From assembly GCF_044704955.1 (NCBI RefSeq), contig NC_091989.1, forward strand, positions 104,780,001 through 104,844,000: 64,000 nucleotides of DNA, read 5' to 3'. This DNA comes from Pristiophorus japonicus. Lineage: Eukaryota. The number at the start of each line of letters is the position of its first letter. The first letter of the stretch is position 1. Made by a program: the position numbers and the translations under genes. A model generated the notes under the pieces. That model saw only the letters and a program-made list of their open reading frames with translations, did not search any database and had not been told where the DNA came from. Positions 1-64,000 of the stretch are shown here, piece after piece.

Positions 1-905
1 ACTCTTCCACAAGGGGCCTCACACAACAAGATTGTTAGTAAGTCCTTTCTCATTACATATCACCCAGTCTAAGATGGCCAGCCCTCTAGTTGGTTCCTCG
101 ACATATTGGTCTAGAAAACCATCTCTAATACACTCCAAGAAATCCTCCTCCACCGTATTGCTACCAATTTGGTTAGCCCAATCTATATGTAGATTAAAGT
201 CGCCCATGATAACTGCTGTACCTTTATTGCACGCATCCCTAATTTCTTGTTTGATGCTGTCCCCAACCTCACTACTACTGTTTGGAGGTCTGTACACAAC
301 TCCGACTAGCATTTTCTGGCCTTTGGTATTCCGTAGCTCCACCCATACAGATTCCACATCATCCAAGCTAACGTCCTTCCTTACTATTATGTTAATTTCC
401 TCTTTAACCAGCAACGCTACCCCGTCTCCTTTTCCTATCTATCCATCCCTCCTGAATGTTGAATACCCCTGGATGTTGAGTTCCCAGCCTTGGTCACCCG
501 GAGCCATATCTCCATGATGCCAATTATATCATATTCGTTAATTGCTGCCTGCTCAGTTAATTCGTCCACCTTATTACGAATACTCCTCGCATTGAAGCAC
601 AGAGCCTTCAGGCTTGTCTTTTTAACACAATTTGTCCCTTTAGAATTTTGCTGTAATGTGGTCATTTTTGATTTTTGCCTTGGGTTTCTCTGCCCTCCAC
701 TTTTACTTTTCTTCTTTCTATCTTTTGCTTATGCCCCCATTCTACTTCCCTCTGTCTCCCTGCATAGGTTCCCATACCCCTGCCATACTAGTTTAACCCC
801 TCCCCAACAGCACTAGCAAACACTCCCCCTAGGACATTGGTTCTGGTACTGCCCAGGTACAGACCGAGAGGTTTGTACTGGTCCCACCTTCCCCAGAATC
901 GGTTC
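1..905 (-). mobile_element. CR1 LINE fragment (end of ORF1, spacer and N-terminal endonuclease region of ORF2)
   Basis: ORFs 19-414 and 435-665 carry APE endonuclease motifs (NARSIRNKVDEL, GVVYRPP, MGDFN). The segment is nearly identical to 20120-21030 of the longer CR1 copy. Confidence 0.9.
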
Positions 906-909
906 CAAT

Positions 910-3761
910 GTAGTTTTCTGTGCCTAGCCTGTGGTGAATTACATAGTTATATGCAGACAGCGTGATCGCCCATGTTTGGATGCGAGCAGAGGCATTGGTA
1001 TTAATATCTTTCCTCTCTGAGAATAGCGATATGAGCGGCTTATGGTCAGTTTCTAACTCGAACTTAAGCCCAAACAGATATTGGTGCATTTTTTTCACCC
1101 CATAAACGCATGCCAGAGTTTCTTTTTCAATCATGCTGTTGGCACTTTTGGCCTTGGACAAACTCCTGGACCATTAGCGACCGGTTGCAATGTTCCCGAT
1201 TCCGTTGCTTGTTGTAACACACACCCGACCCTGTAAGAAAACGCATCGCAAGCTAACGCTAAGCATTTACATGGGTCATACAGAATAAGCAGTTTGTTGG
1301 AACATAACAGATTTCTGGCTTTCTTAAATGCAGTCCCTTGTGATTTCCCCCATATCCACTCATCTCCCTTGCATAGCAACACATGTAGAGGTTCTAGCAA
1401 TGTGCTTAACCCGGGTAGGAAATTACCAAAATAATTGAGGAGTCCCAGAAACGACCGCAGCTCCATCACGTTCTGTGGTCTCGGTGCATTCTTGATGGCC
1501 TCCGTCTTGGCATCGGTGGGTCTGATGCCATCTGCCGCGATTCTTCTTCCTAAGAACTCGACCTCTGGGGCCAGGAAAACACACTTCGAGCGTTTCAACC
1601 TGAGTCCCACATGATCTAGCCAACTTAGAACCTCTTCCAGGTTCTGCAAGTGTTCGATGGTGTCCTGACCTGTGATCAATATGTCGGCTTGGAAAACCAC
1701 GGTGCATGGAACCGCCTTTAGCAGGCTCTCCATGTTCCTTTCAAAAATAGCCGCAGCTGATTGAATCCCAAACGGGCATCTTTTGTAGATGAACAGACCT
1801 TTGTACGTGTTGATGCAGGTGAGGCCTTTTGAAGATTCCACCAGCTCCTGCATCATGTAAGCCGAGGTCAGGTCCAACTTGGTGAACGTCTTCCCTCCTG
1901 CCAGCGTCACAAATAGATCGTCTGCCTTGGGTAGCGGGTACTGGTCCTGCAGCGAAAAACGGTTAATCGTTACTTTATAGCCCCCACACATTCTGACCTT
2001 GCCATCGCTCTTGAGAACCAGAACAATTGGACTGGCCCACTCGTTGAACTCAACCGGTGTGATGATGCCCTCTCATTGCAGCCTGTTGAGCTCGATCTCC
2101 AATTCCTCTTGCATCATATATGGCACTGCACATGCCTTGTGGTGGATGGGTCATGCACCGGGAACCAAGTGGATCTGCACCTTCGCCCCAGAGAAATTTC
2201 CGATGCCTGGCTCAAACAACGACGGGAACTTGCTCAAAACCTGAGCATATATAAGACGTCGTCGACGTAAGAAACGCTCGGATGTCGTCCCAGTTCCAGC
2301 GGATTTTTCCCAACCAGCTTCTGCCGAACAGTATGGGGCCATTTCTTGGTACAATCCATAGTGGTAGGTCATGCACCGCTCCATCATAGGAGACTTTTAC
2401 TGCTGCACTGCCAATTACAGGGATCAGCTCTTTAGTGTAAGTTCTCAGCTTGGTATGAATAAGGCTCAGCTTGGGCCATTGTGCCTTGTTGCGCCACAGC
2501 CTCTCGAAGGCCTTTTTGCTCATGATAGACTCACACGCACCCGTGTCCAATTCCATGGATAGTGGAATTCCTTTCAGTTCAACTTTTAACATGATCGGTG
2601 GACATTCGTGGTGAAGTTGTGTACCCTGTACACTTCTGCCTCCTTGGTTCAAGTCTCTAGTTAAGTTTGATCCGCCATGGATCGGTCTTCCTCTGCAACA
2701 TGGTGGTTTGCAGGGTTTGCAGCTCATCTGCACATTCGCTGGAGGTTTCCCATTGTTCCACAGACTTTGCATGCATAGTGTTTCAAGCGGCATTGATGGA
2801 CTCGATGATCACCTCTGCAGCGCCAACAAGGTGTTAATTGCTTCGCATTCACACTTGATGGTGGACTCTGAGTCATTTGAGGTCATGCAGCTGCAGGCGA
2901 GTACGTTCTGCTATATGCATTCCTGCCTGAAAACAACGTTACTTTGTGTACAGTACTTGCTGATGCATCTTTATGTTGCAAAATTTGTTTGGTGTTATCG
3001 CTGGTGGACATAAATGCCTGGGCTATCATTATGGCTTTGCTGGGGTTCGGTGTTTCAACAGTCAATAGTTTGCGAAGGATAACCTCATGGCCAATGCCAA
3101 GCACAAAAAAGTCTCTTAGCATTTGCTCCTGGAATCCACCGAATTCGCGATATCCTGCAAGGCGCCTTAGTTCGGCGATGTAGCTCACTACTTCCTTGCC
3201 TCCAGACAATTGACATGTATAAAATCGATATCTTGCCATCAGAATGCTCTCCTTCAGATTTAGGTGCTCCCGGACCAGCGTACGCAGTTCTTCATACGAT
3301 TTGGTTGTTGGTTTCACCGGAGCAAGAAGATTCTTCATGAGGCCATAGGTTGTTGCCCCACAGAGGGTGAGGAGGATCGCCCTTCGTTTGGCAGTGTTCT
3401 TATTCCCTACCAGCTCGTTGGCCACAAAGTATTGGTCAAGTCACTCCACGAAGGCTTCCCAATTGTCACCTTCTGAGAATTTCTCCAGGATACCAACAGT
3501 TCTCTGCATTTTCACGTGATGGTTCATTATCTATTACTCGTCGCCAGTTGTTATGTCTCAAATAAAGCAATATGACTGAATACTGTAGACTTGAGTAAGT
3601 GTGACCTTAGTCTCTTTATTCTGACTCCAGAGTGCTGGCACAGCATGGGAAGCCTGCTTATATGCAGTGCTCCCAAGTGATGCTGGGATCACTTGGGACT
3701 CCAACAGATGTGCCCTCTGGTGGCGGTAGAATGTTGGTTACAAGGTGTTGCATAGATAACA
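910..3761 (-). mobile_element. Gypsy LTR retrotransposon A, 3'-truncated (gag, protease, RT, RNase H; integrase and 3' LTR lost)
   Basis: LTR 3549-3761 (TGTTAT...ATAACA). PBS TGGCGACGAG at 3537-3546 on the - strand. gag ATG at 3509, protease ELDTGA, RT motifs, RNase H ACDA...ETDHKPL. Multiple frameshifts. Confidence 0.9.
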
Positions 3762-5041
3762 CTAAAGTTGATGTGTCTGTCCTCCCAGAGGATTTGTAGG
3801 ATCTTGCGGAGACATCGTTGGTGGTATTTCTCCAGCGACTTGAGGTGTCTACTGTACATGGTCCATGTTTCTGAACCATACAGGAGGGCGGGTATTACTA
3901 CAGCCCTGTAGACCATGAGCTTGCTGGCAGTTTTGAGGGCCTGGTCTTAAATACTCTTTTCATCAGACAGCCGAAGGCTGCACTGGCGCACTGGAGGCGG
4001 TGTTGGATCTCGTCGTCAATGCCTGCTCTTGTTGCTAGGAGACTCCCGAGATAAGGGAAGTGGTTCATGTTGTCCAGGGCTGCGTGGTGGATCTTGATGA
4101 CTGGGGGGGCAGTTCTGTGTGGTGAGGACAGGCTGCTGGAGGACCTTTGTCTTACTGATGTTTAGCATAAAGCCCATCCTTTCGTAAGCCTCAGTAAATA
4201 CATTGACTATGTCCTGGAGTTCAGCCTCAGTGTGTGCGCAGATGCAGGCATCATCCGAGTACTGTAGCTCGACGACAAAGATTGGGTGGTCTTGGACCTG
4301 GTCTTGAGATGGCAACGGTTGAACAGGTTCCCACTGGTTCTGTAGTTTAGTTCCAATCCAGTGGGAGCTTGTCAACTGTGAGGTGGAGCATGGCAGCGAG
4401 GAAGATTGAGAAGAGGGTTGGTGCGATGACGTAGCCCTGCTTGACACCGGTCCGGATGTAGATTGGATCTGTGATGGATCCATTAGTAAGGATCACAGCC
4501 TGCATGTCGTCATGGAGCAGGCGGAGGATGGTTATGAACTTTTGGGGGCATCCGAAACGGAGGAGAATGCTCAATTGACCCTCACCGTTGACAGTGTCAA
4601 AGGCCTTTGTAAGGTTGAAGAAGGCCATGTATAAGGATTGGCGCTGCTCCCTGCATTTTTCCTGCAGCTATCTGCTGCAACAATCATGTCCATTGTGCCC
4701 CATAGGGGACGAAATCCGCACTGCGACTCCGGGAGGAACTCCTCAGCCACAGGGCACTACTGCAAGAGGTAGAAAAAGCCATAAGACAGCTTAAAAACAA
4801 CAAGGCAACAGGTGCAGATGGAATCCCTGCTGAAGCACTGAAGTATGGCGGAGGGGTACTGTTGGGGTACTGATCTCATCTCTCTCATCTGGAGGCAGGA
4901 AAGCATGCCGGGAGATCTCAGAGATGTAGTGATCGTGACCATCTTTAAAAAAGAGGACAAGTCCGACTGCGACAACTACAGAGGAATCTCCCTGTTATCA
5001 GCCACTGTGAAAGTCGTCGCGAGAGTCCTCCTCAACCATCT
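3762..5041 (-). mobile_element. RTE-clade LINE RT fragment with inverted 5' segment (4757-5041 on +)
   Basis: Minus strand reads TGVKQG, QYSDD and LLYGSETWT...HQRCLRKIL. The plus-strand segment 4757-5041 encodes the upstream RT part (EVEKAIRQLKNNKA...NYRGISLLS...LLNHL). Confidence 0.85.
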
Positions 5042-5176
5042 GTTGCTGCTACCAATGGTTTAGGTCCACAGCTGTACACATTGCTGGCCATGGATAGGGA
5101 CCCTACTAATGGTTGCATTGGATTTGGAAAAGAAAGGTGAATTCCTGAGGAGAGGCAGGCATGCCGGCATGACAAG

Positions 5177-8100
5177 TGTTAAGTATCAAATAACTCCACG
5201 AGGCTAAGTATGGTGAGCTAGTTCAGGCATGACCTTACTCCAGTTTATTCATTCTCAAAGTGAGGATTCAACATGGCTGCCAACATTATATACCCGACTT
5301 GCACGTGTCTGCCAGTGACCATTAGGACTCCAGTGGCAGGTAAAACCCAGTTAACATACATAACATCATTCCCCCCAAAGTCCTTGGTACAGGTTGTATT
5401 GACAAGTTGAGATGGTCCGAGGCCTTCCGCTCCCTGGTTGATCTTCTCAGTTCGAACCCAAGCTTGGGTGAGTTAGTAGGACCATTGCTGCATTGCGGAG
5501 CAGTTGGTCTGACAGGATTGTCGGGGATGGTAGGTTCGTCTTCGTGAATGACACAAGGGTCAACTGATGGTTGGATGTGTGTTGGTTGGTCGATGATGAT
5601 GTCATCTTCAATTTGTTCTGGGTTGTCTGTGAATCGCAGTTTAGTTTGGTCGATGTGCCTCTTGCACGTTTGGCCATTTAACAGTTTGACTACAATCACC
5701 CTGTTCCCCTCCTTGGCCAAAACCATGCCAGCAACCCACTTTGGACCACAACCATAATTCAGGACAAACACAGGGTCATGAACAGCAATGTCACGTGATA
5801 CGGCCGCGCGATCGTGGTACCATTGCTGCCGTTGCCTTCTGATTTTGACATGATCATTGAGATCCGGGTGTACAAGGGAGAACCTGGTTTTGAGGCCTCT
5901 CTTCATTAACAGCTCAGCAGGAGGGACCCAGGTGAGCAAATGGGGTCTCGTCCGGTAACTGAGCACAATGTCAGCTAATCTGTAGGGAGCCATGAGTCAT
6001 GCGTTTTAGGCTCTGCTTAATGGTTTGGACAGCCCGCTCCACTTGACTGTTAGACATGGGTTTGAAAGGGGCAGACCTGAGCTGCTTGATGCCATTACAG
6101 ATCATAAACTCGTGGAACTCTGAATTGGTGAAACACGGTCCATGTCGCTGACAAGGACGTCGGGCAGGCCACAGGTGGCGAACATGGCCCGGAGGCTGTG
6201 GACGTGCGGATGACATGATTACGCATTCAATCCATTTGGAGTAAGTGTCCACTACCACTAAAAACATTTTGCCGAGAAAAGGGCCGGCAAAGTTTATGTG
6301 GATCCTTGACCACAGTTTGGATGGCCATGACCACAGACTCAGCGGAGCCTCCACAGGTGCATTAATCAGTTGCATGCAAGTGTTGCACTGATGCACGCAT
6401 GACTCCAAGTCCGAGTCAATGCCGGGCCACCAAACATGAGACCTGGCAATGGCCTTCATCATGACAATGCCTGGGTGGGTACTGTGTAACTCTCACACAA
6501 AAGTTTCCCTGCCTTTTTTTGGCATAACACGATTACCCCATAACAGACAATCAGACTGAGTGGACAATTCATTTTTGCGACGGCTATAAGGTTTAATTTC
6601 ATCCTGCTTTTCCCTGGGAATGGCAGACCAATTTCCATTTAGGACACATCTTTTCACGCTTGACAGTACAGGATCCTGGCTGGTCCAGGTCCTAATTTGG
6701 CGAGCCGCGACGGGTGATCCCTCGCTCTCGAAGGCATCCATGACCAGCAGCAATTCTGCGCCCTGCGGCATTTCCACCCCGGTTGTGGGCAATGGTAGTG
6801 GGCTAAGCGCATCAGCACAGTTTTCAGTGCCTGGTCTGTGGTGGATGACATAATCATAAGCAGATAATATCAGTGTCCATCTTTGGATGCACGATGAGTT
6901 TATACCTTTGCTCTCAGAAAACAATGAAATGTGTGGCTTGTGGTCTGTTTCAAGCTCAAACCGAAGCCTGAACAGATATTAGTGCATTTTCCTAACCCCA
7001 TATACGTATGCTAAAGCCTCTTTCACTACCATACTATAGGCTCTTTCAGCCTTAGACAGACTTCTGGATGCGTATGAAACTGGTTGGAGTTTGCCTGATT
7101 CATTGGCTTGCTGAAGCACACAACCGACCCCATATGATGAGGAGTCGCAGGCCAGCACTAACCGCTTACATGGATCATAATGTACCAGTAATTTATTGGA
7201 ACATAGAAGGTTCCTAGCCTTCTCAAAAGCTCTGTCTTGAGATTTGCCCAGTCATTACCCTTTCTCAGCAACATGTGCAAGGGCTCTAGCAATGTACTCA
7301 AACTAAGTAGAAAGTTACCGAAATAATTGAGAAGACCCAGGAATGAACACAGCTCCGTCACACTCTGGGGTCTGGATGCATTATTGATGGTCTCTGTCTT
7401 CGAGTCCGTAGGCCTGATGCCATCTGCTGCAATCTTTCTCCCCAGGAATTCGACTTCTCGTGCCATGAAAATGCACTTGGAGCATTTTAGCCTGTGTCCA
7501 GATGACGGAGAACCTCTTCCAGGTTATGCAGATGTTCGGTAGCGTCGCGACCGGTGATTAGGATATCATCTTGGAACACGACGGTTCTCAGGACAGACTT
7601 CAGCAAACTCTCCATGTTTCTCTGAAATATGGCTGCTGCTAAGCGAATTCCAAAAGGGTATCTGTGGTATATAAACAGTCCTTTGTGCGTGTTGATGCAC
7701 GTCAGTTTTTTCGACGTTTCGACCAGCTCTTGTGTCATGTAAGTGGAGGTCAGGTCCAATTTGCTGAACGACTTCCCTCCCCACTAGCATTGCAAACAGG
7801 TAGTCAACCTTGGGTAACAGGTATTGATCCTGTATTGAGACTTGGTTGATCGTTACCTTGTAGTCGCCGCAGATCCTGACCGTGCCATCACTTTTCAACA
7901 CCGGGACAATTGGACCGGCCCATTTGCTAAACTCGACTGGTGATATGATTCCTTCCCATTGAATTCTGTCCAGTTTGATCTCAACCTTCTCCCTCATCAT
8001 GTACGGAACCGCCCGAGCCTTGTGATGCACGGATCTTGCATCCGGGCCTAGGTGGATTTGCACCTTGGCTCCCGTGAAGTTGCCGATGGCTGGTTCGAAC

Positions 8101-11100
8101 AACGAGGGAAACTTGCTCAGCACTTGAGCACACGAAGCATCATCCACTGATGATAAAGCTTTAATATTGTTCCACTTCCATTAAATTTTCTCAAGACAGC
8201 TCCTGCCGAACAGCATTGGGCCATTGCCTGGAACGATCCACAACGATAAATCATGCACAGCTCCATTGTACGATACCTTTACTGCCACGCTGCCAATGAC
8301 TGGTATGAGCTCTTTGGTGTAGGTACGTAGATTCACATAGATTGGGCTCAGTTTTTACATTAGTATCCCACAGCTTTTTGAAAGCCCTCTGGCTCATTAT
8401 TGACTGACTCACAACTGTGTCCAATTCCATGGATACTGGAACCCCATTTAATTTAACTTCTCGCATTATCGGAGAACATTTGGTAAAAGAATGTACCCAT
8501 ACACTTCTTTGTCCTGTACCTCGGGTTGACTTGCCTGTGCCGCTTGATCCACGCTGGATTGATCATCCTCAGCTACGTGGTGTGTCGCTGAAGGTGCCCC
8601 ATTGTTGCACAGCCTTTGCACACGTAATGCTTGAATTGGCATTGATGGGCTCGATGATAGCCCTGCAACACCAACAAGGCGAGATTTGATTCACCCCCGA
8701 TGGTGAACTTTGAGCAGTTATAAGTCGTACGAACGCAGACAAGTGGGCCCTGCCATGTGCTGATGATATTATTTTATGCACTGTACTTGCCAGTGAGTTT
8801 CGATGCTGGGAAGATATCTGTTTTGAGTTTTTAGCTGTGGACATGCATGCCTGGGCGATAGTGATGGCCCTGCTCAGGTCGAGAGATTCAGCAGCCAGCA
8901 GCTTTCGAAGGATGACCTCATGGCCAATGCCAGGCACGAAAAAGTCCCGCAGCATTTCCTCCAATGCAGCTCTGAAGTTGCAAGGCCCAGTTAGACATCT
9001 CAGGTCAGCGACAAATTCCACCACATCCTGGCCCTCGGAGCGATTGTGCATATAGAAACGATACCTCACCATGATGATGCTTTCCTTCGGTTTAAAGTGG
9101 TTCCGAAGCAGCATACACAATTCATCGTAAGTCTTATCCATTGGTCGAGTCGGTGAGAGTAGATTCTTGATAAAGCCATAAATTTTTGACCCACAAACGG
9201 TGAGGAGAACTACCCAGCGATTAATTGCATTATCGGTTCCTTCCAATCCATTGGCTATGAAGTACTGATCGAGGTGATCAGTGAAATCCTCCCAGTCTTC
9301 CCTATTATATATGTGGACTTGTATTTACTCTGTACAGCCACCAGAGGGCTCATCCCCTGGAGTCCCAAGGGATCCCATAATCCCTTGGGAGCACAGGTAT
9401 TTAAGGAGGCTTCACAGGTTGGAGAGGCACTCTGCAGACCTGCAATAAAAGACTAAGGTCACACTTTACATTGAGCTCACAGTGTTCAGTCTGACTTTTT
9501 CTCCATACACAACAACTGAGATACAGATAGCGAACCCAAAGATGCAGAGAACAGTGGGCATCCTGGAGAAATTCTTGGAGGGAGATGATTGGGATACATT
9601 TGTGGAGCGACTCAACCAATACTTTGTGGCCAATGAACTAGATGGAGAAGAGAGCACTGCCAAATGAAGGGCAATCCTCTTCACCATCTGTGGGACACCA
9701 ACGTATAGCCTCATGAAGAATCTGCTCACTCCAGTGAAACCCATGGAGAAATCGTACGATGATTTGTACACACTGGTCTGAGAGCATTTGAACCCGAAGG
9801 AAAGCATTCTGATGGCGAGGTACCAGTTCTACACCTACAAAAGGTCTGAAGGTCAGGAAGTGGCAAGTTATGTCGCCGAGCTTAGATGCCTTGCAGGACA
9901 CTGCAAATTTGAAGGACATTTGGAGCACATGCTCAGAGACTTTTACGTACTTGGCATTGGCCACCCAACCTTGCGTAAGGCCATAGCGATAGCCCAGGCA
10001 TTCATTGCCACCAGTGACAATACGAAGCAAATCTCTCAGCACACAAGTGCGGCTACAAGTACTGTGAACAACGTGATGTTGTTTTCGAATCATAACGTAC
10101 AAGGCAGGTCACACATACCTGCAGCCGCACGTCCGCGGATGACTCAGAGTCCACCATCAAGGGTGATGAATGCAACGCCATTAACACCTTGCTGGCGCTG
10201 CGGGGGTGATCATCGTTGCCATTCATGCCAATTCAAAGAGTACGTTTGCAAGGGCTGTGGAACAATGGGACACCTCCAATGAGTGTGCAGGCAAGCTGCT
10301 AAGCCTGTTAAACCTGCAAACCACCGTGTTGCAGAGGAGGATAGATCCATGGAGGATCACGACGAACCAGAGCCTCAGATAGAGGAGGCAGAGGTACATG
10401 GGGTGCACACATTCACCATGAATTTTCCCTCGATAATGCTGAATGTTGAATTAAATGGATTCCCGGTGTCAATGGAGCTGGACACGGGTGCGAGCCAGTC
10501 CATCATGGGCAAAAGACTTTCGAAAGGTTGTGGTGCAACAAGGCCTCAAGGCCAGTCTTAACTCCAGTTCGCACGAAACTAAGAACTTACACTAAAGAAC
10601 TGATTCCTGTAATCGGCAGTGCTACCGTAAAAGTCTCCTACAATGGAACGGTGCACAAGCTACCACTCTGGGTGGTACCGGGTGATGGTCCCACGCTGCT
10701 CAGCAGGAACTGGCTGGGAAAGATACGCTGGAACTGGAACAACGTCCAAGCGCTATCGCCCGCTGATGACACTTCGTGTGCCCAGGTCTTAAACAAATTT
10801 CCTTTGCTGTTCAAACCAGGCATCGGGAAATTCCAAGGAGCAAAAGTGCAGATCCACCTAATTTCAGGGGCACGACCCATCCATCACAAGGCGAGAGCAG
10901 TACCGTACATGATGAGAGAAAGGTAGAGATCGAGCTAGACCGGCTGCAAAGAGAGGGCATCATTTCACCGATCGAGTTCAGCGAGTGGGCCAGTTCTATT
11001 GTTCCAGTCCTCAAGGGAGACGCACCATCAGAATCTGTGGCGATTACAAAGTAACTATCAATCGTTTCTCTCTGCAGGACCAAATACCCACTACCAAAGG

Positions 11101-12902
11101 CCAACAACCTCTTTGCAATGCTGGCGGGAGGAAAGACGTTCATGAAGCTCGATCTGACTTCAGCTTACATGAAGCAGGAACTGGAGGAATCATTGAAGGC
11201 CCTCACCTGCATCAACACGCACAAAGGTCTTTTTGTTTATAATAGATGCCCGTTTGGAATCCATTCCGCAGTGGCGTTATTCCAGAGAAACAAGGACATT
11301 TACTGAAGTTGGTCCCGCACACCATGGTCTTCCAGGACGACATCTTGGTCACAAGTCGGAACATATTCGAGCATCTGCAGAACCTGGAGGAGGTTCTGAG
11401 TAAACTCAATCGAATGGGGCTCAGGTTAAAACGTTCGAAGTGCATTTTCCTGGCACCTGAAGTGGAGTTCTTAGGAAGGAGGATTGCAGCAGACAGCATC
11501 AGGCCCACTAACGCGAAGGCAGAGGCAATCGAGAATGCACCGAAGCCACAGAACGTGACGGAGCTGCGGTCGTTTCTGGGACTCTTGAACTACTTTGGTA
11601 ACTTCTTACCAGGTCTCAGCACACTGCTAGAACCACTACATGTCTTACTATGAAAAGGGGGTGAATGGGTTTGGGGCAAAAGCCAAGAAAATGCCTTTGT
11701 AAAAGCAAGAAAATTCTTATTGTCAAACAAATTGCTTGTGTTGTATGATCCATGTAAGTGTTTGGTACTAGCATGTGATGCGTCGTCATATGGCGTTGGG
11801 TGTGTATTGCAACAAGCTAATGATTTCGGAAAACTGCAACTGGCTGCTTATGCATCCAGGAGTCTGTCTAAAGCTGAGAAAGCCGACAGAATGACTGAAA
11901 AAGAAGCGTTAGCATGTGTCTATGGTGTAAAGAAAATGCATCAATACCTGTTTGGACAAAAATTCGAATTGGAAACAGACCAAAAGCCACTTCTATCCCT
12001 GTTTTCCGAGAGTAAAGGGATAAATACCAATGCATCGGTCCGCATCCAGAGATGTTTCGGGTCAAACTTTCAAATGGACTCATTCACCAGAAACACTTGG
12101 ACCAAATCAAACTCAGATTCACGGACTATCCTGAGCAACCCACATTGGACCCTCCCTTTTTTCATCCCCCAACATACACACCAGTGGCAACCGGCACCAC
12201 GGTTGACCACGTAGCAGAACCCATCATCCACAACAGACCTGCAGGGCCCAACACACCAGGCAGCCCAGCAAGGCCAGCTGCACAGCAGCCCAGCGAGGGC
12301 CCAACAAATGATTCAACAACACCAGCTTTCACACCGAGACGATCAACCAGGGCAAGAAGAGCACCAGATCGACTCACATTGACTTTGTGGGGGAGTGTTG
12401 TTATATATGTGGACTTGTATTTACTCTGTACAGCCACCAGAGGATTCATCCCCTGGAGTCCCAAGGGATACCTTAATCCCTTGGGAGCACAGGTATTTAA
12501 GGAGGCTTCACAGGTTGGAGAGGCACTCTGGAGACCTGCAATAAAAGACTACGGTCACACTTTACTTTGAGCTCACAGTGTTCAATCTGACTCTTTCTCC
12601 ATACACAGCTATATACAACATTCCCCTTCCATGAATCTCTCCAAAATTCCAACAGACATGGTTGCGTGAAAGTTCATATTTTTCACTCGTCGCTAATTGT
12701 TAAGTATCGAATAACTCCACGAGGCTACGTATGGTGAGCTAATTCAGGCATGACCTTACTCCAGTTTATTCATTCTCAAAGTGAGGATTCAACATGACTG
12801 CCAACATTATATACACGGCTTGCACGTGTCTGCCAGTGACCATTAGGACTCCGACAGTCATGCCATCCGGTGGCAGATAAAACCCAGTTAACATACATAA
12901 CA
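5177..12902 (-). mobile_element. Gypsy LTR retrotransposon B, full-length but decayed, interrupted in gag by element C
   Basis: LTRs 5177-5365 and 12698-12902. 5-bp TSD ACAAG at 5172-5176 and 12903-12907. PPT just inside the 3' LTR and PBS-like sequence near 12686-12695. gag ATG at 12659. RT, RNase H and integrase (HPG...WWPG...C..C, VVVD) are frameshifted. Confidence 0.92.
9303..12620 (+). mobile_element. Gypsy LTR retrotransposon C nested in gag of B; integrase core deleted
   Basis: LTRs 9303-9514 and 12399-12620. TSD TTCCC at 9298-9302 and 12621-12625. gag with CCHC knuckles, ELDTGA protease, FQDD RT. RNase H jumps directly to the pol C-terminus near 12051. Confidence 0.92.
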
Positions 12903-13279
12903 ACAAGGACCTGAGATCCATCCTCAGGTGGACCAGGAATTATATCATACATCCCAGAGACAACTACTTGGGCATGTCAGAAGAAACCGGTCTTCAGAGT
13001 TACTCTTCAGCAGGGAGACAGTTACTGAGTTGTGCTGTATGATGGAGCCTGCTGTACAGAGCACAGTGTACCCTGCCTGTGGTGATCAAAATCACTACTA
13101 CACTGACATCTTTTGCTACCATCTCATTTCAAGCCACTATTGGTGGCATATGCCAGAAACATCAGCTGTCCATACACCTCTGCATTAAGCAGGTCACTTG
13201 TTTGCCAAGGGAGGATATTTATCACTTTCCCAATGGAATGGAGAGGGCACAACACAACTACCATTTTGTTGGGTTCCTA

Positions 13280-15637
13280 AGAGCACATGACAGCAATAAT
13301 AAACGATCTCCTAGCAAAAGATCCTCTCGGAATGAGTGATCACAGTATGGTTGAATTTGCAATACAGATTGAGGGTGAGGAAGTTGTGTCTCAAACGAGC
13401 GTACTATGCTTAAACAAAGGGGACTACAGTGGGATGAGGGCAGAGTTGGCTAAAGTAGACTGGGAACACAGACTAAACGGTGGCACAATTGAGGAACAGT
13501 GGAGGACTTTCAAAGAGCTCTTTCATAGTGCTCAACAAAAATATATTCCAGTGAAAAAGAAGGGCATTAAGAGAAGGGATAACCAGCTGTGGATAACCAA
13601 GAAAATAAAGGAGAGTATCAAATTAAAAACCAATGCGTATAAGGTGGCCAAGGTTTGTGGGAAACTAGAGATTGGGATAATTTTAAACGACAGCAAAGAA
13701 TGACTAAAAAAGCAATAAAGAAAGGAAAGATAGATTACGAAAGTAAACTTGCGCAAAACATAAAAACAGATAGTAAAAGCTTTTACCGATATATAAAACG
13801 GAAAAGAGTGACTAAAGTAAATGTTGGTCCCTTGGAAGATGAGAAGGGGGATTTAATAATGGGAAATGTGGAAATGGCTGAGACTTTAAACAATTATTTT
13901 GCTTCGGTCTTCACAGTGGAAGACACAAAAACCATGCCAAAAATTGATGGTCATGGGAATGTGGGAAGGGAGGACCTTGAGATAATCACTATCACTAGAG
14001 GGGTAGTGCTGGACAGGCTAATGGGACTCAAGGTAGACAAGTCCCCTGGTCCTGATGAAATGCATCCCAGGGTATTAAAAGAGATGGCGGAAGTTATACC
14101 AGATGCATTCGTTATAATCTACCAAAATTCTCTGGACTCTGGGGAGGTACCAGCGGATTGGAAAGCAGCTAAAGTAATGCCTGTGTTTAAAAAAGGGGGC
14201 AGACAAAAGGCAGGTAACTATAGGCCGGTTAGTTTAACATCTGTAGTGGGGAAAATGCTTGAAGCTATCATTAAGGAAGAAATAGCAGGACATCTAGATA
14301 GGAATAGTGCAATCAAGCAGACGCAACATGGATTCATGAAGGGGAAATCATGTTTAACTAATTTACTGGAATTCTTTGAGGATATAACAAGCATGGTGGA
14401 TAGAGGTGTACCGATGGATGTGGTGAATTTAGATTTCCAAAAGGCATTCGATAAGGTGCCACACAAAAGGTTACTGCAGAAGATAAAGGTACGCGGAGTC
14501 AGAGGAAATGTATTAGCATGGATAGAGAATTGGCTGGCTAACAGAAAGCAGAGTAGGGATAAATGGGTCCTTTTCGGGTTGGAAATCGGTGGTTAGTGGT
14601 GTGCCACAGGGATCGGTGTTGGGACCACAACTGTTTACAATATACATAGATGACCTGGAAGAGAGGACAGAGTGTAGTGTAACAAAATTTGCAGATGACA
14701 CAAAGATTAGTGGGAAAGCGGGTTGTGTAGAGGACACAGAGAGGCAGCAAAGAGATTTAGATAGGTTAAGCGAATGGGCGAAGGTTTGTCAGATGGAATA
14801 TAATGTCGGAAAATGTGAGGTCATCCACCTTGGGAAAAAAAACAGTAAAACGGAATATTATTTGAATGGGGAGAAATTACAACATGCTGCGGTGCAGAGG
14901 GACCTGGGGGTCCTTGTACATGAATCCCAAAAAGTTAGTTTGCAGGTGCAGCAGGTAATCAGGAAGGCGAATGGAATGTTGGCCTTCATTGCGAGAGGGA
15001 TGGAGTACAAAAGCAGGGAGGTCCTGCTGCAACTGTACAGGGTATTGGTGAGGCCGCACCTGGAGTACTGCGTGCAGTTTTGGTCACCTTACTTAAAGAA
15101 GGATATACTAGCTTTGGAGGGGTTACAGAGACGATTCACTAGGCTGATTCCGGAGATGATGGGGTTACCTTATGATGATAGATTGAGTAGACTGGGTCTT
15201 TACTCATTGGAGTTCAGAAGGATGAGGGGTGATCTTATAGAAACATTTAAAATAATGAAAGGGATAGACAAGATAGAGGCAGAGAGGTTGTTTCCACTGG
15301 TCGGGGAGACTAGAACTAGGGGACACAGCCTCAAAATACGGGGGAGCCAATTTAAAACCGAGTTGAGAAGGAATTTCTTCTCCCAGAGGTTTGTGAATCT
15401 GTGGAATTCTCTGCCCAAGGAAGCAGTTGAGGCTAGCTCATTGAATGTATTCAAATCACAGATAGATAGATTTTTAACCAATAAGGGAATTAAGGGTTAC
15501 GGGGAGCAGGCGGGTAAGTGGAGCTGAGTCCACATCCAGATCAGCCATGATCTTGTTGAATGGCGGAGCAGGCTCGAGGAGCTAGATGGCCTACACCTGT
15601 TCCTAATTCTTATGTTCTTATGTTCTTTGTTCTTATG
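13280..15637 (+). mobile_element. 5'-truncated CR1 LINE (ORF2 RT) with (TTCTTATG)n tail
   Basis: ORFs 13287-13703, 13655-14596 and 14589-15527 are joined by two frameshifts. Motifs SGVPQGSVLGP and FADD. 8-mer tail repeats at 15607-15637. Confidence 0.93.
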
Positions 15638-15969
15638 ACCTCACTGATGCCTCCCATGTTACTACTGGGGGAGCAAATAACAAATCTGTGGCATATATGA
15701 ATCAGGGAGATTGGTACTGTCGGACTAGGGCTACCCTTGTTGCTCTGGCTCATGACCCCTGTCTGTAATCTCCACGCCAAGACTTGTCCTCACAGAAAGG
15801 GAACGTTCTAGGAACTGTTCCAGCTGTATTGTCCATTTAATAAGCCTCTTATAACTGATGTAGTCCTTCTGCACTCCAAATTTAGTGCTTTCTGGCCAAA
15901 TAACACTTGCTCCACAAGGGACAGCCTGACAAGGAGCATTTTAACATTATGCTATTATTCCAGAATAGT

Positions 15970-16140
15970 GCCGATGCTGGAAATCTGAAACAAGAACAGA
16001 AAATACTGGAAACAGTCAGCAGATCCGGTATCATCTGTGGAGAGAAACAGAGTTAACGTTTCAGGCCTGTGACCTCTCATTTGCACTAGAAGATGTTAGA
16101 ACTGATTAGCTTTTAAGCAAGTACAGAGCCAGGAAAAGGG
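15970..16140. repeat. Penelope-like terminal repeat fragment
   Basis: Contains GATGCTGGAAATCTGAAA...CAGAGTTAACGTTTCAGG. A related piece recurs at about 55975-56082. Family assignment is from recall, not a search. Confidence 0.5.
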
Positions 16141-16184
16141 GACAAAAAAAGCACAAACTCTCGGGATTTTGAAGGTAATTACTA

Positions 16185-16650
16185 TTAGGGGAGCTGGGGA
16201 GCCATAGTGCAAGATATCGAGTTAGACCCTACCCTTAACCAAAGTGCATTGTGAAAGGTTAGATGTTCAGATGTCACTTTAAGAAAGTGAAGGGTGTATT
16301 GATGGAAGGAAGGAGGACCGTTCAGTGTATTATGTTGCCTGCCCTGATGAAGTAACTGAACTTCTTTTGGCATTGGTCTGTAGTCCTGGGAGTGCGAAAT
16401 TTGGCACTGAGTGCCAGTGCTATTGACATCTACCTTCACGTGGCATAAATGACATTCCTGGTTGGCTTTCTGGCAAAAGCAGTCTGTGCCTCCTTAATTC
16501 AATTTTCTCCAGGAGGGCTTGGAAATCAGAATCATAAAAATTCTGGGTTCTTCTCTGGCTTGATAACATGCGCTGCTGCCTTACTTGGTACAGATGGTCC
16601 TGCTGGAGATGTTTTTGAAAAGTATCATAAAAAAATAGGTGAGGCAAGCA
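16185..16650 (-). mobile_element. Decayed Myb/SANT-like ORF of a Harbinger-type DNA transposon
   Basis: RRTQNFYDSDFQALLEKIELRR resembles the N-terminus of Harbinger Myb/SANT proteins. Similar motifs occur near 27280 and 61050. Confidence 0.45.
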
Positions 16651-17825
16651 GTGAAGTTATCTGAAAGCCAAGTGAGTGAGCCAAGCACTACTCCTTCCTT
16701 ATGTGGCTGTCCCCCAGTCTGATGCTGAAATGTGTAGGCTGAACTGTTTTTATAGAGGCTGCCACTCCTGTTTCCATGTACTCCAGCAAATTATACTTGT
16801 TTTACACGGGATATATGATAAATGACTACTCCAATTATGCAAATAAGCTCACACTGGAAACCCTCTTGTAAATACTTCTCCGGACCACTGTTTTCATTGG
16901 CGTTACAGTGGCACAACTCAATGCTTGGAAGTTCATGTCCAAGTTCTTTTAAACCTTAATAACCTTACTTCTTTTTCATTCAGTCTTCAATAGCAATAAA
17001 CCCTAACAAAAGTTCAAATATGACCTTTGCACTCTTATCCTTCTTCTCTCTATTTTCCACTTTTCCTGTCTTCTCTCCTAAGATGTTGCCAATGGGTTTG
17101 TTTCCACGGGTGCCGAGTGATCATTTTCCATGTGAAAATATATACAGGGAGTGTCCACAGCCCTGTTCAACAGGGAGGGCATCTCAGCTGAGTGCAAACC
17201 TGGCCTCAATTGCTTCAAGCCTCAGAACTACAGGACACCTCACCTCAGGTGGGGAAGCTGCACTCCCAACCTGTAGTGTGGTTTTCTGGGTGATCCAGCT
17301 CGGAGCAGCCATCAGCCTGATTTAAAGTTGTGTTCCCTGCCGTTCAGTCTTTGGACACTGCCTACAACTAATGTCACTGTATCAGAAGAGATGCCCTAGT
17401 CAAAGGTTTTATGCCAGGAACAAAATCAATGTATTTTAAAGAATATCAATTATATTTTTAAGATATGAATGTGAAGTCGGTTAAAAAGAATACTACTGCC
17501 CCAATACATTGCTTCCACTTAACTGTAGGACAAATTCACTGATGCTGTGCTCCCAGCAGGGAGCCACACTCGAAGGAAGCATGAGCTGGATAATCATGCA
17601 GTTGAGCCATTTCCAACCTATGCTCCCTTCAAGAGCTGTTAAATTCTGGTAGCGCAGGATCATTATCTGTATGTATCTGAAGACAGACCAATGAGAACAA
17701 AGTTTATTGATGTCATATTGTTGCCAGTGCCCCTCTATGATGTACTTAATTTTAGAAATTGATAAAATATTAACATAGTTCAGTTACAAACTGCTACAAA
17801 TCACGAGTGTTGTATATAATATACA

Positions 17826-20800
17826 GGATAGAAACATAGAAACAGAGAAAATAGGTGCAGGAGTAGGCCATTCGGCCCTTCGAGCCTGCACCGCCATTCA
17901 ATGAGTTCATTGCTGAACATGCAACTTCAGTACCCCATTCCTGCTTTCTCGCCATACCCCTTGATCCCCCTAGTAGTAAAGATTACATCTAACTCCTTTT
18001 TGAATATATTTAGTGAATTGGCCTCAACAACTTCCTGTGGTAGAGAATTCCACAGGTTCACCACTCTCTGGGTGAAGAAGTTTCTCCTCATCTCGGTCCT
18101 AAATGGCTTACCCCTTATCCTTAGACTGTGACCCCTGATTCTGGACTTCCCCAACATTGGGAACATTCTTCCTGCATCTAACCTGTCTAAACCCGTCAGA
18201 ATTTTAAACGTTTCTATGAGATCCCCTTTCATTCTTCTGAACTCCAGTGAACACAAGCCCAGTTGATCCAGTCTTTCTTGATATGTCAGTTCCACCATCC
18301 CGGGAATCAGTCTGGTGAACCTTTGCTGCACTCCCTCAATAGCAAGAATGTCCTTCCTCAAGTTAGGAGTCCAAAACTATACACAATACTCCAGGTGTGG
18401 CCTCACCAAGGCCCTGTACAACTGTAGTTACACCTCCCTGCCCCTGTACTCAAATCCCCTCGCTATGAAGGCCAACATGCCATTTGCTTTCTTAACCGCT
18501 TGCTGTACCTGCATGCCAACCTTCAATGACTGATGTACCATGACACCCAGGTCTCGTTGCACCTCCCCTTTTCCTAATCTGTCACCATTCAGATAATAGT
18601 CTGTCTCTCTGTTTTTACCACCGAAGTGGATAACCTCACATTTATCCACATTATACTTCATCTGCCATGCATTTGCCCACTCACCTAACCTATCCAAGTC
18701 ACTCTGCAGCCTCATAGCATCGTCCTCACAGCTCACACTGCCACCCAATTTAGTGTCATCTGCAAATTTGGAGATCCTACATTTAATCCCCTCGTCTAAA
18801 CATTAAAGTAGAATGTAAACAGCTGGGGCCCCAGCACAGAACCTTGCGGTACCCCACTAGTCACTGCCTGCCATTCTGAAAAGTACCCATTTACTCCTAC
18901 TCTTTGCTTCCTGTCTGCCAACGAGTTCTCAATCCATGTCAGCACACTACCCCCAATCCCATGTGCTTTAACTTTGCACATTAATCTCTTGTGTGGGACC
19001 TTGTCGAAAGCCTTCTGAAAGTCCAAATATACCACATCAACTGGTTCTCCCTTGACCACTCTACTGGAAACATCCTCACAAAATTCCAGAAGATTTATCA
19101 AGCATGATTTCCCTTTCACAAATCCATGCTGACTTGGACCTATCATGTCACCTCTTTCCAAATGCGCTGCGATGACATCATTAATAATTGATTCCATCAT
19201 TTTACCCACTACCGATGTCAGGCTGACCGGTCTATAATTTCCTGTTTTCTCTCTCCCTCCTTTTTTAAAAAGTGGGGTTACATTGGCTATCCTCCACTCC
19301 ATATGAACTGATCCAAAGTCGATGGAATGTTGGAAAATGACTGTCAATGCATCCGCTATTTCCAAGGCCACCTCCTTAAGTACTCTGGGATGCAGTCCAT
19401 CAGGCCCTGGGAATTTATCGGCCTTCAATCCCATCAATTTCCCCAACACAATTTCCCGACTAATAAGGATTTCCTTCAGTTCCTCTTTCTTACTAGACCT
19501 TCTGACCCCTTTTATATCCGGAAGGTTGTTTGTGTCCTCCTTAGTGAATACCGAACCAAAGTACTTGTTCAATTGGTCTGCCATTTTTTTGTTCCCCGTT
19601 ATGACTTCGCCTGATTCTGACTGCAGGGTACCTATGTTTGTCTTTACTAACCTTTTTCTCTTTACATATCTATCGAAGCTTTTGCAGTCCGCCTTAATGT
19701 TCCCTGCAAGCTTCCTCTCGTACTCTATTTTCCCTGCCCTAATCAAACCCTTTGTCCTCCTCTGCTGAGTTCTAAATTTCTCCCAGTCTCCGGGTCCGCT
19801 GCTATTTCTGGCCAATTTGTATGCCACTTCCTTGGCTATAATACTATCCCTGATTTCCCTTGATAGCCACGGTTGAGCCACCTTCCCTTTTTTATTTTTA
19901 CGCCAGACAGGGATGTACAATTGTTGTAGTTCATCCATGCAGTCTCTAAATGTCTGCCATTGCCCATCCACAGTCAACCCCTTAAGTATCATTCGCCAAT
20001 CTATCCTAGCCAATTCACGCCTCATTCCTTAAAAGTTACCATGCTTTAAGTTCTGGACCATGTCTCTGAATTAACTGTTTCATTCTCCATCCTAATGCAG
20101 AATTCCACTATATTATGGTCACTCTTCCCCAAGGGGCCTCGCACAATGAGATTGCTAATTAATCCTCTCTCATTACACAACACCTAGTCTAAGATGGCCT
20201 CCCCCCCTAGTTGGTTCCTCGACATATTGGTCTAGAAAACCATCCCTTATGCACTCCAGGAAATCCTCCTCCACCGTATTGCTTCCAATTTGGTTAACCT
20301 AATCTATATGCACATTAAAGTCACCCATGTTAACTGCTGCACCTTTATTGCATGCACCCATAATTTCCTGTTTGATGCCCTCCCCAACATCACTACTACT
20401 GTTTGGAGGTCTGTACACAACTCCCACTAACGTTTTTTGCCCTTTAGTGTTCTGCAGCTCTACCCATATAGATTCCACATCATCCAAGCTATTGTCCTTC
20501 CTAACTATTGCATTAATCTCCTCTTTAACCAGCAATGCTACCCCACCTCCTTTTCCTTTTATTCTATCCTTCCTGAATGTTGAATACCCTTGAATGTTGA
20601 ATTCCCAGCCCTGATCATCCTGGAGCCACGTCTCTGTGATCCCAATCATATCATATCTGTTAACATCTATTTGCACAGTTAATTCATCCACCTTATTACG
20701 GATATTCCTTGCATTAAGACACAAAGCCTTCAGGCTTGATTTTTTAACACCCTTTGTCCTTTTAGAATTATGATGTAGTGTGGCCCTTTTGTTTCTTGCC

Positions 20801-22857
20801 TTTGTTTACTCGGCCTTCCACTGTTGCTTTTTACCTTTCTATCATCTGTTTCTGACTCCATATTACTTCACCCTGTCTCACTGCATAGGTTCCCATCCGC
20901 CTGCCATATTAGTTTAAACACACCCGAACTGCATTCGCAAATGTTACCCCTAGGACATCAGTTCCAGTCCTGCCCAAGTGCAGACCATCCCTTTTGTACA
21001 GGTCCCACTTCCCCCAGAACTGGTTCCAATGTCCCAGGAATTTGAATCCTACCTCTTGCACCACTGCTCAAGCCACGTATTTATTCTAACTATCCTGCTC
21101 CCTCTACTCTGATTAGCACATGGCACTGGTAGCAACCCAGAGATTACTACCTTTGAGGTCCTACTTTTTAATTTAACTCCTAGCTCCCTAAATTCAGCTT
21201 GTAGGACCTCTTCCTGCTTCTTACGTATATCGTTGGTACCTACATGTACCACGACAGCTGGCTGTTCACCCTCCCTCTCCAGAATGCTCTGCAGCCGCTC
21301 CGAGACATCCTTGACCCTTGCACCAGGGAGGCAACATACCATCCTGGAGTCTCGGTTGTGGCCACAGAAACTCCTATCTATTCCCCTTACAATAGAGTCC
21401 CCTATCATTACAGCTCTCCCACTCTTTTTCCCGCCCTTCTGTGCAGCAGAGCCACCCATGGTGCCATGAACCTGGCTGCTGGTGCCTTCTCCTGGTAAGT
21501 CATCTCCCCCAACAGTATCCAAAACGGTATATCTGTTTTGGAGGGAGATGACCGCAGGGTCTCCTTCACTATCTTCCTGCTCTTGACTTGTCTCTTGGTC
21601 ACCCATTCACTATTTGTCCTAACCTTTACCTGCAGTGTGACAAACTCACTAAATGTGCTATCCACAATATTCTCAGCATCGCGCATGCTCTAGGGTGAGT
21701 CCATCCGCAGCTCCAGTGCCGTCATGCGGTCTGTCAGGAGCTGCAGCTGGACACACTTCCTGCACACATAGTAGTCAGGGACACTAGACGTGTCCCTGAT
21801 TTCCCACATAGCACAGGAGGAGCATGACATGGGTCCAAGCTCTCTTGCCATGACTTAACCCTTAAATTAATTTACTTACTAAAATTTACTTAAACACCAA
21901 ACAGCTACTTACTAGTTCACTGTCAATTAAACCAATCTAAAAGTCAGTCTAAAAGAGAGTTATACTTACCAGTTGAACAGCCAACCACTTACCAGCTTGG
22001 CTGTGATGTCACCTCTCGATTTCGCATCCCTCTAATCTTTGTCTGCAGCAGGTTGGGCTGGTCTCTGGGCCTCCATCTACAACTTTCGCACTCCTTATCA
22101 GCTGCTCTAGTGTCAGCACTGGTAGGAAAAACAAGACAAAACAGCACCTGCCACCCCCACTTGCCCTTAAATTTCACCCACTTACCAAACTCACGAATGC
22201 CACTCTATGCTACTGCATGAGCTGCCTCTTTTTAAACTGTATCTAGGTCAGATGACTCACTACTGGTCAGTCATTTACAGAACTGGTTTTAACTAGCTGC
22301 TAATTGCCTCCTACTGGAGAGTTACCTTGTTTTTCTCTGCCTAAACCTGAAAGATTCCCAACTATTTAACTTTTCCCTTTAAATTAAACTGCTACTTACT
22401 TAGAAGCTACTGACAATTGGCACTTACAATTTACTCCAGCCTCCAAATGGTTTAATGAGCATAACCCTGAAAACTCACCCACTTACCAAACTCACGAATG
22501 CCACTCCATGCTGCTGCACTCTGTGCTCTGCACGAGCTGCCTCTTTTTAAACTGTATCTAGGTCAGATGACTCAGTACTGGTCAGTCGTTTACAGAACTG
22601 GTTTTATCTAGCTGCTAATTGCCTCCTACTGGAGAGTTACCTTGTTTTTCTCTGCCTAAACCTGGAAGATTCCCAACTAGTTAACTTTTCCCCTTTAAAT
22701 TAAACTGCTACTTACTTAGAAGCTACTGGCAATTGCTACTAACAATTTACTCCAGCCTCCAAATGGTTTAAAGAGAATAACCCTTAAAACTCACCCACTT
22801 ACCAAATTCAGGAATGCCACTCTATGCTGCTGCACTCCGTGCTCTGAGCGAGCTGCC
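17826..22857 (-). mobile_element. Near full-length CR1 LINE: ORF1 (Zn finger plus SGNH esterase), ORF2 (EN-RT), tandemly repeated 5' region
   Basis: ORF1 ATG near 21851 with CSSC...CRKC, GDSIVR and HVGTND. ORF2 fragments span 20724 to 17927. 3' tail (ATAGAAAC)n at 17828-17850. Confidence 0.92.
22171..22857 (-). repeat. About 2.2 tandem copies of a ~300-316 bp unit at the CR1 5' end
   Basis: The unit start AAACTCACCCACTTACCAAA recurs at about 22171, 22471 and 22787. The first two units are highly similar throughout. Confidence 0.85.
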
Positions 22858-23764
22858 TTGTATGTATAACTCAGTATTTCACATTTTTACTTATTGCTTA
22901 TCAGCTTCTATTTGACTGGTGTTTCTCCAATATATGTAACAACGCTCATGCCCACCTCTCTTTCTCTCTTCCATTCAGACAATAAATAGTTCTAGCCCAG
23001 TGCCCACAAGTCATGATTTTGGGTCTGTCTCCATCATCAGGACATTGCATCATCTGAGTGATATAAGCTTAGCAACGGGCCAGAAAGGAGATTGAAAAAT
23101 ACCAAGTGAAGCTCAAAATGTAAGATCTGTATGGCAGAGTGAGCTGGATGGGTTGAATTGCATTTTATTATTCTCCATTCTTATGTTCTTATTTGTTTTT
23201 AAACCAGATGTAATGAGATCACATTTGTAGATTATTTGAGCCATTATTCTGTTGTTACTTCAGGAATTGCTGAACAATAGTAACCTCCTTGGACGCTACA
23301 CCTAGAAAACACTTACCTTCCGTCAGCATCTGTATCTTCTCCATTTCTAGTTCTGTTCACCTACCATATCTTGCTTTCTGACCTTCATTCACCCTCTCTG
23401 ACTCTCCCTCTCTGTCCTTATCTCTATTTCTAACATTATAGAAACTTCTCCAGCAGTTGGAGGCTGGCAAAAGAGAGTTTTGATTTACCTAAACAGCCAA
23501 AGCTAAAGACTGGGCAATACAACCAGACTCTATCTACTCACAACACTCTCAAAACTGAACTCAGATCAAACTTTAGTGCAACATAAATGCACCATTACTC
23601 CTATAACCTTGATCACCTAAACTCAGAAAATTAATCTAAGAGGTTCTCTTCCAGCAGGAATGTGACTGGGTAACATGTGCTGGCATGGAGTCAGCCAGGG
23701 TTGTTAATGAGGCTGACATCATAACACAAAATAAACCATCACATCTGATGACCATAAGGAAAAT

Positions 23765-23885
23765 CTTTTATATATGTATTTGTCTATATACATATGTATC
23801 TACATTTATATATTTATACACATATATATATACATAAATAACATTTATATTTAATAAAATACATTTATATATTTATGTAACTATA
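23765..23885. repeat. AT-rich (TA)n-like low-complexity tract
   Basis: Degenerate TA/TACA/TTTA repeats. Confidence 0.8.
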
Positions 23886-24099
23886 ACCAGTTGGTCATGG
23901 CATTGCTCATAAAGAAAATTATGAAAAATATTGGTTTGAAGTACTTTTTCCAATATGGGCATCAACATAAGAGAACAGAGGCACAGCACTCAGAAGGTAA
24001 GTTAAATAAAACCTTTCTGTGATTAAAAAAATATATATATTGTTTTTTATACATCCTTACAATACAGTGACACCTTTCTCTGTTTATCTTTGTGTAGCT

Positions 24100-27010
24100 T
24101 GGAGGATGAGTTCATGAAATGAATTTGAGACGGTTTTCCAGAACAATATGTCAAGGTAGCAACTAGGGAACGGGCTATTTTGTATCCAATAGTGTAGAAT
24201 GAAACAGGGTGAACTAGTAATCTTACTGTAAAAAGGATCCTCTGAGAAAGAGTGAGAGAATTTCATGTTGTGTTTGAGCTGAGGTTAAGTCCGAAACTAG
24301 GGTTTTAAATTTAAACAAAGCTAATTACATAGGTATGAGTGGCTAGTTTGGCTAAGCTAGATTGGGAAATTAGATTAAAAGATATGACAGTAGATAAGCA
24401 ACGGCAAATATTTTGAAAAATAATTCATAATTCTCAATGAGTATATGTTCCCTTAAGGAATAATAACTCCACTGGAAGCGTAGTCCAACCGCAGCTAACT
24501 AGAGAAGTTGAGAATAGTATTAGATTAAAATAAGATCCTAACAATGTTGCCAAAAAGAGTAGTAAGCCTGCGGATTGGGGGGGTTTTAAAAATCAGAAAA
24601 AACATGACCAAGAAATTAATCAAGAGGTAAAAAATAGAATATGAAAATAAACTACCAAGAAATATAAAAAAAGATTGCAAGAGCTTCTACAAGTATGTAA
24701 AAAGGAAGAGATTAGCAAAAGTAAACTTAGATCCCATAGAGACAGATACAGGAGAAATTACAATGGGGAATAAGAAAATGGCAGAGACATTAAACAAATA
24801 TTTTGAATCTGTCTTCACAGCAGACAACACAGAAATTATACCAGAAATGGTGGGAAGCCAAGGGTCTAATGAAAGTGAGAAACTTAAAATAATTAATATT
24901 AGTAAAGAAAAAGTACTGGAGATAGTAATGGGACTTAAAGTCCAATCCCCTGGACCTGATGATCTATATCTATAGGTTTTTAAAGAGATCGCTGCAGAAT
25001 CGTAGAATCATAGAATGGTTACAGCACAGAAGGAGGCCATTTGGCCCATTGAGTCCATGCTAGCTCTCTGCAAGAGCACTTCAGCTAGTCACACTCTCCT
25101 GCCCTTTCCCCGTAGCACTGCAAATTTTTTCCTTCAGCTACGTATCCAATTCCCTTTTGAAAGCCATGATTGAGTCTGCCTCCACCATCTTTCAGGCACA
25201 TCATTCCAGATCCTAACCACTTGCTGCATAAAAAGGATTTTCCTCATGTCGCCTTTGGTTCTTTTGCCAATCACATTAAATCTGTGTCCTCTGGTTCATT
25301 ACTCTTCCACCAATGGGAACAGTTTCTCTCTATCTACTCTGTCTAGATCCCTCATGATTTTGAACACCTCTTTCAGATCTCCTCTCAACTTTCTCTGCCC
25401 GAAGGAGAACAACCGCAGCTTCCCTAGTCTATCTGCGTAACTGAAGTTCCTCATCCCTTGAACCATTCTTGTAAACCTTTTCTGCAACCTCTCTAAGGCC
25501 TTCACATCCTTGCTAAAGTGCGTTGCCCAATATTGGAAACAATACTCCAGTTGAGGCCGAACCAGTGTTTTATAAAGGTTCATCTTAACTTCCTTGCTTT
25601 TGTACTCTATGCCTCTATTAATGAAGCCCAGGATCTCATATGCTTTTTTAACCATTTTCTCAATCACCTTCAATGATTTTTACACATACACCCCCAGGTC
25701 TCTCTGTTCATGCATCCCCTTTAGGATTTAGTTTAAATTGCCTCTTCTCGTTCTTCCTACCAAAATTCTTCACACTTTTCTGCATTAAATTTCATCTAAC
25801 GCATGTCTGCCCATTTCACCAACCTGTCTATGTCTTCTTGAAGTCTATCACTATCCTCCTCGCTGTTCACTATACTTCTAAGATTTGTGTCATCTTCAAA
25901 TTTTGAAGTAGTGCCCTGTACACCCATGTTCAAGTCATTAATATTTATCAAGAAAATCAGTGGTCCTAGTACCAACCCCTGGGGAACATTACTATATACC
26001 TTCCTGAGGTCAGAAAATCAACCGTTCACCACTACTCTCCGTTTCCTGTCGGTTGGGCACTTTTGCATCCATGCTGCCACTTTCCCTTTTATTCCATGGG
26101 CTTCAACTTTGCTGGCAAGCCTATTATGTGGCACTTTATCAAACGCCTTTTGGAAGTCCACGTAGCACGTCAACCGCATTGACCTCATCAACCCTCTCTG
26201 TTATCTCATCAAAAAACTCAATCAAGTTAGTTAAACATGATTTGCCTTTAACAAATCCATGCTGGCGTTCCTTAATTAATCCACACTTGTCCAAGTGACT
26301 GTTAATTTTGTCTCTGATTACCATTTCTAAAAGCTTCCCCACTACCGAGGTTAAATTGACTGGCCTGTAGTTGCTGGGTTTATCCTTACATTATTTTTTG
26401 AACAAGTGTGTAACATTTGCAATTCTCCAGTCCCCTGTATCTAAGGAGAGTTGGAAGATTATGGCCAGTATCTCCGCAATTGTCACCTTAACTTCCCTCA
26501 GCATCCGAAGATGCATCCTATCCGGTCCTGGCTGACTTATCTACGTTAAGTACAGCCAGATTTTCTAGTACCTCCTCTTTATCAATTTTTATCCCATCCA
26601 GTGTCTCCACTACCTCCTCTTTCACTATGACTTTGGCAGCAGCATCTTCCTTGGGGAAGACAGATGCAAGGTGCTAAATTAATACCTCAGCCATGCCCTC
26701 TGCCTCCATGCATAGGTCTCCTTTTTGGTCCTTAATTTCCACAACCCTCCTCTTACTACCGTTTACTATATTTATGTGTATAGAACATTTTTGAATTCTC
26801 TTTTATGATTGTGGATGCATTCGATCTTCCAGGATTCCCTAGATTCTAGAAGGTCCCTCTGGATTGGAAGATAGCAAATGTAACCCCGCTATTCAAGAAA
26901 GGAGAGAGAGAAAAAACAGGGAATTATAGGCCCGTTAGCCTGGCATTAGTCGTAGAGAAAAAGCTATAATCTCTTAATGGAACCTGGTAACAGGGCACTT
27001 AGAAAATCAT
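24100..27010 (+). mobile_element. Old CR1 ORF2 fragment, interrupted by an antisense CR1
   Basis: MAETLNKYFESVFT...SPGPD at 24763-24975. RT homology resumes at about 26810 (ANVTPLFKKG, NYRPVSL). Confidence 0.75.
24998..26800 (-). mobile_element. 5'-truncated CR1 LINE nested in the older CR1
   Basis: Tail (ATCATAGA) near 25000. ORF2 pieces 25299-25673 and 26139-26342 (QHGFVKGKSCLTNL). Confidence 0.85.
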
Positions 27011-27574
27011 GGACAGAGTTTTGTTTAGCTGGGCGGGGTCTGGCGCTGTCAGTCACCGTGGCGGGTCACGACCCCATGCTTGCTTCCATCCCACTGCATA
27101 ATCGAATCTGTGCTAATGGGGTCTAGTAAGCCTGACCTGCAAAGTACCCAGCCCAATTAAGTGGTGCAGGTCTGATGACGTCAGTATTGATGCATTTTCA
27201 AGTGGGATATTTAAAGGAACCATGGCCACATTGCAGTTGAAGGTTCATCTAGGAGTGTGCAGGTAGTGCACAGAGGCAGAGGGCTGCATCTAGGTTCTTC
27301 AATGACTCCCTCCATATGCTTGTGAAGGGAGTCAGAGCATGCAGGGAAGTCCTTTTTCCTTCAAGTTGGCAGAAGAGACCTCCCCAGGAGACAAAAAGAG
27401 CCTTGCTCCAAATTGCAGAGCAGGTGAACGACAGGGATGTGAGAGGTGGCTAGTAAAATGGGGCTGTGATAATATAGCTAAGAGAGAAGGATGGGTGGCT
27501 GTGCAAGGTATGTTGATGTGAGTAAGGATGTGCAGGAGTATGGTTGGGAAGTCAGAATGATGGGGATATGATGA

Positions 27575-29885
27575 GAGGCACAGCAGGAGTCCCAGACTCC
27601 TCAATCCCTGGGTATGTCTTGTTCCACTGGCAGGACAGACCCACCCGAGGTGATGGCACAGTGGTATACAGTCAGGAGGGACTGGCCCTGGGAGTCCTCA
27701 ACATTGATTTCAGACCCCATGAAGTCTCATGGCTTCAGGTCAGAATGGGCAAGGAAACCTCCTGCTGATTACCTCCCTCCCTCAGCTGATGAATCAGTAT
27801 TCCTCCATGTTGAATACCACTTGGAAGAAGCACGAAGGGTAGCAAGGGCACAGAATGTACTCTGGGTGTGGGGGACTTCAATGTCCATCACTAAGAATGG
27901 CTCATTAGAACCACTACTGACCAAGCTGGCCAGTCCTGAAGGACATAGTTGCCAGACTCGGTCTCCAGCAGGTGGTGAGAGAACCAACACAAGGGGAAAA
28001 ACCTACTTGACCTCGTCCTCACCAATCTACCTGTCACAGATGCATCTATCCATAACAGCATTAGTAGCATTGATCACACAGAAGACACCCTCCATCGTGT
28101 TGTGTGGCACTACCACCATGCTAAATGGAACAGATTCAGAACAGATCTAACAACTCAAAACTGGGCATCCATGAGGCGCTGTGGGCCATCAGCAGCAGCA
28201 GAATTGTATTCCACCACAATCTGTAACCTCATGGCCTGGCATATCCCTCACTCTACCATTACCATCAAACAGGGGACCAACCCTAGTTCAATGAGGAGAG
28301 CAGAAGAGCATGCCTGGAGCAGCACCAGGTGTACCTAAAATGAGGGACCAACCTGGGGTTGTTGCGACACAGGACTACATGCACACTATACAGCGGAATG
28401 GGCCTAAGCAGACTTAAGCATCCCAGAATCAATGGATCAGATCAAAGTTCTGCAGTCCTGCCACATCCACTTGTGAATGGTGGTAGACAATTAAACAATT
28501 AATGGGAGGAGGAGGCTCCATGAATATCCCCATCCTCAATGATGGAGGAGCCCAGCACACAAGTGCCAAAGACAAGACTGAAGCATTTGCAACCATCTTC
28601 AGCCAGAAGTTCCGAGTTGATGATCCTTATTGGTCTCTCCCTGAGGTCCCCACCATTACAGAAGCCAGTCTTCAGCCAAATCAATTCACTCCACGTGGTA
28701 TACTGGATACAGCAAAGGCAATGAGCCCCGACAACATCCCGGCTGTCGTGCTGAAGAATTGTGCTCCAGAACTAACTGCGCCTCTAGCCAAGCTGTTCCA
28801 TTACAGCTGTAACACTGGCATCTACCCAACAATGTGGCAAACTGCCCAGGTATGTCCCATCCACAAAAAGCAGGACAAATATAATCTGGCCAATTACCGC
28901 GCCATCAGTCTGCTCTCAATCATCAACAAAGTAATGGAAGGAGTTATCAACAGTGCTATTAAGCGGCACTTACTCACCAATAACCTGCTCACCAATGCTC
29001 AGTTTGGGTTCCGCCAAGACCACTCGGCTCCAGACCTCATTACAGCCTTGGTCCAAACATGGACAAAAGAGCTGAAATCCAGAAGTGAGGTAAGAGTGAT
29101 GCCATTGATATCAAGGCAGCATTTGACCGAGTGTGACATCAAGGAGCACTAGTAAAATTAAAGTCAATGGGAATCAGAGGGAAAGCTCTCCACTGGCTGG
29201 AGTCATACCCAGCACACAGGAAGATGGTTGTGGTTGTTGGAGGACAATCATCCCAGATCCAGGATATCACTGCAGGAGTTCTTCAGGGCAGTGTCCTAGG
29301 CCCAACCATCTTCAGCTGCTTCATCAAAGACCTTCCCTCCAACATAAGGTCAGAAGTGGGGATGTTCACTGATGATTGCACAGTGTTCAGTTCCACTGGC
29401 AACTCCTCAGCAAATGATGCAGTCCATGTTCACATGCAGCAAGACCTGGACGACATTCAGGCTTGGGCTGACAAGTGACAAGTAATATTCGTGCCACACA
29501 AGTGCCAGGCATTGACCATCTCCAACAAGCAAGAGTATAACCACCTCCCCTTGATATTCAACGGCATTACCATCACAGAATCCCTCACCTTCAAAATCCT
29601 GGGGTTCACCATTGATTAGAAACCTAATTGGTCCAGCCACATAAATATTGTGGCAAGAAGGGTGGGTCAGAGGCTGGGTATTCTGTGGCGATTGTCTAAC
29701 CTCCTGACTCCCCAAAGCTTTTCCACCATCTAGAAGGCACAAGTCAGGAGTGTTAGATGGAATACTCTCCACTTGCCTGGATGAGTGCAGCTCCAACAAC
29801 ACTCAAGAAGCTCAACACAATTCAACACAAAGCAGCCATTTGATTGGCACCCCATCCACCACTTTCAATATTCACTCCCTCTACC
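27575..29885 (+). mobile_element. CR1/L2-group LINE of a second family, decayed ORF2
   Basis: Endonuclease remnants, followed by RT motifs NYRAISLLS, QFGFR, QGSVLGP and FTDD. Confidence 0.85.
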
Positions 29886-30973
29886 AGCAGGTTAAAGGGA
29901 AACTAAGTAAAACGAGCAGTTTGTTAAAACTTTAGTCCGAGGCTGCGGTTGGGCCAAAGCGGAGGGGGGACAACTTTAAAAAAAAATTTCACTAAAAATA
30001 AATAAAAAGATAAAAAGCATACCCAAGACACTTTTACACCTAATCACTGTTTCAAAATTTTAAAAAAAAATAAAGAAAGAAACTTTAACTTACTTTTCTT
30101 TGCAGAGTACTCACTTACCACCTGTTTAAGCAGCTTTTACAGGGCGGTTCCCTCGGCGATATGGACCAGCTTCCGTTCAGGCCAAACTTACACCCTGGCA
30201 ATTTTCTCGGCGCTGCACGTTGGCGGTTTGATCCCGCAAGGCGTTTTCAGATTTGGACAATACCACTAAAAACATAATGGAGAAAATTTCGCCGGGCGGA
30301 TAAAGAGCTGTACCACCGAGAAAATCGCCGTGAACCCGCCGGAAATGATAGGGAAGTTTAGCCACAATTCTGGGCCAAGGCCTTAGAGAGGGTGCAGAAA
30401 AGATTTACTAGAATGATACCAGGAATGAGGGACTTCAGTCATGTGGCGAGGCTGGAGAAACTGGGGAATTTTCTCCTTAGAGCAAAGAAGGATGAGAGCA
30501 AATTTGATCGAGGTGTTCAAATTCCCGAATGGTTTTGATGGAGTAAATAAAGCGATTGGTCTAGAAATTGGTCTTTTGGTGATAGCGGTATTTTGTCGGC
30601 ATTTTTTGCTAAAAAAAACATTAAAAATACAACTAATTTTTAAAGGCATAAAATTGGCAAAAAAAAAATACGCCTCACGGCAAAAATTAACATTGTACGA
30701 GGATTCACGGTGGAAACTGCGGTCCTCACCAGCTTTAGTCCGAGGCCGATTACCAGTAAAAAGACACTGGGAGGGGGGAACATACACCAAAAAAATTGTA
30801 AAAGTTAAAACAATAAACAATCACAAACATTCACAAGGCTTATCTAGCAAATCGTTGAAAAATTAATATATAAAAACGTTAACACCTTTTTTGCAGGTCT
30901 TCATACCTACCGCTGTTTCTGGGACTGCAATGCAGTCTTTTCTCGGGCGTATTTTTTTCATGCAGAATCATCT

Positions 30974-31843
30974 ATCATCATCATAGGCAGTCCGTCGGAA
31001 TCGAGGAAGACTTGATGCCACTCTTAACATGAGTTCTTAGGTGGCTGTACAGTCCAATACAAGAGCCACAGTCTCTGTCACAGGTGGGACAGGTAGTCAT
31101 TGAGGGAAGGGGTGGGTGGGACTGGTTTGCCTGCAAGCTTTCGGCGACGAGACTTCAGATGCTCAGCACCCTCCCGGATGCACTTCCTCCACTTAGGGCG
31201 GTCTTTGGCCAGGGACTCGCAGGTGTCAGTGGGGATGTCGCACTTTATCAGGAAGGCTTTGAGGGTGTCCCTATATTGCTTCCGCTGCCCACCTTTGGCT
31301 CGTTTGCCGTGAAGGAGTTCCGAGTAGAGTGCTTGCTTTGGGAGTCTCATGTCTGGCATGCAAACTATGTGGCATGCCCAGCGGAGCTGATCAAGTGTGG
31401 TCAGTGCTTCAATGCTGGGGCTGTTGGCCTGGTCAAGGACGCTAACATTCCTCCCAGGGGATTTGCAGGATCTTGCGGAGACATCGTTGGTTGTATTTCT
31501 CCAGCGACTTGAGGTGTCTACTATACATGGTCCATGTATCTGAGCCATACAGGAGGGTGGGTATTACTACAGCCCTGTAGACCATGAGTCTAGTGATAGT
31601 TTTGAGGGCCTGGTCTTCAAACATTCTGTTCCTCAGACGGCCGAAGGTGTTGGATCTCATCATCAGTGCCTGCGCTTGTTGGTAGGAGGCTCCCGCGATC
31701 GGGGAAGTGGTCCACATTGTCCAGGGCCGCGCCTTGGATCTTGATGACTGGGGGGCAGTGCTGTGTGGCGAGGACAGGCTGGTGAATGACCTTTGTCTTA
31801 CTGATGTTTAGCATATGGCCCATGCTTCCGTACGCCTCAGTAA
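30974..31843 (-). mobile_element. RTE-clade LINE 3' fragment with (ATG)n tail
   Basis: LLYGSDTWT and RLPKQALYSEL...GGQRKQYRDTLK motifs. The tail reads TCATCATCAT on the + strand near 30975. Confidence 0.85.
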
Positions 31844-32451
31844 AGGATACGCTAAATGGCCAATTTAAGGTGATATCACATTTTTTCATCTTGCATGACG
31901 GCAGGCCTCGCTTTTCAGCGGTATTTCTGTATTGTATAGGGTTAATCACACAGGGTTAATTATGATATTTAGTCATTCACAGTACTGTCTCTGCTCCATG
32001 CTTCGTGGATGTTGTTGCTATATATAGAGAGGGAAAGCAACCTTGAGACGCACACCAGCTTATTATGAGACGGTCCGCGGCTCGAGGTCTCATGCTTTGT
32101 GGACAAGCACCTGGGGCCTTACAGATTAGGAGTTGTCCATAAGCCACATGCACCCATGTTTTGTTCAATAGTATGTTTATTTGATAGTATAAAGGTACAG
32201 CACTGTCCCGTAGCTCTTTGAACTTCACCTTGGACCGTGATTCAGCCATCACTTGTGGAGTTCCCGATGGGCTGAAGGCTGTGAGCGTTGTTGCATCTTA
32301 TCATACTTCTCTTTTCTTCGTAAACTGTATTATTAATGTTTCTTTTCTCTCAGTAAACAGTGTTTTATTCTTTACTTCATTTGTCTTGTCTTTTATTTAA
32401 AATTCATCCAGATCCCGAACCTGGGTCTATTATTATTGATCCAAAACATTT

Positions 32452-32469
32452 TGGCGTCATGAACAGGAT
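32452..32469 (+). promoter_or_regulatory. ERV primer-binding site, tRNA-Ser type
   Basis: TGGCGTCATGAACAGGAT lies 3 nt after the 5' LTR. It matches 17/18 to the complement of the vertebrate tRNA-Ser(CGA) 3' end as recalled (TGGCGTCACGAACAGGAT). Confidence 0.75.
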
Positions 32470-35400
32470 CTGGTAAAATGTTTAAGAGAAAAGACAAGAA
32501 GCAGTCTCCTCCTGCGGGAGAGAAGTATAGAATACCAGGGTGGGGCACGAGGGATGAGGGTTTTGGCTCTCTTGCCAAGGTGCGAGCCCGGTTTGGACCC
32601 CCACAACATGGGGATACGCCATTAATGGAACAGAACAAAGATAGAGCCGTACCCCACGCGGTACTGTCTCTCCTGGAGGAAGCGGGCTTCCCACAGGAGA
32701 AAAATAGTCCCCCAGAAATGGGATGGATTTTGTTGACAGCCTTAAGGGCAATGTGTAAACAACTGAAGGAAAGTGAGGCAGAAAACCGACAGTTAAAACC
32801 AGCTGCTAAGATTTAGGAAAGTCAAAACTCGACCCTGACTGAAGCGGTCTGCACTGCACAAGAACGGGCTGACAAGGGCAATAAACAATCAGAAACTATA
32901 ATATGCCATCTGCCGACAGTACAAAATAAAAAGAAAACTAGACGATGGAAATTACAGCTGGATTTGAAATATATCTTTTGTATTTGCTGCTGCACGTGGT
33001 ATGGACTTGCTCAATCCGATCCCAGTGAGTGTTTAAAAGCCCATGCAAAAGCATGTGGGGAATGTATAGAAGCTGGAAAAAATTGAGAGGGCGGGGGGAA
33101 CGGGAAGAAACTAAAGACTCTCCCCCATACGCTCCGAGCTCGTAAGCTAGACCTCTTATGACAAATAAGATGAAACAGCAAGATGGGGAACAGCCGGTAA
33201 CCACTGGAGGGGTGTGTGACTTCACCACTAGTGAGTTACAAGAAATGGTTACTATAGAGGTCCGGCAAAAATATCCCTCTGCCGTTGATTGGGAAGGGGA
33301 GGTAAAACCTTGGGCTACTATGGCGGAGGGTGCGATACAGTTGCGCAACATGGCAACACAGGGAGGAATATCACCAACAATCTGGGGGGGCCAGATCAGG
33401 AGCTCTTTACGGCAGGAATGCGGAGTAGGCTGATGAAGAGTGGCCCTCCTATGATGAGGGGTGAGCTACTCGCATTATTGGGACCAGCCCAAGTGCAGTG
33501 GGTGGGGGACGCCTGCCTATTGTTAGGACAGTTAGAGGATGTAGAAGATCTCCTCAACTAGGGGTGTGGCCGGGGTCCGAGAGCACTCCCATTGAGAACC
33601 ACATCAACACAAGCTCCCGGGGATCTGAGGCCACACATTCCAATTACTTACCTGCAGGGGATTAACCATAATAAGCTTTGTTGAATGAAGAAAAACTTTG
33701 TGAATGTCTGTCTGTGAATGAAAGCGCTTTTGTGATTTTTTGACTGCGGAATTAATTTTTCATGTGCCTGAAAGCCTGTTTGGAAAATAGTGGGGCTGTC
33801 TGTTTGTTTTAGCTCCATCCACTTTTTCAAACAGAGTGAAGGTTTTTTTTAAACCCTTCGTAGTGTTGTCCTGTATGTGGGAAGTCTTCAGAAAGTGTGA
33901 ACCTTACAGGGGAAACCATACAAGCGCTCTTGGGGCGGGTATCATTAGATATGCGGTATCCCCCTACAATAGTCCTGTTTGGCCTGTGCAGAAACCCGAC
34001 AAAAGATGGAGGATGACTGTAGACTACCGACAACTGAACAAATTTGCTCCTCCCCTGGCAACCGCTGTCCCAGATGTAGTAACTATAACAGAGCGGAGTG
34101 GTATGCGGTAATCGACCTGGCCAATGAGACACACAAGGTCGGGTGAGCGCAGCAAAGCTCCATAGTGCGCTGGAAATGGTATATCGCAGACAGAGGAAAT
34201 AAAGGAAAAGAAGGAATCACCCGACTACATGAGCATGTGGCTGAATATCCACAAACAGCTGAGAGTGAACTTACGCAATCGTCTGACAGTTTAACCAAAG
34301 AGTCACCAATCACCTGGGGCATGTCTTTTGAACAGTTAACACCTGAAGAGCATAGCCATGCCTGGTTCGCAGATGGCTCAGCGGTCTGGCGAAACGGCCT
34401 TCGGCGATGGCAAGCCGCTGCCTTCAATCTAAAAACCCAGACAATTGTGCATGATGAGGGCATGGGAGGCTCCAGCCAGCTAGCAGAACTAGCAGCTGTA
34501 GTCCTTGTGTTGGAAGAGGAACAGCAACAAGTACACATATATACTGACTCATGGGCAGTAGCTAATGGCATGGCAAGCTGGATGCAAAACTGGCATGAAC
34601 ATAACTGGCAAATAACTGGGAAAGACTTGTGGGGAAAGCACCTATGGGAACAAATGTGGTCCAAAGCCCAGAAGATGAAAATAACTGTATATCGTGTGGA
34701 CGCTCACATGAAAAACACTTCAAAGACCTCTGAACATAATAACACCATTGATAATATAGCCCATGTACGGGCTGTCAAAGAGGCAGAAGGATAGAATATG
34801 GCATAGGCAAGTGGGCCCATCACAAATCTAGACATTTGGACATTCAGGGTACGATATAATGGGCACGAAATAGGGGGTTACATTTGACTACGGACGGTGT
34901 TAAACAGATCATAAACACCTGTGAAATTTGTCAAAAGGTGAAGCATTTTCCCCTACAACGACAACCCGGTGCCCATATTAAGAGAGGGACTCAACCAGCA
35001 CAAATATGGCAAGTTGATTATGTAGGACCTTTACCATTGCAACAATGGTTCCAATATTTGCTCACTGCTGTTGATACCTATTCTGGACTTTTGATAGCTT
35101 ATCCAGTGACTAAAGCGAATCAACAAAGTACGATTAAAGGACTGGAGAATTTAATCACATACTATGGTGAGCCAGCAGAAGTACAGTCCGATAATGGGTC
35201 GCACTTCACAGGTCAAACAGTGCAACAGTGGCCCATACACAATAGGATCTATTGGATGTTTCACATACCTTACTATCCGCAAGCTGCAGGGTTAATAGAA
35301 TGCATGAATGGAATACTTAAGCAATAGATTAAAATATTAACTCCCACTAACACATTGCAAGGGTGGTTAAAGGTCTTACCACAAGCAGTACGCAATCTGA

Positions 35401-35703
35401 ATCACCAACCATTGCAGGGGGGGGGGGGGCGGGGTGAACTCCCATAAGCCCCATGTTAGGCAAAGTTAGTGTCCCTACTATTGAAAAAGAAAATCAGACT
35501 CAGGACACAGTTTGTGAAGGCGGAAAAGTGTGGGTGCCAGAAACCCTTACAAGCAGGGGAAATCTTAGCAAAAGGAGAAGGAAACACTTATTGGGTGCTC
35601 CTGACTGGTCAAGATATTCCTCTCTGTGTTGCCAAGGGTAAATTGACTAAACGGGGCTGAATTAACAACACCTATGCTTCCTCCCACAGGATTTCTGCCC
35701 AAA

Positions 35704-36026
35704 ATGGCGACTTACCAACTCGTGCTGGCCAGTCTCTGTGTCTCGTTATCTGTGACGGTGCTACTTCCATCCTCAAACACAGCATGGAATGGCCATATAG
35801 GGTGGCGGTTAGCTAACACTGATCGTACGCAAGACAATTACTAACCTTCCTCCCACTGTAGACCTAACTCGCTTAGCTCAATTTCTAAAAGCTAACACTG
35901 GTCGTTGTTTTATTCGTCATGTTATTACTGCTTGTATGTATTCTTTAGTGTAGACTGCGGGCGTTGCTTGCACCTACTCAACGTGTAACTGATGCATTAC
36001 GTCTTCAACTTCATTATATCACTTAG
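35704..36026 (+). pseudogene. ERV env-position remnant: signal peptide plus TM anchor
   Basis: Splice acceptor (CTTCCTCCCACAG, AG at 35688-35689) followed by MATYQLVLASLCVSLSVTVLLP. A later segment reads TLVVVLFVMLLLLVCIL*CRLR. Stops and frameshifts are present. Confidence 0.55.
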
Positions 36027-37019
36027 AATGTCTAAATATCAATGGTGGATTGTATTGAATGGGGTTAATCACACAGGGTTAATTATGATATTTAGTCATT
36101 CACAGTACTGTCTCTGCTCCATGCTTCGTGAATGTTGTTGCTATATATAGAGAGAGAAAGCGACCTTGAGACGCACACCAGCTTGTTATGAGATGGTCCG
36201 CGGCTCGAGGTCTCATGCTTTGTGGACAAGCACCTGGGGCCTTACAGATTAGGAGTTGTCCATAAGCCACATGCACCCATGTTTTGTTCAATAGTATGTT
36301 TATTTGCTAGTATAAAGGTACAGCACTGTCCCGTAGCTCTTTGAACTTCACCTTGGACCGTGATTCGCGAGCGGTGCCGGGACCCCCAATGCCCCAGACC
36401 AGCCGTCGCTTGTGGCGTTCCCAACGAGGGAAGGCTGTGCGTGTTGTTGCATCTTATCATACTTCTCTTTTCTTTGTAAACTGTATTATTAATGTTTCTT
36501 TTCTCTCAGTAAACAGTGTTTTATTTTTACTTCATTTGTCTTGTCTCTTATTTAACATTCATCCAGATCCCGAACCTGGGTCTATTATTATTGATCCAAA
36601 ACAATTTCAAAACTGACGAAACCAGGACTGAATATTTACCTTCTCTCACTGTCCACGCATCTGCATGAAGAGTCCCTTTCATGAGGTGTTGGAACGCACC
36701 TGCGGCCTGAATCCTTAGTTTCAGGATTGAGAAGAGGGTCAAAGGTAAATGTTGATGAAGAAGATTATTGGAATGAAGTGCCCGCTGGGAAAGCATTGCT
36801 TCTCAGGTGGTAACTTTTCAGCCGAGAGTTCAGAGGGGGCCTGGCTACTACTTCCCACGCAGAAGTATAACCGGAACCCAATACGTTCCTTTAGTTACGT
36901 GATATCTTATGTCAGGGTCACACGTTTCATATATTTACTTACAACATCCATCTCTTACACAAACCATTAAGGACACCATTCACATTTGCAGCAAGTGGCC
37001 AACTAACTTTATTTGCACC

Positions 37020-37074
37020 ATGTCGGTGAGAGCAACAGTGCAGTACATGGCTCTTCTGGGCATCCTTTGGCCAG
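37020..37074 (+). CDS. IgSF receptor exon 1 (leader)
   Basis: ACCATG start encoding MSVRATVQYMALLGILWP. Phase-1 donor CAG|GTACC, then a 211-bp intron to the V exon, as in the split leaders of Ig/TCR genes. Confidence 0.75.
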
Positions 37075-37285
37075 GTACCTCGAGTTGTTATATTTTTCCG
37101 TTTCTGAACAGCAAACCCTATTTTAGAATATTCTACAACTGTTGTGCATTGTAAAGTTAGATACCGTGCTTTTCCAATTTGATTGCTGGTGTTTCTTAAT
37201 TATTCTTGTATTTGACGTCTCTTAATTATTTTTCTTTATCTGATGTGTGCAACTGTTATCGCCATTCTAGTTTAATTTCCGATAG

Positions 37286-37591
37286 CCGTTGAAGTAAATT
37301 CGAACAAAGTGGACCAATTCCCTAAACACATGAAGGTTGCCAGGGGCATAAATGTTTCCATGTTCTGCATATTTCCCATATTTCAAGATGCCCCCGATGT
37401 TTATTGGAGCAGAAGCGGCGAGGAGACGTTTCTGGAGCCAGACAGCAGAAAGCAATTTAATGTAAAGAAGGGCAGAGGGTCATTTGATGTCCTGAATGCG
37501 AGTGTCGCAGACTCTGGAATGTATTACTGTACAGTAAAACATAATCAAACCACTGTTGGAGATGGAAGTGGCTCCCGGCTTACTGTGTTCG
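37286..37591 (+). CDS. IgSF receptor exon 2: germline-joined V-J type domain
   Basis: Phase 1-1 exon of 306 nt (GATAG|CC...TTCG|GTAAG). Encodes VDQFP...SMFC...VYW...DSGMYYC...GDGSGSRLTVF, with canonical V-set Cys/Trp/DxGxYYC and a J-like GxG strand. Confidence 0.9.
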
Positions 37592-38184
37592 GTAAGTGCC
37601 ATTGTGCCGGGGAGTGGGAGATTCTCAGCAGTGTGCGGTATATGTAAATCTCAATAGTGGGGGCCATTTGAACTTTTATCACTGGACGAAAACTGGTGAT
37701 AGCAAATTCGTTTTACACTTCTCCCGATTTTATTTTACATTTACTGCGGTGTACTCCGGCCCGCCGATTCGCTATCGCCCATTTTGCGCGATTGCCCAAG
37801 ATCAATTTCAACCCTTCATTGTCCGCATGCAATTCCAAAGGTTTTACATCTAATAAGTTATTTGGAAGTGCAGTTACAGTTGTTATGGAGGTAAGATACT
37901 GGAAGAGTATACTTGTTTAAATCTTGGCTTGAAATTAATAACTGGGATTAGGTGGCCAGATTTCTTATCAGCAAAATAGCGGTGCCGAGGAGCGACATTG
38001 GGAACAATGTTAACACCTTTTAGGTCAAGTCTCTTATATAACATGAAAGGCCATCTGCTCCATCCCAACAAGGTGCCTTCGTTGCAAACTCAGCAGAACA
38101 ATGTCTTTCTGCAACCCTGTTTATTTCACACACGGGGTAACCGTTTGAAATTGCCAATCTAATATTTTATATGCTGAATTGCCC

Positions 38185-38588
38185 AAAATGTGGAATTCCC
38201 TCTCTCAGAAGGCTGTGGATGGAGAGACAATTGGAACTTTCAAAATTGAGATGGATAGATTTCGTTAGGCAAGGGTATCAAGGGATATAATACGGGGGAG
38301 CCAATTTAAAACCGAGTTGAGAAGGAATTTCTTCTCCCAGAGGGTTGTGAATCTGTGGACTTCTCTGTCCAAGGAAGGAGTTGAGGCTAGCTCATTGAAT
38401 ATATTCAAATCACAGATAGATTTTTAACCAATATGGGAATTAAGGGTTATAGGGAGCGGGCGGGTAAGTGGAGCTGAATCCACGGCCAGATCAGCCATGA
38501 TCTTGTTGAATGGCAGAGCAGGCTCGAGGGGCTAGATGGCCTACTCCTGTTCCTAATTCTTATGTTCTTATGTTCTTATGTTCTTATT
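38185..38588 (+). mobile_element. Two CR1 3'-end fragments in intron 2
   Basis: The second fragment matches 15337-15630 and ends in (TTCTTATG)n. Confidence 0.85.
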
Positions 38589-38589
38589 A

Positions 38590-38910
38590 ATGTTGGGGAA
38601 GTCCAGAACCAGGGGTCGCAGTCTGGGGATGGGGGGTAGGCCATTTGGGACCGAGATGGGGAGAGACTTCTTCGCCTGGAGAGTGGTGGGACTGTGGCGT
38701 TCTCTGCCACAGAAGGTTGTTGGGGCCAGTTCACTGGGTATATTCGGGAAGGAGTTAGATGTGGTCCTTGCTACTGGGGGGATTGAGGGGTGTGGTGGGA
38801 GGGCAGGGTACTGAAGTTGCATGTTCAGCCATGAACTCATTGAATGGCGGTGCAGGCTCGAAGGGCCAAATGACCTACTCCTGCACCTATTTTCTATGTT
38901 TCTATTTTTC
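38590..38910 (+). mobile_element. CR1 3'-end fragment with dense A-to-G hypermutation
   Basis: Aligns to the reverse complement of 17830-18157 with about 30 A>G changes between 38608 and 38802. Confidence 0.9.
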
Positions 38911-38911
38911 T

Positions 38912-40513
38912 ATATAGAGTTAAGTCGGACAAATGAATTTGAGATACAGATCAGCCATTATCTAATTGAACGGCCTCCTCCTCTTCCTATGCCCGCATTT
39001 TAGGCTGTGCACTTGCTTACATCGAGAACTTATTTGAGACTGCCAAACTAATTTCACAAAGGAATCTTACAACACATTGAGAGGGACTGTGTTGTTCTTA
39101 CTCAATACTGGATTGGACCCCAAGTCCTAGAGCTGATGGGGCAATGTAGGAACCGAATGCCTCCTTGAAACTCGGTCTTATGCCAATTTAATTTTTTTAT
39201 ACACTCACAACCGGGCAGGATATCACCGAACATTTCTCTAAACGCCTGGGCTCCCGTATTTGTACTTGATGGTTTCCATTTACACTCCCCCCAACCCGTG
39301 ACTGCAGTTACGGCAGGAGATCAGAGAACACCGAGCCCGCCACCTCCACGGAAATTCTGCCGCATTACATATTAGATATAAACAGATTCGTGGGGAAGGA
39401 ATGGAGGAATTCTGATCTTCGGTTGGGCAGTCAACACGGTGCTGCTGGGAATAAAGGCCAAGATATTTTTCCAAGTTAATAATGCCCTGATTTAATAAAT
39501 TACTATTGTGACAAAATCGGACAAGTACAAATGTAAGGAAAAGATGTTATGGACATTGTTTGTAATAAACTGACAAAACAATGCAAACCTAATGAGGGAC
39601 TCTATTTCCAGCTAAAGAGTATCTGTAGCTCCAGCGGACAGAGGGTCACCTTAGTAACAGACGGTTGTAGGACTGATATAAGCAGAATCTTCTTCAGGCA
39701 AAACATGTTCAAAGAGCGAATAGACTTCGGGCAGGACAAAAACTCTGGAATTATATAAGACATGCACTCTGAGTTAGGATTTCCAATTGGGTTTCCCCCA
39801 TCTGTATGGATGTTGTGATCTACACAGAGATACACAATTATCAATGTAACCCTTTCGTGACGTGATAACTATTCCAGCCCTCGGTTCGCGCTCTGGGGAA
39901 AGTACATTAGAGAAAGCTGCATGATCTGAAATCTCCCCCACACAAACTGAAATGCTGAGTTAGCAACTGGAATGCGCGGGTTCTAATCTATAGATTAGCA
40001 GCATCCAGTCTGCCGTCTGTGTAGACAACGGAGATATTTCAATATATTATGTACATTTCCTCAATATTCACCGATAATTTTAGATCATATATCGAAATAT
40101 CTCTGATGTCTACACGGAATGTTGTGCAATATATGAAATATCCGAAAAACGACCAATTTTGAAATAAACCCACAAAATGTTTTACACAGCAAAGATTATT
40201 AATGAATAAAAAGGGCCGATTCCACTGTTTGTGTAGACTGGGTTGCGCTCTCCCCGATATATTCGGACAGGAACCTCACTCGGAGTCACAATCGCACGCC
40301 AGGATCTGATACTTCCATTGAGAACAGTGATGCGAGCCTCGCTGCATGTTACCGATCCTGGGACATTGGCCCTGTTTGCGTACCGTTTCCAATACCCGTC
40401 ATTTCGCTCTGCTGTGCAATCTATAAAATAAATACAAACAAGTTTAAAAAATGACAGCGCGGATAACTATTGTTAACTATACGGTAGCCGCATAAGGAGG
40501 GTAGGTAAATGAG
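38912..40513. repeat. Intronic block, copy 1 (duplicated at 42760-43589 plus 45770-46417)
   Basis: Long colinear near-identity between the copies. Examples are GAGAACTTATTTGAGACTGCCAAACT near 39024 and 42812, and GACAGCGCGGATAACTATTGT near 40453 and 46354. Confidence 0.9.
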
Positions 40514-40572
40514 AATGTCTTCCTTTAAATTGAAAAACAATGATCAATGTAATTTTTTTTTCTCCGTCAAAG

Positions 40573-40869
40573 TTCCTCCAACCCCCCTAAAAATCGTTGC
40601 TGTCGAAAGGATTTCAGCGACTTCTCTGAAACTCGAGTGTAAAACGGTTGACTTTTACCCGGGGCATTTAGAAATCTCCTGGCGAAGAGATGGTGTCGCA
40701 AATCTGACCGGAATAACAACTGTGAAAAACAGGAGCGCGGAGGGACTGTTTGAGGTTTCCAGCTGGTTGGAAGAAGCACAACCTGCCCAGAGTGGAGTTG
40801 TTTATACATGTCTGGTATCCCATGTGTCTCTTCGGGTGCCCGCCAATGTCAGCTACACCGTACAGCAAG
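40573..40869 (+). CDS. IgSF receptor exon 3: C1-set domain (C1a)
   Basis: Phase 1-1 exon of 297 nt with a strong polypyrimidine acceptor and CAAG|GTAAG donor. LECKTVDFYP...ISW...YTCLVSH is the C1-set signature (FYP, W, YxCxVxH). Confidence 0.92.
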
Positions 40870-41059
40870 GTAAGATTGGAAACATTTACAGCGGGGAACT
40901 GCTCCAACCTGTATTTACTTATTAACAAGTAGCTGGGCAGTTGTTCAAACCCAATGATATTGGGTAAATGAGAACTGTATTTACTGTCAATGTCTCATCA
41001 ATGGGAATGAAATTAATAATATTCAAAACGTGGAGTTAAGGAGGGAGACTATCTCCCTG

Positions 41060-42590
41060 CAGGATATCTGATAGGGTGTTCAAAATCATGAGGAGTTAGA
41101 GAGTAAATAGAGAGAAACTGTTCCCACTGGCAGAAGGGTTGAGAACCAGAGGACACCGTTTTAAGGTGATTGGCAGAAGAACCAAAGGCGACATGAGCAA
41201 AAACAGTTTTACACAGTGAGTGGTTAGGATCTGGAATACACCGCCTGAAAGGGTGGTGGAGGCAGTCTCAATTGAGGCTTTCAAAAGGGATCTGGATAAG
41301 CACCTGAAGAAAAAAAAGGCAGGACCACGGGGAAAGGACGGGGGTGTGAGACTAGCTTGTTCTTCTTTCGCATGATAGTAGCAAGGCAAATCAGATGTCG
41401 AAGTCAGATATCCAGGCCAAAGCTCCCGGTGTAACTGCAAATTTCCTCTGAGTTCAGTGCTCAATGATGTACCCCAGGGTCTGATTAGGAACTCCACAGT
41501 CGCTGATGGCGATGCTTTAATCTTCCACCTATGGAGAAGGTGCCTTCATCTACATAACCAGTTCTGAGGCAGTTGATGTTTGTCCACTGTTTGCAAGGAA
41601 GGTTTGATCCTTCAGATTGTACTGTGAGGTCCTTATAAGGAATCCATTCCGTATGTCACAGTTCTTCCAAGCACTTTGCCATCGGTCAGCATGGCTAAGG
41701 GGAGATTGCTGAAGGGCTTCAGCTATGGTCCAAAATGGCCTTCTCGATTTGAGACAGGTTGGTGGTATTTCCTTCAAATCAGCTTGGATCAGCATATCTT
41801 TGCTGGTGTACTGGTTGCATTCTCTGGAGGCTGCATATTCACACTGTAGGTGTGGTGATGTGATGTTTGCCAGCACTGGCAGCCAAGGAGTTGGTGTTGA
41901 TAAAAGCATAGTGGGACTAGCTGAAGTGCTCTTGCAGAGAGCCGACATGGACTCAATGGGCTGAATGGCCTCCTTCTGTGCTGTAACCATTCTATATTTC
42001 TATGGCGAAATCCGCAACGGGAGATTGATGTGCGAACTGCTCAAAAGCTGAAAGATCATTCCTCCTCAAATGAAATGAAATAATACAACAAATGGATAAG
42101 TTCTACCAGATTCGCTTGTACATCCTGTGTATTTAAATAGAATATATGGAACTGTCATTGGATAAAAGGAAACTATACTCTCTGGAGTTTATAAGATGAG
42201 AGGTGATCTCATTGAAACATATAACATTCTTCGAGAACTTGTTGAAGTAGATGCTGAGAGGTTGTTTCCCCTGGCTGGAGAGCCTGGAACTAGGGGGCAC
42301 AGTTTCAGATAACAGGTCGGCCATTTAAGACCGAGATGAGGATGATTTTTTTCATTCAGAGGGCTATGAACATTTGGAACTCTCTGCCCTAAAGGGATGC
42401 GGATGCTGAGTCATTGATTATAATCAAAGCTGAGATTGATCCATTCATGAGCTCTAAGGTAATAAAGGGATCGGGGATTGGGTGGGAAAGTGGAGTTGAG
42501 ATGGAAGATTAGCCATGATCTTATTGAAGGCTCGAGGGTTCGTAGTACTGGCTTACTACTGTCCTAATTATTATATACTTATTCTGTTCA
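41060..42590. mobile_element. Cluster of CR1 3' fragments (+) with a nested non-LTR (RTE-X-like) 3' fragment on - at about 41375-41905
   Basis: CR1 ORF2 C-terminal homology. The minus-strand ORF contains TPTPWLPVLANI...LKSRRPFW. Confidence 0.65.
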
Positions 42591-43589
42591 TCTGTTCTAT
42601 GCGCACCGTGCCTTCAGCTGCCTAGACCCTAAACTTTGGAATTCCCGCCCTAATCCTCTACTCTTCTGCACATTTCTCTCCTTCTTTAAGACGTTCCTAG
42701 GATCCTACCTCAACCTGTCCTAATTGTGACTCGGTGTCAAATGTTTGATAAGGCAAGGGATATGGAGTTAAGTGGGACACATGAATTTAGGTTGTGCACT
42801 TGCGTGCATTGAGAACTTATTTGAGACTGCCAAACTCATTTCATAAATGAATCTTACAACCCATTGAGAGGGGCTATGTTGTTGTTAACCTCAATACTGG
42901 ATTGGAACCAAAGTCCTATGGCTGATGGGGCAATGTAGGAACCCAATGATTGCTTGAAACTCAGTCTTATGCCAATTGAACTTGTTTATACATTCACAAC
43001 CGGGCAGGATATCACCGAACATTTCTCTAAACGCCCCCGTATTTGTACTTGATGGTTTCCATTTACACTCCCCGCAACCCAAGACTGCAGTTATGGCAGG
43101 AGATCATGACAACACCGATCCCGCCACCTCCACGGAAATTCTGCCGCATTACATATTAGATATAAACAGATCCATGGGGAAGGAATGGAGGAATTGTGAT
43201 CTTAGGTTGGGCAGTCAACATGGTGCTGCTGGGAATAAAGGACAAAATAATTTTCCAAGTTAATAATGCCTTGATTTAGTACATTGCTATTGCTACAAAG
43301 TCAGACAAGTGCAAATGTAAGGAAAAGATGTTAAGGGGGTTGTTTGTAATAAACTGACAAACCAATGCAAACCTAATGAGAGACTCTATTTCCAGCTAAA
43401 CAGTGTCTGTAGCCCCAGCGAACAGAGGGTCACCTTAGCAACAGACGATTGTTGGACTGATATAAGCAGAATCTTCTTCAGGCAAAACGTGTTCAACAGA
43501 GCGAATAGACTTCAGGCAGGGCAAAAACCCTGGAATTATATAAGACATGCACTCTGAGTTAGGATTTCTTATTGGGTTTCCCTCATCTG

Positions 43590-43924
43590 ATCCCAGGAGA
43601 GGCAAGGACCATGGGCAGCACGCGCCAGCGCACACTGCTATATGTGTGCGCGCTCGGTCAGTGCAGCAGAGCAAGTCTCCAGTCGTCTTGGGTACTCCTT
43701 GCCACTGGACCAAGACCTAGCTTTGTCAAGCCCGTGTGGTGTCTGGTGTGCAATGGTCACCACACATTAAAAAAAATCCAAGCACAGGCATCTTCCACCC
43801 TCCAACATATAGTTCGGGATCTGCAATATTAGGTCCTTCATTGAAACAACTGTGAACTCATTCCTTTTTGGCATGGGAGCAAGTCATCCTCATTTCTAGG
43901 GACTGCCTATGATGATGATGATGA
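43590..43924 (+). mobile_element. SINE-like element with an RTE-type 3' tail
   Basis: Ends CAAGTCATCCTC...GGACTGCCTATGATGATGATG, matching the tail of the RTE at 30975-31015 (reverse complement). Confidence 0.65.
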
Positions 43925-43939
43925 TATAATTTTCTCTGT

Positions 43940-45760
43940 GAAGAGAAAAAGATTAGTGAAAACAAACGTAGGTCCCTTGCAGTCAGATTCACGTAAATTT
44001 ATAATGGGAACAAAGAAATGGCAGACCAGTTAAACAAATACTTTGGTTCTGTTTTCATGAAGGAAGTCAGAAATAACCTTCTAGAAATACTAGGGGACCG
44101 AGGGTCTAGTGAGAAGGAGGAACTGAAGGATATCCTTATTAGGCAGGAAATTGTGTTAGGGAAATTGATGGGATTAAAGGCTGATAAATCCCCGGGGTCT
44201 GATAGTCTGCATCCCAGAGTACTTAAAGAAGTGGCTATAGAAATAGTGGATGCATTGGTGATCATTTTCCAACAGTCTATCGACTCTGGATCAGTTCCTA
44301 TGGACTGGAGGGTAGCTGATGTAACACCATTTTTTAAAAAGGGAGGGAGAGAGAAAACAGGTAATTATAGATTGGTTAGCCTGACATCAGTAGTGGGGGA
44401 AATGTTCGAATCAATTATGAAAGATGAAATAACAGCGCATTTGGAAAGCAGTGACAGGATCGGTCCAAGTCGGCATGGATTTATGAATGGCAAATCATGC
44501 TTGACAAATCTTCTGGAATGTTTTGAGGGTGTAACTACTCGAGTGGATAATGGAGAACCAGTGGATGTGGTCTATTTGGACTTTCAAAAGGCTTTTGACA
44601 AGGTCCCACACAAAAGATTGGTGTGTAAAATCAAAGCACATGGTATTGGGGGTAATGTACTGATGTGGATAGAGAACTGGTTGGCAGACAGGAAGCAGAG
44701 TCGGGATAAACAGATCCTTTTCAGAATGGCAGGCAGTGACTAGTGGAGTGTCGCAGGGCTCAGTGCTGGGACTCCAGCTCTTTACAAGATACATTAAAGA
44801 TTTAGATGAAGGAATTGAGTATAATATCTCCAAGTTTGCAGATGACACTAAACTGGGTGGCGGTGTGAGCTGTGAGGAGGACACTAAAAGGCTGCAGGGT
44901 GATTTGGACAGTTTAGGTGAGTGGGCAAATGCATGGCAGATGCAGTATAATGTGGATAAATGTGAGGTTATCCACTTTGGTGGCAAAAGCACGAAGGCAG
45001 AATATTATCTGAATGGCGGCAGATTAGGAAAGGGGGAGGTGCAACGAGACTTGGGTGTCACGGTTCATCAGTCATTGAAAGTTGGCATGCAGGTACAGCA
45101 GGCGGTGAAGAAGGCAAATGGTATGTTGGCCTTCATAGCTTGGGGATTTGAGTATTGGAGCAGGGAGGTCTTACTGCAGTTGTACCGGCCTGGTGAGGCC
45201 TCACCTGGAATATTGTGTTCAGTTTTGGTCTCCTAATCTGAGGAAGGACATTCTTGCTATTGAGGGAGTGCAGCGAAGGTTCACCAGACTGGTTCCCGGG
45301 ATGGCGGGACTGACATATGAGGAGAGACTGGATCAACTGGGCCTTTATACACTGGAGTTTAGAAGGATGAGAGAGGATCTCATAGAAACTTACAAGATTC
45401 TGACGGGACTGGACAGGTTAGATACGGGAAGAATGTTCCTGATGATGGGGAAGTCCAGAAGCAGGGGACATAGCCTTAGGATAAGGGGTAGGCCATTTAG
45501 GACTGAGATGAGGAGAAACTTCTTCACTCAGAGAGTTGTTAACCTGTGGAATTCCCTACCGCAGAGAGTTATTGATGCCAGTTCATTGATTATATTCAAA
45601 AGGGAGTTAGATGTGGCCCTTACAGCTAAAGGGATCAAGGGGTATGGAAAGAAAGCAGGAAAGGGGTACTGAGGTGAATGATCAGCCATGATCTAATTGA
45701 ATGGTGGTGCAGGCTCGAAGGGCCGAATGGCCTACTCCTGCACCTATTTTCTATGGTTCT
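43940..45760 (+). mobile_element. 5'-truncated CR1 LINE
   Basis: ORFs 44018-44743, 44736-45236 and 45148-45672 form a frameshifted RT, followed by a CR1 3'UTR. Confidence 0.92.
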
Positions 45761-47783
45761 GTGTGTCTATAATTATCAATATAACCCTTTCATGATTTGA
45801 AAAATATTCCAGCCCTGGAGAAAGTACATTAGGGAAAGCTGCATAATCTGAAATCTCCCCCACACAAACTGAAATGCTGAGTTAGCAACTGGAATGCGCG
45901 GGTTCTAATCTTTCGATTCGCAGCATCCAGTCTGCCGTCTGTGCAGACATCAGAGATATTTCGATATATTAGCTACATCTCCTCAAATGCACCGATAATC
46001 TAAAATATGTTTCGCAATATACGAAATATCCGATAAACGATCAATTTTCAAATAATGTTTAACACAGCAAAGATTATTAATGAATAAAAAAAGACGGTTC
46101 CACTGTTCGTGCAGACAGGGTTGCGCTCTCTCCGATATATTCGGACAGGAACCTCAGTCGGGGTCACTGCTGTCAACCACAATCCGCGCCAGGCTCTGAT
46201 ACCTCCATTGGGAACAGTGACGCGGGGCTCCCTGCATGTTACCGACCTTGGGAGTCTCGCCCTCTTTGCCTATCGTTCCCAATACATCCCGTCATACTGC
46301 TGTGCGCCGTAAAACAATTTATAAAGTAGATGCAGCCACCAAGTTTAAAAAACGACAGCGCGGATAACTATTGTGACAGTCGAACTGTAACATCATATCC
46401 AGGGTAGATAAATGAGACTATAACCCGATTTACACTATTTCACCAAGTCAAAATCGACCCCAAAGTGAGCTAATTATGGGCTGATTCCTGAAGGGAAGAT
46501 TCCCTCTGGCTAACCTTTTAGAAAACTACAATTTCACTGGAAATTGCAAACACAGATGTGGAGCAATGTTGGGCTGGTCGCGGTGTGTCGCAACGTTGCT
46601 AACATTGGCATGAAATGTAAGTCTTCTTTTGGAACAGCGTTTTTCACTAGAAACAAACCCACAAGGGACCTCTGTGAACACATTTACTATGTCCCTGCAC
46701 ATAGCGGACGTAGGAAACCCTCCTTCACGTTCCTCTCCACGCTACACGGAGAGTTTACCGTTCACTCGCCGAAACTTCGGCTGAAGAGCCGCGGAACTTA
46801 CGTTTTTTTCATGGTTTGAGCGGCTTCTCCGCCGAAGTTACAGCGAACCAGCGGGAGAATCCCGGTGGAAATATTTAAGATGTCCTCATAAAATGAGGAA
46901 TCGTCCTTTGTTTTGAAGCTTTAAGATTCCTGGAATGTTAGCAGGTCGTTGATAATCATGTGTACAGGAGGTATATGGCATGAGCGAAAGTTTCAAGATG
47001 TTTGGAAACGAATGGAATATATTGGAGCAGAAATAAGCATCTCACCTGTTCTGACGCGAAGTCTTAAAGAGCTGAGGAGAACACAGGGTTTTCAGGGCGT
47101 GGAATATCCTTTCAGAAACAGTGGTAGAAGCAGAGTCTATCATTGTTTTTTAAGTTATGTGGATAAATACGTCAACGGGACTAACTGGCCTCGTGTCTCA
47201 GAGCCGACACACGCACACTGAGCCGAATGGACTCCAGCACTGTAACGTACTATGATTTTATAACCGGATAACTATGATTCGGTAAATAGAACACACAGAT
47301 TTAAGATCATTGCCAAAGAACCAGAGGGGAAATGAGAAAAAATGTTTTACAAGGCTAGTTGTTATGATCTATAATGCACTGCCCGGAAGAGTGCTGCCAG
47401 CAGATTCAATAATAACTTTCAAACGGGAATTGGATGTACATTTGAAAAGGAATGTTTAGCAGAGCTATGGGGAAAGAGCAGAGATGTGGGACTAATGGGA
47501 TAGCTCTTTCAGAGAGCCGGCACAGGCAAGCTGGGCCCAATGGTCTCCTTCTGTGCTCCATTATTCTATGATTCTACCAAATATGGCACTTTTCGCTCTC
47601 CGTTTCGGTGCCCGTGTAATTTCTAGCTTAATGCTTAGTAATATTGGAAAACACAGAAATTAACAACGTTCGGATGAAACACTTTGTGAAACGGACCCGT
47701 CCTAAACTCGTGTTCTAAATTATAGACTGCAGAAATAACATAATAATTAGTATTTCAAACACAAACTAATGTTCTTTCCCCAG

Positions 47784-48114
47784 CCCCCCCCCCCCCCCCA
47801 CCCCAACCCCCCCAAGCTCGGCCCACTCCTCTGAGCATCGACTTGATCGAGTCTGAGTTCCGCCCACCCATTTCTCCGACTCTCGTGTGTAAAACAGCGA
47901 AGTTTTACGCTGAAGATCTCAATGTGATTTGGTATAAAAACAACGAAAAGCTTGTAACTGGGGACAATACTGAACAGCGCAGCGCGGTGGGCCTGTATGA
48001 GGTTTGCAGCACTTTCAAAGATACGGCGCATGTCCGCAGTGGGGCTCTGTACAGCTGTACAAGTGTCTCATGTCTCTCTTCAGACTCCAGCCAGTGTTAA
48101 TTACAGCTCCGAAG
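47784..48114 (+). pseudogene. IgSF receptor exon 4: second C1-set domain (C1b) with a +1 frameshift at 48059
   Basis: Two in-frame acceptors at 47783 and 47816. Reads PTPLSI...LVCKTAKFYA...VIWY...GLYEVCS...YSC[+A]QVSHVSLQTPASVNYSSE, then G|GTACC. Paralogous to C1a. As written, it stops at TAA 48098-48100. Confidence 0.85.
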
Positions 48115-48240
48115 GTACCGTCAATACATTTTTCAGAAACGTTCTTCCTTTACACTTTTTCTTAATACAGGGACATGTTGTGAACACTTTTGTTACAATT
48201 TGATGTTACTGCAATCGTTTATTACATTGAGGGTCTGTTT

Positions 48241-48413
48241 AGAAACATAGAAACATAGAAAATAGGTGCAGGAGTGGGCCATTCGGCCCTTCTAGCCTGC
48301 ATCGCCATTCAATGAGTTCATAGCTGAACATGCAACTTCAGTACCCCATTCCTGCTTTCTCGCCATACCCCTTGATCCCCCTAGTAGTAAGGACTTCATC
48401 TAACTCCTTTTTG
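48241..48413 (-). mobile_element. CR1 3'-end fragment, same subfamily as the 17826 and 38590 copies
   Basis: (ATAGAAAC)n tail and a shared 3'UTR. Confidence 0.88.
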
Positions 48414-48798
48414 TCAGATTGTGAATTGTTTCATTTGCAGGCATTGTATTTGAATATTGTTTTAATCATATCGGCATGGCCTTTACATGATTCGTTCTGA
48501 TCCTAAAGTCATAGAATCATAGATATTTACAGCTCATCGTGTCGGCGCCGGCCGACAAAGAACTATCCAGCCGAATCCCACTTCCCAGCTCTTGGTCTGT
48601 AGCCCTGTAGGTTAAAGCACTACAAAACAAAGTGCGCCCATCATGAAAAGAAAAGACATTTAAAGAAATACCTTCAGGACGACGGGTAAACATTTTCAAA
48701 TACGTTTAGTGATCCCGTGTACCTCTGGGTTTTCTTGCTGGTTTAATTGACATTATTGCCCGTCAGCTTTATATCTCCGTAACTCTGTGTGTTTGCAG

Positions 48799-48898
48799 GT
48801 GCTGTGTGTTTGTTGCAACGACATTTCGGGAGTGTATTGGTCATAATGGTGCTGGTGGCCATCGTTGGGAATTATTGTAAGTTGAAGTACTGTCAAAG
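48799..48898 (+). CDS. IgSF receptor transmembrane exon
   Basis: TTTGCAG|GT acceptor. Phase-1 reading gives GAVCLLQRHFGSVLVIMVLVAIVGNYCKLKYCQ. Donor AAG|GTGAG, with an alternative GTAAGT at 48877. Confidence 0.7.
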
Positions 48899-49484
48899 GT
48901 GAGACACAGGTTTATTACCAGAGCGCATCGTCGCTTTACAGATCAATTTTTTGTTGTAAATCAACAGATAACGTCGCGTTAAATGATCGGAGACATTTGG
49001 ACCATAATTTCTTCATTGGAAGTAAGAGGATGTCTATCCCGGGGCAGTGGTTGGTGCAGAGTTGTGTCAACACTATCTCCAGACCAACAGTATCTCACAA
49101 GAGACAACGATCTTCGCTGGTCCCTGTGGCTCAGCAACGTTACGAAGATATTTGGAGGATTCCCATGTTCTGGGGAAATAGCAGAAGTGTTTTAAGAGAC
49201 GCCGCTTAGGATTTCACTAGAAATAGCAACCAGAGGACCCACCACCCCGGGTATTAAAGGGGAATACAAATACAACCGCATCGTTATCGGACCAATATTT
49301 TGATTCACAACAATTATTTTAAAGGATGATGAATTGCTCTGGTGATTGTGTGGGGAAATGTTAAATGCATTTCAGAGTGTTTGTGAATTGGCTGCACCTA
49401 GCCAGAGCGGGTTCCTCCCACCGCATTCACTTACCCGGACTGTTCAGCTGTGAAGCTGGTTTTCTTGGTTCAGTACACATTGTG

Positions 49485-49759
49485 GCACCGGAGGGACTGG
49501 AGTGCATCATCACGCCCGGCAACCAAATTTTAATTTGATTTTATGTTTTAAGTTAATTTGTTTTAATTGCCGGTGCTTTTAGTGTCCCCCTCCCCTTTTA
49601 TAGGGGGCACTTGGAAAAAAAAATGTTTTTGTGCCCAAAAAAACCCCCCAAAAAATACCACAAAAAAATAAAAGGGCCTGTAAATATTTGGTGTTTCCCC
49701 CAGATCGGGGGGGGGGGGGGGGCACGGTTTAATGTTTTTCGTTGACTCCCAAAAAGAGT
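49485..49759 (+). mobile_element. Short 5'-truncated Tx1/L1-like LINE 3' end with a 16-bp TSD
   Basis: TSD TTCAGTACACATTGTG at 49469-49484 and 49760-49775. The insert begins with APEGLECIITPGNQILI*, resembling a Tx1 ORF2 C-terminus. Confidence 0.7.
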
Positions 49760-50696
49760 TTCAGTACACATTGTGCAACTCAGTAAAGTATTCAGAAGCA
49801 GATTTTACGTTAAGGCGTGTGTGCCGAGAATGTGTCCACGAAGATTAATAGAATCAATCTATCAGATGTTTGTTTATTGGTAAATTGAAAGTAGATTACA
49901 TTTGTTCCAATAGTTGATTTAACCATGCTTAGCGCCAAAATGAATTGCACTGACGACAGTGCTATTGTGACAGACTGCGGATAATCTGCTAAACTGGGTC
50001 AAGGTTCAAACAAATATTTCCCAATCTGTCTCTGGTTAAAAACAACCAGTAACCAATGGCCCTGTCGCCAAAGGCAGTGTACACAGACCAGGAAGGTCGC
50101 GGGTTCTATCTCGGGACTAAGCTAAAGTCGCTGATTTCTGCAGGTAGGCAGTGGGTTCCCATGATATTGTTCTTGGTGAGGAAGGGTGGAATCAGGCAGG
50201 TCAAACTCCTGATCCTCTCCGGTGACTACTTCGGAAAGCCTTCATGTCTGGAGTTCAGGATAGTTTTCGGCTGTGAGGACCTCCCCTGAATCTAAAATCC
50301 TGCTGACACTTGGGGATGTAAATTAGTTTGGGACAGTGGCGTAAAACGGGCAATAGCGAACCGGCCATCTGTTTTACACTCTGTCCCATTTGCTTTTTCA
50401 TTGAAATCGATGGAAAAGAAAATCAGAGAGAATTCAAAAATAATTCGCTCTCACCAGTTTCGCACTATGGCCCACGGTAAATTTATACCCCGTACTGTCT
50501 AAACTCACCCTTAAAAGTTGGCCACTTAGGCGAGATATCAGAGCTTGTATTGCGCACATTACCTTACCTGGAGTCAGCACATTTGGGAGAGTACGGGCTG
50601 AGATTGGAAAGGAAAATGTGGGGAGGGGGGGGGTTAGTAATTGATCAAAGTCATCCATTCAATCCACTGCCAGTATTAAATGCTGTGCTTCTTTAG

Positions 50697-50768
50697 CAGG
50701 TCATACAAGAAACAACTGACTGGAACATGACAAACTGTGCTGAAGATTTCACTGCCTCCAAGGAAATT
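50697..50768 (+). other. Candidate small cytoplasmic or 3' exon of the IgSF gene
   Basis: Acceptor CTTCTTTAG|CAG and donor ATT|GTAAGT. Open only in phase 0 (QVIQETTDWNMTNCAEDFTASKEI). The phase link to the TM exon is unresolved. Confidence 0.3.
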
Positions 50769-51877
50769 GTAAGTCTGGTATTCTGGACAGGGTATCATGA
50801 AGGTAGATTTTGACTTTGTGAGATAGCGTGACATGGGTCATAACGACTTGCCAGCACCTTTTACATCTCTCGATAAACCCGGAAGTGATGTAACACGGGC
50901 TGCCGACTCAGTATCGCACAAAGTCAAGGTCGAGCCCCATGTTTCCTGTAGCAGCAGGTATCTCGATACAACAGTTTTACTGTGCGACCCCACGAGCTCT
51001 ACTACATGTAATGTATTTCATTTTATCGGTATATGCTCATTTTTTTGTGAAAAAAAGTTGGCAGCCGAGCTTCTGATTAAAATCACATCAATAAATATTT
51101 AATAATGATGACATGAAACCAGGGTATTAGTACAGATTGAATTAATAAAAGCAAAGGATTGTGAGGTAGATCTTGTAAAATGGTGACGGCGAGTTGGCAG
51201 TCTGATTTATATCTCTCACCGTTGAAGTCAATGGCAATAAATATCGGGGGAGCTGTAAAACAGGCTGCTCCCTCGCTATCAACCATCTTACACTATCACA
51301 CAAAGTCACGATCTAGCCCACTCTCCTCAGAGGAAAAAGATCCAAAGTGTTTACTAGGAATAAACTTTGTCCTGTTTAAAAATATATTATTTCTAGTGAT
51401 ACATTTGAAATTGTGGGATGATTCCAGCCCATTTGAGTTTAAATTAGTATCTGCCGTGTGCAACGTCTTGAGAATATTACCTTCGCCACAGAGCGCGTGG
51501 GATAGATTTTCAATGTGCCACCCAGGTATAAAACTATCATTGCGAATCAGCCGTCCCTGTAGAAGCCGCCTGGGCGGTGGGTTGAAAATCTAACCCATCA
51601 TAATGCTAGCTTTTTATTGCAATCTGCTATTTGTGTTTGTAACATGGAGTTTATTCAATAAAATATGTTCAGTGCAATATCTCTGAACGTGATTATTTCA
51701 CTTATATCATTGATAGCACCGGTAAGATTATGGGGAAATTAAATGATTTCTATTTAAAATTCAGCGGTTTTCAGAGTCCATGGAAGTAATTTTAACTTCG
51801 GGCGATGGTGTGAATCGGGTGATCTTGAATTAGCCGCGCCTGATTATCCTTTCCATTGAAATAAATGAAAATGGGTG

Positions 51878-52464
51878 TTAGTGTTAGTGTTTGTCAGAAG
51901 AATCACTCAACACTCAGAGTCGGTTCCAACGCCAGTGCGGCCTTTATTTACGCCAGCGGGGAGGAAATCACAAGACTAAGTCCAGGCTTCTCTCTGCTGA
52001 ACAAAGGGTTTCATGGATCTCTTTATATGTTTTACAACAGTTTACTACAATTACATACAACAGTTTACTACAGTTACATTAGACCAATAGCGTTAGTCTC
52101 TAAACGTAAAGTGGCTCATGTGTTGCCAAGAGATGTGTTGCTAAGGGGTGTGTTGCTAGGGATGACTCATGTGTCTTGTAACATGGCCTGGGCCTCTCTT
52201 ATCTTACTGTCCTTGGATGCTGGCATTGGGTAGCCTCCTTATCTCCATCCTGCTACAGAGCCGTATTGTTACTAGAACATTTGGTCCTGAGGCCTAGCTG
52301 ATTAGAGACACCTGCAGAGCTTGCTTGCTGGTCCTGTGAGTGGGAAACAACAAGTATCAGTCTCCAGGAATGCGGTCTATTTCAGCTAACATAAATCCTT
52401 TGAGGCTTCACTGGTAGCCATTTTATGGTACAAGTTACATATTTAATTCTAACCTTATCCTACA
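51878..52464 (-). mobile_element. Probable solo LTR
   Basis: About 580 bp ending ...CCTACA. AATAAA on the - strand near 51943. Internal short tandem repeats. Possible 4-bp TSD GGTG. The left terminus is uncertain. Confidence 0.5.
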
Positions 52465-52659
52465 GGTGCCGTTGCCCTAGGGTGCCTAATACCTACAACA
52501 ATGGGGCTTGGTGTTTAAGGGACGGCCAATTCAATATCGCCTATTTTATACCATCGCCCACAGTTAAAATTGCCCCCATGTTGCCTTTCATCTGATGTTT
52601 TGTTAATATTCTCTCCCTGGGCTCCTATTAGTTAGATTACGAGAAGAAACAGATTCTCT

Positions 52660-52915
52660 GGGGATCTGATCAATGACTGTGCCCTGACGACTTGATCAAT
52701 GATCCTCCTTTGGACCCGATCAGGGGACAGGATTAGTGACCCTCGCCCCCACCACCCCCGCGCCCAATCAGTGACTCTGCTCCAAGGACTGGGTGAATGA
52801 CTCTTCCTTTGGGGACCCGATCAATGATTTCGCTCGGATCCTCATCAATGAACCTCCTCTGAGGATTTGTTTAACAACCTTTCTCCGGGGATCTGACCAA
52901 TGACCCTCCTTTTCC
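52660..52915. repeat. Degenerate minisatellite (~25-bp units with a GATCAATGA core)
   Basis: GATCAATGA/ATCAGTGA/ACCAATGA recurs about 9 times, each followed by a CT-rich spacer. Confidence 0.6.
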
Positions 52916-53199
52916 AAATAGTGTTGAACTTATGCTACTGGTCCTCCTCATCTGAACAGTTGTACCGGTGCCCGAAGAAGACAATGGCAATAAAAACCGG
53001 GAGTGTAATCTGCACACTGAGAACATGGGCACAGAGTTGCTGTACAATCCAGGCAGTGCCCAGTGCACCGCTCTCACCAAAGTGAATGCAATGGATTCTC
53101 GTTAACTGATGACGTTGCCAAAAATATTTTAATAGTTCAATAAATCTAAAGCCAATTGACCTTAATAATGCACTATCTCAACTAGATATCTCCACTCTA

Positions 53200-53730
53200 G
53201 CCACAGCTAGAGTCCTGTATGCAGTTCTGGTCACTACATTACATGAAAGATGTGATTGCATTAGATAGAGCATAGAGGAGATTTATGAGGATGTTGCCTG
53301 GACTGGAGAATTTTAGCTATAAGTAAAGATTGGATAGGCTGGGGTTGTTTTCTTTGGACCAGTGGAGGCTGAGGGGAGACCTTATTGAGGTGTATAAAAT
53401 TATGAGGGGCTAGAAAGGGTGGATTGGAATGACCTGTTTCCCTTAGCAGAGGGGTCAACAACCAGGGCGCATAGATTTAAAATAAATTGGTAAGAGGTTT
53501 AGAGGGGATTTGAGAGGATATTTTTTCACCCAGAGGGTGGTGGGTGTCTGGAATTCACTCCCTGAAAAGGTGGTAGAGGAAGAAATCTTCATCATATTTT
53601 AAAAGGTACCTGGATATGCATTTGAAGTGCCGTATCTACAAGGCTACGGACCAAGAGCTGGAAAGTGCGATTGGGCTGGATAGCTCTTTGTCTGCCGGCA
53701 TGGATATGCTGGGCCGAAATGGCCTCCTTC
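53200..53730 (+). mobile_element. CR1 3' fragment
   Basis: Decayed ORF2 C-terminus (QFWS...RLRGDLIEVYKIM...FFTQRVV) plus 3'UTR. Confidence 0.8.
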
Positions 53731-54799
53731 CCTAAATGTCTACCTAGAATTTCCAAACAGCCCGCCCAATTGCCACCCAAAATACCGCTAAGATTCTGAA
53801 GATTATCATGGGTGAAAATTTCCCCCTCAAAATTAAAAAATCCGCCGAATGAAAAACATGGGCATTGCACCCCCATTCTGGGTGAAAAAGTGGAATTTAG
53901 GGTCGATTGGGCAGTTCCTAAAGAAAATGAGTGATAAATTAAAAAATCACTAAAAATTTACCCCGAGATTGCGCATTGGGCCTAGCAGCAGAAAAACATT
54001 AAAAATAGTTTTTCAAAAACCATCACGTAAAAAAATCCTTCAAACATTCTCAAGATCTTTTTAGACTAAATCACTACAACAGATTTTTAAAATAATGAGT
54101 AAAAAAAACAATTTTCTGGTAGAGCTGCTCACCTACCGCCCAGCTCTGCTGATCCTCATGGGCGTTTTTTATCATACTCACTTATGGGTCACCGCTCAGC
54201 CAAATATCGTGCCAGGGCGATTTGAGGACAGTGCACGTTGGCGGTCCGCTCCCCAGCGGTACCTCGAAACCGCCGGCGTAACTCAGGTAAGCCATTGGAA
54301 ATTCTTAAAGATTCTATCAAATCAAATACACTTGAAAACATCCCTGATGAACAAGACTGATGCCCGAATTTTACATTGTAGTTTATGCAATGCGACCATT
54401 GGGTAGTAATAACATTAAGTGACTGGGTAGAATTTTACTGGAGGGTTTTCCTGATTTTCCAACATAACTTTGTGAAAATTTTGCCAGAACCCCAGAGAAA
54501 CAGGTTATACGGCCATTCCCAGCGTTTCTCTGGGGTTTCGCAGATTTACCGCTGCAGTTGGGGCCGACCATCGGACGAGAGCGTTCCAATCTAGCAGCTC
54601 AATCATGTAATTGGCAGTACTGTTGGTCAGTTCTAGAGATGTACAGTCAATAATTCAGGCAAGGGTCTGCCAATTTCCCACGTAACTTCAGTGGGAGATC
54701 CATGAAATCTGGAAAGAAAGGGTAAACTTTTACTTGCGAAAATCGGCGTTAATGGGGTGGTATGGGTCCAAAAATGGTTTCTGTAGCCCTACCTTAGGA

Positions 54800-55945
54800 T
54801 CAGGAATAGACAATCCAGCCTCTGGAACCTGCTCCACCATTCAATTAGATCATGGCTGATCTGCACCTCAACTCCATTTAACTGCCTTAGCACCGGATCC
54901 CTTGATATCATGACCTAACAAAAATCTATCATCTTAATCTTGAACGCTTCAATTGTCCAAGCATCCACAGACCTTTGGGGAGACAGTTCCATATTTCTCC
55001 AGCCCTTTGTGTGAAAAATGGCTTCCTGATTTCGCACTTGAATGGCCTGGCTCTACTTTTAAAATTATGTCCCCTTGTTCTGGATTCCCCGTCAGAGGAA
55101 ATATACCCTATCGAATCCTTTTAACTGCTGGAAGGAGCAGGAGTGCCCCTTCTGGCTTCACAGAAGTACTGCAGGCCTTTGCCAGCCTGGCCTTTCACCA
55201 TTAGCATCATGACCAATACCCACTCTCCCTGCCATGGGCACCTACCTTTATGTAACCGCCGGTTTACAAATATATAAATAACTAAACGTAATGATGTAGG
55301 TTAATAAGGTCATTTGAAAAAGCAAAACCACACACTGAGATTCATTTTTAGAGAGATAGAATTGGAAAGCAGTGACGTTATGTTCAACTTGTATCGAACC
55401 TTGGTTAGACTACAATTGGAGTATTGTGTACAATTCTGGTCTCCATATTATAAAAGCGGCACTGGAGAAGGTGCAAAAATGATTCGCAACTATACCAGAA
55501 TGGAAAGGATATACTTAGCAGGAAAGGTTGAATTGGCTCGGGCTCCTTTCTCTAGACAAGGGAAGGCTAAGCGGTGACATAATAGAGGTCATTAAGATTA
55601 TGAAAGGTTTTGATAGGGTAGACTTAGAGAAAATGTTTCCACTTGTGGGGATTAAAAAAACTAGAGTTCGTAAATATAAAATAGTCACTGATAAATCAAA
55701 CAGGGAATTCAGGAGAATTCTTTACTCAAAGAGTGGTAAGAATGTGAGCGCACTCAAATAAGGAGTAGTTGAGATGAATAGCTTAGATGCATTAAAGTGG
55801 ATAGCTTGATAAGCACATGAGGAAGAAAGGAATAAAATGATATGCTGATAGGTGAAGAAGGTTGGGAGGAGGCTCATGTGAAGCATAAACGTCAGTGTAG
55901 ACCAGTTGGTTCAAATAATTTGTTTCAGTGCTGTAGACCTGTGTA
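54800..55945. mobile_element. CR1 fragments (- at about 54800-55120; + at about 55314-55945)
   Basis: LYRTLVRLQLEYCVQFWSP and GDIIEVIKIMKGFDRVD motifs. Confidence 0.75.
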
Positions 55946-56099
55946 GTTGTATGTAATTATATGTAATGTAAATCAGAGCATGCTGAAAACACTCAGTGGG
56001 TCAATCAGCATTTTCCAAGAGAACAGAGAAATTAAATTAAAAACAAAATACTGCAGATGCTGGAAATCTGAAATAAAAACAGGGCCTATTAGAGACCAT

Positions 56100-59000
56100 G
56101 GGGCTAGAATCGGCACTTTTTTTGCATGCTTAATGCCCACTTAACGTCCATTTTACTGCTGAAATGACGTATAACGCCCAGATATTGCCCATTTTGGCAC
56201 AAAATGGAACAGACGGGCATTTTTCGGAAACTTATCACCGAGCGTTACTTTCCCCACGTGCTTAATGCGGGGGGAAAATATTACATAAGAATATAAGAAC
56301 ATAAGAAATAGGAACAGGAGTAGGCCATACGGCCCCTTGAGCCTGCTCCGCCATTCAATAACATCACGGCTGATCTGATCATGGATTCTGCTCCACTTTC
56401 CCCCATGGATTCTGTACCCCATTATTACCGCCCGCCCAACTTTTTGGGGCATAATCAGCAGAATGGGTGAAATCAACGGCCATAATATCACCCGGCGTTC
56501 CTTTCTGCACCGAATTAACACCGAGATTCAATACTAAAGCCAGCCCACTGTTTTTTGTTATAAAGAGCATATTTACCCAAATTAGCAGCAATGGAGATCG
56601 CCCATTGTCAATTTCACCACCTCACACACATATCGCCCACAATATCGCTCGACAAAAAAACGCCCACAAAAAGTGGAAGTAAGCGGAACGAACGCCAGCG
56701 GTGTGGCTGAGGCATTTGTTAAATCCCACTCTTTCTTGTGGAGCTGGTAGATGAAAGATTTGCCTGATGGTGCACTCATGTGAGTGACAACGCTGACACA
56801 CTGCTGTGTGTGTGCAGCTCAGACATCAATGGTGCCCATCACCTTGGTGCCAGTTAAAGATTACGTTGATTGATGTTAAGTTGTATTTAACTCTTTCATG
56901 TAATGGTCCAGCTATCTGAGAAAATGCACAACAAGGTTATGTTCAATAACAAAAATGTAATACCAACATTGGTCTGAAATCATAAGTATCACAGCCAATA
57001 ACACCCAACCATGCCCACACCCCACTTTTTCCACATTTGAGGCCGGCTTGAACGGTACTGTTCTAACATGGTTAATTCCATTGCCTGCCATGAAGTCCTG
57101 GAATTCAGTGCTTGTGAAGCACGGGCCATTGTTGCTGACCAAGATGTCCGGTAGACCGTGGGTGGCGAACATTGACCGTAGACTTTCTACCGTGGCAGAG
57201 GATGTGCTTGAATTTAAAATGTCACACTCGATCCATTTGGAGTAGGCGTCTACTACAACCAAAAACATTTTCCCCATGAAAGGACCTGCGTAGTCCACAT
57301 GGATGCGTAACCAAGGCTTGGCGGACCATGGCCAGGGGCTAAGGGGGGCTTCCCTGGGCGCATGGCCCAGCTGGGCACACGTGTTGCACCTGCGAACACA
57401 AAGTTCCAGATCTGCGTCTATCCCTGGCCACCAAACGTGTGACCTGACAATTGCCTTCATCGTGACAATGCCCGGGTGCCCATTGTGGAGTTCTCTGATG
57501 AACACTTCTCTGCCCATCTGGGGCATGACTACGTGGTTTCCCCACAGTAGGCAATCGGCCTGAATCAAGAGTTCATCCTTGCGCCTGTGAAATGGTTTAA
57601 ATTTCTCAGGGCATGCCCTGTACGTGGCTGCCCAGTCCCCATTCAGGACACATTTCTTGACTAGAGACAATAGCGGGTCTCTATTTGTCCAGACTTTAAT
57701 CTGACGGGCTGTCACGGGTGAGCCTTCGCTTCCGAAAGCTTCAACAGCCATGACCATCTCAGCACCATGCTCGGTAGCCCCCTCAGTGGTGGCTAGTGGG
57801 AGCCTGCTGAGTGCATCGGCGCAGTTTTCGGTGCCCGGTCTGTGCCGAATTGTGTAGTCATAGGCAGCTAACGTGAGTGCCCACCTCTGTATGCGGGCCG
57901 ATGTGTTTGCATTTATGGCCTTGTTGTCGGCCAAAAGGGACGTTAGGGGTTTGTGATCTGTCTCCAGCTCAAATTTCCTGCCAAACAGGTACTGGTGCAT
58001 TTTCTTTACCGCATATACACATGCAAGCGCCTCCTTTTCTACCATCCCATAGCCCCTTTCTGCCTGGGACAGACTCCTGGAGGCATAAGCTACCAGCTGT
58101 AACTGACCCTTGGCATTGACATGCTGCAACATACACCCGACACTATAGGAAGACGCATCGCACGTTAACACAAGTCTCTTACATGAGTCATATAGCGTTA
58201 ACAGGTTGTTGGAACATAACAAATTGCGTGCTCTATTAAAAGCCCTTTCCTGGCTGTCCCCCCAGACCCATTCGCGACCTTTGCATAGGAGCACGTGTAG
58301 CGGCTCTAGCAGCGTGTTCAATTTTGGAAGAAAGTTACCAAAATAGTTCAGGAGCCCCAGGAACGAATGCAGCTCCGTCGTGTTACGGGGTCTGGGTGCT
58401 CTCTGGATCGCTTTCGTCTTGGATGCAGTAGGGCTGATCCCGTCTGCTGCTACCCTCATCCCCAGGAATTCTACCTCTGGAGCTAGGAAGATGCACTTCG
58501 CCTTTTTCAGTCGCAGACCTACCCGGTCCAGTCTGTGTAGCACCTCCTCCAGGTTGTGGAGGTGTTCTTCAGTATCGTAACCCGTAATGAGGATGTCGTC
58601 CTGAAAAATCACCGTCCCTGGAATCGACTTGAGGAGGCTTTCCATATTTCGTTGGAAGATCGCGGCAGCCGAGCGAATCCCGAATGGACATCTGTTGTAC
58701 TCAAACAACCCCTTGTGTGTTGTGATGGTGGTCAGCTTCTTCGATTCACTCGCCAGCTCCTGGGTCATGTAAGCTGAGGTCATGTCCAATTTTGAAAAAA
58801 GTTTGCCACCGGATAGCGTCGCAAAGAGGTCCTCCACTCTCGGTAGCGGGTACTGGTCTTGGAGTGACACCCGATTGATGGTGGCCTTGTAATCGCCACA
58901 TATCCTGACCGACCCATCCGCCTTGAGCACCGGCACAATCGGGCTCGCCCAGTCACTGAATTCGACTGGCGAGATGATGCCTTCCCTCAGCAGGTGGTTC

Positions 59001-61564
59001 AATTCGCCTTCTATCTTTTCCCGCATCATGTACGGCATCGCTCTGGCCTTGTGGTGTACTGGTCTGGCGTCCAGGTTTTTGTGAATCACTACCTTGGCCC
59101 CCATGAAAGTGCCAATGCTGGGTTGAAATAATGAGTCAAATTTGTCCAGGATCTGTGAGCATGATACTCGCTCCACAGAGGAAATTGCATTGACATCGCC
59201 CCATTTCCAGTTCATGACAGCAAGCCAACTCCTCCCCAGTAGTGCGGGACCGTCCCCCGGGACAATCCAGAGTGGCAACCTCTTCTCCGAATCTTTGCCA
59301 ATCGATCGTCCCTGACTGCCCCTGTTATTGTCCTTCAGTGCACCATTAACAGGTGTTGATGGCCCCATTACTGGCCGCAATAGCGTGAATCGCTGTTCAG
59401 CTTGCCATTGTCTCTGTCGAACTCCTCCTCTGGGTTAGACTACATGTTGGGGCATGCCTGACTGCCCTTGTCTGCCTGGAGAACTGTGTGCTGCTTTAAC
59501 AATGTTGAATCTCTGTCCCAACCATTCCTTAACACAGTACCTCTCGTCTGTTCTGCTAGTGGCCATGCTCGCGTGGTTTAAATCCCAGTTTCTTGTCGCC
59601 ATTGATACGTCCTTACTACACAGTATAAATGCACACAAGGCCCATGCTTGAGAGAAGGTCAGTCTGTGACCTGTCCTTTATTCCTTAGCACTCAAGTGAT
59701 GAAGGTGGGTGGAGCTTCCCCTTTTATGCCTGAAGGTCCAGGTTAGGAGTGTCTCCCACCTAGTGGTCAGTGTTCTCATGGTGTACAACTTAGGTCAGTT
59801 TATACATGGGTTACAATGCTGGTTGAATACATGACAGGCGCCATCCTGGGGTCAAAAGGGGAGCCTTGTGGCGAGGTGCTTGGGGCCGGTACCTCCAGAG
59901 TGGAGGCGGGAATGACCAGAGGATGACTAGATGGCCTTGGGGTGAAAGGGCTTCTGGAGCGTGGCGATGCAGGTTCTTCGAAGTCCGTGCTCTCATCTGT
60001 ACAGAACAGATCCAGCGGATTAATGGGCGAGAATCGGAGCTCCTCAGCACCAGATGTCATAGGATCGTCTGCCGACTCCTGCCCCACACCCCCACCTTCT
60101 GGTCTCTATGGTCTTGCCTGGGGCCGTGCTACTGGCTGAACTGCAAAACACAAATGAGGTTATTAGAGAAGAAGTGGGTGCTCGGGTCACAAGGTGAGTC
60201 CAGCGCTACACACAGCATATGCACGACAGAAGCACCACCCATATCAAAATCATCACAGACATCACATTTCATGACCAACAACACATGTACATTGCAATGA
60301 TTTTCATTAGGCCAGCATTATTTCTAGGACAATTTTAGAAATCATCTATCATATATGATTGTTCGGGTCTAGCATCTATTGACTTTACATAACGTAATGG
60401 TGTAAGCTTTACTCATGTGGCATCACTTCAGGATCTGCAGATGCATCCGTGACCATCTGAGGGTGCTTCCCCATGAATGCGAGCACACGCTCCTCCATGT
60501 CAATGATGTCGCTGGGAACTGACCCCCACCTGTTCACCTCTGCATGAATCTCATCGCTGATAGCTTTTTCTGTAAAAGGTGACAGGGCGACATGGCATGA
60601 GATCATTGCATGATATCATTGCTAGGTAATGGCACAGACACTGATACAACACATAACCGACAGATGTAATCATCATTATTATGCTAATTATCATTCTTTA
60701 CCATGACCGCAGGCTTTGAGTAAAACATTCCCGGTAAAAGTGCAAGACCACACATCTGCTGATAGTCACTCATGACGGTTACAAATCAAATGATATAAAT
60801 ACTTAAGTACATGTAAATGAATGTAATACTCTTGCAGATCCCACAAGGTCCTTCCATCGTTTGCGGCATTGGTTGCCCTCACTCACCTCGTTGGTTACCA
60901 ACGAGACCACCTCTGCTATCTCGGTTCATATCCTCTGGTATGCCTTTGGGGTGGGCTTCCCACGCCCTCCCTGTATCAAATCACCCCAGCGTAACTCGAC
61001 CTCCTGCAAGAGGGAGGCATTTGCCTCATCCGACAAGCTCCTCGCTCTATTGCGGCCTCCAATGTGCTCCTCTCCCAGCTCACTGATCTCTCCAGTGTCA
61101 GTCTCCACAGCGTGCTGTGATGTCTCCTCCTCTCTCTCGATTATCGACCAAATTCCATCAAATATGTGGCTGGAAACACCTACTTTTTGTTTGGCTACTT
61201 GCTGTGAAGCTCTAAAGTCTCGCTCCTTCCTCCCAAAGCAGCCACACCACACCCAGCCACGCCTTCAGTCCCTCTGACCTCCCTCTCTCTTTGTCGCCTA
61301 TTCTGCTAATGTCATGGTGACCCTTGGCCTTCGGAATCACGGCAATGGAGCATTGCCATGCCGTTGCTAAGGATGGCCACACTTTATGGCAGAAGGTCAA
61401 AAAAATTTTACGATACCGCCCATTTTATATCGCTTGCAGTAACGCCCATTTTCAAAAATGTAAACTAGGTGTTTTGAGAATGGGCCAGAAGCCGGCGATC
61501 TCAAAACCCTTTTCATCGCCCACGCCAGAAAAATCACCAACACAAAAGTGGAGGTTCTAGCCCC
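56100..61564 (-). mobile_element. Harbinger-like DNA transposon remnant hosting Gypsy D
   Basis: Imperfect inverted ends GGGGCTAGAA...CACTTTT at 56100 and 61564. Myb/SANT-like exon at about 60840-61250 (RARSLSDEANASLLQEVELRW...CRKRWKDL). Weak transposase-like PKVMGTID near 56830. The TSD is not clean. Confidence 0.5.
57036..59836 (-). mobile_element. Gypsy LTR retrotransposon D: 5' LTR, deleted gag/protease, open RT-RNase H-partial integrase
   Basis: LTR 59603-59836 and PBS TGGCGACAAG at 59592-59601. The 822-aa ORF 56912-59380 contains FQDD, TCDAS, ETDHKPL, HPG...WWPG...C..C and HVDYAGP. Homology ends at PASN near 57036. Confidence 0.9.
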
Positions 61565-61581
61565 ATAAAGGTAATCTGTGA

Positions 61582-63530
61582 ATCATAGAAACATAGAAAA
61601 TAGGTGCAGGAGTAGGCCATTCGGCCCTTCAAGCTGCACCACCATTCAATAAAGTCATGGCTGATCATTCTCTCAGTACCCCTTTCCTGCTTTCTCTCCA
61701 TACCCCTTGATCCACTTAGCCGTAAGGGCCATATCTAACTCCTTCTTGAATATATCCAATGAACTGGCATCAACAACTCTCTGCGGCAGGGAATTCCACA
61801 GGTTAACAACTCTCTGAGTGAAGAAGTTTCTCCTCATCTCAGTCCTAAATGGCCTACCCCTTATCCTAAGACTGTGTCCCCTGGTTCTGGACTTCCCCAA
61901 CATCGGAGCATTCAACCCGCATCTCACCTGTCCTCTCCCATCAAAATCTTATATGTTTCTAAGAGATTCCCTCTCATCCTGCTAAACTCCAATGTATAAA
62001 GGTCCAATTGATCCAGTCTCTCCTCATATGTCAGTCCTGCCATCCCGGGAATCAGTCTGGTGAACCTTCGCTGCACTCCCTCAATAGCAAGAACGTCTTT
62101 CCTCAGATTAGGAGATCAAAACTGAACACAATATTCCAGGTGAGGTCTCACCCAGGCCCTGTACAACTGCAGTAAGACCTCCCTGCTCATATACTCAAAT
62201 CCGCTAGCTATGAAGGCCAACATACCATTTGCCTTCTTTACCGCCTGCTGTACCTGTATGCCAACTTTCAATGACTGATGAACCATGACACCCAGGTCTC
62301 ATTGCACCTCCCCTTTTCCTAATCTGCCGGCATTCAGACAATATTCTGCCTCAGTGTTTTTGCCCCCAAAGTGGATGACCTCACATTTATCCACATTATA
62401 CTGCATTGCCATGCATTTGCCCACTCACCTAGCCTGTCCAAGTCACCCTGCAGCCTCCTAGCCTCCCCCTCACAGTTCACATCGCCAACCAGTTTACTGT
62501 CATCTGCAAATTTGGAGATATACACTCAATTCCTTCATCCAAATCATTGATGTGTATTGTAAACAGCTGGGGTCCCAGCACTGTCCCTGCGGCTCTCCAC
62601 TAGTCACTGCATGCCATTCTGACTCACTGCTTCCTGTCTGCAAACCAGTTCTCTATCCATGTCAGTATATTACCCCCAATACCATGTGCTTTGATTTTGC
62701 ACACCAACCTCGTGTGGGACCTTGTCAAAAGCCTTTTTAAAGTCCAAATATACCACATCCACTGATTCTCCCTTGTCCACTCTACTAGTTACATCCTCAA
62801 AAAATTTCCAGAAGATTTGTCAAACATGATTTCCCCTTCATAAATCCATGCTGACTTGGACCGATCCTGTCACTGCTTTCCAAATGCATTGCTATTTCAT
62901 CCTTAATAATTGAGTCCAACATTTTCCCCACTACTGATGTCAGGCTAACCGGTCTATAATTACCCGCTTTCTCTCTCCCTCCCTTTTTAAAAAGTGGTGT
63001 TACATTAGCTACCCTCCAGTCCATAGGAACTGATCCAGAGTCAATAGACTGTTGGAAAATGATCACCAATGCATCCACTATTTCTAGGACCACTTCCTTA
63101 AGTACTCTGGGATGCAGACGATCAGACCCCGAGGGTTTATTGGCCTTCAATCCCATCAATTTCCCTAACACAATTTCCCACCTAATAAGGATATCCATCA
63201 GTTCCTCCTTCTCACTAGACCCTCGGTCCCCTAGTACTTCCGGAAGGTTATTTGTGTCTTCCTTCGTGAAGACAGAACCAAAGTATTTGTTCAATTGGTC
63301 TGCCATTTCTTTGTTCCCGATTATAAATTCACCTGAATCCGACTGCAAGGGACCTACGTTTGTCTTCACTATTTTTTTTCTTTTCGCATATCGATAGAAG
63401 CTTTTGCAGTCAGTTTTTATGTTCCCAGCAAGCTTCTTCTTGTACTCTATTTTCCCCCTCTTAATTTAACCCTTTGTCCTCCTCTGCTGAATTCTAAATT
63501 TCTCCCAGTCCTCAGGTTTGTTGCTGTTTC
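61582..63530 (-). mobile_element. 5'-truncated CR1 LINE
   Basis: (ATAGAAAC)n tail. RT ORF pieces at 62797-63369, 62334-62525 and 61673-61927. Confidence 0.9.
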
Positions 63531-63542
63531 TCGACAATTTAT

Positions 63543-64000
63543 ATGGAGGCAGAAGAGGCGGGTATGGTTCTTAATGAATACTTGGCACCTGTTTTCACAA
63601 AAGAGAGGGGCAATGCAGACATTGCAATCAGGGAGGAGGATTGTGAAATATTGGATGAAATAAACATAGTGAGCGAGGAAGTTTTCAGGGGTTTAGCAGC
63701 TTTGAAAGAGGATAAATCCCCAGGCCTGAGAGAAATGCATCCCAGGCTGTTAAGAGAAGCAAAAGAGGAAATAGCAGAGGTCTGACCATCATTTTTAAAT
63801 CCTCTCTGGCTACAGGTGTGGTGCTGGAGGACTGGAGGACTGCTAATGTTGTACCTTTGCTTAAAAAGGGAGAAAGGGATAGACCAAGTAATTACAGGCC
63901 AGTCAGCCTAACCTCGGTGGTAGGAAAATTATTGGGAAAAATTCTGAGGAACAGGATAAATCTTCAACTAGAAAGACACGGATTAATCAAGGACAGTAAG
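63543..64000 (+). mobile_element. CR1 ORF2 fragment running off the window
   Basis: LNEYLAPVFT...KSPG...HPRLLRE and NYRPVSLTSVVGK motifs. Confidence 0.85.

What the first reader, a model, noticed from the sequence alone, without database searches (positions are those of the whole stretch)
37020..48898. Non-rearranging antigen-receptor-like gene: leader / joined V-J / C1 / C1 / TM
Seen: five exons with canonical splice sites, all joined in phase 1. The V exon runs through YYC into a J-like GDGSGSRLTV strand and a donor, with no RSS or separate J. Both constant exons have C1-set signatures. Established: C1-set domains are largely confined to Ig, TCR, MHC/beta2m, tapasin, SIRP and some B7-family proteins. 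VJ-C1-C1-TM is the SIRP layout, and germline VJ plus C1 genes are candidate relatives of the pre-RAG antigen-receptor ancestor. Inference: this is a member of a poorly described chondrichthyan innate receptor family. I cannot assign it to SIRP, NKp30, IgNAR, UrIg or TCR by eye.
Basis: partly seen in the sequence, partly recalled or inferred. Interest (0 to 1): 0.85.

Follow-up and report, generated by a model that had tools for sequence, protein, structure and literature searches.

The report
Shark SIRP-like VJ-C1 receptor gene
This is a real, non-rearranging immune-receptor gene (leader, joined V-J domain, one C1 domain, membrane anchor) from a large, unnamed receptor family found only in sharks, rays and chimaeras; its supposed second C1 domain is a broken exon left over from a neighbouring gene.

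Summary
All five exons are present with AG/GT sites. The claim that all join in phase 1 fails. The second C1 exon (47817-48114) is 298 nt, carries one extra base after its second cysteine codon, and hits TAA at 48098.

Leader, V and first C1 are 83%, 74% and 77% identical to Heterodontus francisci XP_067906043. NCBI's pipeline names that protein [quoted passage not shown] (SIRP-alpha-like). It belongs to a family of at least 100 sequence clusters. All 30 clusters I named are chondrichthyan, and each species' members lie on contigs of one size.

The usual layout is VJ, one C1, then a membrane anchor. That anchor comes with either a long ITIM tail or an arginine-bearing helix and a short tail, which suggests paired inhibitory and activating receptors.

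The second C1 is the counterpart of the C1 of a different Heterodontus gene that has its own leader and V (70% identity; clade support 100/99; AU test p = 0.0003). I read it as a captured or relic exon, not a SIRP-type third domain. The membrane exon is of the arginine type, and no ITIM exons are in the window.

Sequence does not show the family to be closer to SIRP than to Ig light chains or UrIg2. No RNA evidence was obtainable.

The scan's first-stage notes flag clusters that look like the same family elsewhere in this genome (for example s1-877182, s1-874477).

The parts
37020..37074 (+). Leader exon (MSVRATVQYMALLGILWP plus 1 base), ends in phase 1
   Evidence: It matches the N-terminus of Heterodontus P0152 at 15 of 18 residues. 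The spliced junction residues WP-A-VEV match WP-A-AEV in P0152.
37286..37591 (+). Single-exon V domain with a J-like G strand (GSGSRLTV), compact, without a C'' strand
   Evidence: Pfam V-set 1.5e-9. It is 74% identical to P0152/P0166 and 69% to Heptranchias P0173. AlphaFold model pLDDT 92.9 with strands A, A', B, C, D, E, F, G and only a vestigial C'. No RSS motifs.
40573..40869 (+). C1a: intact C1-set exon, phase 1 to 1
   Evidence: Pfam C1-set 4.8e-9. It is 77% identical to P0152. It sits in a shark-plus-ray clade with 100/99 support. The family's invariant residues P, C, W, C, H are all present.
47817..48114 (+). C1b: C1-set exon with one extra base (48059-48062 region), in-frame TAA at 48098-48100; relic or captured exon of a different paralogue lineage
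   Evidence: It is 298 nt. It is 69-70% identical to the C1 of Heterodontus XP_067906047/48 (P0188/P0047), which has its own leader and V. Clade with P0047 has 100/99 support, and the AU test rejects C1a+C1b as a clade at p = 0.00027.
48799..48898 (+). Membrane-anchor exon (G)AVCLLQRHFGSVLVIMVLVAIVGNYCKLKYCQR, followed at once by TGA (48900-48902) or by a GTGAGA donor
   Evidence: It is the best match in the whole window to both family transmembrane profiles (E 0.008 and 0.011 over 2,678 six-frame pieces). Its Arg lines up with the Arg of the short-tailed members' helices.
38999..40514 (+). Intron block upstream of C1a that is repeated upstream of C1b
   Evidence: 38999-39804 matches 42786-43589 at 90.5%, and 39836-40514 matches 45771-46417 at 76.6%. 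The alignable parts of the two C1 exons are only about 67-76% identical at the nucleotide level. It is not a high-copy repeat in run X1.
42786..46417 (+). Second copy of the intron block, split by a CR1-type LINE (reverse-transcriptase ORFs 44018-45672)

Best explanation
The locus encodes a short-tailed, probably activating, member of a multigene family that, as far as sampled, is confined to cartilaginous fish. The family consists of non-rearranging VJ-C1 membrane receptors, and public annotation pipelines call them 'SIRP-alpha-like'.

The likely product is leader, compact V(J) domain, one C1-set domain (C1a), then a membrane helix carrying an arginine and an eight-residue tail. That is about 253 residues by adding the exons; the spliced protein was not built. 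It would form if the C1a donor (40869) joins the membrane exon (48799). Both are phase 1.

By analogy with SIRP-beta, activating KIRs and NKp receptors (my own knowledge), the arginine would pair with an acidic residue of an ITAM adaptor. Sibling genes carry conserved LTYAAL-type ITIM tails and would signal through SHP phosphatases. The family would therefore work as paired inhibitory and activating receptors.

The 'second C1' (C1b) is not part of the ancestral gene. It is the counterpart of the C1 exon of another paralogue, which in Heterodontus has its own leader and V. Here it has lost that leader and V, carries a one-base insertion, and is most likely skipped or dead.

Shown: the exons, family membership, the separate origin of C1b, and the frameshift.
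Inferred: the splicing pattern, the adaptor pairing, and any expression.
For: - Exons and phases.
- Orthologue-level identity to Heterodontus XP_067906043 (leader 83%, V 74%, C1a 77%), with the same residues at the L-V and V-C1 junctions.
- Family size and layout: 144 cluster representatives at E <= 1e-10. Nearly all single-hit proteins are V-C1-TM with either a 70-130-residue tail with ITIM motifs or a 3-35-residue tail.
- Same-species pairs with long and short tails are 78-83% identical over about 250 aligned residues, mainly V and C1 (P0171/P0172, P0175/P0179, P0018/P0178).
- All 30 named clusters are chondrichthyan, and within a species the listed contig size is the same for all its members.
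- C1b groups with the C1 of Heterodontus P0047/P0188 (100/99 support; AU p = 0.00027 against C1a+C1b).
- No second V is present in the window.
- The membrane exon is the top family-profile hit in the window, with the arginine aligned.
- No ITIM exons lie downstream.
Against: - No transcript evidence. The only public run that holds the V exon is a low-coverage, DNA-like data set of a relative.
- C1b has good splice sites and no damage other than one base and one Pro-to-Ala change. It could therefore still be included, and the extra base could be an assembly error.
- The membrane-exon match is weak (about 13 bits). It does not discriminate the inhibitory-type from the arginine-type profile.
- The DH motif that ends most arginine-type helices is GN(Y) here.
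- A nearly invariant Trp (WW) in the V domain is Ser here.
- Gene adjacency in Heterodontus is inferred only from consecutive accession numbers and an identical contig size.
Confidence: 0.6

Rival explanations
1. This is a genuine chimeric VJ-C1-C1-TM gene (the SIRP-like three-domain layout). A deletion between two tandem VJ-C1 genes removed the first gene's anchor and tail exons and the second gene's leader and V. The one-base insertion in C1b is an assembly error, an allele or a very recent lesion.
For: - C1b keeps a strong acceptor, a usable donor, both cysteines, the Trp and no stop other than the one caused by the shift.
- The first gene's expected ITIM-tail exons and the second gene's V are both missing, as a single deletion would predict.
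- Two-C1 members exist in the family, for example Amblyraja P0006.
- The extra base is not in a long homopolymer, so it need not be a typical read error. It could still be allelic.
Against: - As assembled, the frame is broken and the G strand would be lost.
- The FYP proline is replaced.
- The two C1s of P0006 are near-identical recent duplicates, not a capture from another lineage.
- No reads were available to check the base.
Confidence: 0.15
2. The whole locus is a dead remnant. It is a truncated gene left by rearrangement in a transposon-rich stretch and is not expressed as protein.
For: - The rest of the 64-kb window is almost entirely LTR and CR1 retroelements.
- The locus lacks the tail exons of its closest relatives.
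- One exon is frameshifted.
- A nearly invariant Trp is lost in the V domain.
- No protein from this gene is in the searched protein collections.
Against: - The leader, V, C1a and membrane exons are all open, with conserved core residues and good splice sites.
- Short-tailed members of about the same length (253-259 residues) are annotated in other species.
Confidence: 0.2
3. The family, and so this gene, is the true cartilaginous-fish orthologue of mammalian SIRP, and the automatic name is right.
For: - Human SIRP-alpha (2wng) is the best non-titin solved match of the orthologue P0152 (44 bits).
- With the family profile it scores 112 bits and SIRP-gamma scores 100.
- The family shares a VJ-type V, C1-set domains, LTYAAL / TEYA.L-type tail motifs, and paired long-tail and charged-helix forms.
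Against: - Ig lambda chains score almost the same per domain (41.8 bits, and about 90 bits for two domains), and UrIg2 scores 132.8.
- For C1a alone, no SIRP chain is among the 60 best. These are MHC class II beta, Ig and UrIg2.
- For the V exon, V-NAR and TCR-beta lead.
- The family has one C1 where SIRP has two.
- Pipelines give the same family at least seven other names besides the two SIRP ones.
- No tree with SIRPs and no synteny could be made here.
Confidence: 0.1

Closest known systems
SIRP-alpha / SIRP-beta (signal-regulatory proteins)
   Same: - Non-rearranging V domain with a J-like strand, followed by C1-set domains (SIRP structure: PMC2785349).
- Inhibitory forms with ITIM tails and partner forms with a charged membrane helix and a short tail.
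- SIRP-alpha is among the top solved matches of the orthologue.
   Different: - The family has one C1 instead of two.
- The V is compact and lacks C''.
- SIRP is not clearly closer than Ig light chains or UrIg2.
- The CD47-type ligand is unknown.
- This particular gene has no ITIM tail.
PRARP genes (Fu et al. 2019, J Immunol; cited in PMC10751288)
   Same: As I recall the abstract, these are non-rearranging VJ-C1 membrane proteins with an ITIM, found from bony fish to birds. That is the same domain order as this family's inhibitory members.
   Different: PRARP was not reported as a large paired-receptor cluster. This resemblance is a lead from memory, not a test.
UrIg and UrIg2 (PMC12227049; PDB 9dmx)
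   Same: Elasmobranch, non-rearranging, single-exon VJ with a split leader followed by C1-type domains. UrIg2 is the second-best solved match of C1a and of the family profile.
   Different: - UrIg has three C domains and is secreted.
- UrIg2 has nine to eleven C domains.
- Per-domain scores are low (11-27 bits).
- Proteins with four to ten C1-type matches, one of them auto-named 'titin-like' (P0002), stand apart from the one-C1 family, and P0002's domains fall outside it on the tree. I did not check them against UrIg2.
V-NAR and other antigen-receptor V domains
   Same: The V model's best structural matches are V-NAR, CD79b, TCR V and lambda V (TM 0.72-0.81). V-NAR is the best single-domain sequence match (25.7 bits). 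Like V-NAR it lacks the C'' strand.
   Different: No RSS and no separate J; one exon. Identity is only 20-30%. The margin over TCR and IgL V domains is too small to claim a special relationship.

Membership tests
Chondrichthyan VJ-C1-TM family (automatic names: SIRP-alpha-like, tapasin-related-like, NCR3LG1-like and others) | Leader plus single-exon V ending in a G.G(S/T).L.V strand | tested here: met
   V exon 37286-37591. It is 74% identical to P0152, and the family's invariant G, C, W, Y, C are present.
Chondrichthyan VJ-C1-TM family (automatic names: SIRP-alpha-like, tapasin-related-like, NCR3LG1-like and others) | One C1-set domain beginning VPPTPL and carrying YTCLVSH | tested here: met
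   C1a is 77% identical to P0152 and sits inside a 100/99-supported clade of shark and ray members.
Chondrichthyan VJ-C1-TM family (automatic names: SIRP-alpha-like, tapasin-related-like, NCR3LG1-like and others) | Membrane anchor of the family type (with an ITIM tail, or with an arginine in the helix and a short tail) | tested here: met
   Exon 48799-48898 is the top hit in the window to both family transmembrane profiles (E about 0.01), and its Arg is aligned with the family Arg. The match is weak, so this rests partly on position and splice phase.
SIRP | V-set domain followed by two C1-set domains | tested here: not met
   C1b is frameshifted and belongs to another paralogue lineage. Relatives have one C1.
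SIRP | Closer in sequence to SIRP than to other VJ-C1 proteins | tested here: inconclusive
   SIRP-alpha scores 44 bits against Ig lambda 41.8 and UrIg2 36.4. With the profile the scores are 112, about 90 and 132.8. No SIRP is among the 60 best matches of C1a or of the V exon.
SIRP | ITIM tail recruiting SHP-1/2 (alpha), or a lysine helix pairing with DAP12 (beta) | not testable with these tools
   No ITIM exons are in the window. An Arg is present in the helix. Binding needs experiments.
SIRP | Conserved synteny with the SIRP locus; CD47 binding | not testable with these tools
UrIg / UrIg2 | VJ followed by three (UrIg) or nine to eleven (UrIg2) C1-type domains | tested here: not met
   There is one intact C1. 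Definition taken from PMC12227049.
Rearranging antigen receptors (Ig, TCR, IgNAR) | V and J separated by recombination signal sequences | tested here: not met
   V runs into the J-like strand in one open exon, and no heptamer or nonamer lies in 37286-37700.
PRARP | Sequence relationship to chicken or fish PRARP | not tested
   Neither the paper nor the sequences were held.

The most novel reading that the evidence does not exclude
The family is the cartilaginous-fish survivor of the pre-RAG VJ-C1 receptor stock. Its compact, C''-less V would be the nearest non-rearranging relative of the V-NAR / TCR-type V. This locus would catch the step by which a one-C1 receptor acquires a second C1 by capturing a neighbour's exon, which is the route to SIRP-, UrIg- and heavy-chain-like multi-C layouts.
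Probability: 0.1. Interest if true: 0.8.

Novelty: new member of a known kind. Interest (0 to 1): 0.42.

Why it matters
Non-rearranging VJ-C1 genes are the candidates for relatives of the gene that the RAG transposon split. So far UrIg, UrIg2, NKp30, SIRP and PRARP carry that discussion.

This gene shows that sharks, rays and chimaeras also hold a large clustered family of VJ-C1 membrane receptors. The family has conserved ITIM tails and arginine-helix partners. It sits in the databases only under contradictory automatic names, and I found no paper on it in the library searched.

The gene itself is an ordinary, possibly damaged, member. The value lies in the family: its trees, linkage and ligands could be worked out with existing chromosome-level assemblies.

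Tried and rejected
- RNA support: the look-up of sequencing runs found a single run (X1, share 0.13). Read laying showed it to be low-coverage, DNA-like contigs of a relative: one 210-nt contig on the V exon at 92% identity, and the rest repeats. It gave no junctions and no check of the extra base.
- Search for ITIM-tail exons, the 'GK.RL.IS' tail exon and a second V: tblastn with ten family proteins and motif scans of 40.9-64 kb found none.
- The stretch just after C1b (48115-48205) looks by eye like the start of family anchors (GT.NTF, FRNV) but did not reach E <= 50 in the profile search. I treat it as chance or decayed.
- UrIg/UrIg2 membership was rejected on domain number and low per-domain scores.
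- SIRP orthology was neither shown nor excluded. A tree with true SIRP, PRARP and NKp30 sequences could not be built because no referenced sequences of these were available.
- Literature: searches for SIRP with cartilaginous fish, shark or elephant shark, and for PRARP, found no description of this family. PMC10530332 (UrIg) is not held.
- Synteny through the scan's own notes gave only other family clusters on the same chromosome piece.
Exons were searched one by one by reference, and natural full-length orthologues (P0152 and others) stood in for the joined model.
Full report
**1. The exons**

On the + strand there is a leader exon at 37020-37074. It starts with ATG, encodes 18 codons plus one base, and has the donor GTACCT.

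The V exon is 37286-37591 (306 nt, AG acceptor, donor GTAAGT). A first C1 exon lies at 40573-40869 (297 nt, donor GTAAGA). A second C1 exon lies at 47817-48114 (298 nt, donor GTACCG). A short hydrophobic exon lies at 48799-48898 (donor GTGAGA, or an in-frame TGA at 48900-48902).

Pfam gives V-set (1.5e-9) for the V exon and C1-set for both C exons (4.8e-9 and 1.5e-6). The V exon runs from the first cysteine through YYC into GDGSGSRLTV. It has no recombination-signal heptamer or nonamer nearby.

C1b is 298 nt long, so it cannot enter and leave in phase 1. Read in the entering frame it stops at TAA 48098-48100. The conserved end of the domain (VSHVSLQTPASVNYSSE) is in the next frame. The break is one extra base right after the second cysteine codon.

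**2. What the gene belongs to**

A search of 1.84 billion cluster representatives with C1a gave 485 hits, 144 of them at E <= 1e-10.

Hits with a single matched stretch are almost all proteins of 230-420 residues. They carry a V domain at about residues 20-120, one C1 at about 122-220 and a membrane helix. After the helix comes either a 70-130-residue tail with ITIM-type motifs or a tail of 3-35 residues.

I looked up names for 30 such clusters. All come from sharks, rays or the elephant shark (Heterodontus, Scyliorhinus, Heptranchias, Mustelus, Cetorhinus, Carcharodon, Hemiscyllium, Chiloscyllium, Amblyraja, Mobula, Narcine, Pristis, Hypanus, Hemitrygon, Callorhinchus). Within a species, the contig size listed for its members is always the same, which points to a single cluster per genome.

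The automatic names disagree with each other. They include 'tyrosine-protein phosphatase non-receptor type substrate 1-like', 'signal-regulatory protein beta-1-like', 'tapasin-related protein-like', 'NCR3 ligand 1-like', 'immunoglobulin lambda-1 light chain-like', 'T cell receptor beta chain-like' and 'HLA class II ... beta chain-like'.

The closest protein is Heterodontus francisci XP_067906043 (P0152, 380 residues). Identity is 15 of 18 in the leader, 74% in V and 77% in C1a. The residues at the two splice junctions are the same (WP-A-VEV against WP-A-AEV; LTVF-VPPTPL against LTVY-VPPTPL). This supports the first two junctions across species.

A genomic ORF from another species (P0001) keeps the V exon at 69% identity.

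**3. The second C1 is not a second domain of the ancestral gene**

C1a and C1b are about 38% identical as protein.

C1b is 69-70% identical to the C1 of a different Heterodontus protein, XP_067906047/48 (P0188/P0047). That protein has its own leader and its own V, which is only 38% identical to the window's V. Its accession numbers follow directly on those of P0152's gene, and both list a longest contig of 99,651,266 bases.

In a careful tree of 49 C1 domains, C1b joins P0047 with 100/99 support. C1a sits inside a 17-member shark-plus-ray clade, also with 100/99 support. Forcing C1a and C1b together costs 59.6 log-likelihood units (AU p = 0.00027). I named that grouping after seeing a first tree, which weakens the test somewhat.

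The window holds no V of the P0047 type and no anchor or ITIM exons of the P0152 type. The simplest history is a tandem pair like the one I infer in Heterodontus, from which the stretch between the first gene's C1 and the second gene's C1 was lost or replaced.

About 1.5 kb of the intron ahead of C1a is repeated ahead of C1b. Identity is 90.5% for 38999-39804 against 42786-43589, and 76.6% for 39836-40514 against 45771-46417. A CR1 element is inserted between the two parts of the second copy.

This block is more similar than the exons, whose alignable parts are about 67-76% identical at the nucleotide level. That points to recent non-allelic exchange in this region. Besides the extra base, C1b has lost the proline of the family's FYP motif.

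**4. The membrane exon and the likely signalling type**

I built profiles from the family's anchor regions and searched all 2,678 six-frame pieces of the window. Both the inhibitory-type and the arginine-type profile put the piece holding 48799-48898 first (E 0.008 and 0.011). Nothing else came close.

The short-tailed relatives carry an arginine a few residues into the helix, for example Scyliorhinus P0172, Heptranchias P0173 and Carcharodon P0132. The window's exon has its arginine (LLQRHFGSVLVIMVLVAIVG) at the aligned place and ends eight residues after the helix.

Long-tailed relatives share a conserved LTYAAL motif from the elephant shark to rays, plus T.YA.L-type motifs. Same-species long-tail and short-tail forms are 78-83% identical over about 250 aligned residues, mainly V and C1.

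This is the pattern of paired inhibitory and activating receptors. The step from 'arginine in the helix' to 'pairs with an ITAM adaptor' is inference from SIRP-beta, KIR and NKp receptors (my own knowledge).

C1a's donor and the membrane exon's acceptor are both phase 1. Skipping C1b would therefore give an in-frame protein of about 253 residues, the size of annotated short-tailed members (253-259 residues).

**5. The V domain**

With a 60-sequence family alignment, the V exon folds with mean pLDDT 92.9. The model has strands A, A', B, C, D, E, F and a G strand with a bulge at the G.G motif. C' is only a vestige and there is no C''.

The best structural matches are V-NAR domains, CD79b, TCR V-alpha and V-beta, and lambda V (TM 0.72-0.81). 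No SIRP V domain is among the roughly 40 matches listed.

By sequence, the best single-domain solved match is a V-NAR (25.7 bits), just ahead of TCR-beta. The margins are small, so I draw no special kinship from them.

**6. Relation to known families**

With the full-length orthologue, human SIRP-alpha (2wng) scores 44 bits, Ig lambda chains up to 41.8 and UrIg2 36.4.

With the family profile, UrIg2 scores 132.8 (three stretches), SIRP-alpha 112 (two stretches) and lambda chains about 90 (one stretch). Per domain there is no winner.

For C1a alone, the best single-domain matches are MHC class II beta-2 domains (46 bits). No SIRP is among the first 60.

SIRP is defined by V-C1-C1 (PMC2785349), which this gene does not meet. 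UrIg has three C domains and UrIg2 has nine to eleven (PMC12227049), which it also does not meet.

The layout VJ-C1-TM-ITIM is, as I recall it, that of the PRARP genes of bony vertebrates (Fu et al. 2019, cited in PMC10751288). I could not obtain that paper or its sequences, so this is a lead only.

I found no paper on the chondrichthyan family in the library.

**7. What could not be done**

No RNA run holding the gene was found. The window has no other cellular gene, only LTR and CR1 elements, so linkage to the MHC or its paralogons is untested.

The scan's own first-stage notes report clusters that look like the same family 513 kb upstream on the same piece and on other pieces of this genome. 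I did not check these.

**8. Verdict**

This is a real, non-rearranging VJ-C1 receptor gene. It is a new member of a family that is annotated but uncharacterised, and that has so far been found only in cartilaginous fish. It works most like SIRP-type paired receptors.

The three-domain SIRP layout is an artefact of reading a broken, foreign C1 exon into the gene. Alternatively, and less likely, it is a recent exon capture.

Noticed in passing
window 48115-48205: Read-through after the C1b donor gives EGTVNTFFRNVLPLHFFLIQG. By eye this recalls the start of the inhibitory-type anchors (GTDNTF in P0152) and the FRN(I/V)V start of the Scyliorhinus arginine-type anchors. It did not reach E <= 50 in the family anchor profile search.
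   Followed up: partly
window 38999-40514 versus 42786-43589 and 45771-46417: The intron block ahead of each C1 exon is 90.5% and 76.6% identical, more than the exons themselves. It is not a high-copy repeat in run X1. This suggests recent non-allelic exchange or conversion between paralogues.
   Followed up: partly
window 56912-59380 (- strand): An uninterrupted 822-residue ORF that looks like a Ty3/Gypsy-type pol, possibly from a young LTR element. I judged this by eye from the ORF list only. Related, more broken copies lie at 1-12,600.
   Followed up: no
window 13287-15527 (+), 17927-21606 (-), 44018-45672 (+): Several CR1-type LINE copies. The one at 13.3-15.5 kb has two long adjoining ORFs of 313 and 312 residues. 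Its 3' end (15335-15636) is 93% identical to the fragment at 38289-38587 in the V-C1a intron.
   Followed up: no
window 37406-37408 (V residue 41): The second Trp of the family's nearly invariant WW after strand C is Ser in this gene (YWSRSG). This is the only departure from the conserved V core.
   Followed up: no
proteins P0170, P0172, P0173 (Heterodontus, Scyliorhinus, Heptranchias): Short-tailed relatives end in a shared GK.RL.ISA..(H/Q)N peptide. In P0170 it follows C1 directly, with no membrane helix, which may mark a soluble isoform. No such exon was found in the window.
   Followed up: partly
window 37305-37512, run X1: A 210-nt contig of a related species covers the V exon with 17 differences (92% identity), so the exon is conserved in at least one more species.
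   Followed up: no

Follow-up and report, generated by a model that had tools for sequence, protein, structure and literature searches.

A compact V domain, predicted to lack CDR2, in a family of cartilaginous-fish VJ-C1 genes that likely encode paired receptors

Our results demonstrate that the gene examined here, from a window of 64,000 nucleotides of the Pristiophorus japonicus genome (NC_091989.1, positions 104,780,001 to 104,844,000), is not an antigen receptor: it has a leader, a germline-joined VJ exon without a recombination signal and one C1. The shortening of its V domain is family-wide, in a VJ-C1 receptor family of the paired type. We put at roughly 70% the probability that the compact VJ domain belongs to a non-rearranging L-VJ-C1 gene from a family of about 40 copies in cartilaginous fish, whose members are likely paired inhibitory and activating receptors of immune cells and are predicted to bind their ligand through this domain as a single unit. 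An earlier note on this DNA had described the domain and left out this main context, that is, the VJ-C1 receptor gene, the large family and the paired tails. What the window adds is a compact domain, predicted to be CDR2-less, measured against the VNAR and the control V exons of the same genome.

All exons lie on the forward strand. The leader (37020..37074) runs from an ATG to a phase-1 GT donor and is 71 to 78% identical to the leaders of horn shark relatives. The VJ exon (37286..37591) is open, has AG/GT ends and phase 1-1, and contains the B-strand cysteine (37366-68), a tryptophan (37405-07), the F-strand cysteine (37528-30) and a J-like G strand. An intact, phase 1-1 C1-set exon follows (40573..40869; Pfam C1-set, E 5e-9) with 70 to 75% identity to horn shark relatives, and over the whole L-VJ-C1 layout the exon-by-exon identity to horn shark proteins is 67 to 78%. 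The two cysteines occupy positions 27 and 81 in the 101-aa translation, and our recount in this intact exon confirmed the 53 residues reported between them, together with the KVDQFP start and the three N-glycosylation sequons (NVS at 22, NAS at 70 and NQT at 86). Other end motifs are a V-x-Q-x-P start and a G-x-G-x-x-L-x-V end, and the exon scores above the Pfam cutoff as both V-set (38.4 bits) and I-set (32.3 bits). The spacing is unusually short, as had been claimed: it falls outside the 65 to 72 residues of all 20 control V exons, which were picked among the best-scoring V-set matches in this genome, and the two IgNAR V genes found there have 60. The labels of the control exons (IgL, IgH, TCR-alpha, NCR3-like and others) were assigned by us on the basis of motifs.

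Queries with the V exon and the C1 exon located 37 and 38 places, respectively, on chromosome C13, in clusters near 85-86, 98, 101-105 and 111 Mb, and a second query added three more family loci. The cysteine spacing was 53 to 59 in 29 of 40 C13 loci (58 in 16, 53 in 5); 10 of the remaining 11 have no canonical pattern, and one is broken and mis-paired (L085, 78). Among 47 database proteins examined, 40 belong to the family, two were unscored (P0177 and P0178) and five, namely, four turtle-like proteins and one teleost protein, fall outside the clade; P0169 was left out, its source in another genome not being established. All 40 scored family proteins again have a spacing of 53 to 59. A lesion private to this copy is ruled out as the cause of the short spacing by this shared range. 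The value of 53 stands at its low end (mode, 58), and the 53-residue subfamily, present in horn shark, catshark and stingray, has two fewer residues than the mode between Cys and Trp and three fewer from Trp to the D-x-G motif. Named members come from horn shark, catshark, sevengill shark, smooth-hound, rays, sawfish and elephant shark (a chimaera), under inconsistent automatic database names (SIRP-alpha-like, tapasin-, CD276-, B7H6- and Ig-lambda-like). Median identity among 25 family copies is 39%. One elephant shark member (P0095) is modelled without C1 (VJ-TM-ITIM), and a further single-exon VJ-like domain on the same chromosome (L064, G000:C13:21.93 Mb), with a spacing of 69, lies outside the family. 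An Atlas search with a homologue returned generic V/C1 clusters only. No account of the VJ-C1 family was found in our literature search, to whose reach the earlier papers on NKp30/B7, shark NCR3 and UrIg did not belong.

Loss of C'' and CDR2 is predicted by two AlphaFold models. That of the window V domain (pLDDT 91) contains strands A, A', B, C, D, E, F and G, with a one-residue bridge in the C' position and C'' absent, and that of a 58-residue paralogue (pLDDT 90) has the same strands, the same bridge and no C''. In these models, the proposal that the whole C'/C'' region is missing holds for C'' and CDR2, but a vestigial one-residue C' remains. In Foldseek, VNARs hold ranks 1 to 4 for the window V model. 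By VIA, VNAR (Z 14.7, rmsd 2.1, 96 residues aligned) is tied with NCAM2 Ig1 (14.5, 2.1, 94) and TCR-alpha (14.4, 1.8, 94); in the wide search NCAM2 Ig1 scored 14.5 versus 14.4 for VNAR, and the tie of VNAR and NCAM recurred in both wide searches. NKp30 and SIRP D1 were absent among the fold-search rows listed, which excludes nothing.

The domain resembles VNAR but is not one; neither the level of identity nor the N-terminal motif lends support to kinship, and the tree is compatible with it. The likeness of the start to RVDQTP had been taken as a VNAR sign. We discarded it as evidence, since the N-terminal 41 aa gave no VNAR match up to E 10 and only 4 of 25 copies begin with KVDQF; what survives of the proposed VNAR-like or convergent minimal V includes the predicted lack of CDR2 and the structural nearness. 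Near the VJ exon we found no RSS-like match, and the G strand lies within the same exon; the IgNAR V (L106 and L111) and TCR-alpha V have recombination signals after the F-strand cysteine. One family-type C1 follows the window V, in place of an IgNAR or TCR-delta constant region. Family members share with the two IgNAR V a mean identity of 0.20 to 0.21, compared with 0.21 to 0.23 for NCR3-like, 0.24 for CD8-like and 0.16 to 0.22 for Ig/TCR sequences; a pairwise alignment with NAR V gave 27% over 82 aa. In a 29-row tree, a branch with 99/99 support separates the 13 family rows from the VNAR, NCR3-like, TCR and Ig sequences, and in a 79-row tree, run in quick mode only, the 58 family rows have an SH-aLRT of 86. 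AU tests on the 29-row tree rejected none of the clades of the family with VNAR (p 0.28), NCR3-like (0.25) or turtle multi-V (0.29) sequences. Since a family-plus-VNAR clade is not rejected, the independent origin that we favor is a preference and not a result. As to the sequences compared, L106 and L111 (G000:C2090) are two IgNAR-type V genes, with an IgNAR-like C1 6 kb after the V of L106. P0025 (green turtle), P0044, P0054 and P0110 are multi-VJ receptors with a first-domain spacing of 59 to 60 and a branch of their own; two have ITIM-like tails, and the group is possibly a further case of V shortening.

A 2004 paper, cited in a review, is said to have derived VNAR from a cell-surface receptor. 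This raises the possibility of a common descent of the family and the VNAR/NAR-TCR domain, the family being a non-rearranging relative of that proposed source. The places of VNAR in the fold searches (ranks 1 to 4 in Foldseek, first or tied first by VIA with both models), a spacing close to the 60 of the IgNAR V in the same genome, the presence of the family in a chimaera and the survival of the joint clade in the AU test all accord with such descent, as does the surface-receptor origin proposed in the accessible part of PMC4622739. However, the fold ranking favors short domains through length alone, NCAM and TCR-alpha lie within 1 Z of VNAR, identity to VNAR is no higher than to NCR3-like or CD8-like sequences, and the IgNAR V that we detected are located on contig C2090 and have recombination signals; the same accessible text calls VNAR homologous to TCR V-alpha and V-kappa. 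We consider shared descent unlikely, and quite unlikely the more specific idea that the CDR2-less VJ-C1 family is the surviving non-rearranging kin of a receptor whose cousin was split by RAG, founding IgNAR and NAR-TCR. The tie with NCAM2 could also mean that this is an ordinary I-set domain of the adhesion type, labelled V solely due to its J-like strand. Both models have the A/A' split, short C' and missing C'' by which the I-set is defined in the accessible part of PMC8470474 (where VNAR itself is described as topologically I-set-like), NCAM2 Ig1 holds ranks 1 and 2 by VIA, multi-Ig proteins top the sequence searches, and the Pfam I-set profile passes its cutoff for the window copy. But V-set outscores I-set in both copies tested, and the two end motifs, the position N-terminal to C1 and the ITIM tails speak against this reading, which we regard as very improbable. 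The refuting test that the earlier note had set itself, classification as an ordinary I-set or C2 domain, thus came out half in favor of refutation: the topology is I-set-like and NCAM2 Ig1 equals VNAR, but the class favored by Pfam is V-set.

Orthology to SIRP has to be weighed with these. The family would then comprise true cartilaginous-fish SIRP genes, with one C1 in place of two, recognizing a CD47-like self marker. NSFL1C, one of the genes with a SEP domain, is a neighbor of SIRP. SEP-domain genes map to C12 and C1, with no Ig exon within 200 kb around the one on C12, but the family's chromosome, C13, carries FTO. The window gene has the SIRP-type order of a V and then a C1-set domain, its family has members with ITIM and with charged TM that are paired in the SIRP manner at motif level only, and SIRP is, in the accessible part of PMC2785349, the known non-antigen-receptor family with V plus C1. 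A PDB sequence search with a V-C1 homologue placed SIRP-alpha second (E 9e-11), behind titin and nearly equal to Ig light chains (E 5e-10), and some database names read SIRP-alpha-like, although these names disagree among themselves. Yet 65 residues, as counted on the alignment, separate the cysteines of SIRP-alpha D1, versus 53 in the window V and 53 to 59 in the family, and the window gene has one intact C1 (a second is frameshifted), not the two of SIRP. We judge orthology to be rather unlikely.

J segments carry Phe/Trp at the column scored for V-V pairing. None of 25 intact copies keeps this residue; 18 have Asn, 16 of these as a sequon, and five close copies have Asp. The compact domain is probably unpaired, without Fv-like pairing, because Phe/Trp is lost in 25 of 25 copies and a sequon takes its place in 16. 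The fixed short CDR3-equivalent that had been proposed was borne out: the FG loop is germline-fixed and of equal length in 21 of 24 scorable copies. Entropy over the 25 intact copies was highest in FG (2.35 bits), but the D, A and E strands (2.0 to 2.2) exceeded BC (1.91), and we therefore rejected CDR-focused variability among the paralogues. Of the 24 amino-acid changes that distinguish the five close copies, 8 lie within residues 41 to 50, a segment picked post hoc, and the tip of FG carries a sequon in every one of the five. Since changes cluster there and not in BC or FG, and since the FG tip bears this sequon, ligand may speculatively be bound through the C-C' edge.

At the 3' end, the window gene remains homologous to the 104.873 Mb gene up to about 42754, short of the membrane exon of the latter. 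The place of the membrane exon in close relatives is occupied by a duplicated, repeat-interrupted V-C1 intron (42786..46417, forward), which matches 38999-39804 at 90% and 39836-40514 at 77%. A second C1-like exon, of a different subfamily, follows (47815..48114, forward, 5' boundary approximate; Pfam C1-set, E 2e-6), with 69% identity to P0135 versus 47% for the first C1 and a frameshift near its 3' end. The copy at 104.98 Mb has the same hybrid block and the same frameshift, so that the latter is not a sequencing slip. A candidate membrane exon (48799..48898, forward), weakly predicted from an Arg before a short hydrophobic core, is the top match in the window to the family-TM profile (E 0.036 among 6352 ORFs) and has a further copy at 105.00 Mb only; a possible short cytoplasmic exon without ITIM (50700..50767, forward), with an acceptor-like site by eye, is speculative. 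As the membrane exon of the relatives is absent, anchoring is uncertain, and the product of the window copy is likely short-tailed or secreted, unless the gene is in decay. One presumed-RNA data set gave a single 210-nt contig on the V exon, with 17 differences and no splice joints for the gene, which speaks neither for nor against expression. Retrovirus-like pol fragments (33791-35327, forward; RNase H, E 1e-17, and integrase core, E 3e-20, in separate frames) lie about 1.7 kb upstream of the leader, and about 57000-59300 on the reverse strand resembles, by eye, an LTR-retrotransposon pol region.

Four neighbors have V domains 88 to 92% identical to the window V. Those at 104.873 and 105.042 Mb combine a neutral TM with an ITIM-type tail (the latter tail with a stop), the 104.472 Mb copy has an Arg-bearing membrane exon, with no leader within 1.4 kb upstream, and the fourth, at 104.98 Mb, has a hybrid end like that of the window copy; tails were traced for only these five copies in this genome. 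A catshark protein of the 53-residue subfamily, P0174, has the same Arg TM as the 104.472 Mb copy; ITIM tails are present in members from horn shark and stingray. Of 39 database proteins, 17 combine a TM with an ITIM-like match (one spurious, P0174), 9 have short tails, 2 have long tails without ITIM and 11 have no TM at the threshold used; a clear Arg-type TM is present in only 3. A search for more ITIM or Arg-TM exons, too insensitive for a census, recovered known close copies only. Mean divergence among the five close copies is 0.047 in V, 0.098 in C1 and 0.095 to 0.35 in four downstream intron pieces, and between the window and Arg-TM copies the values are 0.026 versus 0.119; amino-acid changes are relatively more frequent in V (24:6 versus 38:24 in C1), but not significantly so (Fisher p 0.10). 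The low V divergence, clearest for the Arg-TM copy, fits a homogenization of V across signaling types, which paired receptors would be expected to show; its source could equally be selection or exon shuffling of recent date.

By analogy with SIRP and NKp30, ITIM members would recruit SHP-type phosphatases and Arg members would couple to an activating adaptor. Gene conversion or exon exchange, by keeping the V exons similar, would let both receptor types see the same ligand, which the compact domain is predicted to bind as one unit. Its shortening may have arisen independently of VNAR, as a non-pairing domain can presumably lose its C'' edge. Few receptor families of NK or myeloid cells have been identified in sharks, and a VJ-C1 family of about 40 genes, with tails of inhibitory and activating type, is a direct candidate. 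It also provides a second shark V-type domain predicted to be CDR2-less, here throughout a family, and makes the idea of VNAR from a surface receptor, as put forward in the accessible text of PMC4622739, testable against convergence in unpaired domains. In the case of convergence, C'' would have been lost together with V-V pairing on more than one occasion.

NCR3 membership is ruled out by location, the C1 exon and a separate branch. The NCR3-like genes in this genome are on C19 and have a spacing of 67 to 69 and a TM directly after V; the same contig carries a class II beta-like C1 exon (55.85 Mb). These genes and that exon were identified by motifs, and a Pfam MHC_II_beta profile search of the genome gave no match. 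Four single-exon VJ genes at G000:C19:15.89-15.99 Mb (L055-L058, L102-L104) are likely of the NCR3 family, and two have a nearby TM bearing Arg or Lys. IgW-like heavy-chain constant exons (L042, L044 and L092; G000:C13:187.03-187.05 Mb) lie close to the end of the same chromosome, 80 Mb from the cluster, with no V within 40 kb upstream.

Comparison with known systems suggests a design shared in parts with several of them. NCR3/NKp30 has a single-exon VJ and, in some members, an Arg-bearing TM, whereas the window gene has a C1 exon after V and its family is on C13. UrIg and UrIg2 are likewise non-rearranging VJ-C1 elasmobranch genes but, as described in the accessible part of PMC12227049, have several C1 domains, dimerize, have a VH-like V and lie in the MHC or an antigen-receptor complex; the accessible part of PMC10751288 mentions UrIg and VJ-C1 genes in tetrapods, with this family not among them. 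The NITRs of ray-finned fish are clustered single-exon VJ genes and predicted NK receptors whose second domain, according to the portion of bioRxiv 10.1101/2021.06.11.448072 consulted, is I-type with a J motif, unlike the C1-set domain here. With VNAR the compact domain shares a predicted short C', no C'' or CDR2, an I-set-like topology and a Z of about 14; it differs in its exon without recombination signal, with the J-like strand in the same exon, in its fixed short FG loop, in sequence (20 to 23% identity) and in belonging to a membrane receptor family with one C1. SIRP is the closest design among known families: it has a non-rearranging V plus C1, ITIM and charged-TM members and single-domain binding (accessible parts of PMC2785349 and PMC3716694), whereas the family described here has one C1, a V with 6 to 12 fewer residues from cysteine to cysteine, about 40 divergent copies and an unproven synteny with the SIRP locus.
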